Notes: generated by a model from the letters alone, not told the origin. Counted from the first letter of the stretch, positions 1 to 64,000 are shown. The stretch is 64,000 nucleotides of DNA from an uncultured delta proteobacterium (GCA_963745835.1 CAVUZH010000014.1:96001-160000), one strand, 5' to 3'. Numbers and translations are program-made.

Positions 1-547
1 GCGCAATTTGGGATTGATCCATTTATTGCCGAAGATCCTCGAGGAGGCAGTGCAAGTCCGCGCCGATCTCGGTTATCCGATCATGGTCACGCCGTTTTCG
101 CAGTTCGTCGGTAGCCAGGCTGCCATCAACGTGATCAAGGGAGAACGATACGGCCAAGTCACCGATCAGGTGATTCAATATGCAACCGGCTTATGGGGCG
201 AAGAAGCAGCGTCCGAAGTCGACCCCAATATCAAAGACAAGCTGCTAAGCGGTCCGCGCGCCAAGGAATTTGCCAGTTGGGTGCCGCCGCAACCGACCCT
301 CGAAGAGGTTCGAGACAAATTTGGCGGCTCCTCTGTCAACGATGACCAGTTGCTGATGTATTATGTCGTCGGCAAAGACGATGTCGATGCGCTGCGCGAT
401 GCCGGCGCTCCGAAAGAGTACATCAGCACAAGAACGCCTCTGCTGATGCTACTGCAACAACTTACCCGGCGCGAATGCAGTCAGATCTATATCCAAACCA
501 AAGGGATGACCGTGGCGCTTGGAAAAAAAGCGGCCGCCTCGCGGTAG
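1..547 (+). CDS. C-terminal part of a pyruvate carboxylase subunit B / oxaloacetate decarboxylase alpha-like carboxyltransferase (5' end outside window)
   Basis: Conserved VRADLGYPIMVTPFSQFVGSQA segment; ends without a biotinyl (AMKM) domain. Confidence 0.8.
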   Translation, partial: RNLGLIHLLPKILEEAVQVRADLGYPIMVTPFSQFVGSQAAINVIKGERYGQVTDQVIQYATGLWGEEAASEVDPNIKDKLLSGPRAKEFASWVPPQPTLEEVRDKFGGSSVNDDQLLMYYVVGKDDVDALRDAGAPKEYISTRTPLLMLLQQLTRRECSQIYIQTKGMTVALGKKAAASR

Positions 548-599
548 ACTTTACGCCTAAAACGGGCGCTCTTTCGGTAACCGAACTGATCGAATATTC

Positions 600-1517
600 A
601 TGGCGCCGTTTCTGCTGAAACGAATTTTCCACGGCGTTGCCGTTCTCTGGGTCGTCGCCACCCTGACATTCGTGCTTTTGCGCTTGACCCCGGGCGGGCC
701 TTTTGACCGCGAGCGCAAACTTCCGCCGCAAGTCGTTGCCAATCTCGAAGCCAAGTATCATCTGGACGAATCTTTCTTCAAGCAGTATCTCCGCTATCTC
801 ACCGGCGTCGTCCGAGGCGACCTCGGACCTTCGTATAAGTATTTGGATCGAGGCGTCAACGAGATTATTCGCGATACCTTGCCGACCTCGGCGCTCCTGG
901 GAGCGCTCGCCATCGCCTTCGCGCTTGCAGTCTCGCTTCCCGCCGGCCTGTTCGCCGCCTATTGCCGCGGCTCATGGATTGATCGATGGTTGATGATCTC
1001 GGCATCCATCGGAATTTCCGTGCCTCATTTTATTCTCGGCGCAGTATTGATATGGGCGCTGGCTCTCCAGCTCAATTGGTTTCACGCAGCTCGTTGGGAC
1101 GCTCTCAGCAGCGCCGTCCTACCCACTATTACGTTGGGCGCCGCGCCGGCTGCGTATCTCTCGGCGCTGCTGCGTTCCTCATTGATCGAAACCTTGGGCG
1201 AAGATTTTATCCGTACCGCTCGCGCCAAGGGCATCACCGAAGCCGGTGTGCTGTTCAAGCATGCCCTTAGTCAGTCGCTGATTCCCATGCTCACGGTCAT
1301 GGGACCGCTGACCGCGACGCTTCTGACCGGGTCTTTCGTGGTCGAATACGTCTTTGCGATTCCCGGCATGGGGCGTTTCTTTATCACCGCAGTAACCGAT
1401 CGGGATTATCCGTTGATCATGGGAGTGACGCTTATCTATACGGCTCTCCTGGTCGGCGCTAATCTAATTGTCGATCTGCTTTATGGAATTGTCGATCCGC
1501 GAATCCGCAGCCAGTGA
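600..1517 (+). CDS. oppB: Oligopeptide/dipeptide ABC transporter permease, OppB-like
   Basis: PGGPF and GDLGPSY motifs, EAA loop (RTARAKG), C-terminal NLIVDLLYGIVDPRIR. Confidence 0.9.
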   Translation: MAPFLLKRIFHGVAVLWVVATLTFVLLRLTPGGPFDRERKLPPQVVANLEAKYHLDESFFKQYLRYLTGVVRGDLGPSYKYLDRGVNEIIRDTLPTSALLGALAIAFALAVSLPAGLFAAYCRGSWIDRWLMISASIGISVPHFILGAVLIWALALQLNWFHAARWDALSSAVLPTITLGAAPAAYLSALLRSSLIETLGEDFIRTARAKGITEAGVLFKHALSQSLIPMLTVMGPLTATLLTGSFVVEYVFAIPGMGRFFITAVTDRDYPLIMGVTLIYTALLVGANLIVDLLYGIVDPRIRSQ

Positions 1518-1524
1518 GCGGCGC

Positions 1525-2376
1525 ATGATCCGAGCAACCACCCAAATTCGCAACTTCCGCCGCTTTGATGCGTTGGCCGGCGCCAGCGCTCTTTTTATCA
1601 TGATCGTTTTGCTCAGCGGATTTGCCGTGCCCTGGATCTCGCCGTACGGTTCGGGCGAGCTGCGAGAAGATAATCTTCTCGCGGGACCGTCGTGGACTCA
1701 TCCGATGGGCACGGACGCGCTCGGTCGCGACCTATTAACCCGCGTCTTGTATGGCGCAAGAGTGTCGATGACCGTGGGAATTGGAACCGCGCTGATCGCC
1801 TTGATCATCGGCACAAGCTACGGACTGGTCTCGGGATTCAAGGGCGGCCACATCGACGACTTCATGATGCGGCTTGTCGACATCTTCTATGGATTGCCCG
1901 ACATGTTGATCTTTATTCTATTGTCGCTGCTGTTCGGCAAGAGCATCGGCGGCCTCTTGGTTGCCTTAGGTTTGGTTACCTGGGTGCGCTTCGCGCGCAT
2001 CACCCGGGGGCAAGTTTTGCAGGCCAAGGAATTCGTCTACGTTGAGGGCGCGCGCGCCATGGGCGCGCCCCGTCGCAGGATATTGATGCGCCACATTCTG
2101 CCCAACATTCTCGGTCCGATCCTGGTCACCTTGACCTTCAGCATCCCAGCCGCGATTCTGGCTGAATCGACGCTTAGCTTTATCGGCTTGGGAATTAACG
2201 ATCCGTATAGTCGCTGGGGCACCAGTTGGGGAACACTGGCGCAGGACGGCTGGCGTGCGATGCGCGCCTACCCGCACATTATTTTTTTCCCCGCCGCCGC
2301 CATTGTTCTGACCATACTGGCGTTCAACACGGTCGGTAATGCATTGCGCGATCTGCTCGATCCGAGGACAAGATGA
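1525..2376 (+). CDS. oppC: Oligopeptide/dipeptide ABC transporter permease, OppC-like
   Basis: HPMGTDALGRDLLTRVLYGARVS, EAA loop (EGARAMGA), RHILPN, GNALRDLLDPR; start moved to ATG 1525, just after the oppB stop. Confidence 0.9.
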   Translation: MIRATTQIRNFRRFDALAGASALFIMIVLLSGFAVPWISPYGSGELREDNLLAGPSWTHPMGTDALGRDLLTRVLYGARVSMTVGIGTALIALIIGTSYGLVSGFKGGHIDDFMMRLVDIFYGLPDMLIFILLSLLFGKSIGGLLVALGLVTWVRFARITRGQVLQAKEFVYVEGARAMGAPRRRILMRHILPNILGPILVTLTFSIPAAILAESTLSFIGLGINDPYSRWGTSWGTLAQDGWRAMRAYPHIIFFPAAAIVLTILAFNTVGNALRDLLDPRTR

Positions 2377-2426
2377 ACCTCGGTGACTTTGAACAATTGT
2401 GGTTTGTAGATGGGCGCTTCAGTTCC

Positions 2427-2473
2427 TTGACATTGTTTTTGCCGAGGCTTAACTTAGACCTTCTAGGTCCAAG
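2427..2473 (+). promoter_or_regulatory. Sigma70-like promoter with an overlapping palindromic operator candidate, upstream of moeB
   Basis: TTGACA (2427-2432), 17-bp spacer, TAACTT (2450-2455); inverted repeat CTTAGACCT-TCT-AGGTCCAAG (2453-2473) directly before the AGGAGG RBS. Confidence 0.5.
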
Positions 2474-2484
2474 AAGGAGGAATC

Positions 2485-3654
2485 ATGGCCAAGACGTTTC
2501 AAGAGATTATGGCCGACGCGCGCAAGGAAATTCCAGAGGTCACGGCGCAACAGGTAAACGACCTTTTGACCAACAACGGCAAAGGCCACGTTCTGCTCGA
2601 TGTTCGAGAAAAAGATGAATGGCGCGAGGGGCATCTCGAGGGAGCGCTTTCACTGCCACGCGGTTTTCTCGAGATTAAAGTTGAAACCGCAGTGCCCGAA
2701 AAGAACACGCCGATCATTGCGTACTGCGCCGGCGGAACCCGGTCGCTTCTGGCAGGCAAAATGTTAAAAGAGATGGGTTATCAAAATGTTACGTCCATGT
2801 CCGGAGGATACGCCGGCTGGAAGAACGCCGGTTACAAATGGGTGCAAGACTTTCAATACACGCCGGAGCAACTGGTTCGCTACAGCCGGCATTTTCTGCT
2901 GCCGGAAGTCGGTGAGGAAGGACAAGCCAAACTCCTGGGAGCAAAAATCTTAATGGTTGGCGCCGGCGGTTTAGGTTCGCCGGCCGCGTATTATTTGGCA
3001 GCCGCGGGAGTTGGTACTTTGGGTATTATCGACAACGACGTCGTCGATATTTCCAATTTGCAGCGCCAGATACTGCATGCAAACGATCGGGTCGGCACAC
3101 CCAAAGTCGAATCGGCGAAAAAGACTTTAGAAGGTCTCAATCCCGACGTGAAGGTGATCCCGTATCAGGCAAAGCTCACCTCCGAAAACATCATGGAGAT
3201 CCTTAAAGACTACGATTTCGTCGTCGACGGTTGCGATAATTTCCCGACCCGGTATCTGGTCAACGATGCTTGCGTTTTGATGGGCAAGCCAAACGTTCAT
3301 GGCAGCATCTTTCAGTTCGAAGGGCAGGCAACGGTTTTTTATCCGGGCAAAGGCCCCTGCTATCGCTGCTTGTACCCGGAACCACCACCGGCCGAGATGG
3401 CGCCGAGTTGCGCGGAAGCCGGGGTGTTGGGCGTTCTACCGGGATTGATCGGCGTCATTGAAGCGTTGGAAGCAATCAAGCTCATTCTCGACAAAGGCGA
3501 CAGCTTGATCGGCCGGCTGCTGTGCTTCAATACCTTGACGATGGAAATCAATACCTTGAAGTTGCGCCGCGATCCGAAGTGCCCGATGTGCGGCGATAAC
3601 CCGACGATCAAAGAATTGATTGATTACGAAGAGTTCTGCAGTTTGCGACACTGA
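2485..3654 (+). CDS. moeB: Rhodanese-ThiF/MoeB fusion (molybdopterin-synthase / sulfur-carrier adenylyltransferase)
   Basis: N-terminal rhodanese (LLDVRE, YCAGGTRS); RYSRH, GAGGLGS, SNLQRQ, CYRC and CPMC zinc motifs; strong RBS. Confidence 0.9.
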   Translation: MAKTFQEIMADARKEIPEVTAQQVNDLLTNNGKGHVLLDVREKDEWREGHLEGALSLPRGFLEIKVETAVPEKNTPIIAYCAGGTRSLLAGKMLKEMGYQNVTSMSGGYAGWKNAGYKWVQDFQYTPEQLVRYSRHFLLPEVGEEGQAKLLGAKILMVGAGGLGSPAAYYLAAAGVGTLGIIDNDVVDISNLQRQILHANDRVGTPKVESAKKTLEGLNPDVKVIPYQAKLTSENIMEILKDYDFVVDGCDNFPTRYLVNDACVLMGKPNVHGSIFQFEGQATVFYPGKGPCYRCLYPEPPPAEMAPSCAEAGVLGVLPGLIGVIEALEAIKLILDKGDSLIGRLLCFNTLTMEINTLKLRRDPKCPMCGDNPTIKELIDYEEFCSLRH

Positions 3655-3684
3655 GTTTAGTTCTTACAACAAATCGGTACATGC

Positions 3685-3714
3685 AGGGCCGGCGCGAAGC
3701 CGGCCCTTTTTTTT
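3685..3714 (+). terminator. Rho-independent terminator after moeB
   Basis: Stem AGGGCCGGC-gcgaa-GCCGGCCCT running into a T8 tract. Confidence 0.85.
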
Positions 3715-3728
3715 GGAGCTTAGTGTAA

Positions 3729-4379
3729 ATGGTAACCGTCTTTTTACTGCGTCACGGTGAAACCGCATGGAACAAGTTAGGACGAGTCATGGGGCGCACC
3801 CAAGTGCCGCTCGGTGCCGATGGAATCCAACAGATACAAAAGATTGCGCCGCTGGTGGCAACGCTGGAGCTCGATGGCATTTACACCAGCCCGCTGCGGC
3901 GGGCGGTGCAAACCGCCAAAGTCGTCGCGGCGAAAACGAAGTTGCCTATTCGTAAAAACGAAGGATTGAACGAGATCGCCTACGGCGAATGGGCGGGTCG
4001 GTATTTCGAAGATCTGATCGATGACGAGCTTTATCACCGCTTCATCAAGTCGCCGGCAAAAACCCTCCTGCCGGGTGGAGAAACGATTTCCGATGTGCAG
4101 CGGCGCGGCTTGAAGGTGATCGACGAAGCCGCGCAGAAAGTGCCCGGCGGCCGATTTCTTTTCGTCTCCCACGGCGACGTTATCCGGGCGATTCTTTGCC
4201 ACTATATGAAACTGCCGCTGCATGAATATAGAAGACTACGGGTCGATAACGGATCGTTGAGCGCGCTGCAAACCGACCGGCGCTGGGCGGAGATCAAGTA
4301 TATCAACTACATCGAGGAAATTATCCTGGCGAGTAAGGAACCGTATATGGCAGCGAGAGCCGCGGCACTGAGAAAGTAA
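3729..4379 (+). CDS. Histidine phosphatase family protein (phosphoglycerate mutase/CobC-like)
   Basis: LLRHGET, SPLRRAVQTA, LNEIAYGEW, VSHG motifs. Confidence 0.9.
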   Translation: MVTVFLLRHGETAWNKLGRVMGRTQVPLGADGIQQIQKIAPLVATLELDGIYTSPLRRAVQTAKVVAAKTKLPIRKNEGLNEIAYGEWAGRYFEDLIDDELYHRFIKSPAKTLLPGGETISDVQRRGLKVIDEAAQKVPGGRFLFVSHGDVIRAILCHYMKLPLHEYRRLRVDNGSLSALQTDRRWAEIKYINYIEEIILASKEPYMAARAAALRK

Positions 4380-4383
4380 CCGC
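4208..4383 (+). repeat. Direct repeat copy 1 (176 bp; 3' end of the phosphatase gene)
   Basis: Aligns without gaps to 7405-7580 with 5 mismatches. Confidence 0.95.
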
Positions 4384-4419
4384 GTCGTTACTCAAGTCAA
4401 AAAGGTAGTGAGAAGCTTA

Positions 4420-5412
4420 TTACCGGTAGAGTTGGGTGACAAAGCCTGAGTCTTCAAGATCTTTGAGTAATCGACCCTCAGCAAATCGTGTCGGATTGAA
4501 TCCACGCGCCTTAGGGCTTCTTTTTCCCAGATCTTCCACAATGGCCTCGATCCCTTTTGTTGACGGATATGGGACTCGAGGCAACAATTTGATGCCATAA
4601 GTGTTGTAAGCTTCCTCAAGTGCTACGGGATCAGTTAATTTCGTGAATTTCGCAATCGACCTTAGGCTCGCGTCTTTATTTGTTTTGTAATGATGGATGC
4701 CTTCAACAAAAGCTTTAACAAACCGCTGAACAAAACTCGGGTTTTTTTGAACCATACTGCCTCTTGCGGCGATGCTCGTCCCGAGATAATCAATGCCGAA
4801 ATCAGCCAGAGAGGCAAGCTGGTTGAGTCCCGCTTTCCTAGCGCGGAGCGTCGTTGGTATTTGGAATAAACTCGCATCAATGCGGCCAACCTGCAGTGCG
4901 GTCAAGCGGGTAGGCTGGCCTCCAGCTGACAGCAAGGATACATCCTTGTCGGGATCTAGACCCCATTTCCGTAGTACAATGCGCATGCCATAATCATCTG
5001 CAGAACCTGGTTGCCCCACTCCGATAATCTTCCCTTTCAGGTCGGCTGGTGTCTTGATGGCCGGATTAGAAAATAAGGCAAAGTCATTCATGCTATGAAG
5101 GAAACTCATCAACACCAAAATGTCAGCTCCCTCAATGGCAGCCGAGACCGACGCAGGTCCTGCAGTCACAGTAAAGTCCAAATCCCCCGACAGGACCCCG
5201 GCTATGTTAGGCGGGGAATTCGCAATATATATGATTTGCGGATCAAAATTGTATTTCTGGAAGATTCCGGCGTCGTGAATGACCCAGAGGATCCCCTGGG
5301 AGACAGTGATCGCGCTATGGGACATGCGAAGCCGATCCAGGGCGTGAGTAGTAGTGGTTGCAATCAGTAATAGAAACACCGCAACGACGATAAACCCAGT
5401 CCGTTTCATCAT
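4420..5412 (-). CDS. ABC transporter substrate-binding protein, NMT1/THI5/SsuA-like
   Basis: Signal peptide, DLKGKIIGV, WGLDPDKDV, RLTALQVGRIDA pattern; no permease nearby. Confidence 0.85.
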   Translation of the reverse strand: MMKRTGFIVVAVFLLLIATTTTHALDRLRMSHSAITVSQGILWVIHDAGIFQKYNFDPQIIYIANSPPNIAGVLSGDLDFTVTAGPASVSAAIEGADILVLMSFLHSMNDFALFSNPAIKTPADLKGKIIGVGQPGSADDYGMRIVLRKWGLDPDKDVSLLSAGGQPTRLTALQVGRIDASLFQIPTTLRARKAGLNQLASLADFGIDYLGTSIAARGSMVQKNPSFVQRFVKAFVEGIHHYKTNKDASLRSIAKFTKLTDPVALEEAYNTYGIKLLPRVPYPSTKGIEAIVEDLGKRSPKARGFNPTRFAEGRLLKDLEDSGFVTQLYR

Positions 5413-5496
5413 TGAATCTAGCTTTCTGCCACACCAGCTCGAGTTCCTTGCAACCCTGGCCGGTTTGTTGGCTAAATTCTCTTTAAGAGACTCGCC

Positions 5497-6273
5497 TCAA
5501 CTTGGCCAACCATTTTCAGAGAGGTCGACGTAGTTACCGTCAGGGTCCCGCAGATAGCAGGTTTCAAACGGGCCTTGCTTCACCCTTCTAATAACTTCTA
5601 CTGGCGGCTCTCCGGGATAAAGAAAGGGAGGCGACGTTATAAGTCGCTCCTCGATTGCTCCGATGCTGGGCACCTGAATACCAAAAAGCTGAATCCCGAA
5701 CCTCGCAACAGGCGCATTCTTGATCAGCGTAAGACTGAAGTCGTTGTCGGATAAGTAAACCACTGTGGATTCCGTATCTCGGGTTATCTTTCTTGTTATT
5801 TCTTTCATACCGAAGACGGACTTATAGAAATCACAGAGGCACTCGAGATCCTTGGCGTGAATGGCGATGTGCCGAATGCGTGGAATGTTCTTAACTCCTT
5901 CAGTTCCCCAAGTGTTGCTTGCAATCTCAAGCCGGTTTCCTTCGGGATCGTGGAAGCGTTTGTCCTCGTAGCGCCCGTCCTCAGGGCTATCTTCCAGCTT
6001 AATAGAAGAATCGAACGCTGCGATTTTTTTCACAGTTTCCTGCAGGTCATCCACATAGAAACCAAAATGCTCGATGCCAACGTCTGGTTTTCGCATCAGC
6101 CCGGCATAAAATTGGAGGCACGTCAGGTTCACGTAACCATCAGTGATGTAATAGGCATAAGGGTGTGTCCGCTTATCGTTCCATAATTCTTCCATCCCGA
6201 AGATGAGTCGATAGAAACGCGCTATCCGACGGTTGTTGTTGGTGCAGGTGGCAACATGTCTTATTTGCGGCAC
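5497..6273 (-). CDS. VOC/glyoxalase family protein with two tandem VOC domains (paralog 2)
   Basis: IRHVA...FY, IEHFGF, DPEGNRLE, IRHIA, DPDGNYVD; GTG start. Confidence 0.85.
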   Translation of the reverse strand: MPQIRHVATCTNNNRRIARFYRLIFGMEELWNDKRTHPYAYYITDGYVNLTCLQFYAGLMRKPDVGIEHFGFYVDDLQETVKKIAAFDSSIKLEDSPEDGRYEDKRFHDPEGNRLEIASNTWGTEGVKNIPRIRHIAIHAKDLECLCDFYKSVFGMKEITRKITRDTESTVVYLSDNDFSLTLIKNAPVARFGIQLFGIQVPSIGAIEERLITSPPFLYPGEPPVEVIRRVKQGPFETCYLRDPDGNYVDLSENGWPS

Positions 6274-6315
6274 TTCTTACGCCTTTTTTATTGACTGTTT
6301 AACTGTGCGACACGC

Positions 6316-7092
6316 TCAATTAACCCACCCTTTTTCTGAGAGGTCGACGTGGTTGCCGTCGGGGTCTCTCAAATAACAGTTTTCGAAGGGACTCTGCTCT
6401 TTCCTCCGAGTGACTTGTACCGGTGACTCGCCTGCATAGACAAAAGGCGGCGATTTCACGAGTCGCTCCTCGATTGCCTCGATGCTAGGAACCTGGATAC
6501 CGATAGACTGTATGCCGAATTTCGGAACCGGTGCATTTTTTATAAGAGACAGACCAAATCCATCGTCGGCTAGATCGAGCACATCGGAATCTGTAGCTGA
6601 GATTATTCTTCTGCCGACTTCTTTCATGCCGAAAACCGATTTGTAGAAATCGGCAAGGCGCTCGAGGTCCTTCGCATGGATGGTAAGGTGCCGAATACCC
6701 GTAACTCTTTTGCTTCCGTCGGTTCCCCAAGGATTGGTTGCGATCTCCAGGCGATTTCCTTCGGGATCATGAAAGCGCATGTCCTCGTATCGTCCGTCGG
6801 GAGGGCTTTCCTCTAGGTTAACCCCGGGATGAAACTCCTTAATTTTTTTGCATGCTTGTTGTAAATCATCCACGAAGAAGCCGAAATGCTCTATGCATAC
6901 CCCAGGATTTCGATTCATGGCTGGGTGTATTTGGAGGCAGTTCAGATTGACGTAGCCATCGGTGAGATAAAAAGCATGCGGGCTATTCTGCTGAGGATTC
7001 CAGAGTTCTTCCATTCCGAAAATGAGCCGGTAAAAGCGCGCTATCCGACGATTGTTATTTGTGCAAGTGGCAACATGTCTTATTTGTGGCAT
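6316..7092 (-). CDS. VOC/glyoxalase family protein with two tandem VOC domains (paralog 1)
   Basis: Same motifs and same 258-aa length as 5497-6273; first 32 aa identical. Confidence 0.85.
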   Translation of the reverse strand: MPQIRHVATCTNNNRRIARFYRLIFGMEELWNPQQNSPHAFYLTDGYVNLNCLQIHPAMNRNPGVCIEHFGFFVDDLQQACKKIKEFHPGVNLEESPPDGRYEDMRFHDPEGNRLEIATNPWGTDGSKRVTGIRHLTIHAKDLERLADFYKSVFGMKEVGRRIISATDSDVLDLADDGFGLSLIKNAPVPKFGIQSIGIQVPSIEAIEERLVKSPPFVYAGESPVQVTRRKEQSPFENCYLRDPDGNHVDLSEKGWVN

Positions 7093-7404
7093 TCTCTTCC
7101 CCTTTCAGTGTCGGATCAACTTCGATAAAATTCCGCATCGCAGCCAGCAATAACACCGCCGAGCTAGACTGATCACGTTAGTATGTGCGCCAACACGCGC
7201 AGCTATATCGCCGTGACTCGCTAGTCGTCAAGACTAAATCTTGTTTCTATTCAGCACGGTCCCAAATTATTCTTATTGGTCGATGTGCAAGGTGTCATCG
7301 AGGGAGAAGACCCAGTCCGCCCGTTTCCGGAAACCGAACTGCAGGGAAGCTCCCCTCCCTTTGTGCATTGTGGCGAGCGGAGTTCCAGTTTCTTTGCATT
7401 ATAG

Positions 7405-7580
7405 GAAACTGCCGCTGCATGAATACAGAAGATTGCGGGTCGATAACGGATCGTTGAGCGCGCTGCAAACCGACCGGCCCTGGGCGGAGATCAAGTATAT
7501 CAACTACATCGAGGAAATTATCCTGGCGAGTAAGGAACCGTATATGGCAGCGAGAGCCGCGGCACTGAGAAAATAACCGC
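7405..7580 (+). repeat. Direct repeat copy 2: orphan 3' fragment of the phosphatase gene
   Basis: Translates KLPLHEYRRLRVDNGSLSALQTDRPWAEIKY...AAALRK*; the 5' part of the gene is absent. Confidence 0.95.
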
Positions 7581-7766
7581 CGTGATTCAAATAAACCTCT
7601 GGTAGCTTTTCGTTCTTCACTAGGCAATAGGAGCTTCGGACCGTCTACGTTAAACTCGAAACAAATGTAACAGTTTAACTTTGCGGTGAACACCGAACGG
7701 CTTGCCGCGTATGCTTTTCTCATTAAAGATGTATGCATCGCCACCCGAAGTTGCCTGGAAGTTTAA

Positions 7767-7885
7767 ATGGCACCAAAGCGAAATAAAACGCAAATCTTAT
7801 TTTTGTCGATGAACGCGCTTAGGCGCGCCAAAAAAGCTGTTGAGGTAAAGACCGAGGCAGAGGTCATCCGATTGTCTGTTGCATT
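7767..7885 (+). pseudogene. Probable degraded small antitoxin-like (RHH/VapB-type) gene fragment
   Basis: Joining frames gives KRKSYFVDE.ALRRAKKAVEVKTEAEVIRLSV, a beta-strand plus two-helix pattern; truncated, no toxin gene follows. Confidence 0.35.
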
Positions 7886-7947
7886 CAGACGAACTTTTCT
7901 TTGCTACGTCTTCCGTAACCAGCTATCACTGCCAGACTCTTTCAGGT

Positions 7948-7980
7948 GGCGGATCGATCCGAAATCAGGATCGATCCGCC
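7948..7980. repeat. Perfect 13-bp hairpin, possible terminator of the minus-strand OmpA gene
   Basis: GGCGGATCGATCC-gaaatca-GGATCGATCCGCC; no clear U-tract. Confidence 0.5.
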
Positions 7981-8050
7981 CTCCTTTCGGGACCTTACAA
8001 ATGCTGCTCACGTGTAACGAAAGAGTGACTACCTCGGGGGGCTCTGCTCG

Positions 8051-8913
8051 TTACTTACTTAGACCCTTGTTGACCAGAATGGCGACGTCCACCCGGTTTT
8101 CCGCTTCGCGACCTTTTGCCGTCGTCGCTCCGCTTTTAGTTCCGCCATAGCCCATGGGTATCGTCATGCGCCGTAGCGGAATGTTGTGCTTCGTCGCCAA
8201 GTACTGCACAACCGCGTCAGAGCGGTCCAGGCTCAGGTCAAGATTCTTTGAAGCCTTCCCCGTCACATCGCTGTAGCCTTTGACTTCCACCAAATAATTC
8301 TTCGCGCCCGGGGCCCTCGAAGCGAGATCATCCAGTTGCGCTTTCGCGTTATCCGAGAGCGTAGCGTCGTTCGCGGCGAAAGGCACCGTCACAATATTAA
8401 CAAGTTCATATTGATCGATCGCATCAATTCGCTTGTTGGTGTCGACAACTTCCTTGCTCGTCTGTGCAAGTTTTTGTTCGTTTTCTGAGACCTTCTTATT
8501 TATCGGAGCCGTTTGGGCATACGCGGTTATCGCCGCCTTGAGGTCAGCTTCGGTGAACTCAATCTCGTCGGCCACGAGACGACCCCCAGCACCCTTCCCT
8601 CGACCTCCAGGATGAGGCCGGGCACGAGCATGGTTGCATCCATACGCTTGTCTCGGCGAAATAGCCCCTTACGCTCACCCTCTATTTCGGTTTTGTCGGT
8701 TAACGCAACCAGCGTATCCGTTCGCTTTAGGTCGCGTAACAGAAACAGCTCACCATCACGATTCAGGATGACGCCTTTAATTGTGAGTTTCTCGCCATCC
8801 TTGATCACGCGCTTCTGGCCCGGCTGAAATTGACTGTGGCCTTTGTCCGGAAGGAACACTCCCATGGTCATAATCAGATTCAAGCTGAGCACGAACCGTA
8901 ATTTTCCTTGCAT
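8051..8913 (-). CDS. OmpA-family peptidoglycan-binding protein with an N-terminal beta-rich domain, split by one frameshift near 8595
   Basis: C-terminal part: F...ATLS, VKGYSD, NLDLSLDRSDAV, MGYG, ENRVDV; the signal-peptide N-terminal part reads on as VEGR/GAGGRLVADEIEF if one base is added in a G run. Confidence 0.7.
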
Positions 8914-9250
8914 GTCGATTTTCCATAATTTTCTCTCCTTATTTTGGTTATCGCCTGTTACACGTGGGCACCAACTACCATGATCGCCGCGAGCCGCGTT
9001 TAGTTCTTTACATGTCATCACCTGCTCTCATCTTGCGTCGGCAAGGTGAGTCCGTCGCTCTTTCTTGCCGCACGCCGTCAAACTCAATGATGCGACGAGG
9101 TCTTCCCCAACTTCTTCTCGGTAGCCGTTTTCATATGAATCCGTTTGTACGTTCTTTGTAACTTCGTTTTTTTTCGTCCAGCTTTCGTTTAAGTTTTCAC
9201 CTGCATTTGGAACGTTGCGTAGAAAAATAGACCGAAGCTATCAAGCGCGT

Positions 9251-9288
9251 ATATTGGACCTTAGTCTAATTGGACCTTGGTCCAATAT
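9251..9288. promoter_or_regulatory. Tandem palindromic operator-like site
   Basis: ATTGGACC-TT-AGTCTAAT (9253-9270) overlapping a perfect ATTGGACC-TT-GGTCCAAT (9269-9286); 16-bp period. Confidence 0.55.
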
Positions 9289-9478
9289 GTCGCAGTGGAA
9301 AGAACGCTAGCGGTTCCAGCGTTTGTGATAGTTGGACGCTCTAGATCCCATATTGCTATATGATTGCGGTTTCGCACGGCGTGCTTTGGGATCCGAGCTT
9401 GATGCAATCGCGGTAAAACAGGTCACTCACGATGCAGCGTTTTTGCGTATGAATTGGCGGACGTCGATTCGTGAAACA

Positions 9479-9780
9479 TGAATGGCCAGAAACATATTGC
9501 ACGGATGGCGGGTGAGATGGAATGCGGATGCACCAATACGGCTACCGGATCAGAGGGTTTGGCCGCTTGTCGAACTATGGCCTATGCTTCATGGTCATGG
9601 TCAGCGAGAAGGCACAGTATCGATATGAAGTGCTGTGTTTTGGGACAAAGACGGACTGGCTCCAACACTAGAGTCCTTCAAGGTAAAGCGGCGCACGCCT
9701 TTCATTGGCGCCCAGTCAGAATGAACGGTGGGGATCTAAGTGGGCGGACTCCGGGGGGCTCTAAGCGACTACGAAATAGG
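9479..9780 (+). mobile_element. Probable remnant of an IS left end and transposase N-terminus (IS481-like, tentative)
   Basis: From ATG 9522, with frameshifts: MRMHQYGYRIRGFGRLSNYG...EKAQYRYEVLCF/WDKDGLAPTLESFKVKRRT/FHWR, an HTH-like pattern recalled from integrase-core transposases; no DDE domain. Confidence 0.4.
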
Positions 9781-10042
9781 CGGATAAAACCTTTTTTATA
9801 CCAAATCCGAATCTTCACCAACGAATACCGTACGAGCTCAAACCTGGAACAACGTGGACTGGTATTGCGGTGCAGAATGAAGGAACCGAAGTTATGCGAG
9901 CGAAGGTTACTTAATGTGCGCTACTATCATTCCCATCGAAACCGTCCTATGAAGAAGCGCATTACATCTAAAACCCCGCGCCACTCCAACGGGACGCCAT
10001 CGAAAATAACCGCCTCTGAGCACGGGGGATAGGCCGAGCAAT

Positions 10043-10077
10043 AGAAAAGCCGGCCGCGTTTTCCACGCCGGCTTTCT
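10043..10077. terminator. Hairpin with A- and T-tracts, possible bidirectional terminator
   Basis: AAAGCCGGC-12 nt-GCCGGCTTT. Confidence 0.45.
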
Positions 10078-10136
10078 TAGCAACGGCTTGAAAACACAAG
10101 AGACCTGCAAATTTAGGAAGTATAAGATGGCTCGAT

Positions 10137-11432
10137 ATGAATGAAGTAGTGGGACTGGATTTTGGAACAACTAACAGTGCAATTTCGATTGCAAAGCCTG
10201 ATGGAACTGTTGAATTGGCGAAATTCAAAGTCGACAGTCACATTTCAACAACCTTTAGATCTATTCTTTATTTTGATGCCGAGAATCTTAACAAAGACAA
10301 CAGTCCGCGTGCAGTCGCGGGCCCTGAGGCTATAGCATCCTATCTCAAAGGTAAGACTCATGGTCGACTGATTCAATCTATGAAGTCCTATCTGGCAAGT
10401 CATCTATTTAATCAGACGAATATCTTCAACTATACTTTTTCGCTGGAAGACCTTATTGCCATGATTGTGCGAGAACTCAGAGTTGCAGCGGAGAGTCAGT
10501 TCGGGAGGCTCGGTAAAACCGTGGTAGTAGGAAGACCTGCGCACTTCAGTGGAGCTAAAGAAGAAAACGATGATAGCTTCGCTCTTAAGCGGCTTCGATC
10601 GGCAATCGAGGCAGCGGGTTTCGAACAAGTTACGTTTGAGTTCGAGCCGGTGGCGGCTGCATATAAGTATCAGATGCAGCTTGACCATGAGGAACTAGTG
10701 CTGATCGCTGATTTTGGTGGTGGAACTAGCGATTTTTCTCTTGTGCAGCTTCGGCCTTATAATCGGAGCTACGAAGGAGATGATAGTGTTATCATTGGGA
10801 CAGATGGGATTGGCATTGCCGGTGATACGTTTGATAGCAAAATGATGCGCCATGTGGTCGCACCAAGACTCGGACTAAATTCACGTTATCGATCTCCTTT
10901 TGGCAATATTCTGGCGGTGCCATTTTGGATCTACGAACACTTGGAAAAGTGGCATTATCTTTCATTCTTGAAGACTAAGCGAACTATGGAACAACTTAAA
11001 GAATTAAGTTTTCAGGCGTTAGAACCAGACAAGATAAATGCGCTAATTCATGTTGTTGAGAATGATCGTGGGTACCAGCTTTACAGGTCGGTGGAAAATA
11101 CAAAGTGTGAACTTTCTAAAAACGAAACCGCGTCATTCAGTTTCGAGGATCTTCCAATACAGATTATCGAGCTAATGAGCCGTCGCGACTTTGAAGGATG
11201 GATCGCACCAGAGACTCAGCAAATTGCTGACTGCATCGATCGTCTACTTAAGCAGTGTCATCTGTCCTCTAGGGATGTCGACACAGTTTTTATGACAGGG
11301 GGCTCCTCGTTTGTCCCTGCAATAAGAGGCCTTTTTGAACAGAGATTTGGCGCGGCCCGGCTGCGGGCAGGTGAAGAACTCACATCCGTTGCAACGGGAC
11401 TGGCGGTCAGTGCGCTACGCAGGTTCTCGTAA
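10137..11432 (+). CDS. Hsp70-family protein, YegD-like (ATPase domain only)
   Basis: GLDFGTTNS, EPVAAA, DFGGGTSD, TGGSS motifs; 431 aa, no substrate-binding domain. Confidence 0.9.
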   Translation: MNEVVGLDFGTTNSAISIAKPDGTVELAKFKVDSHISTTFRSILYFDAENLNKDNSPRAVAGPEAIASYLKGKTHGRLIQSMKSYLASHLFNQTNIFNYTFSLEDLIAMIVRELRVAAESQFGRLGKTVVVGRPAHFSGAKEENDDSFALKRLRSAIEAAGFEQVTFEFEPVAAAYKYQMQLDHEELVLIADFGGGTSDFSLVQLRPYNRSYEGDDSVIIGTDGIGIAGDTFDSKMMRHVVAPRLGLNSRYRSPFGNILAVPFWIYEHLEKWHYLSFLKTKRTMEQLKELSFQALEPDKINALIHVVENDRGYQLYRSVENTKCELSKNETASFSFEDLPIQIIELMSRRDFEGWIAPETQQIADCIDRLLKQCHLSSRDVDTVFMTGGSSFVPAIRGLFEQRFGAARLRAGEELTSVATGLAVSALRRFS

Positions 11433-11619
11433 TTCTTTGTTGATGCGGTTCTGTTCAGACGCGAATTATTTGAGAGGTACCTAGGAAGAGTAAGGAGCCC
11501 CAGAGCGTCGGGCTGCATAGCTGAATGTGTCCGATAAATCGCAATGGCAGACTTTGTCTTCGCTTTAAGTCTTCAAGCAGTTTCCCAATAATCACCCAAA
11601 ACTAAGTTCCAAGGCAGAC

Positions 11620-12405
11620 TCAACGACGAGACGTCGCGCGCCTTCTTCTCTCAAGCCTCTCGGGCTCTGACCGGCTAACTTGTAACCCGACGGCGCGCTT
11701 AAGTTTGATGATTTCGGTGCGCATCAACGGGCGAATCTCTCCGGGCGCGAGCCTGCCCAGCTCGACATTGCCGATGCGCACGCGGATCAGCTTTTCGACG
11801 AAATAGCCGAGCGCCTCGAACATGCGCCGGACTTCACGGTTGCGGCCCTCGTGGAGTTCTATTTCTATCCAAGCGTTCTTCTTAAGTTTCTCCAGTACGC
11901 GAACGCGCGCCGGAGCCGTCATGCCATCTTCCAGGCGAATCCCATTGCGCAGCCGGCCCAGCTCTATTTCGGTCGGGCACGCGCTGAGCTTAACGTGATA
12001 AAGTTTCTTGACGCCAAAGCGCGGGTGCATCAGGCGCTGCGCCAGCTCGCCGTCGTTGGTCAGCAGGATCAGCCCCGAGGAATTGAAATCCAGGCGTCCG
12101 ACCGGAAAGACTCTTTGCTTTTCCCCGAGCGGTTCTAGAAACTGAGTGATATCGGGCCGCTGTTGCGGATCGTTGAGGGTGGTAATAACTCCGGCGGGTT
12201 TGTTCAGCGCCAGATAAACCGGTTCCGCGGCAAGCTTGATTCGTTTGCCGTCGACCCGGATGCTATCTCTCGATGGTTCGGCCTGAGTACCCAATTTGCG
12301 CACCACGGTGCCATTGACACTAACCCGCCCTTCGAGAATCCAACGCTCCGCTTCACGACGCGACGCCAGACCCGCGCGCGCGAGAATTTTCTGCAAGCGT
12401 TCCAT
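11620..12405 (-). CDS. rluB: rRNA pseudouridine synthase, RluB/RsuA family
   Basis: ERLQKILARAG S4 domain, VGRLD, EGRNREVRRM; follows scpB. Confidence 0.9.
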   Translation of the reverse strand: MERLQKILARAGLASRREAERWILEGRVSVNGTVVRKLGTQAEPSRDSIRVDGKRIKLAAEPVYLALNKPAGVITTLNDPQQRPDITQFLEPLGEKQRVFPVGRLDFNSSGLILLTNDGELAQRLMHPRFGVKKLYHVKLSACPTEIELGRLRNGIRLEDGMTAPARVRVLEKLKKNAWIEIELHEGRNREVRRMFEALGYFVEKLIRVRIGNVELGRLAPGEIRPLMRTEIIKLKRAVGLQVSRSEPERLERRRRATSRR

Positions 12406-12411
12406 AGCCGC

Positions 12412-13023
12412 TTAATCCTGCTTCTCCTGTTCGGCTTCTTGGCGCTGCTCCGCGTCTTCAAGCTGTTCAAGGGATACTTGGTCGTCCGGGATTTCCGGCA
12501 ACGTCATCTCTTCCATCTCTTTCAGGGTTGGCAATTGCGCCAGATCCTTGAGATTGAACAGCTCCAAAAACTCCGGCGTTGTCCCATAGAGAAAGGGCCT
12601 GCCCGGCACATCCTTGCGCGCAACGGCGCGAACCAGATTGCGCTCCAGCAGTGTCGTGATCACGCCGTCAACGTCGACGCCGCGGATCGCTTCGATCTCA
12701 GCCTTGGTGATGGGCTGGCGGTAGGCGACGATTGCCAAAGTCTCCAGCGTCGCCCGGCCCATTCGCGCCGGCCGGCCGCCGAGAAATTTTTTAACCCAGT
12801 CCGCATTCGCCTTGGCGGTACGCAACTGGTAGCCGCCGGCGACCTCTACCAAACGAATGCCGCGCCGGTTGTCTTGCAGTTCGTTATCCAGCTCTTCGAG
12901 AATAGAGCGGATGTCGTCTTTGCCGGCGCCATCGATGACTTCGGTCAAACGTTGCACCGTCAATGGGCCATCGGCGACAAACAGCAGGCTCTCGAGTATC
13001 GACTTCACATCTTCACGTTCCAT
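12412..13023 (-). CDS. scpB: SMC-Scp complex subunit ScpB
   Basis: ESLLF, LETLAIVAYRQPIT, IRGV, GRPFLYGTTPEFLELF; start at ATG 13023. Confidence 0.95.
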   Translation of the reverse strand: MEREDVKSILESLLFVADGPLTVQRLTEVIDGAGKDDIRSILEELDNELQDNRRGIRLVEVAGGYQLRTAKANADWVKKFLGGRPARMGRATLETLAIVAYRQPITKAEIEAIRGVDVDGVITTLLERNLVRAVARKDVPGRPFLYGTTPEFLELFNLKDLAQLPTLKEMEEMTLPEIPDDQVSLEQLEDAEQRQEAEQEKQD

Positions 13024-13784
13024 GTTGCTCTTCCTCGGGCTCCTCAGCATTCGCCAGTTCCGCGGCTTGTTCCATGGAGGCGGCGGCTTCGATAATGATC
13101 GGTCCCGTCAATTGTTCCTGGAAAATTCTTACCGCGCGCACTTTCACCAGCTCCAACATCGCCAGAAACATAACCACCACATCCATGCGCGTCTTGGCCT
13201 CGTTGAACAGTTCCTCAAATAACACCCGGCCCTGGGCGCGCAATTTATCCAGAAGCAGAGTCATCTTCTCGCGCACCGTGACCTTCTCGAGTTCCACGTG
13301 ATGGAACACATCCTTCGGCAAACGATCGATGACTCGCCGCAGAGCATTTAACAGCTCGAAAACCGACAACTCGCGAAACGTCGGCGCAGCGGCTTCTTCA
13401 ACCGGCATGGCCGAACGGACAAAAACGTCGCGGCTCAACATTTCTCTCTGTTCGAGCTGATCCGCGGCATCCTTGAAGCGCTGGTAATCCAACAGTCGGC
13501 GCACCAGCTCGTCGCGCGGGTCATTGCCCTCGTCCTCTTCCGTCTCGTCAGCGCCTGCCGGGAGAAGCATTCGCGATTTAATATGAATCAAGGTAGCGGC
13601 CATCACCAGAAATTCTCCGGCGACATCCAGACTGAGACGTCTCCATCAGCTCCAGAGTGGCCAAATACTGCTCGGTGATGCTGGCAATGGGAATGTCGGT
13701 GATGCTCACCTCATTTTTTTTGATTAAATGAAGCAGCAGATCTAAAGGACCTTCGAATATTTCTAGTTGAACTCGGGTGCTCAC
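13013..13784 (-). CDS. scpA: Segregation/condensation protein ScpA (one frameshift near 13637, probably a sequencing error)
   Basis: [12 protein letters not shown] in one frame; [21 protein letters not shown] and FLAMLEL in the next; removing one base restores [13 protein letters not shown]. Confidence 0.9.
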
Positions 13785-14759
13785 AGTCCCAGTGTTTCCC
13801 GCACTTCGCTCATGGTTTCACTCGCCTTCTTCTGGGCGGCTTCATGGCCGGCCTGCAAGACTTCTTCGACTACTTCAGGGGTTTTTTCCAGCTGCGCTCG
13901 CTTTTCTCTGAATGGCGCAAGATCTTCGATCACATGCTTGATCATGACCTTTTTGCATTCGAGACAACCGATGCCCGCAGTGCGGCAGCCCATGCTGACA
14001 AATTCGATCTCTTCAGGCGTGCAGTAGATTTTGTGGAGTTGAAATGCCGGACACTTCTCCGGCTCCCCAGGATCGGTGCGCTTGACCCGAGCCGGATCGG
14101 TCATCATCCGGCTGAGCTTGCGGTCGATTTCCTCCGCAGGATCGGAGAGAAAAACTGCGTTGCCGTAACTCTTGCTCATTTTGCGGCCATCCAAACCCGG
14201 CAATTTCTGCGTCTCGGTCAGCAACACTTCGGGTTCGGGAAATATCGAACGATAGAGTTGATTAAAACGCCGGACAATTTCCCGGGTCAACTCCACGTGG
14301 GGCGCCTGATCCACGCCGACGGGAACCTTGTTGGCTTTATAAATGGTGATGTCGGCCGCCTGCAGCACCGGATAGCCGAGAAATCCATAGGTCGAAAGGT
14401 CTTTGCCGGTGAGCTCCTTGATCTGCTCTTTATAGGTAGGGTTGCGCTCGAGCCACGGCACCGGGGTAATCATCGAGTAAATCAAATGCAACTCGGCGTG
14501 TTCTTTCACCCGGGATTGGCGAAACAGCACCGAGCGCGCCGGATCAAGCCCGACGCTAAGCCAGTCCATGACCATTTCAATGGTGCTTTGCCCGATTCCT
14601 TGGGGGGTGGCGTAATCGGTGGTGAGCGCATGCCAGTCGGCGACAAAGAAATAGCATCGATAATTTTCCTGTAAACGAATCCAGTTCTTGAGCGCGCCGT
14701 GCAGGTGTCCGAGGTGCAAGCGCCCGGTGGGTCTGGCGCCGCTAACGATTGATTTCCAT
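13781..14759 (-). CDS. trpS: Tryptophan--tRNA ligase (frameshift within the first codons, near 14750)
   Basis: [15 protein letters not shown] (HIGH-like), [21 protein letters not shown]; ATG 14759 is one base out of frame. Confidence 0.93.
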
Positions 14760-14771
14760 AATAGTCCAATC

Positions 14772-15445
14772 CTAAATCAATTCGAGGAAAATTTTTAGCA
14801 AAAAATCGAGCGGCGGTCCGATGATCCAGCTCAAAGACCGAGTCATCGAGCAGCAGCAGCAGAATGAGAAAGCCAAACGGTTCGATACGCGCCAGCAGCG
14901 TAGAAAAAGGCTCGGGCAGCAAACCCACCAACACGCGCCCGCCGTCGAGCGGCGGCAGCGGCAGCAGGTTAAAGACCGCCAACACGATATTGATCAAAAT
15001 TCCTCTTTCGAGCATGAAAATGATCGGCACAAAAAAGTCGACAAGCGACGCTGACAACCCCACCGGAGAGCTTTTGCCGATCATGGGGACGAGAAACTTG
15101 AGCAACAAGACGCACAACAACGCCAGTAGAAAATTGGTCGCCGGACCGGCCAACGCCACCCAGATCATATCTCGTTTGGGATTTCGCAGGTTTTGAAAAT
15201 TCACCGGCACCGGCTTGGCGTAGCCGAACAGAAACGGCGCATTGGAAATGATCAGCAGTAGAGGAATCAGAATAGTGCCGAACAGATCGACATGGGCAAT
15301 CGGGATTCAAGGTAAGGCGGCCCATTTGCGCGGCGGTCGAATCGCCCAGGTGATAAGCCACCCAGCCATGCGCCACCTCATGAAACACAATCGCCAGCAA
15401 TACCGGCAGGGCCCAGATCGCAATCTGTCTTATGGTTTCTTCCAA
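14772..15445 (-). CDS. Site-2 protease (M50) family protein (frameshifts near 15303 and 14847)
   Basis: HEVAH, GRLTLNP, GYAKPVPVN, AGPATN and NLLPLPPLDG spread over successive frames. Confidence 0.88.
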
Positions 15446-15549
15446 AGTTCTATATCTTTCGAGAAATAGTTTGAAAACGTATGGTAAAGCTTCTTAAAAC
15501 ACAAGATGAAACGAGAACACTTCAATGTCCGATATACGAAGGACTTCCG

Positions 15550-16485
15550 CTACTCGGTCGCCAGTTTTGGCTTACGTTGCGCGCCGCTTTCGCGCGGGTG
15601 ATAGCGTTGGTGGGCCTGTTTCAGGCGATTGGCATCCACGTGAGTATAGATCTGTGTCGTCGAAATATCCGCATGGCCGAGCATCGTCTGCACCGAGCGA
15701 AGATCAGCGCCGCCTGCCAGCAGATGGGTGGCGAAAGAATGGCGCAACGTATGGGGCGAAACTTTTTTATCGATGCCGGCAGCCAGGGCGTAACCCCGAA
15801 TGATCTTCCAGAATCCCTGGCGGGTGAGCGCTTGACCGGAGCGATTGAGGAATAGAAAAGCGCTGGATTTGCCCTTCAGCAGACGCGGCCTAGTTTCTTG
15901 AATGTACCGAACTAGTTTTTCCCGCGCCCATTTGCCAAACGGCACAGCCCGCATCTTGGAACCTTTGCCGCTGACGGTTAGGTAATCGCCTTGGAAATCG
16001 ACCTGTTGTAGCTTTATTAGCACCAACTCCGAGACCCGCAGTCCAGTTGCATAGAGTAGTTCCAACATCGCCTGGTCGCGCGCTCCCAGAACTTGATTGG
16101 GATCCGGTTGATTCAAGAGAGAGCGGACATCGTCCCCATTAAGAGCATGCGGCAGTTTTCGCGCTCTACTGCTTAAATGAAACTCCGGAATCGGAGGACT
16201 ACTCACCAACCCTTCATTTTGCAGAAAACGATAGAACCGCCTTACGGTGACAATCTGTCGGGCGATTGAACGACTGCTCAGATTGCGGACGCGCAAAGAT
16301 GACACGAACGAACGAAGATGAATCGGCTCCACCGCATCCCAGCAGGTTACCTTCTGTTTGAGCATGAAATCCGCCAATCCGGAGAGATCGCGGCTATAGG
16401 CCTCCACGGTGTTTTTGGCAAGCCCCTTCTCGACACTGATCATCGTCAGAAATGAATCAATGTAAGGGTGCAGCGAGTCTTTCAT
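15550..16485 (-). CDS. xerD: Site-specific tyrosine recombinase XerD
   Basis: EKGLAKNTVEAY, ELLYATGLRVSEL, GKGSK, SPHTLRHSFATHLL, LGHADISTTQIYTH; start set at MKDSL. Confidence 0.92.
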   Translation of the reverse strand: MKDSLHPYIDSFLTMISVEKGLAKNTVEAYSRDLSGLADFMLKQKVTCWDAVEPIHLRSFVSSLRVRNLSSRSIARQIVTVRRFYRFLQNEGLVSSPPIPEFHLSSRARKLPHALNGDDVRSLLNQPDPNQVLGARDQAMLELLYATGLRVSELVLIKLQQVDFQGDYLTVSGKGSKMRAVPFGKWAREKLVRYIQETRPRLLKGKSSAFLFLNRSGQALTRQGFWKIIRGYALAAGIDKKVSPHTLRHSFATHLLAGGADLRSVQTMLGHADISTTQIYTHVDANRLKQAHQRYHPRESGAQRKPKLATE

Positions 16486-19162
16486 CATCGGGAACGAGGC
16501 TAGCGTAGAGTGTCTGGCGAATTGCTTCAATGCGCGCGGAGTCTTCGACCTTTCCCCCTCGCTCAGTCGTGACAAAAAATACGTCGGCCACCTGATCGAC
16601 ATTGGTCGAGATCTTTGCCACATGAATCGAAAGGCCAAGCTGGTGCAGCGTATAGGTTATTCTAAACAAGATGCCGAGGCGATCCGCGGTATATACTTCG
16701 ACGACCGTGTAAAGAGCTGAGGCTTCGTTATCTATCTCGATGGAGGTCATCACTTTGGGCATGCGCTTTCGAAAAAGCGTCGATTGCGATTTTTCCACCA
16801 GCCTTTCAACGTCGATGTTTCCATCCAAAACCGCTTCCAAAGTCGAGCGGAAGCGGCTCCAGCGCTGCTCGGCCATGGCGATTTCCGAGCGCCCCCCGTG
16901 CGATACTCGAAAGATGTCGAGGATGCGGCCATCGCTGGCGGTGAAAATTCGGGCGTTGAGAATATCCAATCTCATCGCCGCCATAACCCCGGCGATTGAA
17001 GCAAACAGTCCGGGACGATCGGCGGTGCAGATCGCTACGGTGCTGCAATCTTTTTCTGGAAAGTGCTCGACGGAAACCGCCGCGCCACGGCCTTTAAATT
17101 CTTGCATCAGAGCGAAATGCGCCGGCATCTCGCCTTCAGCCACTGATAAAAAGTAACGTTCGGGCATTACCTCGATAAAACGATCGACTTCTTCGGGTGA
17201 GGAGGTCGCCGATAATTCTTCGCGCACGCGAGTCTGAATGCGCCCCAGAGCGGCGCGAATGTCTTGACGGTGAAACTCGCCCTTCTCCATATCCTCCAAC
17301 ACCGTCAGCGTCTTTACATAGAGTTCGCCCAGCAGCGATGCCTTCCACGGATTCCAAACGTCGGGCCCGACGCCGCGCACGTCGGCATAGGTGAGCAGAT
17401 AGAGCATCTTGAGATTGTTAACACTGCCCATCGTTTGAGCAAAGTCACATATGGTTTTCTCGTCTTCCAGATCGCGGCGAAAAGCCGTGTTAGTCATCAG
17501 CAGATGATGCCGAACCAAGAATTCCACCAGCGCGCCGTCGTCGACATTAAGCCGCATGCGATCGGCGATCTGGCGCACCATCACGGCGCCCCGTTCGGAA
17601 TGACCGCCACCGAAGCCTTTGCCGATATCGTGTAACATGAGCCCGAGATAGAGCAGCTCGATCTTTTCGGCTTCTCGCGCTAACTGCGTCAGCAACGGCA
17701 GCGACTCCTTGAACTCCCCGGCTTTGAGCCGCTCGATTTCCTGAATCAAGCGCAACGAGTGTTGGTCGACAGTGTAGATGTGATAGGCATCGTGCAAAAC
17801 CATGCAAAGAAGCCTGCCGAATTCGGGAATGAAAGCGCCGAGAACCCCGGCCCGATGCATTTCGAACAAGGTGTCGTAAACGCCTTCTTTCCATTTGAGA
17901 ATTCGAAAGAACGGCAAGTTGGCCGCGGCCGAAGCTCGATAAGCATCGTCGATCAAATGGAGATGAGCGCGCAGCAGCTCTCGGCTTTCGTGACTGAGCG
18001 AGCAGCGATGCTTTTGCATCTCTTCGAAGATGCCCATCAGATTGCCGCGATCTCGCGTAAGAATCTCCGGTTTGGTGATCGTGATGTGGTCTCTGGAGAT
18101 CCTTACTCCCTCCCGTATATTTCGCCCGAGGCCGACCATCCCGCCGATAAGCGGCCAGCCATTATCGGTCAAGCGATGCGTGATCAAGGCAGTGAGGCGG
18201 CTGATTTCTGAAGCGTGCCGATAATAATGGCTCATGAATACTTCGACCGCTTTGAGGCTGCCTTCGCCTTGAAAACCCAGCGCCTTACTCACTTTCTCCT
18301 GTTCTTCGAAAGTCAACTGATCCTGGTGTTTGCCGGTCGAAAAATGCAGCTCGTTGCGGACTCGCAGGAGGAAATCATGAGAGGCCTTCAGTTTCGCGAT
18401 ATCCGCCGCGTTGATGATGCCCTTGGCCGCCAGCTCATCGAGATCTTTCACCTGCATTTTGACCCGCGCCATCCAACGCGCGGTATGGATATCCCGCAAC
18501 CCTCCCTCGCTCTCCTTGACGTCCGGTTCCAACAGATAAACCGAACCGCCGTAGCCGGCATGCCGTGCGTCGTTTTCGGCGAGCTTTTCGCCGACAAATC
18601 CGTTGACCCGTTTTCTGGCCAAGCGGCTCTGGACGGATTTTTCAAATTCGTTGTAGAGGGTTTGGTCACCGCAGACGTATCTGCTATCGAGTAGCGCCGT
18701 CCTGACTTTCATATCGGTACCGGCCAAGCCCATCGACTCACCGATGCTACGAATGGCATGACCCACCTGAAGCCCGGCGTCCCATAGCGTATAGAGGAGT
18801 TTCTCGGTGACCGCCTCGACGAACGGTGAGACTTTCCAGGAGTAGATAAACAGGAGATCGATATCCGAGTGCGGATTGAGCTCGCTTCGACCATAGCCTC
18901 CCTGAGCGATAATCGCGCATTGCGGATTGGCGCTCGGGTAACGGCGCAAAAAGTCCTTGCTGATTGCGGCGAAGAGATGGCAAATCAGCTCGTCCATCAT
19001 TTTTGAATAGGCGGCAGCGATTTCGAGCCCGCCGCCGCCGGCGCGGTGCTTTTCGAACAAGGCGGTACGCGCCTTTTGCACATAGCTGCGGGTCAAACCA
19101 GTCAGGCCCGTGATGTCCTTGGTTTCCTCGAGCAAGGAATGAGGCAATGAGACAGAGTCCAC
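16457..19162 (-). CDS. glnD: [Protein-PII] uridylyltransferase/uridylyl-removing enzyme
   Basis: GGYGRSELNPHSDIDL, EPDVKESEGGLRD, HIYTVDQH, HDIGKG, two ACT domains (DRPGLF, DRLGIL). Confidence 0.95.
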   Translation of the reverse strand: MDSVSLPHSLLEETKDITGLTGLTRSYVQKARTALFEKHRAGGGGLEIAAAYSKMMDELICHLFAAISKDFLRRYPSANPQCAIIAQGGYGRSELNPHSDIDLLFIYSWKVSPFVEAVTEKLLYTLWDAGLQVGHAIRSIGESMGLAGTDMKVRTALLDSRYVCGDQTLYNEFEKSVQSRLARKRVNGFVGEKLAENDARHAGYGGSVYLLEPDVKESEGGLRDIHTARWMARVKMQVKDLDELAAKGIINAADIAKLKASHDFLLRVRNELHFSTGKHQDQLTFEEQEKVSKALGFQGEGSLKAVEVFMSHYYRHASEISRLTALITHRLTDNGWPLIGGMVGLGRNIREGVRISRDHITITKPEILTRDRGNLMGIFEEMQKHRCSLSHESRELLRAHLHLIDDAYRASAAANLPFFRILKWKEGVYDTLFEMHRAGVLGAFIPEFGRLLCMVLHDAYHIYTVDQHSLRLIQEIERLKAGEFKESLPLLTQLAREAEKIELLYLGLMLHDIGKGFGGGHSERGAVMVRQIADRMRLNVDDGALVEFLVRHHLLMTNTAFRRDLEDEKTICDFAQTMGSVNNLKMLYLLTYADVRGVGPDVWNPWKASLLGELYVKTLTVLEDMEKGEFHRQDIRAALGRIQTRVREELSATSSPEEVDRFIEVMPERYFLSVAEGEMPAHFALMQEFKGRGAAVSVEHFPEKDCSTVAICTADRPGLFASIAGVMAAMRLDILNARIFTASDGRILDIFRVSHGGRSEIAMAEQRWSRFRSTLEAVLDGNIDVERLVEKSQSTLFRKRMPKVMTSIEIDNEASALYTVVEVYTADRLGILFRITYTLHQLGLSIHVAKISTNVDQVADVFFVTTERGGKVEDSARIEAIRQTLYASLVPDDERLAAPLH

Positions 19163-19176
19163 GAGTAAGTTTACCT

Positions 19177-20529
19177 CTACAGGGTTTTAGTCGCCACTGT
19201 CCCCTGATTGTATTTACGAATACCCTCCAGCAGCGCGTCGACCATTGCGTCCTGATGGCCTTCATCGTTCATTGCCCGGCCTTCAACACGATTGGTGATG
19301 AAAAACATCTCCACTAAAACGCTCGGCATCCGGGCCCCCACCAGCACGTAAAACAATGCTTTCTTAACGCCCAGATCTTTGACATCGCTCATCTTGCGCG
19401 ACATGCCGCTGACCACCGCGCCCTGGAGATGGTGCGCCAGACTGATCGAGTCTTCAAGCTTTCCATTCTGCAGCATGTCGCTCAAGATGAACTGCAGGTC
19501 CGAAATATTTTTCCGCGACGTGCTGTTTTCCCGGGCCGCAAGCCGAATCGAGGCTTCATCGCTGGTGTTGTCGAGATAGTAGGTTTCCAGACCTCTGGCT
19601 TCGAGGTTCGGACTCGCGTTCATATGAAGCGAGACGAACAGATCGGCATCCTCGGCGTTGGCGGTGGCAGTGCGGTCTTCCAGCGGGACGTAGCGATCGT
19701 CTTTGCGCGTCAAGATAACTTCGATCCCCAATTCGCGTGTGAGCTTGACCGCCAATTTCTTGGCGATTGACAGAACCAGATCTTTCTCAGCTACCCCGCC
19801 GACACCGATAGCGCCCGGATCCTTGCCGCCGTGGCCCGGGTCCAATACGATTTTACGGATGCCGGGCACCGTAGTCTTCGCCGCTTGCTTAGTTTTTGCG
19901 GTTGTCCTGATAACCGGCTTATCGGCGCCTGACTTAACCGTCTCACCGGTCGGTTGAGGCTGGATATGGATGACCAGTCGATACAAATCGGGGAGTAACG
20001 AAATATCATAAGCGGTGCTATCATCGGCCAAGTCCAAGACTACCCGCACGACATCATCGCTATACTGGCCGACGCGTATCTGGCGCAAAAGCCGGTCACC
20101 AACCGCGAGCGGTTCTTTAGAATTCGTCAGCAGTTGCGCCCCTGAGATGTCGATGTAAGTTCTCGGCGCCAACCCTTTCGACTTATTTCCTTCAAGCCGG
20201 TGAATTTCATATTTAGCTTCTTTCGATAAGTCGAGCAGCACGCGAGTATACCGAGAAGTGGAGATGAAGCGCACCGAACTCACTAAGCTCTTGTCCGTCG
20301 GGCTCGGCGAAAGCTCAGAGTCGGTCTTTGGTTCCTCGGTCGGTTGCGCGCGCCGCGCCGACGGCATGTCAGCTTTTGTTGACTTACCCGGCGATACCGC
20401 GCGGGTTTCTTTGTTGCTTTGAGCCGCAGCAAAAGAATCGAAATGAACCAAAGACATCCCAAGCAAAGCGACAACACCTAGGGCAATAGCCATGTAGCGG
20501 AAGCTTCTTCTCGTCATCGGATACCTCAT
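19177..20529 (-). CDS. amiC: N-acetylmuramoyl-L-alanine amidase, AmiC-like (AMIN + Amidase_3)
   Basis: Signal peptide, AMIN-like RVVLDL segments, LDPGHGGKDPGA, EKD, SLHMNA, LVEMFFITN; start uncertain (20529 or 20517). Confidence 0.88.
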   Translation of the reverse strand: MRYPMTRRSFRYMAIALGVVALLGMSLVHFDSFAAAQSNKETRAVSPGKSTKADMPSARRAQPTEEPKTDSELSPSPTDKSLVSSVRFISTSRYTRVLLDLSKEAKYEIHRLEGNKSKGLAPRTYIDISGAQLLTNSKEPLAVGDRLLRQIRVGQYSDDVVRVVLDLADDSTAYDISLLPDLYRLVIHIQPQPTGETVKSGADKPVIRTTAKTKQAAKTTVPGIRKIVLDPGHGGKDPGAIGVGGVAEKDLVLSIAKKLAVKLTRELGIEVILTRKDDRYVPLEDRTATANAEDADLFVSLHMNASPNLEARGLETYYLDNTSDEASIRLAARENSTSRKNISDLQFILSDMLQNGKLEDSISLAHHLQGAVVSGMSRKMSDVKDLGVKKALFYVLVGARMPSVLVEMFFITNRVEGRAMNDEGHQDAMVDALLEGIRKYNQGTVATKTL

Positions 20530-20539
20530 GCGATGGGAA

Positions 20540-23128
20540 TCATTTTTTAGCATCTTCGGTGAGCTTAAAAAGGATATTGAGCGCTTCCACCGGAGTGATC
20601 GTTGATACCTCGATACTCCGCAGTTGTTCCCGAAACCGATCATCGGCGCCTGTAAATAACCCCATCTGCGACGGCTGGTCGCCGATGGCAGGTCCCATAG
20701 ATGCCAAACGCCCGCGACACTCATCCCCGCCGCCCTCGAGTCGCGCGAGAATGGCTTTGGCATGGTCGATCACCGGCGCCGGCAGCCCGGCTAAGCGGGC
20801 CACGTGAATGCCGTAACTGCGGCTGGCCGCGCCTTCGATCAGGTTTCTTAAAAAAATGATATCGCCCTGCCACTCTTTGACAGCGAAGTTGTAATTCTTG
20901 ATTCGTTCTTTGGTGCGCGCGAGATCGGTGAGCTCATGGTAATGGGTGGCAAATAATGTCCGTGGGCGCTCGGCGCGCTCATGCAGGGATTCTGCGACAG
21001 CCCAGGCAATGGAGATCCCGTCGAAGGTGCTGGTGCCGCGACCGACTTCATCCAGGAGTATCAAGCTTCGCTGCGTCGCATGCTCCAAAATGGCAGCGGT
21101 TTCCTTCATCTCGATCATAAAAGTTGATTCACCGCGCGATAGCGAATCGCTAGCGCCGATTCGAGTAAACACACGATCAACCAGGCCGATCCGAGCTTCG
21201 CTCGCCGGCACAAAACTTCCCATCTGCGCCAGAATCGTGATCAAGGCAACCTGGCGCATGTAGGTCGACTTGCCTGCCATGTTGGGTCCAGTCAGGAGCA
21301 AAATCTGCTGCTCCTTGGGATCGATAACGCAGTCATTAGGCACAAAAGCGCCGCGGCCAATGGCGCCTTCGACCACCGGGTGGCGGCCTTCACGCACAGC
21401 CAGGATCAATCCGTCGTCGACTGACGGCGCGACCCAATGGCAGGACTCGGCGACTTCAGCAAACGAGAGCAAAACATCGACGCAAGCCAGCGCTATGCTG
21501 GACTTTTTCAGCCCAGGAAAAGTGCTCGCGACCTGCCCGCGGACACGTCCGAGCAACTCGGCTTCCAATTTTTCTAACAGACTTTGGGAATTAAGAACTC
21601 TGGTTTCGTATTCTTTGAGTTCCGGCGTGATATAGCGTTCGCCATTAACCAGAGTCTGTTTACGAATATAATCCTCAGGCACCGCCTTTAAGTTCGAGCT
21701 GGTTACCTCAATGTAATAACCAAACACACGATTATAGCGCACCTTCAGGGAGTTGATACCGGTGCGACGCCGTTCGGCCGTTTCGAAGGCGGCAATCCAT
21801 TGCTTGGCTTGGCTTCTGCCGCTGCGAATGTCATCGAGTTCCGGGTTGAAACCCTGGCGAATGTAACCGCCGTCTTTCAGTGAAAAAGGCGGATCATCCA
21901 CGACCGCCGTGCTGATGAGTTCGACGATATCCGGCAACTCTGAAAGTTGCTCGCGCAGGGCGCGCAAGATGTAGGTGCTCTCCCCCGCTAATAAGCCCCG
22001 CAAATCCGCTAACGCGAGGAGCGTTTGTTTAATCGCCACCAGATCCCTTGGCGATGCCGTGCCCGCGACCGTACGCGCGGCCAAGCGTTCAAGGTCCTGT
22101 ACATTCTGCAAGGCTCTTTTTAAATCCTGGCGCAATCGGTAATTCTCAACCAGCGCCTGGACACCCGCTTGTCGCTCACGAATGGCGCCGACGTCCAGCA
22201 GAGGGTAAAAGAGCCATTGACGCAGGCGGCGCGCGCCCATCGGAGTTTCAGTTCGATCGAGCACCGAGAGTAGCGAGCCTTTGCGAGTTCCATTGTTACC
22301 GTTGGCGAGCTCGAGATTGCACCGGGTGTTCTCGTCCAGGACCAAATAATGCGAGGCAACGTAGAACTCCAGACCGCCGATCACTTTAAGGAATTCGCCG
22401 ACGTTGACTTCCAAATAGTTGATGATCCCCGAAGCCGCAAAAACACCCTGATGCCGGGCGCCGGCTCTGTCCTGGGAGTCCTCGGCCGTCATCAGCTTGC
22501 GCGCCGCGTCCCCGGAAAAAAACTCTTCCGGCGCTGCCGTAATATGGCGGTTCGAGAATTGTTTGCGCAGCAATCTCAACAGCTCGGCGCCGTTGCGCGG
22601 CGCAATGATTTCACTTGGCGCGATACGGCCGATCTCGTCGAGAAACGACTGTTCCTCGGCAAATTGCGTGCAACGAAATTCGCCGGTGGTGATATCCGTT
22701 AAGGCCAGGCCGAAATTCCGATTATCCTGGCACACGGCAATCAAGAAGTTATTGCCGCGCGCATCGAGCGCTTCCGCGGCGGTAATGGTGCCGGGCGTGA
22801 TGACCCGGACAACTTCACGTTGAACAACTCCTTTGGCTGTCTTAGGATCTTCAATTTGCTCGCAAACGGCGACCTTATGCCCTGCGTCGAGTAGTTTCTG
22901 AATATACGGCTCGGCTGCATGATAAGGCACGCCGCAAAGCGGCACCGGCGACTCTTCGCTTTTGTGCCGCGAGGTCAGCGCGATATCGAGGACTCGAGAT
23001 GCGGTTTGCGCGTCTTCGAAGAACATTTCATAGAAATCACCGAGCCGGAAAAACAGAATCGCGTCGCGGTACCTCTCCTTGATTTGCAGGTACTGCTGCA
23101 TCATCGGAGTGATCTTGGCGGGCTCCAT
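20540..23128 (-). CDS. mutS: DNA mismatch repair protein MutS
   Basis: TPMMQQY, GDFYEMF, TGPNMAGKSTY, STFMIEM, DEVGRGTST, ATHYHEL, SYGIHVA. Confidence 0.97.
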   Translation of the reverse strand: MEPAKITPMMQQYLQIKERYRDAILFFRLGDFYEMFFEDAQTASRVLDIALTSRHKSEESPVPLCGVPYHAAEPYIQKLLDAGHKVAVCEQIEDPKTAKGVVQREVVRVITPGTITAAEALDARGNNFLIAVCQDNRNFGLALTDITTGEFRCTQFAEEQSFLDEIGRIAPSEIIAPRNGAELLRLLRKQFSNRHITAAPEEFFSGDAARKLMTAEDSQDRAGARHQGVFAASGIINYLEVNVGEFLKVIGGLEFYVASHYLVLDENTRCNLELANGNNGTRKGSLLSVLDRTETPMGARRLRQWLFYPLLDVGAIRERQAGVQALVENYRLRQDLKRALQNVQDLERLAARTVAGTASPRDLVAIKQTLLALADLRGLLAGESTYILRALREQLSELPDIVELISTAVVDDPPFSLKDGGYIRQGFNPELDDIRSGRSQAKQWIAAFETAERRRTGINSLKVRYNRVFGYYIEVTSSNLKAVPEDYIRKQTLVNGERYITPELKEYETRVLNSQSLLEKLEAELLGRVRGQVASTFPGLKKSSIALACVDVLLSFAEVAESCHWVAPSVDDGLILAVREGRHPVVEGAIGRGAFVPNDCVIDPKEQQILLLTGPNMAGKSTYMRQVALITILAQMGSFVPASEARIGLVDRVFTRIGASDSLSRGESTFMIEMKETAAILEHATQRSLILLDEVGRGTSTFDGISIAWAVAESLHERAERPRTLFATHYHELTDLARTKERIKNYNFAVKEWQGDIIFLRNLIEGAASRSYGIHVARLAGLPAPVIDHAKAILARLEGGGDECRGRLASMGPAIGDQPSQMGLFTGADDRFREQLRSIEVSTITPVEALNILFKLTEDAKK

Positions 23129-23134
23129 CGTTGG

Positions 23135-23617
23135 TCAGGCGGACCCGGCCTGTTTTTCGACGTACCGACGCATTGTCCTCGGGTTTGCTCGGCCGGTTGC
23201 GGCGGCAGCCCGTCTGAGGGAGTTATTGAGCTCGCGTATCAGATGGCCGATGCCGACGGAAAATACGAACTGTCGATCGATTGCATCAAAAATCTTTTCC
23301 CGATCGCTGGTGATGACAAAAAGTTTTTCGCCATCGGTGAGATATCTGAGTGATTCCAGAGCTCGCCCGTGTTCGGCGCTGTAACGTCTCAACGGTTGCA
23401 AGCAGCGCCGAACTTTCCGCAAGCTCAGCCCTCGATGGGTCAGATCCTTCGTCACCTTGAGGCACAGCAGATCGTGGAAAGAGTAAAGCCTTTTGCTACC
23501 CCGTCCCTGCGCAGCCTTTACCGACGGGCGAATAAAGCCGCGCTCGTCCCAATACTGAATCTGGCGGAGAGAAACGCCGGCGATCCGGCTGGCTTCCTTG
23601 CTGTTGTAGGTTTCCAT
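23135..23617 (-). CDS. MerR-family HTH transcriptional regulator
   Basis: IAGVSLRQIQYWDERGFIRP...RLYSFHDL winged-HTH pattern. Confidence 0.85.
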   Translation of the reverse strand: METYNSKEASRIAGVSLRQIQYWDERGFIRPSVKAAQGRGSKRLYSFHDLLCLKVTKDLTHRGLSLRKVRRCLQPLRRYSAEHGRALESLRYLTDGEKLFVITSDREKIFDAIDRQFVFSVGIGHLIRELNNSLRRAAAATGRANPRTMRRYVEKQAGSA

Positions 23618-23732
23618 CGCAAAGCGGGAATGAAAACAAGAGTGGTTTCCACGTTAAACGGCCGCTCCAACAATGTCAACAAATTCGTGCTTCCGTTGAC
23701 CATCGCCAAGACATGTGGTGAACACTAGATCT

Positions 23733-24551
23733 ATGGCTTTTCCGTCCAATGTGTATGTTGGAACGTCCGGTTGGACATACCCGGACTGGCTCGGATCGTT
23801 TTATCCGGCAGACTTAAAGCCTCAGGATTTGATTCCACATTATGCGCGCGCCTTTCGTGCCGTCGAGATCGACTCCACCTACTCTACTATTCCGGCGCGC
23901 GCAGTGGTGGCCGGATGGAAGGAAAACACTCCACCAGGATTTGTTTTTGCGGCCCAGGTGCCAGGAGTCATCACGCACCAGAAAGTGATGAAGGATTGCC
24001 AGCGTGAGCTCACGACGTTTTTAAACAGCCTCGAGCTTCTAGGCGACCGCCTCGGCCCGCTGCTGCTTCAATTTCCCTACTTCAACCGAAATGCTTTCGC
24101 TTCACGAGCTCAGTTCGACAAGCTGCTGCAGCCGTTTTTGAAAACGCTGCCAGCGGAATTTCAGTTTGCCGTGGAGATACGAAATAAGAATTGGATCAGC
24201 TGGGACTTTCTCGAAATGTTAAGAGACCACTCGGTGGCTTTCGTGGTTGTCGCCCAGGCTTGGATGCCAAGCATTGATGTGCTCGCGCGCGCACTCGATC
24301 TCCTCTGCGGCGACTTCTTTTATGCGCGCTTCATAGGCGATCGAAAAGAAGCCAAAACTCAGCGCTGGGACCATCTGACTGAGGACAAAACTTCTGAATT
24401 GATAGTCTGGATCGAAGAGCTCAAGAAAATCGCCGAGCGAGCTTCGCGAGAGTACGTCTTTTTCAGCAATTACTATGCAGGCTTTGCGCCGGGTTCGGTG
24501 GAGCTTTTTCACGAGTTATGGCACCGGCGACCGAAGCGCTGCGCGCCCTGA
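23733..24551 (+). CDS. DUF72 domain protein
   Basis: VGTSGWTYPDW...FYP, VEIDSTY, LGPLLLQFP, AVEIRN. Confidence 0.88.
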   Translation: MAFPSNVYVGTSGWTYPDWLGSFYPADLKPQDLIPHYARAFRAVEIDSTYSTIPARAVVAGWKENTPPGFVFAAQVPGVITHQKVMKDCQRELTTFLNSLELLGDRLGPLLLQFPYFNRNAFASRAQFDKLLQPFLKTLPAEFQFAVEIRNKNWISWDFLEMLRDHSVAFVVVAQAWMPSIDVLARALDLLCGDFFYARFIGDRKEAKTQRWDHLTEDKTSELIVWIEELKKIAERASREYVFFSNYYAGFAPGSVELFHELWHRRPKRCAP

Positions 24552-24606
24552 GGGCGCATAACTCAGCGGCATCGCGATTTACCGCGGCCGATTTTTGAAC
24601 GGCACC

Positions 24607-25554
24607 CTACTTGTGCCCCAGCTCAGCCATGACCTCATTAACGAAGCGCAAATCCATGTACTCACTGGGTTTTCGTTTCGGCTTTGTATTTAACGCAATG
24701 GCTTGCCACTGGGCCATCAACTCCACGCCATTTTCGGTAGGCACCGGCACCAAAGCTTGCCGGATCATCTGATAAGCGTCCTGGGCGGCATCGCGCTCAA
24801 GACCGAGACGCTTCATCGAAACCTGGAGCGCGTCTTCAGGATTATCGCGCGTGTGAATGACAGAGCGAACCATGGCGCGGACCATCTTTTTCACCGTTTG
24901 CGGATTTTCTTTGATCATCCTGCTGGTAGCCGCAAGGCCGGTAAATGCCGTGTCCTTGAAAATGTCGGCAAGGCTCACGAGCCGCTTCATTCCCGCCTTC
25001 ATGGCCAGATAATCTGCCGGAGGCGCCAGCAATGCGGCGGAAATAATTCCCTGTTTCAACGCCGCAATCTTGGGTTCGTTCCCGGGAAGGCTTATATACT
25101 CGACCTCCTTGTCGGGATTGATCTTGTTGAGCTCGAGCAGCGCCTTGGTGCCCGCCGCTGTCGAACCGCCGAAGGTGACACCGATTTTCTTGCCTCTGAG
25201 ATCCGCGATTTTTTGGATATCCGGCGTAACCACGAGCGAGAACGTCGGCCGTCCCACTTGTTGCGCCAGTAACATGATATCGTTTCCTTCCCAGACGGCG
25301 GGCATTTGTGGTCCGATCGAAAAAATGAAGTGGATCTGATTGGCCAGCAGCGCTTGTACGGCGGTGGAAGCGCCACGCACGAAGACCAGCTCCATATCCA
25401 GCCCCTCGCGCTTGTAAAAACCTTTTTCAGCGCCAACCATCATCGGCAGAATTTGGATGCTGGGCGAAGGAAACGCGCCGCGAACTGATTGACTGGCAGC
25501 TTGACTGACAAGCGCGAAAACACCGATCACCGCGATGAGAATACGTTTCCACAT
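24607..25554 (-). CDS. ABC transporter substrate-binding protein, NMT1/SsuA-like
   Basis: Signal peptide after AAGGAG RBS at ATG 25554; EKGFYKREGLD, DLRGKKIGV. Confidence 0.85.
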   Translation of the reverse strand: MWKRILIAVIGVFALVSQAASQSVRGAFPSPSIQILPMMVGAEKGFYKREGLDMELVFVRGASTAVQALLANQIHFIFSIGPQMPAVWEGNDIMLLAQQVGRPTFSLVVTPDIQKIADLRGKKIGVTFGGSTAAGTKALLELNKINPDKEVEYISLPGNEPKIAALKQGIISAALLAPPADYLAMKAGMKRLVSLADIFKDTAFTGLAATSRMIKENPQTVKKMVRAMVRSVIHTRDNPEDALQVSMKRLGLERDAAQDAYQMIRQALVPVPTENGVELMAQWQAIALNTKPKRKPSEYMDLRFVNEVMAELGHK

Positions 25555-25859
25555 AACTTCTCCTTTCACGAATCGGATACCGCTCCAATAAAACGGCAGG
25601 TTTTGAACGTCAAGCTTATTATCCAGGCCAGCGGCTGTGAGTTCCAAGCTTTGATTGCGCCTAACCGGCATAATCTCTCATGCCGCAGACAGTTTTAAAT
25701 CCCTGCTTTTTGTTTTTTCATACCGATTCGCGTAGAGATCGTAATCGAACAGACAAAGCATGCATCGCACCCTGTGGCGCAACTATGATGGCCTTGTCAC
25801 TGTGTCGACCGGGCAGCATCGAGAGCCAGCGCTTAGCTGCCGTAAAGAAGGACCGGACA

Positions 25860-27389
25860 ATGTCTACTCAATGTGTCATCAACCTCGACTTGGCTGACGT
25901 TTGGGACAAGCGTGGACGCAATTCCTTGCGCCGCACCCTCGCATGGGGCGATGAGATCACGGTCACCGATCAAAAGAGCACTCATCTGGAAGTTGAGGTC
26001 ACCAGCTTCAAGACAGGTTCCGACGGGAGCCTAATCCCCTCCACCCGAGGCGGATTCATCGAACCGACAAAAGCTTCGCGCATCAAACCTGGTGACATTA
26101 TCGTGCCGCGGGAACAAAATCAGGTGCTTAAGGTAAACTTCGTCGATGTCCAGCAAGGCGATGGCAGTATCATCGAATCTCCCGATGGAAAGATCATTTT
26201 GGTGGATGGCGGCGATAACCAACTGTTCGCGCGTTACCTGGCGGCCCGGTTTCGCGGCACCAGCTTCGACAAACCTAAACGCGTCGACTGCATTCTTATC
26301 ACCCATGGCGATGCCGACCATTTTTCAGGACTGGTGGAAATTCTTAAATCAGAGATCCACAATAACAAGCTCAAGCGGATCTTCATCCACCCGCAGAGGA
26401 TATACCACAACGGGCTGGTGAAGCGGCCGGCGACAAAGAATAATGAACCGGTTGCCGATCGAGAGCTGCTTGGGCCGACTAAGCAAATCGGCAAGAAAGT
26501 TATCATAACGGGACTCGTCGATGATTTACTGCAGGTGCGTGACGACGAGATGAACCAGCCTTTCCGCCGGTGGAAAGCCGCCTTGAAAGAATATAGTTCT
26601 CGTGGCGCTGTCTCCTTTCGGCGGCTTGAGTTCGGTGACAGTGAAGCATTCGGCTTCTTCAACGACGGCAAGCTGCGGATCGACGTTCTCGGCCCCTCCA
26701 TAACCGAGAGCGGCAACGTGCGCGGGCTCAGATTTCTCGGCACACCGCCCAAAGGACCGCGCGTGGGACATGCCTCTCTTGATTTGGCAGAAGAAGGATT
26801 CACAGGCTTGTCCGCCGGGCACACGATTAATGGTCACTCAATCGTTTTCCGACTGTCTTATGGCGGCTTTAGTTTCCTGTTTGCCGGTGATCTCAACGAA
26901 GAAGCCAGCCGCTTTCTTGCGCGCGAGCACAACCGCGGCGCGCTCAACCTGCGATCGGAAGTCTTCAAAGTTCCCCATCACGGTTCCGCCGACTTCTCCG
27001 GCGGTTTTTTTCAAGCCGTATCGCCGGTGGTGAATATCGTTTCCAGTGGCGACGAGAATGCGCGCAAGGAATACATCCATCCGCGGGCCACGTTGATGGG
27101 AGCCCTGGGACGCTGGTCGCGTGTGCCGGAACCCTTGGTGTTCGTCACCGAGCTGGTGGCCTTTTTCAATGTAGAAGGATGGTCACGACTCACCGATGTA
27201 AAAAAAGCAAAAACCCGGGGTGACTTTTTCGGCTTTAGCCGCTCCGCTTTCGGACTGGTGCAAACTCGCACGGATGGTAAACGTCTGCTGGTCTATACCG
27301 ACAGCGGCAACGTGCAGATGAAGGAGGCTTATGCCTATCAGCTCGACGAATCCGGGGTGCCGATTCCCGCAGCAGTGACACGGGGGTAA
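25860..27389 (+). CDS. ComEC/Rec2-like metallo-beta-lactamase-fold hydrolase with an N-terminal SH3-like region
   Basis: DVQQGD, VDGG, THGDADH, NGHS, FAGD, KVPHHGS, HP motifs; AAGGA RBS before ATG 25860; no TM segments. Confidence 0.8.
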   Translation: MSTQCVINLDLADVWDKRGRNSLRRTLAWGDEITVTDQKSTHLEVEVTSFKTGSDGSLIPSTRGGFIEPTKASRIKPGDIIVPREQNQVLKVNFVDVQQGDGSIIESPDGKIILVDGGDNQLFARYLAARFRGTSFDKPKRVDCILITHGDADHFSGLVEILKSEIHNNKLKRIFIHPQRIYHNGLVKRPATKNNEPVADRELLGPTKQIGKKVIITGLVDDLLQVRDDEMNQPFRRWKAALKEYSSRGAVSFRRLEFGDSEAFGFFNDGKLRIDVLGPSITESGNVRGLRFLGTPPKGPRVGHASLDLAEEGFTGLSAGHTINGHSIVFRLSYGGFSFLFAGDLNEEASRFLAREHNRGALNLRSEVFKVPHHGSADFSGGFFQAVSPVVNIVSSGDENARKEYIHPRATLMGALGRWSRVPEPLVFVTELVAFFNVEGWSRLTDVKKAKTRGDFFGFSRSAFGLVQTRTDGKRLLVYTDSGNVQMKEAYAYQLDESGVPIPAAVTRG

Positions 27390-27442
27390 GATTTTCAAAG
27401 CGTCCGTTTGACAAGCTGCGCTGGCGGATGAATATTGCCGCC

Positions 27443-27721
27443 ATGGCGCGAAAGTTTCTGGCGCTTCCACTGACGGGGATATCTTGGTTCCCCGTTGCCG
27501 ATTTCGACATCTTAGTAGACCCCGACCTGTCCGAGCGGTTCGAGCACTATCTTCCGGCTCAGCTACTGATTGGCTCTGCGACACTTTGGCAAAGAGATAT
27601 CAAAGCTTCACAACTCCGCCGGGCCCTTACCAAATCTATCTCTGGTCAACTCGCTCGAGTTTTCAAATTGGGCAGTGACCGATTTGTGAATCACTCACTC
27701 AGGACGGCCTCGGCTGAATAG
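27443..27721 (+). pseudogene. Degenerate homolog of the small protein at 30064-30366
   Basis: MARKFLALPLTGISWFPVADFDILVDPDLSERFE aligns by eye with MLRKRLALLLALSWVILSGYDVIEDLDFPDRIE; a shifted-frame SKLH/LRRAL segment matches the C-terminal FKLHKVNQV. Confidence 0.45.
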
Positions 27722-27895
27722 AATCGTTTCAACATCCATGTCGTTCGAGAGATTGTTGATTGATCGTCGGCTCGTCGAACTTATGCAACTCCGCATTGGT
27801 TACTTTCCAGCTGCCAGCGTGCACCCCTTTTTCTCCCGTAGGCAAGGCCAAACTCCAAGGAAACCTGTTTCCATACCAATCCAGGATCGAAATAG

Positions 27896-29218
27896 ATGAC
27901 AACCATCGCATTTGAATCGATCGTGATAATCTTCTTGATTATCGCCAACGGACTGTTCGCCATGTCTGAACTTGCAATCGTCGCCGCGCGCAAATCACGG
28001 CTTCGAGATTGGGCGGAAAAAGGCAGCGCCAGCGCCAGATCAGCTTTAGAGCTCGCCGAGAATCCCAACCAATTCTTTTCCACGGTTCAGATCGGCATCA
28101 CGCTTGTAGGTATTCTCGCCGGCGCCTTCGGCGGGCGGACCCTAGCTTCGGAACTCGCTGCATTCTTCGCGGGAATTCCCGCCATTGAACCTTACAGCAG
28201 GACAATCGCTCTCGGTGCCGTCGTCATTTGCATCACGTACTTCTCCGTCGTGCTTGGCGAATTGGTCCCCAAACGAATCGCCTTGAGTCATGCGGAGACA
28301 ATCGCAACTTTTATGGCGGGACCGATGCGACTGTTGTCGGCCATCTCCTCGCCCATCGTTCGGCTTTTGACAGCGTCAACGGATGCGATCTTCAGGTTGC
28401 TCGGCAGTCCGCCCTCTCAGGAGCCTCCCGTCACCGAAGAAGAAATCAAAAGATTGATTCAACAAGGAACCGCAGCGGGAGTTTTCGAAGAGAGCGAGCA
28501 GGATATGATCGAGGCGGTTATCGAGCTGGGCGATAAAAGCGCGCGCGCGCTGATGACGCCGCGCACCCAGATCGTTTGGTTGGATCAAAGCGATCCGATT
28601 GAAGAGATTCGCAGCAGGATCTCCGAGAGCGGACATTCCCGGTTTCCGGTCGGCAACGGCAGCCTCGATAATTTAGTCGGCGTAACCCAAGCCAAGGATC
28701 TTCTGTCCAACGCGCTGTACGGCAAGCCAATAGACCTATCGGCATCTTTACAAGCACCGGTGCTGGTGCCGCGCACATTGACCGCGTTGCAGGTGCTCGA
28801 TTATATCAAACGCTCGGGCAGCCACCTGGTGCTGGTAGTGGACGAGTATGGGGGCATCGAGGGGTTGCTGACCCATCACGATGTCCTCGAAGCCATCGCC
28901 GGCGATATGCCGTTCGGCGAAACCGTCACGCCGCCGAAGGCTGTGCAACGCCCCGACGGCTCATGGCTGGTGGATGGAATGATCCCGGTCGACGAGTTCA
29001 AAGAAATCTTTGATCTCGACAGCCTCCCAGGAGAAAAGCAAGACGCCTATCAAACCTTGGGCGGTTTTATTTTTACCAGGATGGGTCGCGTGCCGTCGGT
29101 ATCGGAATCCTTTGAGTGGAATGGTTTGCGCTTTGAGATTGTCGATATGGACGGCAAGCGCATTGACAAAGTACTTGTATCACACGTGACAAATGAAGAG
29201 AGCCCGGAGGAAGCTTAA
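27896..29218 (+). CDS. HlyC/CorC (CNNM-CBS-CorC) family Mg2+/Co2+ transport-associated protein
   Basis: NGLFAMSELAIV, QIGIT, GELVPK, MTPR, HSRFPV, VDEYGG, YQTLGG, DGKRIDKV. Confidence 0.92.
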   Translation: MTTIAFESIVIIFLIIANGLFAMSELAIVAARKSRLRDWAEKGSASARSALELAENPNQFFSTVQIGITLVGILAGAFGGRTLASELAAFFAGIPAIEPYSRTIALGAVVICITYFSVVLGELVPKRIALSHAETIATFMAGPMRLLSAISSPIVRLLTASTDAIFRLLGSPPSQEPPVTEEEIKRLIQQGTAAGVFEESEQDMIEAVIELGDKSARALMTPRTQIVWLDQSDPIEEIRSRISESGHSRFPVGNGSLDNLVGVTQAKDLLSNALYGKPIDLSASLQAPVLVPRTLTALQVLDYIKRSGSHLVLVVDEYGGIEGLLTHHDVLEAIAGDMPFGETVTPPKAVQRPDGSWLVDGMIPVDEFKEIFDLDSLPGEKQDAYQTLGGFIFTRMGRVPSVSESFEWNGLRFEIVDMDGKRIDKVLVSHVTNEESPEEA

Positions 29219-29344
29219 CTTGATCCAAAGACTGACTGGTAGAGAACGATGTCCGACTTAAGCGGCTCCAATGAGCGGGTTTTTAGAGACGCGTGCAATT
29301 CGCTGGCGGCAAAATCTTCGTAGCCGGACTTGGCAATTTTTTAT

Positions 29345-29760
29345 GGCAGTTGTCGTGACCCCATAACGAATATTGTGCGTCAGTTCCAAACCGATGGCCA
29401 AAACCACCGTAATCAAAAGCGCAGCAAAAATTACCACGATCGAGCGGGCGCTTCGTAGCGAAACCCCGACCCGCTCAAAATTTCAGCGCGTCAGCCAATT
29501 GAGCAGGGGCGGCTTCTCGATTCTCGGATTTCCGTCCAGAATCGGCACGAGCCAGACATCTTCCTCGATCATCGTAAGTGCCGTTCTAAATACCCGGTGA
29601 TATTCATCCGTTGAAGTTGGACCGGACTGGTTACCGATTCCCCGAGCCGTAATAAGAACCACGAACGTAAACACAACGGCCCATAAGATTGCCCTGTGGT
29701 GTCGAAAAAATTCGTCACAACGATTGAAAAGGGAATGGAAACGGCCCCGGCCCAGCAAGT
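29345..29760 (-). pseudogene. Truncated ArnT/GT-C family glycosyltransferase fragment (boundaries approximate)
   Basis: TM-DEY...MIEEDVWLVPILDGNPRIEKPPLLNW, then an in-frame stop (29483) and a short GVSLRSAR continuation; the rest of the gene is absent. Confidence 0.65.
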
Positions 29761-29848
29761 GACCGACGCAAGATGAAGATACGCAGCAAGCAGTCAGGCA
29801 AACGGCAGAAAAACGCGCCACACTCCTGCGCTATTTTACAAACGCCGG

Positions 29849-29953
29849 TTAATTTAACAATGAGTATAGAACCTGAGCAGCCGCATAAAACACCGTAGAA
29901 CCCACAACCAACCAGACCACACCCTTCAACCATAAGGGGAAATCAGCCATCAT
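29849..29953 (-). CDS. Small 34-aa single-pass membrane protein (not in the ORF track)
   Basis: AAGGAGA RBS, then MMADFPLWLKGVVWLVVGSTVFYAAAQVLYSLLN*. Confidence 0.6.
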   Translation of the reverse strand: MMADFPLWLKGVVWLVVGSTVFYAAAQVLYSLLN

Positions 29954-30063
29954 CGTCTCCTTGCGTCTCGATACTTTAGCACCAATCACCTGCAGCCGAT
30001 TGGGCTCTCTGGGGCGAAACTTAGCGGAGGCTAGAGCGGGAGAACGAAAGACAGATGAAGCGC

Positions 30064-30366
30064 TCAGATCAAATAGACCTGGTTGACTTTGTGAAGTTTG
30101 AAGACTTTGTGAGAGAGGCTGGGGACATAGCTGGCAGTGAACTCAAGATAATGCTCGGGCAAGCTCGCGTAACGCAGAAGCGGGCGGTCCGCAGATTCGA
30201 CGATGTTACCAGCGAGGAGACCCGCTGATCCGGCGCCGCGAAAAAGAGTATCGGCGGAATTGTGGAGCTCAATCCGGTCCGGGAAATCCAAATCTTCAAT
30301 GACGTCATATCCGGAAAGAATCACCCACGAAAGAGCGAGCAACAGCGCGAGCCGTTTTCGGAGCAT
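30064..30366 (-). CDS. Hypothetical 100-aa protein with N-terminal hydrophobic segment and C-terminal KLHKxxxVYLI (leader-like)
   Basis: Signal-like N-terminus, acidic DVIEDLD patch; a degenerate homolog lies at 27443. Confidence 0.6.
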   Translation of the reverse strand: MLRKRLALLLALSWVILSGYDVIEDLDFPDRIELHNSADTLFRGAGSAGLLAGNIVESADRPLLRYASLPEHYLEFTASYVPSLSHKVFKLHKVNQVYLI

Positions 30367-30546
30367 AGACGATACTCTCCCGGCCTGCGGCAGATGTCAA
30401 TCAAGTTTATTTCGCTAAGCGCTCTTCGTCGGATGCGCGTTCGCTGAACCTTATATACAAAAAGTAAATTAGACCTCTCTAAAATACCATGAACGAACTC
30501 TAAGTTTTTAGTCGCTCTTTGCCAACCGGATGGCCAGCTGGGAGTG

Positions 30547-32943
30547 TTACTCTGCCGGTCGCACACGACAGAGATAAGATCGATGCGGCAGCGAGCCGCT
30601 GATTGGATCGGCGACATCAGAGCCAATTAGCAGGCTGGGGTTTGCCGAACCAACCCCGACCGAGGCGTAGCCGGGAAGGTCGAGTTGCTTACATTCCTGC
30701 CACCACCCATGCTGGCAACAGACGACACCCGGAGCTATAGAGTCCGTGACACGCGCCCTTGCGGTGATCGCCCCACGAGGGCTTTCGATAATCATCCAGT
30801 CACGGTTCTTGATTCCGTAAGACACTGCTGTATCGGGATGAATATCCGCGGTTGGCTCGGGCGATGACTTACGCAGACTGGAGAGACCGCGCAGCTGGCT
30901 ATGGATGTAAGTTGTAAACTTCGCGTTGGTCAGCACCAGTGGGTATTCGTCGGCCAGATCGCTCCGGCTGAGTGGGCCGATCAAAGGTTCCACATACTCG
31001 GGCAGAGGTGAAAAGCCATGAGCGGCAAACGTATGCGAGTAGATCTCCACTTTCTTATCCGGCGTGTTAAACCCGCGAGCAATGCCGTGCTCATTGTTTG
31101 CGGCGAATTTTCGATAACGCGGCGTCGCGGCAACGCTGATTCCTCCTGCAGACCTTTTGAGTTGCGCAAGGGTTACGCCGGTTGGCTGCAACTCGTGCTC
31201 GTAGCCAGCTTCTATATCGCCTTCCCAGAACTCACGGCCGACACCCACGCGTTTAGCTAATTCGAAGATCATCCAGGTATCCGAACGTCGCTCGGCCAGA
31301 GGGGGAACCACCGCTGAGCGATATTGTAAATGAAGTTTTCCTGTTGGCCGGTGTTCAAATCCGGCGGCTAAATTGCCCATCTCAAGAAAGCTTGTGGCCG
31401 GCAAAACATAATCGCAGAGTTCCGCTGTAGGCGTCATGAATAGCTCGGTGGCCACAGCAAAATCGAGAGCGCGAAACGCCTCTCGCGCCCGCTGCGAATC
31501 GCCGGTAGACATAATGGTATTGGAGCCGAAATTCAAAACTGCCTTGACCGGATACGGAATGCCTTCGAGGATGGCGGTAAAAATGTCGTACGCGGCGCAA
31601 TTGCCGGGTTTCGCCGGTGGTCCAAGCGGTTTACGCTCGCGCCCGATCCTCTGGAGTGCGACGTTCTGTGGCAGAAATTCTTTACCCGAGACAGCGTTGA
31701 CTGGCGCCTTAGGGAAAACTACGTTGCCGCCGGGCCGGTCAAAATCCCCTAAAAGGGCGTACAGCGTTGCAATCGCCCGACTGGTCTGTGTCGCATTGGT
31801 GTGCTGCCCCACGCCATTGTGCATATACAAGCTGACCGGGCGATTCGCCGCCAGCAGATGCGCTGCCTGCCTGACCTTCTCACCGGACACCCAAGTAATA
31901 GCTTGGGAGCGCGCAGCATTATGAGTCGCTGCGAGAACTGCAAGCGCGGCGAACACCGGCTGGCAGAGAATTTCTTGGCCGGTTTTCGTTTTGATACTGC
32001 GCTCACCCGTCAGTGCAGGCCGGACCGACGACTTTTCGAAACTACCCGAGCTTGCATCATACATAACAGGAGCATCAGCGTTTTCGTCCCATACAATAAA
32101 TCGTTGCGCTGATCCGCCGACCATGAGATCGGCTTCCGTCAAAACCGTTCCGGTATCGCTTCGCACGAGAAGCGGCCCGTTAGTCCATTGACTCACGAAC
32201 TCGCGGTCGTAGAGCTTTTCTTCGATGACAACATCGATCAGAGCCAACGCCAATGCGCCATCCGCGCCGGGCCTAACTTGCAGCAGAACGTCCGCCTGCG
32301 CCGCAGTTCCTACGCGCCGTGGATCGACGGCGACGATTTTCATGCCGCGTTTTTTCGCCGCAACGATGTCATGAGCCAGAATCAAAGACGTCGAGCTCGG
32401 GTTATGACCCCAGAGGAGAAAGGTGTTGCTTTGAGCTACGTCGGGCGTAGGAATTTCCACGCCGAACGTGTAGCTAAAACCGGTATCCTTGTGCCAGTTA
32501 CAAACATGCGTAGTGGAAACCCAGTTGGGGCTTCCAAAGCTGTTGAGAAAGCGCGCCAGCCAGCGCTCGGCATCGGAAACGGATGTGCCGCCGCGTGTGC
32601 CTTTGGCCAAGGCGACTGCGCGCGCACCGAAGCGCTCGCGAATAGAAATCAGCCGCTCGGCGATTTCGTTCAGCGCCTGATCCCAGCTGACCCGTTGCCA
32701 GCCGGGATCGGCATCGCCTTTCGGGCGTGTGCGCTTGAGCGGATAATTCAGTCGATCGGGATGATAAACCAACTCAGGCGCCGCTTTGCCCTTGATGCAC
32801 AGCACGCCCCCGTTGGGATGATCATGGTCCGCATCGAGGCGAGTTACCTTACCGTCTTCCACTGTTGCGATAGTTGCGCAGTGAGCCGTGCAAAGCGCAC
32901 AGTAGCCGCGCACCCTGTGCGAACGTTCTGTGTGATCGGGCAT
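30547..32943 (-). CDS. Molybdopterin (Mo/W-bisPGD) oxidoreductase catalytic subunit, cytoplasmic
   Basis: CALCTAHC...LCIKG 4Fe-4S motif, HPDRLNYPLKR, WGHNP, VDPR, DYVLPA, C-terminal molydopterin-binding domain; no Tat signal. Confidence 0.9.
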   Translation of the reverse strand: MPDHTERSHRVRGYCALCTAHCATIATVEDGKVTRLDADHDHPNGGVLCIKGKAAPELVYHPDRLNYPLKRTRPKGDADPGWQRVSWDQALNEIAERLISIRERFGARAVALAKGTRGGTSVSDAERWLARFLNSFGSPNWVSTTHVCNWHKDTGFSYTFGVEIPTPDVAQSNTFLLWGHNPSSTSLILAHDIVAAKKRGMKIVAVDPRRVGTAAQADVLLQVRPGADGALALALIDVVIEEKLYDREFVSQWTNGPLLVRSDTGTVLTEADLMVGGSAQRFIVWDENADAPVMYDASSGSFEKSSVRPALTGERSIKTKTGQEILCQPVFAALAVLAATHNAARSQAITWVSGEKVRQAAHLLAANRPVSLYMHNGVGQHTNATQTSRAIATLYALLGDFDRPGGNVVFPKAPVNAVSGKEFLPQNVALQRIGRERKPLGPPAKPGNCAAYDIFTAILEGIPYPVKAVLNFGSNTIMSTGDSQRAREAFRALDFAVATELFMTPTAELCDYVLPATSFLEMGNLAAGFEHRPTGKLHLQYRSAVVPPLAERRSDTWMIFELAKRVGVGREFWEGDIEAGYEHELQPTGVTLAQLKRSAGGISVAATPRYRKFAANNEHGIARGFNTPDKKVEIYSHTFAAHGFSPLPEYVEPLIGPLSRSDLADEYPLVLTNAKFTTYIHSQLRGLSSLRKSSPEPTADIHPDTAVSYGIKNRDWMIIESPRGAITARARVTDSIAPGVVCCQHGWWQECKQLDLPGYASVGVGSANPSLLIGSDVADPISGSLPHRSYLCRVRPAE

Positions 32944-32988
32944 AGAGTGGAGACTATGTCAAAGGCCGATGGATGCGCAACTCTCCGC

Positions 32989-33007
32989 CGTCTCGAAATT
33001 CGAGACG
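32989..33007. promoter_or_regulatory. Perfect palindrome upstream of the molybdoenzyme gene, operator candidate
   Basis: CGTCTCGAA-A-TTCGAGACG, 45 bp before the start codon. Confidence 0.4.
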
Positions 33008-33234
33008 AATTCTCGTCGTTAGGCAACGATAAATTCTGACGTTTACTAACAATTACTTTGTGAGGCTGCTCAATTCGTCGTAGAAATTTATGGATTCGCC
33101 CAGGGCAGGTAAGCTAGGAACGAGAAGGAGCGCAAAGTGCAACAGGTAGCGCGAGTACGATACGTTCCGGAACACGAACTTTGTTAGGAGGCTCGATCAA
33201 TTAACACTCAGCGTCAATTGTCTCTATCATGATC

Positions 33235-35070
33235 TCAGCGGTTGCGCAGTCGTTCACCGATGGCGCGCGCGAGGGGACTGGTCTCGAGTATTTCCAGAGA
33301 TTCAGGCAATGCCAGAGACCACGATGTCTCTGTGGTGCCCGGGATGTTGGGTCGCTGTTCCACGGCCAAAGCATCTTCCAATGTCGCCGTGACGATCGCC
33401 GAAGGCGCTTGCGCCAGAAGCTCGTAGGTCCGGGTGATCACTTCTTCGACCGGAGTCTCGTCGGTAATCCCCGTCATCGCGCTCAGCCGTTCGGCGATTT
33501 TCAAAGTCCCTTCTTCATTGGGCTCCAGCCCCAGTTCACGCTGCGCCTTGAGATCAGCGCCGCTCCACAAACCGGCAACCGTCGGCAAATCGTGGGTGGT
33601 CACCGCCCCAAGCGCCAATTCAGGATATCGCGCCGGCGGATCGCTCTCGAACCAGAGTAGCCGATAAGACAGGATGCGGCTTTCAGCGAGCTGCTTACGA
33701 ACACCCTCTTCCACCGTGCCGAGATCTTCGCCGACGATATACGCTTTCGACCGTTCGCTTTCCAAAGCCAGTATGGCTAATAACTCATGCTCGGGATAAC
33801 GAACGTAAGCCCCGGCAGTGGGACCTGCGCCTTGCGGAATCCAGAACAAACGGAACAAGCCCATGACATGATCAATTCGAAGTCCTCCGGCATGTCGCAA
33901 TGCTCCCCTTAGCGTCTGGATGAACGGATCATAGCCGGCGGCGCGCAGCTTTGATGGAACAAACGGCGGCAAACCCCAATCTTGACCTTGCATATTGTAT
34001 TCGTCGGGGGGACTGCCGATGCTAAATCCCTCGGCAAACACCTCCTGCCAGGCCCAGGCATCGGCGCCGTTGGCATCAACTCCGATGGGCAGATCTTGCA
34101 TCAAGGAAATTTCGACAGCGGCTTTTGCTAATTGCTCATCGAGCAGCCACTGCAGCCATTGAAAATAGCGCACACGGTTGGACCGCTCGCCGGCAAAACG
34201 GGTCACTGCAGGTGAATCCGGTGTGCGATACTCGCCGGGCCACTGGCGCCAGCCCGCTTGATAGTGCTCAGCGAGCGCACAAAAGGCGGCAAATTGTTCT
34301 AGCGGTTCTCCTTGGTCGCGGCAGAAATTTTCGAAATGGGAATCCCCTGAAAAGCGCTGCCATAGTATCTCTAACGCATCTTTCTTGAGCTTGAATACCG
34401 AATCACGATCGATGCGTTGCTGGCGATTAAGAGCTTTGCCGGCGGCCGCGATTCGTTCCAGATCAAGCTGAAGCTCAGCGGCGCCCGGGATCTCCTCGAT
34501 ACGCAGGTACAGTGGGTTGCGAAAACGCCGGCTACTGGGAAAATAGGGACTTCGCTCCTGCTGCGCATAGGGCGATGCTGCGCCCAGCGGATTGATTAAA
34601 AGCAACCCGGCGTTGAGCTCCCGTGCCGACCAGCGGCCCAACTCACGCAGATCGGCCAAATCCCCGATCCCCCAGCTTCCATCGGATCGAAGCGCATAAA
34701 GCTGCGCCGACCAACCCCAAATCCGCAGATGTTCGGGCAGATAACAGACTCCCGGGCTGACAATTAATTTAGTTTCGCGCTCACGATCCAGATAGCGCAA
34801 CGTGTGATAGCCGAGCGGTAGATCCTCCGGCAGTTCACTTTCCACTTGCAGAGCTGTGCTGTCCTCCAGCGTAATTTCCGCCGGGCCGGACAGGTGTCTT
34901 CGCTCGCCGCGCCGAAGAACCCAGACCGGCGCGCCCTCTTCTTCCGGCATTTGCCCCATCGCTGCGAGGATCGCCGCGTAGGTCTCATCACTGGCTTCAC
35001 GCCAGTTGCCGAAGGCATCCTGGTAATGCTTGACGATAGCTGTTGAGTTGTCCGCGTTCGCCATGGTCAT
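33235..35070 (-). CDS. malQ: 4-alpha-glucanotransferase (GH77)
   Basis: QLYALRS..WGIGD, SPYFPSSR, DLPIG, GQDWGLPP, RIDHVMG, GEDLG, TTHDLPT. Confidence 0.93.
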   Translation of the reverse strand: MTMANADNSTAIVKHYQDAFGNWREASDETYAAILAAMGQMPEEEGAPVWVLRRGERRHLSGPAEITLEDSTALQVESELPEDLPLGYHTLRYLDRERETKLIVSPGVCYLPEHLRIWGWSAQLYALRSDGSWGIGDLADLRELGRWSARELNAGLLLINPLGAASPYAQQERSPYFPSSRRFRNPLYLRIEEIPGAAELQLDLERIAAAGKALNRQQRIDRDSVFKLKKDALEILWQRFSGDSHFENFCRDQGEPLEQFAAFCALAEHYQAGWRQWPGEYRTPDSPAVTRFAGERSNRVRYFQWLQWLLDEQLAKAAVEISLMQDLPIGVDANGADAWAWQEVFAEGFSIGSPPDEYNMQGQDWGLPPFVPSKLRAAGYDPFIQTLRGALRHAGGLRIDHVMGLFRLFWIPQGAGPTAGAYVRYPEHELLAILALESERSKAYIVGEDLGTVEEGVRKQLAESRILSYRLLWFESDPPARYPELALGAVTTHDLPTVAGLWSGADLKAQRELGLEPNEEGTLKIAERLSAMTGITDETPVEEVITRTYELLAQAPSAIVTATLEDALAVEQRPNIPGTTETSWSLALPESLEILETSPLARAIGERLRNR

Positions 35071-36830
35071 TGCCTCATCGCAGAACCGCGATTGCCGATC
35101 GCCTCAACGATGGCCACAGAGTCCGGCGCCAGTTCGATGCCGTTGCCAACGAGTTTAATTTCTTTATCCGAAGCAAGGACGATGCGCGCATCTTTGCCGA
35201 TGCTTAGCGGCGTTCGCTGCCGGCAGTCGCTTAGATTACATGCTACCGCTATCGGACCACGCGCCATGACCAGCCATTTCGCTTGCTCGTCACAGGTTAC
35301 GGTGACACGGTCCAGCCGTCCATCGGAGAGCGCGGCCAATTCATGGCGCAGCCGGATCACTTGGCGGTGCCAATCGAGCATCTCAGCATGCGGCCCGCCT
35401 CTGCATTCTTCCCACACGAGCTTGGAACGGTCGAAGGTCTCAAGCGCTTGCGGATCCGGAACATCGTTCGAGTGCGCGCTGAAGGCGGCAAATTCGCGCC
35501 GGCGGCCTTCCGTTACCAAGCGGCCGAGTTCAGCATCTTCATGATTTGTAAAATACAAAAACGGCGAACTCGCGGCCCATTCTTCGCCTTGGAAAAACAT
35601 CGGAATGAAAGGCGCGCTCAGCACTAAGGCAGCAGCGATCTTAAGCCTTCCGAGACTTAAGAGATGACTGCTCCGTTCTCCTTTGGCGCGGTTACCAACC
35701 TGATCGTGATTCTGCAAGTAGCCGAGAAAAGAGTGGCCGAGAATTCCCTTGGGAGGTCTTCCATGTCTGCGTCTGCGAAATGCCGAATAATTACCGTCAT
35801 GGACGAATACCCGCTCGATTGCTTTGGCCAAATCCGCCAGTGAGCCGAAATCGGCATAGTAGCCGTCGCGTTCACCGGTGAGCACAGTATGCAACGCATG
35901 ATGGAAATCATCGCTCCACTGAGCGTGGATACCATAACCGCCGATCTCCTGGGAGCGTACGATTTTAGGATCATTGAGATCGCTCTCGGCGATCAGAATC
36001 AAATGCCGGCCGCTTTGGGCCTCCAGTTCGGTCACCTCACAGACCAGCTGTTCAAGAAGGTGCGTAGCAGAGGTGTCGATCAGCGCGTGCACCGCATCGA
36101 GGCGCAGTCCATCGAAGTGATAATCGCGCAGCCACATCAACGCGTTGTCGCATACAAAACGCCGAACTTCATCGCTGTCCGGCCCGTCGAAGTTTATCGC
36201 CTGGCCCCAGGGCGTGGCATACCGCTCAGTGAAATACGGTCCAAAGCGCGCCAGATAATTCCCCGCCGGTCCCAAGTGATTGTAAACGACATCGAGAATC
36301 ACCGCCAAGCCGCGCCCATGACAGGCATTTACCAGACGCTTTAGCTCATCCGGCCCGCCATAGGCATGGTGCGGCGCGTACAGGTCGGCGCCGTCATAAC
36401 CCCAGCCTCGGCTACCGGAGAACTCGGCCACCGGCATCAACTCGATATGTGTGATACCGAGGTCGACTAAATAGTCGAGCTTGTCGATCACCCCGGCAAA
36501 AGTTCCTTGCGGCGTGAAAGTACCGACATGGAGCTCGTAGATAATGGCCGCGGATAGCGGTCCGGCTTGCCAGCGCTGATCGGTCCATGAAAATGCTTTA
36601 TGATCGACCATGCGTGAGGCGCCATGGATGCCCCGGGGCTGCCAGGGCGAGCGCGGGTCGGGCAGAGGCTCACCGCCATCGAGCACGAAGGCATAGTCAA
36701 CACGATTTTGATCGAAAGCTAGCTCGCCGTGCCACCACCCGTAATCAGTGGCCGTCATCGGCTGCCGGCTGCCGGCAACATCGAGTTCAACCCGTTGCGC
36801 ATGAGGCGCCCATACTCGGAACGGAATCAT
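35067..36830 (-). CDS. treZ: Malto-oligosyltrehalose trehalohydrolase (GH13)
   Basis: FRVWAP, YELHVGTF, WGYDG, DVVYNHLGP, LRLDAVH, QNHDQVGNR. Confidence 0.93.
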   Translation of the reverse strand: MIPFRVWAPHAQRVELDVAGSRQPMTATDYGWWHGELAFDQNRVDYAFVLDGGEPLPDPRSPWQPRGIHGASRMVDHKAFSWTDQRWQAGPLSAAIIYELHVGTFTPQGTFAGVIDKLDYLVDLGITHIELMPVAEFSGSRGWGYDGADLYAPHHAYGGPDELKRLVNACHGRGLAVILDVVYNHLGPAGNYLARFGPYFTERYATPWGQAINFDGPDSDEVRRFVCDNALMWLRDYHFDGLRLDAVHALIDTSATHLLEQLVCEVTELEAQSGRHLILIAESDLNDPKIVRSQEIGGYGIHAQWSDDFHHALHTVLTGERDGYYADFGSLADLAKAIERVFVHDGNYSAFRRRRHGRPPKGILGHSFLGYLQNHDQVGNRAKGERSSHLLSLGRLKIAAALVLSAPFIPMFFQGEEWAASSPFLYFTNHEDAELGRLVTEGRRREFAAFSAHSNDVPDPQALETFDRSKLVWEECRGGPHAEMLDWHRQVIRLRHELAALSDGRLDRVTVTCDEQAKWLVMARGPIAVACNLSDCRQRTPLSIGKDARIVLASDKEIKLVGNGIELAPDSVAIVEAIGNRGSAMRQ

Positions 36831-39485
36831 CGGACTTCTTCCTCTCGTAACAAAAGCGCTACCGGAAAACGCTTTAACAGCTTAGCCACTGGAGCGACGC
36901 CGCCAGCCGACGTTTCGCCGGTGAGGTGATTGCGCCAACGTCCGTTGGGGATTTCGATGACGGTGTCGCCCCACTCTCCGGCGAGCTTCAAAGTCAAACG
37001 CGGCACCACCGTCACTGCGCGCTGGTTGCGCGCAAACGCGATGATATGTTCGCGTTTTCGCTCCGGATGGCGTCAATGCGCGGTAACTGTCCTGCGGCTG
37101 AAATAGTTTCCGCTCGTGCCGCGCTTTGAGAGTTTGCCGGATCAACCACAATTTAGGCAGACCCTCATCTGCCCGGGCCAATATCTGCTCGGGTGACATG
37201 CATTTTATCTCGGCAAGCAACCGGCGCCTCGATTGATAATCCACCGGCCGACGGTTGTCGGGATCGACTAGACTTAGATCCCAGAGTTCACTGCCTTGGT
37301 AAAAATCGGGAATGCCGGGGGCGGTGAGTTTAATCAGTGTCTGCGCCAGCGAATTATCCGGCCTGGCTCAACCAGCGGTCTGACGAAACTTTCCAGACTT
37401 TCCGTGAACTCGCAATTGTTCATGATGTCTTCGACGAAAGCTCGCAAAGCATCGTCGTAGATCGGATTCGGATCGGTCCAGGAGGTATGGGTCTTGGCCT
37501 CACGGGATGCTTTCTCCATGTAGGCAAGAACGCGCTCGATTTCGATCGGCCAGGCGCCGACCATGGTTTGATAAAGCAGGTATTCAGTATTTCGATCGGG
37601 AAAGCCCTCGCGGCGATAGCCGCCGTTGAGCTCGGCCCATCTTGTCACCGTCTCCATCCAACGCTCTGGAATTTCTGAAAGCAAATTGATGCGCGCGCGC
37701 ACATCCTCGCTGCGCTTCGTGTCATGTGTCGAGGAAGCGAGCATGGTGCGCGGCCAGCGTGCCTGGGCCGCGGCGCAGCCTAGGTGGAATTCATCTGGAG
37801 ACAGGCCGAAGCGTCCCGGATCGCCGCCCACTTCGTTCAGCGAAACCAGGCGGTTGAAACAATAAAAAGCGGTGTCTTCGACACCCTTGGCCATCACCGG
37901 CCCGGTCAGTTGCTGCAAACGCATGACCCACTCAGTCTCGAGCTGGCCGCGGTGGCGCAGGAGAAGAATGCCGCGAAAGAAATCGAACAACTCACTATCC
38001 AGGTCCGGCCGCCGCGCCTTGGCATCATCGATGGTGCGGTTGATGATTCGCGCATCCTCATCGCTTATAACTCCAGCTTCAGCGCGCACGTAAGTTCGAT
38101 AAATCGGGAAACACGCGATCAATTCGCGTAGCGCTTCGTGCAGCTCGTGTCGCGTGTAGTCGCGATGCCGGCGGTGGCGCTCGCAAATATCGACCAACAA
38201 AGCGGTCAGACGGTTGAGATCGCTGGCCAGAACCTCGCGCAAGACGAAATGTTTTTTGTCACGCACAACGCGCGGCAAAATCGGTCGGCTCGCCGGTGAA
38301 CTCGCCGTAAAACTCGGTCAGCGCCGCCTCCGCGGCCGGATCGACGAAAAGACTGTTCACGCGATAGATAAAGTCGTAGCCTGTGGTTCCGGCTATCGGC
38401 CATGATTCGGGAAGGCTTTCGCCAGGCTCGAGAATTTTTTCGGCTGTGATCCACGCCCGCGGGCACGCCGTATGCAGGCGATCAAAGTACTGTTCAGGAT
38501 CGCGTAGCCCGTCCGGGTGATCGACGCGGACACCGTCCAGCATCCCGCGATTAAGCCAATCGAGGATGAGCGCATGGGTTTGCGCGAACACCTGCTCGTG
38601 CTCCGACTGCAAACCCGCCAGTGTATTGATGTCGAAGAAACGCCGGTAGCCGAATTCGCGCCCTGCCGTGCGCCAAAACGCCAGGCGATAGTTCTGGCGC
38701 TCTAGTAGTGCATCCAACTGATCGGGATCCGAATTCACCTCAGCGACGATCTGATCGAGAGCCCGGGCGACTTGCGGCTGCTCTTCACAGAGCCGCACCA
38801 ACTGGCCTCGCAGGACCTCTTTGTTGCGGTGCCGCCTCTGCACCGCGGCCCAGTCAGTCGCCGTTGACGGCGGCAGTTGACGCAATGCCTCAGCGATAAA
38901 TGCTAAATCGTCCGAATCGCACCGTCGCGCGGCATTGGCGACTAGCTCATCCAAAGAGCGCGGCGAAACCGGGAACACATGATCATGATAACGGATAATA
39001 AACTGCCCGCCTTCGCGTTGCAGCGCGAGTTCGGCTTTTTCTAGCACTCGTCCGTAATGATCGCCCAGTACCGGCAGAAGAACCGTGTTGCGCAATTTGG
39101 CTTCGGGCGGATCCCAGTCGACATCGAAAAATGCCGCATAGCGGCTCGAAGGTCCGTTCTCGAGAACATCCCACCACCAGGGGTTTTCTCTGCCGCCGAT
39201 GGCCATGTGGTTAGGCACGATATCGAGCACCTGCTTGAGCCCATTTTCTTCGAGCGCGGCGCATAAGCGCGCATGACCCTCGGCTCCGCCGAGTTCCTCG
39301 TTGACCTGCTGCGGGTTCACCACGTCATAGCCATGCGTGCTGCCGGGAGCTGCTTGCAGGTAAGGTGAGCAATAAAGATGGCTGATGCCAAGTTCAGCCA
39401 GGTAATCGGTGATCGCGGCGGCATCGGTGAAGCCGAAGCCCGGATGCAACTGAATGCGGTACGTAGCCCGGAGATCAGGTGACAC
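36827..39485 (-). CDS. treY: Malto-oligosyltrehalose synthase (frameshifts near 38272, 37353 and 37057)
   Basis: ATYRIQ, STHGYDV, DIVPNHM, YRRFFDI, RVDHPDGL, EKIL, STHDTKRSED, LVDPDNRRPVD across four consecutive ORF pieces. Confidence 0.9.
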
Positions 39486-41581
39486 GCCGCAGCACCTTCA
39501 GCGATCGCGCCTCGACAGCAACTTCCTCGCCCGCCTTGTGCGACTCCTGTTCTTCCTGCGCTCGTGTGGCGGCGGTGTCCAAAACCACCGTCCATTCTTT
39601 GCCCCAGTTTTCTTTCGGGAGAACAAAGCGCAATGGTTCATGGTGAGCATTGAAGAGAACGTAATAGCTGTCATCGACGATCCGCTCGCCGCGCGGGTCC
39701 GGATCACCGATAGCTTCTCCATTGAGAAAAACTCCGACCGCTTTGGCAAATCCCTCGCCCCAGTGTTCCTCGGCCATCTCCACCCCTTCGGGCGTAAACC
39801 AGCCGAGGTCGGTGACCGCCGCGCCGTGAATCGGACGGCCCTGAAACCAGCGACGTCTACGGAAGACCGGATGCTGTTTGCGCAGTTCGATTAATTTAGT
39901 CGTGAATTCAAGCAAATCGTGATCGGCGGACTGCCCAATCAAACCAAGAGATCTCGTTGTCCTGACAGTAGCCGTTGTTGTTGCCCTTTTGGGTGCGGCC
40001 GATCTCGTCGCCGCCGAGCAGCATGGGAATGCCTTGGGATAAAAACAAGGTCGATAGAAAGTTGCGCTTTTGACGGTTGCGCAGCGCGTTGACTGCCGGA
40101 TCGTCGGTGGGTCCCTCCGCGCCGCAGTTCCACGAACGATTGTGACTTTCGCCGTCGCGGTTTTCTTCGCCATTGGCCTCATTATGCTTGTCATTGTAAG
40201 AAACCAAATCGTTGAGCGTGAAGCCGTCATGGGCCGTAATGAAGTTCACGCTTGCATACGGCCGTCGGCCCGTCCCCTCGTAGAGATCGGAGCTGCCGGT
40301 GAAGCGAAAGGCAAACTCACCCAGCGTCTGATCCTGTCCGCGCCAATAATCGCGCACGCAGTCGCGGTACTTGCCGTTCCATTCCAGCCACAACGGCGGA
40401 AAGTTTCCCACCTGGTAACCGCCTTCGCCGACATCCCACGGTTCGGCAATAAGCTTGGTCTGGCTAATGACTGGATCCTGTTGGATGATGTCAAAGAAAG
40501 CCGAAAGCCGGTCGACATCGTGCAGGCCCCGCGCCAAGGTGGACGCCAGATCGAACCGAAACCCGTCAACATGCATTTCGAGCACCCAATAGCGCAGCGA
40601 ATCCATGATCAGCTGCAGCACGTGGGGATGACGCATGTTAAGAGTATTGCCGGTTCCGGTGTAATCCATATAGAAACGGCGATCGTCGTTCATCAGGCGG
40701 TAATAGGCAGCATTGTCGAGTCCTTTAAAGGATAGCGTCGGTCCCAGATGATTGCCCTCGGCGGTATGGTTGTAGACCACATCGAGAATTACCTCGATGC
40801 CGGCTTCATGAAGCGCCTTGACCATCTGTTTGAACTCCTGAACCTGCTGGCCGGTCTGACCGCTCGAGGAGTATTCATTGTGCGGCGCCAAGAAACCGAT
40901 GGAATTGTACCCCCAGTAGTTGCGCAAGCCGCGCTCGAGAAGATGCGAATCGTGAACAAACTGATGGACGGGCATGAGCTCCACTGCGGTAATGCCGAGA
41001 CGCGTTAGATAATCGATCGCTTTGGGGTGACTAAGGGCGGCATAGCTTCCCCGCAATTCTTCCGGAATTTCCTCGAGCTTTTTCGAAAAACCTTTGACGT
41101 GCATTTCGTAAATGATTGTCTCGCTCCACCGGGTACGAGGATGGCGGTCGTTGCCCCAATCAAAAAAAGGATTGATCACCACGGATTTGGGCATGAAGGG
41201 AGCGCTGTCAGCTTCGTTGAGAGGGCCATCGGGATCATCGAAGCGGTACGAGAACACCGCTTCATTCCAATCCACTTGGCCTTCAACTGCCCGCGCATAG
41301 GGATCGAGCAACAGTTTCGCCGGACTACAGCGAATGCCGTCTCCTGGAGCCCAGGGTCCATGAACGCGGAAGCCGTAACGTTGACCAGGAACAATGTTAG
41401 GCAGGTAGCCGTGCCAGCAAAGACTCGTTGTCTCGGGAAGGTCGCAACGTGTCTCATTCCCCTGTTCATCGAACAAACAGAGCTCGACTCGGTCGGCTAC
41501 CTCGGAGAAAACTGAAAAATTAGTACCGGCGCCGTCATACGACGCGCCTAGAGGATAATTATTCCCCGGCCAAACCTTCAT
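39475..41581 (-). CDS. glgX: Glycogen debranching enzyme GlgX/TreX (frameshift near 39935)
   Basis: [53 protein letters not shown]; removing one G restores WFDWQSADHD. Confidence 0.93.
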
Positions 41582-41703
41582 CTAAACTACTCCCAGCGTG
41601 CTTCGAATGATCAGCCGGAAAGGATGGAGCGCGTCTCGATGTGATTCAATCGGCGATATTTCGATTGTCTGTTGGATTCTATGCTGGTTGAACATCTTGG
41701 TTC

Positions 41704-41719
41704 AGCAAAACGAATGCCA
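41704..41719 (-). promoter_or_regulatory. Sigma54 (-24/-12) promoter candidate for glgX-treY-treZ-malQ
   Basis: Minus strand TGGCATTCGTTTTGCT = GG-N10-GC with a close match to TGGCAC-N5-TTGCW, about 120 bp upstream of glgX. Confidence 0.65.
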
Positions 41720-42111
41720 CCAGCGTGGGGTTCCCACGCTGCATCGCAGTTGAGCAACTGAGATCACGTCGATTGCGCTAGAAACTGCGCGCGAATGTCT
41801 TTGTCATTCGCGACCTCCAGTCGACCGATGGACTGCTAGTGCCTTGCACGACATTCGGACGCGTTTATATTTTTCATCTAGGCTCAACCGATTAATGTGC
41901 GAATCTGAAACATCCCTTATTGATACCCTATCCCACGAACGCTACACGGTCGCATTTCAGAAGGAAGCACGCGTGATCCGAGGCAGCAGCCACTTGAGAG
42001 ACGCCTCTGCCGAAGCCAGCTGCGGGTTCGTGCCTGAAGTTGGTTTCGTAAGACATAAGAAAGTTCAAGCAAGCGGATCGAAAGCAACTCTCAGACTTCA
42101 TGAAAGACATT

Positions 42112-42127
42112 GGGCGTGATTCTTGCA
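42112..42127 (+). promoter_or_regulatory. Sigma54-like promoter candidate facing the diiron-oxidase cluster
   Basis: GGGCGTGATTCTTGCA = GG-N10-GC with TTGCA; weaker -24 match, about 360 bp upstream of the ATG. Confidence 0.35.
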
Positions 42128-42485
42128 CAATGTACTGGTTTGCGGCTCGTATGGCTTTAACAAACCTATCTGAGTTCTTTGTCGGACTACGCGCTAAATA
42201 AAGTGACCACGCTGCAGAATCTTTTGCTGGTCAGGCTGATATCTCTGAGGGCAGGAATCATTGGGGAGCATCGCCGGCCCTCAACCTATGATCCTATACC
42301 TTCGTAAGACGCGTTTGCGATCATAAGATCTTCCTTCTGCTCTGGCGCTTCCATGGAGCGAACAAACCGGGAAGATAATGCTTCCACCTCGAAACAGCGG
42401 ATTCAGCATTTCATCCTGGGGAAGTTATCGAAAACGCGTCGCCCTTGCAAGAACAAACTTGTCGAGCAGCAAACGGAGGCGATGA

Positions 42486-43652
42486 ATGCAAAGTGAGCAA
42501 GCCGAACACATTAACCGCGCGCACTCGAAGTATGCCGCAATGGAGGAGCCAATATTGCCAGCAGAGTACGGAGAAGCGGAAGAGAGCTTTGCCGAGCTCA
42601 TAAAATCGAAGTGCCTGGACCACTACGTCACAGACCGCCCTGCGCCTGTTCGGCGATTCGAAGCCGCAGTTGAGAAAGCACTAAGCTATATCTATCCGGC
42701 AGGTCATAAAGGTATTAAGCCTCATTCAGGCCAAGCTGACGACTGCGCCCGGCTGTTCTTGCAGCGAGTGCTTTATCGAATCAATCGTCTCAAACTTTTC
42801 TGGTATGACAACCTCCAGAACTACGATAATGAACGTTCCGCCTATCTGCATCGGCTGCGAGATAGGATCGAGCAGGCCTGGCAAGCATGGGAACTGTCGT
42901 TCTTGGATGTTGCCGCGCTCGGCGGTGAGAACGTAGGTGAGGCGCTGCTGCGCCGCGCGGCATACGATGTCTCACCCCCGCCGTCCACGACCGGCCTCTA
43001 TTTTCGAGATCACGTGGGCCGGGTCGGTTATCGGCGCCTCCTGGCCATCGCATCTCTGGATGGCTTGGTCGAAGCGAGCCAGCTGTCGCGCACCCTTGGC
43101 GGAGTTTCAAACGACATACACTCAATGCTGACGCGCGTCCTGGTCGAGGAGTACGGCGGCGGGAAGCTCAATCGTAAGCATTCCACTTTTTTTTCTGCGA
43201 TGCTAAGCGAGCTCGAGATGCGCACAGAACCGGAAGCCTATTTCGACCTGGTTCCGTGGGAGGTGCTCGCGGCCATCAACCACAGCTTCTTACTCTCAGA
43301 ACGCAAACGGTTTTACTTACGCTACGTGGGCGGGTTGCTCTACACCGAAATCTCCGTGCCTGCTGCGTTCGATAATTATCGCGCGGCGGCCGAGCGGCTC
43401 GTTTTGCCAAAGGCCGCTCGCGGCTACTGGGAACTGCATATCAGAGAAGATAAGCGGCACGGACAGTGGATGCTTTACGACATAGCGTTGCCGCTGGCGG
43501 CGAGATATCCGGCGGAAGCCTGGGAGATCACGCTCGGTTATGATCAACAGAAGTTGATCAGCGAGCGTTCCGGCGCAAGCGTCGCTCGATCCGTGCGGGA
43601 CGCGGAGGTCGAAGCGGCGCATCAACAAACTGTTCGCCAGAGTGCAGCATGA
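42486..43652 (+). CDS. Heme-oxygenase-like diiron oxidase (HDO; iron-containing redox enzyme family)
   Basis: Helical protein with ligand-like pattern LVE...EEYGGG..RKH...YTE...ELHIREDKRH; GGAGG RBS. Confidence 0.8.
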   Translation: MQSEQAEHINRAHSKYAAMEEPILPAEYGEAEESFAELIKSKCLDHYVTDRPAPVRRFEAAVEKALSYIYPAGHKGIKPHSGQADDCARLFLQRVLYRINRLKLFWYDNLQNYDNERSAYLHRLRDRIEQAWQAWELSFLDVAALGGENVGEALLRRAAYDVSPPPSTTGLYFRDHVGRVGYRRLLAIASLDGLVEASQLSRTLGGVSNDIHSMLTRVLVEEYGGGKLNRKHSTFFSAMLSELEMRTEPEAYFDLVPWEVLAAINHSFLLSERKRFYLRYVGGLLYTEISVPAAFDNYRAAAERLVLPKAARGYWELHIREDKRHGQWMLYDIALPLAARYPAEAWEITLGYDQQKLISERSGASVARSVRDAEVEAAHQQTVRQSAA

Positions 43653-44713
43653 GCCACGCTGGATCCGCCCCCTTTCGTTGCACGTACATCTTGCCGATCC
43701 GGCGTGTGCGCGCGCGTTCCCAGGAAGCTCATGAGTTGGCGGGATACTTCCGCGAACTTGCGCGTGAAGGTTGCGAAGTCCTGGTTGTGGACGGCTCCTC
43801 TCCTGAGATCTTCGCACAGCACGACCACGCCTGGCGTAAGCTGTGCCGCCACGTTCCAGTCGATCGAAGGTACACTTATCTCAATGGGAAAGTGAATGGG
43901 GTCCACACCGGCGTTGATCTTGCGAGCTGCAAAAGCATTATTCTCGCCGATGACGACATCCGTTATTCGTCCGAAGATATCCGGCGCGCGTGTAAGCTGC
44001 TTAAGCGGCACGATATGGTACGGCCGCAGAATTATCTCGCGCCGCTACCATGGTGGGCGCGAACGGAGGCGGCGCGGATGCTGATCAATCGAGGCGTTCT
44101 ACGATCCGGAGATTACCCCGGCACTTGCGCGTTTCGCCGCTCCGTGTGTCTGCGCTTCGGCCATTACGACGGGGACGTCTTGTTCGACAATGAAGAAATC
44201 GTGCGCCACTTCATCTTAAATGGAGGCGATGTCTGCTACGCACCCGATTTTTTTATTCTGAAGCGACCTCCAACATTGCGCAAATGGGTCGAGCAACGTC
44301 CGCGTCAAGCCTACGAAGACTTCGATATGCGCACGAAAACGATCCTGTTCATGTCTCTGCTACCCTCGGCAATCGCACTAGCATTGTTGAGTGGCGCCCG
44401 TGCTGCGCTGGTGTTTCTCCTCGTCGTATCAATCTGCGCGGCGGTCGTTGCCGGCCGTGGCCTGTTGCGGGATCAAGCGTATCATTTTTTTCCTGCTCAT
44501 TTGATCCTCTATGCGCCGCTGTGGATACTCGAGCGTGGTCTGAGCGTTTATTGGGCGCTGTACTGGCGCCTCGCTCACGGCGGTTATCCGTTCGGGGAAC
44601 ATTTGCTGTCCAAGGGAACTGGGCGAGCATGGAGCGCGGCTCGCGCGTGTATGCGAAAGTCGCACGCTTTGACGGGTCCATCGCGCCAGGGCCTAACCCG
44701 GTCGAGTGATTAA
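43649..44713 (+). CDS. Membrane-associated GT2 (GT-A fold) glycosyltransferase
   Basis: VLVVDGS, NGKVNG, LADDDIRY, QRPRQ, hydrophobic C-terminal helices; ATGA overlap with the HDO gene. Confidence 0.8.
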   Translation: MSHAGSAPFRCTYILPIRRVRARSQEAHELAGYFRELAREGCEVLVVDGSSPEIFAQHDHAWRKLCRHVPVDRRYTYLNGKVNGVHTGVDLASCKSIILADDDIRYSSEDIRRACKLLKRHDMVRPQNYLAPLPWWARTEAARMLINRGVLRSGDYPGTCAFRRSVCLRFGHYDGDVLFDNEEIVRHFILNGGDVCYAPDFFILKRPPTLRKWVEQRPRQAYEDFDMRTKTILFMSLLPSAIALALLSGARAALVFLLVVSICAAVVAGRGLLRDQAYHFFPAHLILYAPLWILERGLSVYWALYWRLAHGGYPFGEHLLSKGTGRAWSAARACMRKSHALTGPSRQGLTRSSD

Positions 44714-44730
44714 GATTAACGGAGAAAAGG

Positions 44731-46221
44731 ATGCTCGACAGCAAAGACGTGCACCGCTGGCCCGAACTCGGAGACATGCCGGCAGAGGAGTTCCGCGAAG
44801 CTCTGCATCGGGTTGCCGATTGGGTGGCAGACTATCGTGAGAGCATCGAAGAGCTGAGAATTTCGCCAGACATTGCGCCTGGCGAGATCAGCGCCCGGCT
44901 GCCGCAAGTTCCGCCCGAGGCTCCCGGACGGTTCAATGATATTTTTCGCGACTTTCAAAAATCGATAATCCCCGGCGTCGTGCACTGGGGACATCCTGCG
45001 TTCTTCGGCTATTTCGGCTCGACGACAACCGCTGCGGGAATTCTGGGCGAAATGCTGATGGGAGCACTCAATGTTAGTGCGATGACTTGGCGCACCTCGC
45101 CTTCCGCAACCGAACTTGAAACCTTGGTCCTCGACTGGCTGCGCCAGATGCTTGGGCTTCCCGTGGACTATACAGGTGTCGTTTACGACACCGCTTCAGT
45201 AGCTGTAATGCATGCCCTGGCGGCGGCGCGTGAGAATCTCGGTGTCAATGCCCGCGCGCACGGTTTATGCGGGCGGCCCGAAGTTCCTGGCTTGCGGATT
45301 TATGCCTCAGATCAGGCGCACAGCTCAGTTGAGAAAGCGGCTATCACCCTTGGCATCGGCGAACAAAATGTGCGCCGAGTGCCATGCGAGACGACCTATC
45401 GCATGGAAGTATCTGCGCTCCGCAGCGCCATCGACACGGACTTGCGCGGCGGCCTGCTGCCGATGGCAGTCATTGCCACCGTCGGCACAACTTCGACAAC
45501 CAGCGTCGATCCGGTGGATGAAATTGCCGCGCTATGTGACGAGCACCGGTTATGGCTGCATGTTGACGCGGCGTATGGTGGAGCGATGGCTCTCTTGCCG
45601 GAAGGTCGTTCCGTGATGAAGGGAGTCGAGGCGGCTGACTCCATTGTAGTCAATCCGCATAAATGGTTATTCGTCCCGCTCGACTTCAGCGCGCTCTACC
45701 TCAGAAGGCCGGAGCTCCTGCGCGCAACCTTCTCGCTCGTCCCCGAGTACCTGCGCGGCGATGCCGAACAGGCCGAACGCAACTATATGGACTACGGCAT
45801 ACAACTTGGTCGCCGCTTTCGCGCTCTCAAGGCCTGGATGGTTATCCGCAGCTTCGGCACCGAAGGGCTTGCCGCCCGGATTCGGGAGCACATTCGCCTG
45901 GCGCGCTTGTTTGCATCCTGGCTCGATGCCGATCCGGAGTTCGAGCTGCTGGCGCCGGTGACAATGGCTGTGGTCTGCTTCCGCATAGCGCCCCATGGGC
46001 TTGGAACTAGACAGGCGGTGGACCAAGAGCTTAACGCTTTTAATCGACGGCTCGTCGAAGCAGTCAATCGCACCGGCGAAGCCTATCTAACCTACACCAC
46101 ATTAAATGGCCATACTGCAATGCGGCTAGCGGTCGGCAACATCTTAACCACTGAGCGTCATCTCACGAAGGCTTTTGATCTGATCAGGCGTGAGGCCGCT
46201 CGGCTTTGCCCAGCTCGTTAA
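44731..46221 (+). CDS. Group II PLP-dependent decarboxylase, aromatic-L-amino-acid decarboxylase-like
   Basis: HWGHPAFFGYF, SPSATELE, HSSVEKA, WLHVDAAYGG, NPHKWLF, GRRFRALK. Confidence 0.9.
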   Translation: MLDSKDVHRWPELGDMPAEEFREALHRVADWVADYRESIEELRISPDIAPGEISARLPQVPPEAPGRFNDIFRDFQKSIIPGVVHWGHPAFFGYFGSTTTAAGILGEMLMGALNVSAMTWRTSPSATELETLVLDWLRQMLGLPVDYTGVVYDTASVAVMHALAAARENLGVNARAHGLCGRPEVPGLRIYASDQAHSSVEKAAITLGIGEQNVRRVPCETTYRMEVSALRSAIDTDLRGGLLPMAVIATVGTTSTTSVDPVDEIAALCDEHRLWLHVDAAYGGAMALLPEGRSVMKGVEAADSIVVNPHKWLFVPLDFSALYLRRPELLRATFSLVPEYLRGDAEQAERNYMDYGIQLGRRFRALKAWMVIRSFGTEGLAARIREHIRLARLFASWLDADPEFELLAPVTMAVVCFRIAPHGLGTRQAVDQELNAFNRRLVEAVNRTGEAYLTYTTLNGHTAMRLAVGNILTTERHLTKAFDLIRREAARLCPAR

Positions 46222-46288
46222 CGCCGTTGCCGCTTCATAGAAGAGCATTACTAGCAGTCGGCAATGCCGCCGAAATCATTGAAGACCG

Positions 46289-47563
46289 ATGTATTCACAA
46301 GTAACAGTCAAAATTGAAAGCCGCGTCCATCTTCTGAGCACTCTCGCTGAAGCAGCCGAGCTAGAGCACGACCTGATGTGCATGTATCTCTATGCTGCTT
46401 TCAGTTTCAAGCGAACGACCGCTGAAGGTCTTACAGTCGAGGAGATGGACGCAGTCAATGGTTGGCGCAAGACGCTTCTCAATATCTGTGTTGAAGAGAT
46501 GACCCATCTGGCGCTGGTTGCCAATCTCACCACCGCAGTCGGCGGCGGCGCGCATTTTTTTCGTCCCGAGTTTCCCGTGCGACCCGGGTATTTCCCTTCC
46601 GAGTTTGTTCTGGGGCTCGCGCCATTTAACCAGGAGACGCTTCAGCACTTTATATTCCTTGAGCGCCCTGAGGACGAACCTATAGAAGATGCCGACGAGT
46701 TTATTCCGGAGAAAGAATACACCCGCAGCAGCGCGAGGGGCCGGCTTATGGATCATACGGGTGACTACTCGACAGTCGGACAGCTCTATGAAGCTATCGA
46801 GTACGGAGTTGTGTCTCTGAGCTCCGCTTTAGGTGAAAGCAATCTTTTCTGCGGCTCCCCTTCTGTGCAGATCTCTCCCGACGACGTAGAATTGAAAGGG
46901 CTGGCAGTCGTAACCGACAAAGCTTCGGCTATGGAGGTGCTTCGGCTGATCGTTGAGCAAGGCGAAGGGGCGCGCACAACGAAAGGGTCGCACTATGATA
47001 AATTCAGCCGGATAGCCGAAGAGTATGACTGGCTCCTAAGGAAAAACCCAACTTTTGAACCAAGCAGGCCCGCGGCCAGAAATCCTGTGATGCGAAAGCC
47101 GACGACCTCGGAGCGGCGAGTTTGGGTTAATCAGACGCCCGCGTCTGATTATCTGGATCTGGCCAACGCACTATATGGCCTGATGCTGCGATTCTTAGTT
47201 CAGGTGTATTCAATGGAGAACCGCAGTCAGTCGGTTAAAAACACTCTTCTCAAAGCCGCGTTTTCCTTGATGCATGCAGTGGCCGCCGTCGCCACGCTGC
47301 TGACTAAGTTTCCTGCTAGTCGCGATTGCCCCGGAACGACGGCGGGAATAAACTTTGCCCTCAATAGGTATTTCACACCCTCCGAACTGACCAGTGAGAA
47401 GCTTCTTCTTATCGAGCGGCTTGACGAGATTCTGGATGGTCTGCGACCGCTTCGCGATGACGCGGAAGATCAGAGGGCGGGCGAGAGAAAGGAGCTCGCA
47501 GCTAGTCTCGATTCAGTAAAGAACACGCTCGGAAAAGTTCGAGAGTCCTTGGAGATCATCTAA
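46289..47563 (+). CDS. Ferritin-like domain protein (VioB/RebD C-terminal type)
   Basis: AAELEH...YLYA, VEEMTHL, FLERP, TVGQLY, IVEQGEG, SHYDKF motifs. Confidence 0.75.
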   Translation: MYSQVTVKIESRVHLLSTLAEAAELEHDLMCMYLYAAFSFKRTTAEGLTVEEMDAVNGWRKTLLNICVEEMTHLALVANLTTAVGGGAHFFRPEFPVRPGYFPSEFVLGLAPFNQETLQHFIFLERPEDEPIEDADEFIPEKEYTRSSARGRLMDHTGDYSTVGQLYEAIEYGVVSLSSALGESNLFCGSPSVQISPDDVELKGLAVVTDKASAMEVLRLIVEQGEGARTTKGSHYDKFSRIAEEYDWLLRKNPTFEPSRPAARNPVMRKPTTSERRVWVNQTPASDYLDLANALYGLMLRFLVQVYSMENRSQSVKNTLLKAAFSLMHAVAAVATLLTKFPASRDCPGTTAGINFALNRYFTPSELTSEKLLLIERLDEILDGLRPLRDDAEDQRAGERKELAASLDSVKNTLGKVRESLEII

Positions 47564-47786
47564 TCGAGCAAACGGGCGGCGACCTACAGGCGCTGCAAGC
47601 TCGCGTTGCGCGAGGGGCCGACCTCGTCAGAGTCAAAGTAGCGAGGAGGATTGCTGGGACGAGGCCAAGAACTCTCACACATTTTGCGGACCAGGCACGG
47701 CTGCGTAGAGTCCTCTGGGTCGATGGTGCTCGCGAGCCGAACACAGCATAGGACTACTTTCAAGAACCTCTGAGAAGGATCACTGA

Positions 47787-49649
47787 TTGAGCACTATCAA
47801 CAAAACGTCCGGAGCAAGACGTCCGAAGCCGCGAGGAAGTCTTGCGCGGGCTCGTGCCGTCCGCGGCGACAAATTGCCGTCGGTACTAATTCTTCCAACC
47901 CTAATTTTAATCATTGCTACTCTCTATTTGGGGCAAGCGTTTCTAATCCCGGTTGCGCTGTCAATCTTGCTGACGTTTCTCCTAACCCCAGTTGCCGATG
48001 CTTTAGAGCGGCTCGGCTTAGGGCGACTGGCTTCGGTGATGATTATCGTCGTTCTGGCCTTTTCGCTGCTCGCCGCAATCGGTTGGCTGGTAACGGTCCA
48101 GCTGACCACCGTCGCCAACGAGTTGCCGACCTATAGAAGCAACATCCGAGAAAAGATTAGCGATATACGCGGCGCCGGTAAGGGAGGGGCTCTCGAGAAG
48201 ATTCGCGAGACTGCCGAAGAGGTGAAAGAGGAATTTAGCAAAGACGAGCCCGCAGCGGCCGCATCAAAGCCGCGCGAAGTTGTCGTTCAATCTGAGGAAT
48301 CGTCGACGTTCTGGCCCATGCCTCTGGCCACCGCGCCGATGTTGGAACGGATGGCTTCAGCCGGCCTGGTGATCGTGCTGGTGATTTTTATGCTCATCCA
48401 GCGCGAAAACCTGCGCAATCGTCTGATCCGTCTGATCGGTTATAGTCGAGTGACGATAACCACCAAGGCTCTCGAAGAAGCGACGCAGCGAATCAGCCGC
48501 TATCTGCTCATGCAATCAATTATCAACGCGTCATTTGGAATCGCAGTCTGCATCGCGCTTTACTTGTTCGGCCTGCCTTACGCGTTCCTGTGGGGATTCT
48601 TGGCTGCGGTACTGCGGTTTATTCCCTATGTCGGACCCGTTGCCGCGGCACTCCTGCCGAGCGTCCTTAGCATGGCGGTTTTTCCAGGGTGGACTTGGCC
48701 ACTCCTGGTGATTGCGACGATCATTGTCTTAGAACTCATCAACAATATGATTCTAGAGCCTCTCCTCTACGGTGAAAGCGCCGGCGTATCTGAAGTCGGT
48801 CTTCTCATAGCGGTCGCGTTCTGGACTTGGCTTTGGGGACCCATCGGTCTTGTTCTCTCGACGCCGCTGACAGTCTGCGTTGTCGTGATCAGCAAATATA
48901 TGCCTCAATTGGATTTCATTGGAGTTCTGATGAGCGACGAGCCGGTGATCGAGCCAAGCATCAGCTATTATCAGAGACTGCTGGCCATGGATCAGGACGA
49001 AGCGGCGGAAATAGTCGAAGAGCATCTAAAGTCACATCCTAAAGAGGAGATCTTTGACGATCTCCTGGTGCCGGCGTTAAATTATCTCAAGAGAGATTTC
49101 GCTTTCGGTAAGATGGCGGACAACGAGCAACAATTTGTCCTGCAAGCGACCCGCCAGATAATCGAGGAACTTGACGTCTTCAAAACGGAAAACGGGTCGT
49201 TGCCGGCACCGGCCGCGGAAATCGCAACGGCAGCTGCAACGCAAACTCCAGAGGGCACGCCCAAGGTCCAAATCATGGGCTGTCCGGTTCGCGATGAAGC
49301 CGACGAGCTGTCTTTGCTGATGCTTCGACAGTTACTCGATCCTCTCCGTTATGAACTTGAGGTTATTGCCGATGAGCTGCTGGCGGCCGAGATTATCGAC
49401 CAGATCGCCGACAAAAAGCCTGCTTTAATTTGTCTTGCTTCGCTGCCGCCTGGCGGCTTAGCTCAGACGCGATACCTGTGCAAACGATTACGCGCGCGAT
49501 TTCCCGACAGCAAGCTTATCGTCGGTCGATGGGGTGGCCGAACCGACAATAGCAACGCGCTGACCGATGCCGGCGCCGATAGGATCGGGAATAAAATTAT
49601 CGAAACCCGCGATCAGATCGTCCAGTTAAGCCAAATTCTTCCTCACTGA
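47787..49649 (+). CDS. AI-2E family transporter with a C-terminal cytoplasmic extension
   Basis: LIPVAL..LLTFLLTP, LRFIPYVGP, LEPLLYG, WLWGPIGLVLSTPLT; about 230-aa soluble tail; start uncertain. Confidence 0.85.
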   Translation: MSTINKTSGARRPKPRGSLARARAVRGDKLPSVLILPTLILIIATLYLGQAFLIPVALSILLTFLLTPVADALERLGLGRLASVMIIVVLAFSLLAAIGWLVTVQLTTVANELPTYRSNIREKISDIRGAGKGGALEKIRETAEEVKEEFSKDEPAAAASKPREVVVQSEESSTFWPMPLATAPMLERMASAGLVIVLVIFMLIQRENLRNRLIRLIGYSRVTITTKALEEATQRISRYLLMQSIINASFGIAVCIALYLFGLPYAFLWGFLAAVLRFIPYVGPVAAALLPSVLSMAVFPGWTWPLLVIATIIVLELINNMILEPLLYGESAGVSEVGLLIAVAFWTWLWGPIGLVLSTPLTVCVVVISKYMPQLDFIGVLMSDEPVIEPSISYYQRLLAMDQDEAAEIVEEHLKSHPKEEIFDDLLVPALNYLKRDFAFGKMADNEQQFVLQATRQIIEELDVFKTENGSLPAPAAEIATAAATQTPEGTPKVQIMGCPVRDEADELSLLMLRQLLDPLRYELEVIADELLAAEIIDQIADKKPALICLASLPPGGLAQTRYLCKRLRARFPDSKLIVGRWGGRTDNSNALTDAGADRIGNKIIETRDQIVQLSQILPH

Positions 49650-49752
49650 TTGACGCGCAGAAATTCTCATCAGCAGCCGCGCTGCTTCGTTTAGAGCTTC
49701 CTTCGAATTCAATCTATTCCGATTAATTGCAACGATGCGCTGTACCACTCAC

Positions 49753-49780
49753 TTGGAATTAGCGCCTTGGTCAGTATAAT
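49753..49780 (+). promoter_or_regulatory. Sigma70-like promoter that would give a near-leaderless thiolase transcript
   Basis: TTGGAA-16 bp-TATAAT ending 8 nt before ATG 49789; no Shine-Dalgarno. Confidence 0.35.
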
Positions 49781-49788
49781 TGTGTTGT

Positions 49789-51297
49789 ATGCAATCGGTT
49801 TATGTCGCCGGAATCGGTATGACGAAGTTCGGTAAGGATCCGAGGTCCTTGGCCGAGATTTGCCATGACGCGGCTCAAACGGCGCTAACCTCTTCCGAAA
49901 TACAGGAAGTGGACGCAATTTATATCGGCGCCATGAATCCGGAGGAATTTACCGGTGACAGCAATATTGCTTCGCACATTGCCGACGCCCTGGGGCTAAC
50001 TGGGATCCCGGCGGTGCGTATCGAAACTGCGTCTTCCGCCGGAGCGGCGGCGATTCAGGCCGGTTTCCAAGCCGTAGCATCAGGTTATTACCGCCGCGTT
50101 CTGATTCTCGGCGGTGAGAAGATGACCCACCTCAGCACCAGCGCGACCACAAGAGTTTTGGCCGGCGTCATCGACAAAGAGGAACGCCAGTGCGGCGCCA
50201 CCATGCCGGCGTTGGCGGCGATGATCACTGAAAAATATCGCGAGAAATTCAATCTGTCACAGTCCCGGTTGGAGACGATGTTGTGCGCCGTCGCGGTAAA
50301 GAATCACGGCAATGGCGCGCATAACCCGATGGCGCAATTTCAGAAGCCGATCAGCCGCGAGACCTATCTGGCGAGCAAATACGTCGCCACCCCGCTGCGT
50401 CTTTATGACTGTTCGCCGATTACCGACGGCGCCGCGGCAGTCGTGCTTACCGGCGAAAAAACAGACGTGCGGTTGGCGGGCGTCGGTCAGGGAACCGGCC
50501 CGCTCAGCCTGCGAGGACGAGAGATTTTTACCTCATTTCCAGCCACCCGGATGGCGGCAGCGCGCGCCTATCAGATGGCTGAGACTTCGCCGCAGGGAAT
50601 CGAGTTTGCCGAGGTGCACGATGCGTTCACCCCCTTCGAAATTATCACCACCGAGGATTTAGGTTTTTTTGCCCCAGGCAAAGGCGGCGATGCGGTCCTG
50701 GAAGGCGTCACCGCAATCGACGGACGGTTGCCGGTAAACCCGTCAGGCGGTTTGAAAGCGCGCGGACATCCCGTCGGGGCGAGCGGACTGGCGCAGATCG
50801 TCGAAGCGGTGAAAAGGCTGCGCGGCGAAAGCGGTTCAAAACATCAATTTAACCGAGGCCTGACACAGAGCACCGGCGGGCTTGCCAGCAATAACTTCGT
50901 CACCATTCTCGAGCGCACTGACGCATCGTTGCCGCGCACTTCTGGATTTCCGCAGCCCGCTCGGCAAGTCGCGAAGAGCCGCCCGGCGAAGATGCCACTG
51001 AGCAACGAGGGCGTGATCGAAACCTTCACGATCCTCTATGTCACCCCGGACGGATTTTTGCCGCCGCTGGCGCTCGCGTTGGTCCGGGAACAGAATGGTC
51101 GCCTGATCGTGGCGCAGGGAGAAGAAAGCAAACACCTGAAGATCGGCCGTGAAGTTTACCTGAAGCGAATTGAGGACTACTATCTCTTTACCCTCAAGGG
51201 ACGTTTCAAGATGGTCCAGGACTCTCTGAAAAGAAGTCTTTGGCAACGCGCCAGAGCTCTCGTAAGAAAGCCGATCCCTGCAGACGGTAAATTATAA
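49789..51297 (+). CDS. SCP2/archaeal-type thiolase-fold protein fused to a C-terminal OB-fold (DUF35-like) domain
   Basis: GIGMTKFG, DCSPITDGAAAV, EVHDAF, VNPSGGLKARGHPVGASG; ETASSAG at the usual ExACASG site; C-terminal GVIETFT..P.GF..PLALALV. Confidence 0.82.
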   Translation: MQSVYVAGIGMTKFGKDPRSLAEICHDAAQTALTSSEIQEVDAIYIGAMNPEEFTGDSNIASHIADALGLTGIPAVRIETASSAGAAAIQAGFQAVASGYYRRVLILGGEKMTHLSTSATTRVLAGVIDKEERQCGATMPALAAMITEKYREKFNLSQSRLETMLCAVAVKNHGNGAHNPMAQFQKPISRETYLASKYVATPLRLYDCSPITDGAAAVVLTGEKTDVRLAGVGQGTGPLSLRGREIFTSFPATRMAAARAYQMAETSPQGIEFAEVHDAFTPFEIITTEDLGFFAPGKGGDAVLEGVTAIDGRLPVNPSGGLKARGHPVGASGLAQIVEAVKRLRGESGSKHQFNRGLTQSTGGLASNNFVTILERTDASLPRTSGFPQPARQVAKSRPAKMPLSNEGVIETFTILYVTPDGFLPPLALALVREQNGRLIVAQGEESKHLKIGREVYLKRIEDYYLFTLKGRFKMVQDSLKRSLWQRARALVRKPIPADGKL

Positions 51298-51299
51298 TT

Positions 51300-51980
51300 A
51301 TGCTAGGCGCCAATCGAGCAGAAAAAAAATTCAGAGCGTCGGTTGAGGACGCCGCCGGCGAGATTCGAAAGGCAATCCTCCAAGGCAAGATATTGCCCGG
51401 AGAGCAGCTCTCGGAAGAAAAGCTGGCGGCCTCTCTCCGCGCCAGCCGGGTGGTGCTTCGAGAAGCGTTACGAGCATTAGAAGCGCAGGGCTATGTGACG
51501 TTTTTGCCCAATAAGCATGTAGTCGCCAGCAATCCATCGCGCGATGACATGCATGACTACTACACGATCGCCGGCGTGCTGGAAGGCTTGGCGGCGCGGC
51601 TTGCCGTAGAGAGAGCGCAGCCGGACGAGATCGCCCGCCTGCGCGAACTGCACCAGGTTCTCAGAGAAGCATGCCATAAGGGCGATGTGCTTCAGTACTT
51701 CGATGCCAACAGCAATTTTCATCGCTTCATCGCCGAGCTGTCGCACAACGAGCGGCTCTACCAGTTGATAGAGGAACTGCGGCGTGAAATTCAGAAAACC
51801 CGTCTGCTGTCGTTGCATATGCCGCAGCGACTCGACTATTCGATGCGCGAGCATGATCAGATCATGGATGCTTTTCTCAAGAAAAATCCCCAATTGGCCG
51901 AAAGCATGATGGTGCAACATCTCTCTAATCATTTGAAAGCCCTCGGAAAGGCCCTCGATTCGGGCAGCGAACCGCGCTAG
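51300..51980 (+). CDS. GntR-family (FCD) transcriptional regulator
   Basis: PGEQLSEEKLA...SRVVLREAL..LEAQG HTH; LEGLAARLA, NSNFH, EHDQI. Confidence 0.9.
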   Translation: MLGANRAEKKFRASVEDAAGEIRKAILQGKILPGEQLSEEKLAASLRASRVVLREALRALEAQGYVTFLPNKHVVASNPSRDDMHDYYTIAGVLEGLAARLAVERAQPDEIARLRELHQVLREACHKGDVLQYFDANSNFHRFIAELSHNERLYQLIEELRREIQKTRLLSLHMPQRLDYSMREHDQIMDAFLKKNPQLAESMMVQHLSNHLKALGKALDSGSEPR

Positions 51981-52224
51981 AGCGGCATCCCCTCGCGTAA
52001 CCCGCGCGCATCAAATACAGGGCACTTAACTCGCTCGTGAGTTCGATCCGGTTCTTTGTTTTGCTCATGCGCCGCTGACAATAGCCCAGCAGTTTAGTAC
52101 CTGCAGCGTAGCTGCGAGCTCAAAGCTTTAACCAGGAGATGACATCCGAACTGTTTTTGAGTAGAGTCCTCGCAATGGATTGCGTCCCGCGGCGGCCACT
52201 TCTTTTAGGCTTTGGAGGTAACGG

Positions 52225-53520
52225 TTGAATACAGCGTCTCGTGAATTTCAGATCATGGTCAAGACTGTCGGTGCCATCTGCAATCTAGATTGCCATTACT
52301 GCTATTACTTGAAAAAAGAGGAGCTTTATCCCAAGGGCTCCAACTTCCGCCTTAGTGATGAAACTCTCGAGCGCTACATCATCCAGCATATTGAGGCGAC
52401 ACCCAAAGAGATCGTCAGCTTCTCGTGGCATGGCGGCGAACCAACCCTGCTGGGCGTCGATTTTTTCCGCAAGGCCGTGGAGTTGCAAAAAAAGCACTTG
52501 CCGGCGGACAAGAAAATCATCAATGGCATTCAGACCAATGGCACGACCCTGGATGAGGAATGGTGCGAATTTTTTGCCAAAGAAACATTCTACGTTGGGC
52601 TAAGCCTGGACGGGCCGCAGGATCTGCACGACCATTACCGTGTCACCAAGGGACAGAAGCCCACCCACAAGCAAGTTGTCCACGCTTTCCACATGCTGCG
52701 CCGGCACAAAGTTCATGTCGATTTGCTGTGCGTCGTTCACGACATCAACGTGAAACATCCGATTGCCGTGTACCGCTATCTCAAAGAAATCGGCGGGCAG
52801 TACCTACAATTTCTGCCGCTGGTAGAAAAACCCGAGAAACCCGGCGATCCTGCCGGCTCGCGTTCGGTACCGGCGGCCGGTTATGGCGAATTTCTCTCGG
52901 CGATCTTCGATGAATGGGTGCGCCACGATATCGGCAAAGTTTTTATTCAGCTATTCGATGAGTCGGTGCGGCCCTTTCTCGGCATGGAGCACGCGCTCTG
53001 CATTTACCGTGAGACTTGCGGCGACGTGCCAGTCATCGAGCACAACGGCGATTTTTACTCTTGCGATCACTACGTTGAGCCAGAATACAAAATAGGCAAC
53101 ATCTATGAAAAGACTCTCGCATCGATGATCGATCATCCCGCGCAGCACGAATTCGGCAGGAAGAAATGGACGAGCCTGCCCCGGTACTGCATGGAATGCG
53201 AGGTTCGCAGCATGTGCAACGGCGGCTGCCCCAAGGACCGCTTCATTAAAACACCGGATGGCGAAGAGGGGTTGAATTATCTTTGTGCCGGACTGAAGAG
53301 CTTCTTCGTTCACAGCAAGCCCTATTTGAAAAAATTCGCGGAACTTGTCGATGCCGGCGAGGCGGGCGAAAAACTCATGCAAATCGTCCGCGCCGGTGAC
53401 GCTAAAAAGATCGTCCCTCAAGCCGGCCGCAATGATCCCTGCCCCTGCGGCAGCGGAAAAAAATACAAACGATGCTGTGGCGCCGGCAAATCCAGATCGC
53501 AGGCCTCGGTAACGCTGTAG
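52225..53520 (+). CDS. Anaerobic sulfatase-maturase-like radical SAM/SPASM protein with a C-terminal SEC-C motif
   Basis: [28 protein letters not shown]...[29 protein letters not shown]. Confidence 0.9.
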
Positions 53521-53612
53521 GACAGCCTACGCTACGGCCCGCTAATCTCCGATAACACTCACCGGCCGGACGAGGATTACGCTCTTAAAATCAAGATCGA
53601 AGGAGTCTGCGC

Positions 53613-54503
53613 ATGAGCCTATACGACGAGATGATCGAAGGAGGCATCGACGTTCATTGCCACATCGACTTTGAATTTTCGGCCAAAGAAAGAAAGCGTG
53701 AGCCGGAATTTCTCTGGTTGCCCAAAGCCGAGGCCATGGGAATGCGCGGTGTGGTTCTCAAGTCGCATTGGTGGCCGACAATCAATGTCGTCCCTTACAT
53801 TCTTTCGTCGGTCGAGACGCGGGTCCGTTTGTGGTCCAGCGTCGCGCTCAACAGCACAGCCGGTGGTCCCAACCCATGCATCATCGAATCTTGCGCTCAG
53901 CTTGGCGGCAAAATGGTTTTTCTTCCGACTTGGAGCGCGCGCAACGATGTGGAACGCAAAGGCTTTAGCAACCGCCTCAAATCCTATTATAAGAGTCATG
54001 CGCAGCTCGATAATCCCAACTATTACTTCCTGGATGACAAAGGAAAGCTGATTCCGCTGGGCTACGAAATTATCGAGTGCTGTAAGGCGCACGACCTAAC
54101 TCTTGGCATGGGCCATGTCTCCTGGCAGGAATCCCTCGCTTTTATCGAAGCGGCGCGGGACATGGGTTATAGCCATCGGATCATCGTCAACCACGTGCAA
54201 AGCCATATCATCGCGATGCCGCTGGATGCCATGCAGCGCGCTGCCGGGATGGGAGCGTTCCTTGAGACCTGCTGGAATGCGCTTGCTCCCGGGCGGATGG
54301 ATTCACCCGAGCTCGTGCAACAGTTCCGCCAGATCGGGTTGCAGCAAATTATTGCGAGCACCGATTACTTTCGCCCGTACAGTCCGAATCCCGCCGAGCT
54401 CTTCCGGATGTTTCTTGGCATGCTGCACGAAGGCGGTCTCAGCAAAGATGAAGTAAAGCAGATCGCGTGTACCAATCCGGCAAGGTTGATGGGCTTAGAA
54501 TAG
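53613..54503 (+). CDS. Metal-dependent amidohydrolase-fold protein (DUF6282-like)
   Basis: IDVHCH, VLKSH, FLPT, MGHVS, VNH, STD, NPARLMGL. Confidence 0.75.
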   Translation: MSLYDEMIEGGIDVHCHIDFEFSAKERKREPEFLWLPKAEAMGMRGVVLKSHWWPTINVVPYILSSVETRVRLWSSVALNSTAGGPNPCIIESCAQLGGKMVFLPTWSARNDVERKGFSNRLKSYYKSHAQLDNPNYYFLDDKGKLIPLGYEIIECCKAHDLTLGMGHVSWQESLAFIEAARDMGYSHRIIVNHVQSHIIAMPLDAMQRAAGMGAFLETCWNALAPGRMDSPELVQQFRQIGLQQIIASTDYFRPYSPNPAELFRMFLGMLHEGGLSKDEVKQIACTNPARLMGLE

Positions 54504-54614
54504 AAACTCAATTACAAGCACGCTGCCCGAGGAATGACACCGACCGAAAGCTCATGGGCGCATTCATCGCTATGTCGCACCAGACTTGCGAGCTCGTTTC
54601 GGCAGACAGTTTCC

Positions 54615-54980
54615 TCAGTCTGGTTGTTTTCGTGCAAGCAACGCCTTTTCCTCATCCGGCACAACATCGGTAACCAGATCGCGAATCAGCCGGCGCTTTG
54701 GCAGTGGCTCGACGGTCACAATGCCTGGCAGCAGTTTGGCGATGCAGGTATATTCTACTTGACCATCGACTAGCGCCATGCAGGTTTTACAGGCGTTGGC
54801 GTTGATGCAGCTGTAACGAATTGCCAGTGTGCTGTCCCGGTGGATCCGGATCCAGCGTAGCGCATCGAGCACCGACATGCCGTTTTCGAAGGGAACTTCG
54901 AACTCGTCGAAGCGGGGAGCATCGCCGGGGCCACCGCGGCGGACACGCAAAACCGTTTTGTCAATCGCGACTTCAACCAT
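54615..54980 (-). CDS. 2Fe-2S protein resembling the N-terminal domain of SdhB/FrdB
   Basis: SVLDAL.WI, RYSCINANACKTC...TC, VEPL, IRDLV; no 4Fe-4S/3Fe-4S domain. Confidence 0.85.
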   Translation of the reverse strand: MVEVAIDKTVLRVRRGGPGDAPRFDEFEVPFENGMSVLDALRWIRIHRDSTLAIRYSCINANACKTCMALVDGQVEYTCIAKLLPGIVTVEPLPKRRLIRDLVTDVVPDEEKALLARKQPD

Positions 54981-56679
54981 TTCTGGGTAGCCCCGCAGTG
55001 AGCCGGACCGGAGTGACCCAGCTGGATATCAGAGCGCCGTTCTTCAGTCGCAAGACTTGATTCCGAAGATACAGCGGGTCGGGGTTCGGATAGTCTTCTC
55101 TCTGATGCGCGCCACGGCTTTCGGTTCGCGACAGCGCCGATGTTAGCACCGCTTCAGCGGTCGTCAGCATGGCACGCAATTCGAACCAATCCTGGATGTC
55201 CATATTGAACGCGCCCTGACCGGCGATCTCGAGGTCAGGCAGCTCTTGCTCGCGCATCTCGCGGATCCGATCCAAGGCCTGGGAGAGCTTTTCGCCGGTC
55301 CGAAACGGTCCGGCCTTCTCCCACATCAGCTTTTGCAGTTCGGCCTGAAGCGCAACTGGCGCGGTTCCTAGTTTAGAGCCACGCGGCGGCATCGACGCGA
55401 TCCGATCGAGAGCAACCGCCGTCAGCTTAGGGTCCCCGTTCTCTTGCATTGTCTTGGCTTGTTTGCCGGCGCATGCGCCGGCGCGCGCGCCGAAAACAAA
55501 CGCTTCCGTGATCGCATTACCGGACAAACGATTAGCGCCGTTGGCGCCGCCAACCGCTTCACCGGCCGCATACAATCCTTGAATGCAGGTTTCCATACGC
55601 GCGTTCACTCGGATACCGCCCATGTGATAGTGCGCCGTTGGACCGACTTCGACCGGCGTCTTGGTGAGGTCGATGCCGTTGGCAAGCAAGCGATCGATCA
55701 CCGGTCCGAAGGCTGCGCGCAACTGCGCTTCGGGAATGTGGCGGAAGTCGAGATAAGCTCCGCCATGCGGCGTTCCCCGGCCGGCTTCGACTTCCTTGAG
55801 AATGGCGTACGCGGCGATATCGCGAGTGGCAGTATATTTGCCAAAATCGACGGCGCCATAGCGATCGACGAATTCAACGAAGCTGCCATTAAGGAGTTTT
55901 CCGCCAAGCTTATAGCGAAAAGGATCCCACATGATCGGATCCATACCCACCAATCTCGGCGCAAGATGACCGATGGGAAAAAACTGCACGAATTCCATGT
56001 CGATCAGCTCAGCGCCGGCCCACAAAGCCAGAGCGTAAGCTTCCCCACCCATGTTCGATGATGCGCTATTACGTTCGTAAAGCTTGGTAAGGCCGCCCGC
56101 GGCAAGAATGATCGCTTTGGCATGGCAGGTGACCAGTTCGCCCGCAGCGAGATTCAATCCGATAGCGCCGATGGCGCGGCCGTCTTTAATGATAAGATCA
56201 ACCACCGCGATGTTGCTGAGGCGCCGAACTGCGGCAAGTTCGCTCACCTTGCGGCGCAGAGTAGCCGCGACGGCGGGACCGGTATTGAGAAAGTCAACGT
56301 AGCAGCAGCGCTTTCGGCTATGGCCCGGCGCTATTTCCTGCCTTATGCGGTCACCGGCACGCGCCCAGCGGGTGCCCCACTCTTCCATCTCAAGAATGCG
56401 CTCCGGCCCGTCATAGCATAACAGCGCGGACAGTTCTTCATTACAGAGCCCGCGACCCGCTTCGAGAGTATCCTTGAGATGGGTTGCGCAGTCATCCGGC
56501 TCTTCCTGCCCAAGCGCTGCGGCGACCGTCATCTGCGCCATGATGGTCGCGCCGCCGCGGCCGATCAAGCTTTTATCCAGGAGCAGCACCGAAGCGCCTT
56601 GCCGCGCGGCTGAAATCGCCCCATACATGCCCGCGCCGCCTGCGCCTACAATCAAGACATCGGTAGAGACTTGCCGCAT
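54973..56679 (-). CDS. SdhA/FrdA/NadB-family flavoprotein, substrate unknown
   Basis: GAGGAG, DMEFVQFFP, TRD, AHYHMGG, AAGE, GANRLSGNA, RTESRGAHQREDYP. Confidence 0.88.
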   Translation of the reverse strand: MRQVSTDVLIVGAGGAGMYGAISAARQGASVLLLDKSLIGRGGATIMAQMTVAAALGQEEPDDCATHLKDTLEAGRGLCNEELSALLCYDGPERILEMEEWGTRWARAGDRIRQEIAPGHSRKRCCYVDFLNTGPAVAATLRRKVSELAAVRRLSNIAVVDLIIKDGRAIGAIGLNLAAGELVTCHAKAIILAAGGLTKLYERNSASSNMGGEAYALALWAGAELIDMEFVQFFPIGHLAPRLVGMDPIMWDPFRYKLGGKLLNGSFVEFVDRYGAVDFGKYTATRDIAAYAILKEVEAGRGTPHGGAYLDFRHIPEAQLRAAFGPVIDRLLANGIDLTKTPVEVGPTAHYHMGGIRVNARMETCIQGLYAAGEAVGGANGANRLSGNAITEAFVFGARAGACAGKQAKTMQENGDPKLTAVALDRIASMPPRGSKLGTAPVALQAELQKLMWEKAGPFRTGEKLSQALDRIREMREQELPDLEIAGQGAFNMDIQDWFELRAMLTTAEAVLTSALSRTESRGAHQREDYPNPDPLYLRNQVLRLKNGALISSWVTPVRLTAGLPRNG

Positions 56680-56720
56680 CTATAAACTCCGCTCAAACGA
56701 TTCAAGGGCACCTGCGATGA

Positions 56721-57422
56721 TCAAGGCTCAAGGTTGTCGCTTTTTTGTAGCTCGTTCAGTGCTTGTTTGGCGGCTTCCTGTTCGGACTGCTTTTTTGATC
56801 TGCCTTCGCCGGTACCCAGCACCTTGCCACCGACGGAGATCTCTGTGACAAAACACTTGTCATGATCGGGACCGGTTTCGGAAAGCAAACGATAAACCGG
56901 CGGCGTTCGGAAAAGTAGTTGGCTGATTTCTTGGAGTCTGGTTTTATAATCCTGTTGGCCCAGCGTTCGTTCGATCACATCACCGGCGAAATAGCGTTCG
57001 ATGATGCGCCGAGCCGGATCGTAGCCGCCGTCCCGATAAACTCCGCCCAGTAAGGCTTCGAATGCGCCCGCAAGAATCGATTGCTTTTTTCTCCCGGCAC
57101 TGCGCTCTTCGCCCTTGCCTAAAAACAAAATGGGACCGAGCGCCAGCGCGCTGCCCTTCTCGGCCAAAACAGCAGAGTTGACCAGCCCTGCGCGCATACG
57201 CGACAGGTCGCCCTCGCTCCTCTCGGGAAAACGCCGGATCAACAAATCACTGATCGCCAGATCCAGCACTGCGTCGCCGAGAAATTCCAGGACTTCGTTA
57301 TTGGTTCCGGTTTTTTTTCGATCGTAGGAAACGTGCGTCAGAGCCTTCACCAACAGAGACGGGTCTTTGAAGCTATAACCCAGCTCCTTTTGAAGCGCTT
57401 CTAACTGTGATGAAATCTTCAA
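56721..57422 (-). CDS. rnc: Ribonuclease III
   Basis: ALTH.S, NEVLEFLGDAVL, EGDLS, FEALLG, dsRBD DYKTRLQE...GRSKKQSEQEAA. Confidence 0.93.
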   Translation of the reverse strand: MKISSQLEALQKELGYSFKDPSLLVKALTHVSYDRKKTGTNNEVLEFLGDAVLDLAISDLLIRRFPERSEGDLSRMRAGLVNSAVLAEKGSALALGPILFLGKGEERSAGRKKQSILAGAFEALLGGVYRDGGYDPARRIIERYFAGDVIERTLGQQDYKTRLQEISQLLFRTPPVYRLLSETGPDHDKCFVTEISVGGKVLGTGEGRSKKQSEQEAAKQALNELQKSDNLEP

Positions 57423-57431
57423 ATCCGCTTG

Positions 57432-58778
57432 CTATGCGCCGGCCCTGCTTCGGTCTTTGCGCTCTCCAGTACAAATGGCAGCGCCGGTCAAGCAGCCGCC
57501 AGCGAACCCGTCGATCTGTACATCCACCTCTTCATTCACCCGATAATTTCCACCGCTGACAATGATGGGCAAGTAATTCCGGCTAAAGCCGCGGCGACCG
57601 CCGCTGCCGCGATCGATCTTCTCTTCGATCAGAACCGGCATGCGCCGGCCGCGGAACGTTTGGCAGAATTGCTCTTTTTTCTGGGCTCCGAGTTGTCGCA
57701 TTCTTTGCGCGCGCGCTTTCTTGATCGGAATAGGCACTGGGTCCGGCAAGATCGACGCGGCGGTGCCGCGACGTGCCGAATACGGAAAGACGTGAAAATA
57801 AGTCAGCGGCAGCGATGCGAAGTAAGTCAATGAGCTTTCGAACTGCTCATCGCTCTCACCCGGAAAGCCGACGATGATATCACTGCCTAACGCCGCTTCG
57901 GGCAAGCGCTCGCGGGTTTTACTTAGCAGCTCGCGGTAATAGGCGGTATCATAATTGCGCCTCATCTGTTTGAGAATGGTGTCCTCGCCCGCCTGGGCGC
58001 AGACATGCAGGTGCGGGCAGATAACCTCCGAGCGGGCAATGAGATCGAGCAATCGGTCCGGCACTTCGCGCGGATCGAGAGAGCTGAGGCGAATTCGTCG
58101 AACCAGGCTGCTGTCGCCGAGCATTTCCACAAGCGCGGTGAGATCCATCTTTGGAGTTAAATCTTGGCCATATCCGCCGAGATGAATTCCGGTCAAAACG
58201 ATTTCCGCATAACCCGCATCAGCCAGCAAACGAACTTGATTCAAGACCTCCCGCGGCGCGACACTGCGACTGAGACCGCGAGCCGCCGGGATAATGCAAT
58301 ACGTACAGGTGTAGTTGCAACCTTCTTGAATCTTTAGAAATGCCCGAGTGTGTCCTGGCAAAGCCCGGGTGCCGAGGACCGGCACTCCGCGCTGACGTTG
58401 CACATCGCTGACGTGAATTCGGGGAGAATTTAAATCTGTCGTTTCGACCAGACGGACCAAGTCATCGAGCCGGTTGAGCCCGACGACAAAGTCTACCCCT
58501 GGAACTCGCGCCACCTCCGCCGGACTTACCTGCGCGTAACAACCGGTCAGCAGCACCTTGCTGCTCGGGCTCCGGCGTTTGGCGCGGCGCACCAATTGCC
58601 GGGCTTCCCAATCGGCGCGATCGGTGACCGTGCAGGTATTGATGATATAACAATCCGCTTGCTCGTCGAAAGGCACAAAGGAATGCTTCTCTTCCAAGCG
58701 CGACCGAATCACCGCCGAATCATATTGGTTGATTTTACAACCGAGTGTTGTCACTGCTATCCGCATAGGCTTAGACAA
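57432..58778 (-). CDS. mtaB: tRNA t6A methylthiotransferase MtaB
   Basis: TLGCKINQYDS, INTCTVT, KIQEGCNYTCTYCIIP, LTGIHLG, HVFPYSARRGT. Confidence 0.92.
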   Translation of the reverse strand: MSKPMRIAVTTLGCKINQYDSAVIRSRLEEKHSFVPFDEQADCYIINTCTVTDRADWEARQLVRRAKRRSPSSKVLLTGCYAQVSPAEVARVPGVDFVVGLNRLDDLVRLVETTDLNSPRIHVSDVQRQRGVPVLGTRALPGHTRAFLKIQEGCNYTCTYCIIPAARGLSRSVAPREVLNQVRLLADAGYAEIVLTGIHLGGYGQDLTPKMDLTALVEMLGDSSLVRRIRLSSLDPREVPDRLLDLIARSEVICPHLHVCAQAGEDTILKQMRRNYDTAYYRELLSKTRERLPEAALGSDIIVGFPGESDEQFESSLTYFASLPLTYFHVFPYSARRGTAASILPDPVPIPIKKARAQRMRQLGAQKKEQFCQTFRGRRMPVLIEEKIDRGSGGRRGFSRNYLPIIVSGGNYRVNEEVDVQIDGFAGGCLTGAAICTGERKDRSRAGA

Positions 58779-58805
58779 TAGGCATGAGGCAGAAGTAATA
58801 GTTGC

Positions 58806-59894
58806 TTATTCCCTAGTGGCTAATGCCTTCGAGCGAATCGCGTGTTCAATCCAGCCGCCGCCAAGGAGCTTTTCTCCGCGGTAAATGACCGCGGCCTGTC
58901 CCGGGGCTACCCCCGGATGTGGTTCATTGAAGCGCACCTGGCACGGCTTGTTTTCGGCTAGACGGATGATAGAGCGAATCGCCGGCGAACGATAACGGAC
59001 TTGCACCTGCGCTTCGAACTCTTGGGCAACGGGCGGCTCGAGCCAATTCATTCCCTCCATTGTCAGACCGCTGCAAGCAAGTTCACTTTTGATGCCCACG
59101 AGCACTCGCTTGGATGGGTGATCAATCTCGAGAACATAAGAAGGTTGCGGCGCCGCAATGCCAAGCCCGCGGCGTTGGCCAATGGTTAGGCGGTGAATGC
59201 CGTTGTGCCTGCCAAGTACTTTCCCGGAATTGTCGACAATATCGCCGCCGCCGAGATCTTTGACATTTGCATGGGATTGGACCAGCGCTTTGTAGTCGCC
59301 GAAACAGATGTCCTGGCTCTCGGGACGATCGGCCACCGATAAACCAAAGCAGCGCGCTTTTTCCCGGACCTGGTTCTTATGCATATGGCCGAGAGGAAAA
59401 ATCGTGTGCGCCAGTTGATCCTGGGAAAGAGCGAACAAGAAATACGACTGGTCTTTTGTCTTATCGACGCCACGCAGTAGTGAGGTTTGCCCGGATGCGT
59501 TGTCGCGCTCGACGCGGGCGTAATGGCCGGTGGCCACGTAGTCCGCCTGTTGCTGCTTGGCCCATTGCAGCAGGCTGCCGAGCTTGAAATCGCGATTGCA
59601 GGCCACGCACGGATTGGGCGTGCGGCCGCGAATATACTCCTGCGTAAACGGTTTAACGACGGTTTCGACGAACTGCGAACGCAAATCCAAAAGCTCGTGA
59701 GGAATGCCAAGGAACTCCGCGACCTCCTTGGCGCCGCGATGGTCGGAACAAACGCGCGGGCCGAGCCGTCCTTCCCACATACGCAGCGACACGCCTTGCA
59801 CGTCGTAGCCTTGCTCCACCAGCAAGCCCGCTGTGACCGAACTGTCGACGCCGCCGCTCATGGCAACGACAATCTTTGGCTTTCTCTTACTCAT
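58806..59894 (-). CDS. mnmA: tRNA 2-thiouridine(34) synthase MnmA
   Basis: AMSGGVDSS, TPNPCVACN, ATGHY, KDQSYFL, ESQDICF, TIGQRRGL, PGQ. Confidence 0.95.
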   Translation of the reverse strand: MSKRKPKIVVAMSGGVDSSVTAGLLVEQGYDVQGVSLRMWEGRLGPRVCSDHRGAKEVAEFLGIPHELLDLRSQFVETVVKPFTQEYIRGRTPNPCVACNRDFKLGSLLQWAKQQQADYVATGHYARVERDNASGQTSLLRGVDKTKDQSYFLFALSQDQLAHTIFPLGHMHKNQVREKARCFGLSVADRPESQDICFGDYKALVQSHANVKDLGGGDIVDNSGKVLGRHNGIHRLTIGQRRGLGIAAPQPSYVLEIDHPSKRVLVGIKSELACSGLTMEGMNWLEPPVAQEFEAQVQVRYRSPAIRSIIRLAENKPCQVRFNEPHPGVAPGQAAVIYRGEKLLGGGWIEHAIRSKALATRE

Positions 59895-60032
59895 CAGACT
59901 CTGAGAAGTTTTTTATTTCAGCTCTTGAATAGAACGGAACCCGGAGGCGCAACGAAACAATTTAAAGGCGCATTATTTTCGCCGAGAAAATTGCTCCTTC
60001 TCACCGGATGCCGGCTTGGCAGCTCGCGCTAT

Positions 60033-60764
60033 TCAACTCGAATGTTTCAGCAGCTCTTTAACTTTATCTATGACTTCACTCTGCTCGGCCCGCTGCTCCT
60101 CAAGTCCGCCTTGCCGGTCGGTCAATTCGTCTAGCCGTTTTTCCAGCTTCTGAATGTAATCGGCGAGCGCTCCAATAGCTTTGGCGATGGGATCAGGTAA
60201 ACGCGCGTGATCCAGATCGATGATATGAGCATGAGCGTCTCGGCGGGCGGCTTCGCCTTCGACTACCCGTCCTGGAATTCCCACCACTGTCGAATGCGGC
60301 GGCACACTGGAAACCACAACCGATCCTGAACCTATTCTACTGTTATGACCGATAGTCACCGGCCCGAGCACGGTAGCGCCGGCGCCTATGACGACCCAAT
60401 CTTCCACCGTCGGGTGGCGCTTTTCTTTTCTCAAACTGGTGCCGCCGAGAGTAACTCCTTGGTAAATAGTCACATCATCTTTGATCTCGGTGGTCTCGCC
60501 GATCACTACCCCCATGCCGTGATCGATGAAGAAGCGCCGGCCGATCAGGGCTCCCGGATGGATTTCAATGCCAGTGAAGAAGCGGCCGAGATTGCTGGCG
60601 AATCGAGCTAGGCCTTTGAAGCCGTTGATCCACGTCGCATGGGCGACCCGATAGAAGAATAGCGCGTGAAATCCAGGATAGGTAAAAACGATCTCCCAGA
60701 CATTACGGGCTGCCGGATCGCGATCGAAAACGACCCGGATGTCTTCTTTGAGCACATCAAACAT
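60033..60764 (-). CDS. cysE: Serine O-acetyltransferase
   Basis: [38 protein letters not shown]; start at ATG 60764 (alternative 60785). Confidence 0.93.
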
Positions 60765-60815
60765 AAGATTAGCCGGCGTCGCCAAGTGACCACGTTAACG
60801 TCACCACGACCCCGT

Positions 60816-62396
60816 TTAGTTGGCCCGACGCCGGGCGTCCTTATAGAGTTTGTAATCGATGCTGTCGACCAGAGCCTGCCAACTCGCCTCAATTACGTTG
60901 TGCGAAACGCCGACAGTACCCCAACGGGCTTTGCCATCGCCGGACTCGATCAGGACTCGCACCGAAGCCGCGGTTCCTTCTCCCGAGGATAGCACCCGGA
61001 CTTTATAATCCAACAACTCAACATCCTTGAGACCAGGGTAAAATTTTGTCAATGCCCGGCGCAGTGCCTGGTCGAGAGCGTTAACCGGGCCATTGCCCAT
61101 CGCCGCCGCGTGCTCCATCACGCCGTCCACTTCTACCATGATGGTCGCCTCCGAGCGTGGCGCCTCGCCTTCCTGTCTTTTTTCGTCGATGACGCGAAAA
61201 CCCACCAGTTTGAAGTTTTTCTTTTTTCTACCCAACGCTTGCTGGATCAGCAGCTCGAATGAGGCTTCCGCCGCCTCGAATTCGTATCCTTGGCTTTCCA
61301 GTTCCTTGGTCCGCCGCAGAATTTCTTGCACCGCTTTATCTTGACCCTCGAGATCGATGCCGTACTCTTTGCCTTTGTAGACAACGTTGCTCCGCCCCGC
61401 GAGATCCGAAACCAGCACCCTCTGCCGATTACCGACGAAATCCGGATCGATATGCTCGTAGGTCTCGCGGTTCTTCAATACGCCGGATACATGGAGACCG
61501 CCTTTATGCGCAAAGGCGCTGTCGCCAACGTAAGGCTGCCGTTTATTCGGTTGAATGTTCGCGAGTTCATAAAAGAAATGCGATACCTCGCGCAGCTTTC
61601 TCAGCTGGTTCGGTTTGATGCAGTTCTTGCCCATCTTCAACTGCAGATTGGGAATCAATGAGATGAGATTGAGATTGCCGCAGCGTTCACCAAAGCCGTT
61701 GATCGTTCCTTGCACCTGGCGCACGCCCATTTCAACTGCCGCCATGGTGTTGGCGACCGCGAGCTCGCCGTCATTGTGGCAGTGAATCCCGAGCGGCGTC
61801 GTCACGGACTCAGTCACCTTGGCAATGGCTTCACGAATTTCGGCGGGCAAGCGGCCGCCGTTGGTATCACATAGAACGATCCAATCGGCGCCGCCTTGTT
61901 GCGCCGCCTGCAAGCACTCCACCGCATATTCCGGATTGGAGCGAAATCCGTCAAAAAAATGTTCGGCGTCGAAAATCACCTGATCGACGCGGCGTTTCAC
62001 GTAAGCGATCGAGTCGGCGATAACTTCCAGATTCGCCTTCTTACTGATCCTTAGATCATCGCGCACATGCAGATCCCAAGTTTTGCCGACCAAGGTGACC
62101 ACCGGTGCATCGGCGCTCAGGAGAATTTTGAGGCTCAGATCCTGCGCTGCCTTTGCGCTGGGTTTGCGGGTGGTGCCGAAGGAGGCAACTTTGGCGTTCT
62201 TGAGATTGAGCTTCTTTATCTCTTTGAAAAAGTCCGCATCCCGGCTATTCGATCCGGGATAGCCGCCCTCAATGTAGTCTACTCCCAACTCCTCGAGCTT
62301 CTCCGCGATGCGCAGCTTGTCCTCCAAGGTAAATGAGATATCCTCCGCTTGACACCCATCCCGCAGTGTCGTGTCGTAGATCAAAACATCTTTCAT
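60816..62396 (-). CDS. cimA: Citramalate synthase
   Basis: [45 protein letters not shown]. Confidence 0.92.
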
Positions 62397-63616
62397 ACAT
62401 TCCCCTGTTTGCCGATAAATGCCTCGTGCAACACCCGCACCGCCAGCTCTGTGTACTTGGCGTCGATGACGACCGAGATCTTAATTTCCGAAGTGGAAAT
62501 CATCTCGATGTTGACTCCCTCCTCGGCCAGAACCCGGAACATCTTTGCCGCCACTCCGGCGTGCGTGCGCATACCCACACCAACGACGGAGACCTTGGCG
62601 ATATCGGTATCAACATCAACCCCTTTCGCCGCTATATCAGGGGCGGTCTTCTCAACGATGGATAGAGCCTTTTTATAATCCGCTTTAGAAACGGTGAAAG
62701 TCAAATCTGTGGTGCCATCGGCGCTGGCATTTTGAATAATCATATCGACGACGATGTGGGCGTCGGCGATGGGGCCGAACACCTGGGCGGCAAGACCGGG
62801 CCGGTCGGGTACACGAAGGATGGTAATTTTCACTTCGTTCTTGTCGTAGCTCACCCCCGAGACCAGCAGATCTTCCATGCTCTCATCCTCCTTGACTACC
62901 CATGTCCCTTCGATATCGCTAAATGTAGAACGGACGTGCACCGGAACAGCGAATCTTTTGGCGAATTCGACCGAACGGATCTCCAGGACTTTGGCGCCGG
63001 TGCTGGCAAGCTCGATCATTTCCTCATAGGAAATTCGCGGCAATTTTTGCGCATCGGCACAGATTCCCGGATCGGTGGTAAAAACCCCGTCGACATCTGT
63101 ATAGATTTCGCATGCGCTGGCATTGAGAAACGCCGCCAGCGCCACCGCAGTGGTGTCCGATCCGCCGCGTCCCAGGGTGGTGATATTGTCGTCCTCGTCG
63201 ATTCCCTGGAATCCAGCCACGACCACGACTTCGCCCTCTCTCAACGATTGCAAGATTCTCCTGGAATCAATGTTGCGGATGCGCGCCTTGCCGTATGCGT
63301 TATCAGTTTCTATTCTCACCTGATGACCAAGAAACGAGCGCGACGGCTGCCCGCGCTCTTTCAACGCGAGGCTTAGCAAGGCAATCGACACCTGCTCGCC
63401 CGAGGCCAGCAAAACATCTTTTTCACGCTCATCGGGCATCTCTGAAATCTCATGCGCCAGCCCTAAAAGCCGGTTGGTTTCTCCGGCCATGGCCGAGACC
63501 ACCACGATCACATCATGACCGGCGCGCTTTGCGGCCCAGACTTTCTCGGCTACATGCTTGATGCGCTCTATCGTTGCGACCGAAGAACCGCCGTATTTCT
63601 GAACCAACAATGACAT
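62393..63616 (-). CDS. lysC: Aspartate kinase
   Basis: [28 protein letters not shown], two ACT domains, STSEIKIS. Confidence 0.95.
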
Positions 63617-63702
63617 ATTCAATGCGCCGTCAAGCCTTTCAAACGTTTAGTTCCACGACCGGTAATCCGAGTAGTTAACGGGCTAAACCTTAATCTTTCG
63701 AT

Positions 63703-64000
63703 TTAGGACTTACCTGTCTGCCGCAGTGCGTTAACCAATTCGTCGTAATGCGCCCCGTGAGGTATAAACGTCACCTGACGTTTGCTGCCCTCACGATACA
63801 TCAGCTTAATTTCCAGATGATCGCCCACCTCGTCGGCGGGAAAATACTCGAACCACTCGATCAGGCTAACGCCGTTCGAGTAGAGGTACTCTCGGAGATT
63901 TAATTCTTCGAGCTCGTCCGTGCTTTCGATTCGGTAAAGATCGATGTGATAAATGGGTAGGCGACCATGATACTCATTGACAAGTGTAAACGTGGGACTG
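63703..64000 (-). CDS. tsaE: tRNA t6A biosynthesis ATPase TsaE, 3' part (5' end outside window; not in the ORF track)
   Basis: Manual translation SPTFTLVNEYHGRLPIYHIDLYRI...LIEW. Confidence 0.9.
   Translation of the reverse strand, partial: SPTFTLVNEYHGRLPIYHIDLYRIESTDELEELNLREYLYSNGVSLIEWFEYFPADEVGDHLEIKLMYREGSKRQVTFIPHGAHYDELVNALRQTGKS

Follow-up and report, generated by a model that had tools for sequence, protein, structure and literature searches.

A predicted three-gene operon for an HDO diiron oxidase, a membrane glycosyltransferase and an AADC-type decarboxylase in uncultured soil bacteria

Gene content of the locus

The window, a 64,000-nucleotide stretch of DNA from an uncultured delta proteobacterium, encodes four adjacent genes on the same strand, for an HDO diiron oxidase, a GT2-type membrane glycosyltransferase (GT2), a PLP-dependent decarboxylase and a ferritin-like protein (FER), followed by an AI-2E family transporter gene (Table 1). 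The first-pass annotation had described this arrangement at 42486-47563, and its spacings were confirmed by ORF calls and by reading the junctions. The HDO and GT2 genes overlap in an ATGA at 43649-52, with the GT2 start lying over the HDO stop, and a 17-nt spacer containing GGAG separates GT2 from the decarboxylase gene. The ligand and catalytic motifs, said to be intact, are so in the HDO, GT2, decarboxylase and FER, as judged from alignments and invariant positions. There is indeed no NRPS, PKS or RiPP core.

Table 1. Features at the locus, in window coordinates
Feature	Coordinates	Strand	Description
Divergent intergenic region, glgX (- strand) to HDO gene	41582..42485	.	904 nt
HDO gene (core gene 1)	42486..43652	+	388 aa; PF14518 2.1e-26
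GT2-type membrane glycosyltransferase gene (core gene 2)	43649..44713	+	354 aa; GT-A domain and C-terminal helices (predicted)
Group II PLP-dependent decarboxylase gene, AADC type (core gene 3)	44731..46221	+	496 aa; PF00282 8.5e-101
Ferritin-like PF12902 gene (FER)	46289..47563	+	424 aa; adjoins the trio, not a conserved member
AI-2E family transporter gene with fused C-terminal B12-binding module	47787..49649	+	620 aa; PF01594 3.8e-45, PF02607, PF02310

The region upstream of the HDO gene is presumably the site of promoter and regulatory sequences. No ORF in it is common to four close relatives, among which indels disrupt the reading frame and four-way identity ranges from 0.3 to 0.86 per 50 nt. 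An Rfam scan of 36000-54000 (E<=0.1) gave no match, and thus no known riboswitch or leader upstream. A consensus scan found one weak promoter-like site, at 41586-41558 on the - strand at the glgX edge of the region, and none upstream of the HDO start; across 41500-50000 the promoter and terminator counts were not above those of shuffled sequence and are uninformative on operon structure.

The three enzymes and their closest known relatives

HDOs are yielding a rapidly growing range of unusual N-O, N-N and C-C chemistry, and to our knowledge almost all characterised members come from actinomycete or pseudomonad natural-product clusters. The HDO in the window matches the superfamily profile PF14518 at 93.2 bits (cut-off 28.9), the sole Pfam match in the protein. 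The six core ligands are present as E222, H232, E288 and H318-x3-D322-x2-H325; PMC13133933 assigns a Glu and a His to core helix 1, a Glu to core helix 2 and the HxxxDxxH motif to core helix 3. A seventh Glu (auxiliary helix 2), E196 within DGLVEAS, matches SznF E189 and the corresponding Glu of RohS. All seven residues are invariant among 16 aligned sequences, and E196/E222/H232/E288/H318/D322/H325 align with SznF E189/E215/H225/E281/H311/D315/H318. By these residues the HDO is a predicted member of the 3-His/4-carboxylate subgroup, like SznF and RohS. The seventh Glu is described so far only from these two N-oxygenases (PMC13133933), and a review estimates that about 25% of HDOs carry the 3H/4C ligand set (PMC13108848).

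The best solved relatives in a PDB sequence search were PbrRohS (9pfx, 8e-14), SznF (2e-10) and HrmI (9e-4). RohS, which converts 2-aminoimidazole to 2-nitroimidazole in azomycin biosynthesis, is a single-domain HDO with the seventh Glu (PMC13133933). It differs from the HDO in the window, which carries about 75 further residues, highly conserved, at its N-terminus. No homologues of the other azomycin genes, RohP/Q/R, appear among the Pfam calls for neighbouring genes. SznF, from streptozotocin biosynthesis, shares all seven ligand positions in its HO-like diiron domain, the Glu on the auxiliary helix among them, but the match is confined to residues 186-360, and the HDO in the window lacks both the N-terminal domain of SznF and the C-terminal cupin of SznF-type N-nitrosourea synthases. 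The partners also differ, being GT2 and an AADC-type decarboxylase here; we know of neither in the SznF pathway.

An AF2 model of the HDO from a 16-row alignment was too poor (mean pLDDT 47.8) for analysis of the superfamily's seven-helix HO-like fold, its dimetal site or the pocket, and a complex prediction for GT2 with the HDO, made without controls, scored 0.00 and speaks neither for nor against binding. Among the longer HDO forms searched we identified one fusion, a 681-aa HDO-methyltransferase of cyanobacterial type, and no HDO-GT2 or HDO-decarboxylase fusion, which is weak evidence. Against plasmids, tblastn recovered only distant HDOs (<=31% identity).

GT2 scores just under the Pfam threshold for PF00535 (23.1 bits versus 23.3) and below those for PF13506 and PF13641, its sub-threshold matches thus being to GT2, GT21 and Glyco_tranf_2_3; a precomputed PF00535 call is present in many of its close homologues. 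There was no NCBIfam family match, and a PDB sequence search gave nothing informative. The AF2 model (pLDDT 82.6, pTM 0.80) has 267 PDB matches at E<=1e-3, those listed being GT-A glycosyltransferases; the top Foldseek matches are PcManGT (6yv7, 2.8e-9), hyaluronan synthases (TMq up to 0.63), ArnC, DPMS and GtrB. The nucleotide-binding Asp (D48) and the DXD (D101-D102-D103) do not vary among 29 sequences. The atlas places the protein beside GT2/GT21 clusters, and the family has at least 1474 relatives. The model confirmed the predicted GT-A fold with C-terminal membrane helices, an architecture that, with the DXD, is shared with PcManGT/DPMS/GtrB/ArnC and with hyaluronan synthase/GT21-type enzymes. 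The polyprenyl-phosphate glycosyltransferases (GtrB/DPMS/ArnC) act on a polyprenyl-phosphate acceptor and usually have a GT-C partner. GT2 adjoins no such partner, is 10-18% identical to any solved enzyme, and gives higher TM-scores with hyaluronan synthases than with GtrB, DPMS or ArnC.

The decarboxylase matches PF00282 at 337.8 bits. Its best PDB matches are CrTDC (6eew, 1.1e-110), bacterial DOPA decarboxylase (7xin, 1.4e-110) and plant TyDCs, and the plant TDC/TyDC and 7xin matches are full length with all catalytic residues present. The PLP lysine (NPHKW), SDQAHSS, HVDAAY and the loop Tyr (PEYL) align to CrTDC; we take these to provide the lysine that binds PLP, the histidine stacked on the cofactor, the aspartate facing its pyridine nitrogen and the tyrosine of the catalytic loop. 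The loop Tyr separates decarboxylases from aldehyde synthases. On every one of these features the protein is a predicted complete group II AADC-type enzyme, set apart from other AADCs by sharing an operon with HDO and GT2 genes.

Conservation and transfer of the trio

Relatives of the HDO are encoded at 481 genomic loci, the best 80 of which were examined. GT2 follows the HDO in all 36 loci with room for it, and HDO, GT2 and decarboxylase occur in the same order in 33 of the 33 with enough sequence (Binatia/'delta' 4/4, Acidobacteriota 28/28, Rokubacteria 1/1). Because it recurs in every testable locus of three lineage groups, this order is beyond chance. A Betaproteobacteria contig that ends 367 nt past the HDO still shows the start of GT2. 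In 18 loci the HDO ORF runs 4 nt into that of GT2, GT2 and decarboxylase often overlap by 8 nt, and the partner proteins are 56-96% identical across trio loci. The conserved unit is a predicted three-gene operon, HDO-GT2-decarboxylase, at 42486-46221. Recurrence across phyla, which the first-pass annotation had named as a check, holds for these three genes, which are co-oriented, often translationally coupled and present together in 33/33 loci. It fails for FER (0/80) and for the AI-2E transporter, confined in the loci examined to the window's own lineage. Full-text literature searches found no description of the combination, in agreement with the earlier statement that no characterised pathway was known to contain it.

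FER had been counted as an operon member of VioB type and the transporter as the exporter of the system. The locus itself invites this larger reading, in which HDO, GT2, decarboxylase and FER act jointly and the transporter exports the product: the five genes are co-oriented, and the gaps on either side of FER are short (67 nt after the decarboxylase gene, 223 nt before the AI-2E gene). FER matches PF12902 at 153 bits, and its ligand-like residues E26, E70, H73, E125, E226 and H235 are invariant in 34 sequences. The family comprises 3060 cluster representatives (best 53% identical). FER is probably a redox enzyme, since Fe-S domains are frequent fusion partners of its relatives (Fer4_19 in 9/10 and CDGSH in 8/10 of the 10 longer homologues scanned). 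A full-text literature search found no paper on PF12902 function, and a PDB sequence search with FER gave nothing informative. The VioB assignment does not hold: the TIGR04492 score is 70.7 bits where the cut-off is 1250, with only the shared PF12902 region matching, and a full-length match to VioB (iminophenyl-pyruvate dimer synthase) would span about 1000 aa, compared with 424 aa in FER.

The comparative evidence runs against joint action. FER was found at none of the 80 loci (tblastn, E<=1) and is absent between the decarboxylase and AI-2E genes in L001 (95% nt identity) and L003 (91%), the two closest relatives spanning the site, where window positions 46247-47757 correspond to 273 nt and 299 nt, respectively. 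Its GC3 of 0.576 lies below that of the trio (0.625-0.638). About 45 nt at the FER start align with the spacer of both relatives, and blastn-short found nothing else; repeats around FER are short, chance-level direct or inverted ones, with no mobile-element signature. From these comparisons FER is a lineage-specific indel, a local neighbour outside the conserved unit. The AI-2E transporter gene follows the decarboxylase gene in full length at 1/80 loci (L003), and L001 ends 140 nt into a homologous gene; its casting as exporter is not upheld, and it too is a local neighbour rather than part of the conserved unit. As to conservation, the larger system appears already largely refuted, and we consider it very improbable.

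The HDO family is 53-94% identical across Acidobacteriota, Binatia, Rokubacteria, Nitrospirota, Nitrospinota and terrestrial Cyanobacteria. In a quick tree, HDOs of the trio type group together (their label requires 2 changes, versus a mean of 24 when shuffled), and the window's HDO clade is nested inside Pyrinomonadaceae sequences (aLRT 97-99). This nesting indicates transfer of the cassette, which has probably passed by lateral exchange between Acidobacteriota of soil (Pyrinomonadaceae/Blastocatellia), Binatia-like bacteria and Rokubacteria. By record titles, the carriers are soil and terrestrial taxa.

Possible chemistry and role

We give about an even chance to the view that the trio is a short, core-less pathway at the cytoplasmic face of the inner membrane that would lead to an N-oxygenated, glycosylated amine or guanidine. 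The AADC-type enzyme, assigned by class, would generate a primary amine by decarboxylating an amino acid of aromatic or closely related type. The 3His/4-carboxylate HDO could then use O2 to oxygenate the nitrogen of that amine or of a guanidino compound. Finally GT2, with its modelled fold and DXD, may transfer sugar from a nucleotide sugar to the product or to a lipid acceptor, yielding a membrane-associated or secreted glycoside. The additional sugar genes found beside the trio in some loci (see below) count in favour of this pathway.

Other neighbours bear on the second of these steps. Sister HDOs, 53-60% identical, have no GT2 or decarboxylase neighbours (0/30 Cyanobacteria, 0/8 Nitrospirota/Nitrospinota) and adjoin methyltransferases or a NUDIX gene instead. 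In 31 loci, those in Cyanobacteria among them, they are paired with an N-methyltransferase carrying an NPPY motif (31/31), and in the fusion noted above the two are joined; this pairing echoes the SznE/SznF logic, SznE being a methyltransferase. Because sister HDOs have these other partners, the HDO substrate need not be the decarboxylase product. In Acidobacteriota, 25 loci (among the best 80 of 481) encode a DDAH homologue, directly upstream of the HDO in 24 and often overlapping its start. It matches P. aeruginosa DDAH at 1.8e-33, and C278 and H191, aligned to the Cys and His that we take to be catalytic, are invariant, so that its catalytic residues appear intact. Long HDO ORFs in L010, L011 and L015, considered as DDAH-HDO fusions, were ORF-calling artefacts in which the DDAH match is separate and upstream.

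These contexts point to a guanidino or N-methyl substrate for the HDO at least as much as to the decarboxylase product. An alternative that is possible, if less probable than the amine-based pathway, is N-hydroxylation by the HDO of arginine, or of an N-substituted form of it or a guanidine, in the manner of SznF and RohS. DDAH homologues or N-methyltransferases would act on that guanidino group too, for instance releasing hydroxylamine or N-methylhydroxylamine plus citrulline. The decarboxylase and GT2 would then supply or capture a second building block, and the decarboxylase product would not be the HDO substrate. An arginine-derived substrate is argued because a DDAH homologue lies beside the HDO and the closest solved relatives, RohS and SznF, act on guanidine-type nitrogens; the seventh Glu is common to all three (PMC13133933). 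However, a search of the 64 kb turned up no homologue of DDAH or of a methyltransferase in the window or in its Binatia-like relatives, the DDAH homologue falls below the NCBIfam dimethylargininase cut-off (187.7 versus 340), the HDO has no cupin domain, and the strictly linked AADC-type enzyme is left unexplained.

Four separate lineages carry genes for glycogen or trehalose metabolism no more than 10 kb from the HDO: the window and L003 have glgX-treY-treZ, L006 has glgX and treZ, L025 has glgX, and 11 Nostocales loci have glgB. Adjacency was the sole basis for the earlier proposal of a product made alongside trehalose, which is not sustained. In the window glgX and treY are both frame-shifted relative to L003. 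A protective role is suggested by DtpC of Acinetobacter baumannii, an HDO-family protein tied to survival in dry, oxidising conditions, whose metal-ligand residues are required for desiccation survival (PMC13232832). By analogy, the HDO could act in desiccation or oxidative-stress tolerance, with the trio modifying an envelope lipid or glycan rather than making a diffusible product. The sugar-gene neighbourhoods, the soil and terrestrial carriers and the modelled resemblance of GT2 to lipid- and polyprenyl-phosphate-directed enzymes are consistent with this, but neither glgX nor treZ has a match in any of the 31 Acidobacteriota loci, and no GT-C partner, flippase or lipid gene is conserved next to the trio in the neighbourhoods of the loci examined. 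DtpC, compared by description only, is reported with six ligand residues, not seven, and is co-transcribed with the catalase gene katE, not with a GT2 or decarboxylase. We regard this role as quite unlikely.

A broader scheme, also unlikely, would join these strands. The HDO family would define an unrecognised, phylum-spanning N-oxygenation pathway acting on arginine-type guanidino nitrogen; with DDAH homologues it would release hydroxylamine- or NO-level nitrogen, and with the decarboxylase and GT2 it would assemble at the membrane an N-oxygenated amine bearing a sugar, which would protect the cell from desiccation or oxidative stress. If true, it would provide a chemical counterpart to the DtpC phenotype and explain the recurring trehalose/glycogen neighbourhood.

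Whatever its product, the trio ties an SznF/RohS-type HDO to a membrane GT2 and an AADC-type decarboxylase in soil lineages that are abundant and uncultured, and close HDO orthologues in biocrust-type cyanobacteria use a different partner. Lacking an NRPS, PKS or RiPP core, it would probably escape rule-based genome miners. Working out what it does would add a reaction or substrate to those of the HDOs and assign a function to a GT2 family that is uncharacterised, and could uncover in Acidobacteriota a new kind of glycosylated, N-oxygenated metabolite or envelope component. Some Acidobacteriota versions carry an extra Glf/GT4/glycosidase-like module: 9 loci have a GH-A-like TIM-barrel gene close to the trio, 5 have Glf and 5 a GT4-like gene.

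The HDO-GT2-DC operon

The genes for the diiron oxidase of the heme-oxygenase-like type (HDO), membrane glycosyltransferase (GT2), decarboxylase (DC), and ferritin-like protein (FER) lie on the same strand across positions 42486-47563, as the first-pass annotation had described. Direct reading also confirmed the spacings it gave: an ATGA overlap between HDO and GT2, 17 nt between GT2 and DC (a spacer that includes GGAG), and 67 nt between DC and FER. There is a 904-nt non-coding stretch 5' of the HDO, beyond which glgX, treY, and treZ are encoded on the opposite strand.

Genes of the HDO region (window positions)
Feature	Position	Strand	Length	Match
HDO	42486-43652	+	388 aa	PF14518, 93.2 bits
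GT2-like protein	43649-44713	+	354 aa	Pfam GT2, 23.1 bits, just below the cut-off of 23.3
PLP decarboxylase (DC)	44731-46221	+	496 aa	PF00282, 337.8 bits
FER	46289-47563	+	424 aa	PF12902, 153 bits
AI-2E transporter with C-terminal B12-binding module	47787-49649	+	620 aa	

The functional unit is HDO-GT2-DC, a conserved and transferable operon. Scanning a single genome for each species identified 481 loci with HDO relatives, of which the best 80 were examined together with both flanks (10 kb at most); taxon names follow the source records, and co-occurrence counts are restricted to loci with enough downstream sequence. Among these 80, GT2 comes next after the HDO in 36/36 loci with room and GT2 plus DC in 33/33 (4/4 labeled Binatia, "delta," or Thermodesulfobacteriota, 28/28 Acidobacteriota, and 1/1 Rokubacteria). 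One Betaproteobacteria contig stops 367 nt past the HDO and still has the start of GT2. The 4-nt HDO/GT2 overlap was found in 18 loci, and an 8-nt GT2/DC overlap is common. GT2 is beside the HDO in 0/30 Cyanobacteria/Sericytochromatia and 0/8 Nitrospirota/Nitrospinota loci.

In a maximum-likelihood tree built for 73 HDOs by a quick search, the window HDO groups with those of its closest relatives, loci L001-L003 (aLRT 100). This clade is sister to the HDOs of L006 and L009 (aLRT 97), and the whole group is nested within a Pyrinomonadaceae/Blastocatellia clade (aLRT 99). HDOs of Cyanobacteria, Nitrospinota, and Nitrospirota fall on the opposite side of the tree. Presence of the trio (HDO, GT2, and DC) changes 2 times on the tree versus a shuffled mean of 24, and one of the two changes is a contig-end case (L022). 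The nesting and the few changes fit lateral spread of the cassette.

The first-pass annotation had also counted FER and, for export, the AI-2E transporter as parts of the system. Recurrence across phyla held for the trio and failed for FER, which had no tblastn match at E<=1 in any of the best 80 of 481 loci. Collinearity with the window extends over both flanks of the FER site in L001 (95% nucleotide identity) and L003 (91%); at the site itself the window has 1511 nt including FER versus 273 nt in L001 and 299 nt in L003; in L003 the AI-2E gene comes directly next. FER and the AI-2E transporter are therefore placed outside the conserved unit, and the five-gene system, largely refuted as to conservation, is a very improbable description of this region.

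FER is one member of an extensive family (3060 cluster representatives, top identity 53%) in which E26, E70, H73, E125, E226, and H235 are invariant in the homologue alignment. Its assignment as VioB was rejected, since TIGR04492 scores 70.7 bits where the cut-off is 1250. Among longer PF12902 homologues, Fer4_19 was found in 9/10 and CDGSH in 8/10 of those scanned; the homologues (P0245-P0339) are often ~650-800 aa and fused to these domains. The added domains point to a redox enzyme and suggest that PF12902 homologues constitute an electron-fed diiron enzyme family. The AI-2E transporter carries C-terminal B12-binding_2 and B12-binding domains (PF02607, PF02310), a fusion kept in L003 (95%), and may act as a permease gated by cobalamin or light.

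Predicted enzymes and proposed pathway

All parts of the trio fall in known enzyme families, and we rate it as a core-less biosynthetic operon centered on the HDO. The nearest solved relatives of the HDO in a PDB sequence search are PbrRohS (8e-14), SznF (2e-10), and HrmI (9e-4). By alignment, E196/E222/H232/E288/H318/D322/H325 correspond to SznF E189/E215/H225/E281/H311/D315/H318, and all seven positions are invariant across 16 sequences. The window HDO shares the 3H/4C ligand positions of RohS and SznF and, by Pfam search, has no cupin domain. The RohS structure paper (PMC13133933) counts six of these as core ligands and adds a seventh, a Glu reported to date for SznF and RohS alone; a review puts the share of HDOs with the 3H/4C set at about one quarter (PMC13108848). 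An AF2 model of the HDO from a shallow alignment was unusable (pLDDT 47.8).

For GT2, a model from 29 homologues was confident (pLDDT 82.6, pTM 0.80) and predicts a GT-A domain with long helices after it, at the C-terminus. Foldseek against the PDB matched it to PcManGT, hyaluronan synthases, ArnC, DPMS, GtrB, and cellulose synthase, with the highest TM-scores (up to 0.63) for hyaluronan synthases. D48 and D101-D103 are invariant among homologues, and in the Atlas GT2 has GT2/GT21 clusters around it. The DC matches plant TDC/TyDC and bacterial DOPA decarboxylase at ~1e-110 (PDB sequence search). It retains the PLP lysine, His, Asp, and catalytic-loop Tyr, residues that identify it as a genuine AADC-type decarboxylase. 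The motifs of both the HDO and the DC are intact, as previously noted.

Our preferred reading, to which we give about an even chance, is that the trio encodes a short membrane-proximal pathway whose chemistry we infer as follows: the AADC-type decarboxylase would form an amine, the 3H/4C HDO would oxygenate a nitrogen, and the membrane GT2 would attach a sugar. No description of the HDO+GT2+DC (+DDAH) gene set was found in the open full-text literature (subscription-only papers and MIBiG aside), in line with the earlier remark that no characterized pathway has this combination. With its putative chemistry, the operon provides a clean lead that can be tested, in soil bacteria that are both abundant and uncultured.

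Partner genes of related HDOs

A DDAH homologue of ~290 aa occurs in 25 Acidobacteriota loci among the best 80 of 481 (within L004-L057; e.g., L022:6864-7733), in 24/25 immediately 5' of the HDO and often overlapping its start. It matches P. aeruginosa DDAH (1.8e-33) and human DDAH1 (~1e-30) over its full length; its NCBIfam dimethylargininase scores are under the cut-offs, and the positions aligned to the catalytic Cys and His are invariant. In 31 Cyanobacteria/Sericytochromatia loci (within L035-L080; e.g., L059:11284-12009) a ~240-aa HemK-like methyltransferase adjoins the HDO, with an NPPY-type motif in 31/31, and one 681-aa metagenomic protein (P0242) is an HDO-methyltransferase fusion. 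The HDOs of terrestrial cyanobacteria are orthologues (53-60% identical) that always have this methyltransferase as their neighbor, and the pair looks like a separate two-gene system. In Nitrospirota the HDO partner is either a methyltransferase of class I or a NUDIX gene.

The DDAH and N-methyltransferase partners, together with HDO kinship to RohS and SznF, favor the strongest rival to the amine pathway, in which the operon is unchanged and the HDO would act on a compound with a guanidino group, for instance arginine or a substituted form of it. We regard this substrate as possible but doubtful, and continue to prefer the amine pathway.

Sugar-related genes near the trio include one for a protein of 398 aa that weakly resembles GH1/GH35 (a GH-A-like TIM-barrel; 9 loci), UDP-galactopyranose mutase (5 loci), and a GT4-like gene (5 loci), companions that hint at a galactofuranose-containing glycoconjugate. 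Neither these genes nor homologues of DDAH or the methyltransferase were found within the 64-kb window. Encoded no more than 6 kb from the HDO, the mutase, GT4-like transferase, and GH-A-like protein join the trio at some loci (L006, L021, L031, L033, and L042).

Glycogen/trehalose genes and the downstream region

Alpha-glucan/trehalose genes (glgX, treY/treZ, glgB) lie <=10 kb from the HDO in four separate lineages: the window (35067-41581) with L003; L006; L025; and 11 Nostocales loci. Proximity to these genes, and a report on A. baumannii DtpC (PMC13232832), would favor a role in stress protection or the envelope, but 0/31 Acidobacteriota loci have glycogen/trehalose genes near the HDO, and we consider such a role unlikely.

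Compared with L003, where both genes are intact, glgX and treY of the window (36833-41581, -) are each interrupted; treZ is intact. The frame of glgX changes near 39933-39935 and that of treY near 38241-38269 and again around 37053-37355. The two are either pseudogenes or carry assembly indels; whichever the cause, the breaks weaken, for this genome, the earlier idea of a product made alongside trehalose.

Positions 49780-54503 (+) hold a block that is kept in L003. It encodes a thiolase that carries an OB-fold domain at its C-terminus, a regulator of the GntR/FCD type, a DUF6282 amidohydrolase-like protein, and a radical SAM/SPASM enzyme that scores 469.5 bits as an anaerobic sulfatase maturase (cut-off 349.45) and has a C-terminal SEC-C motif.
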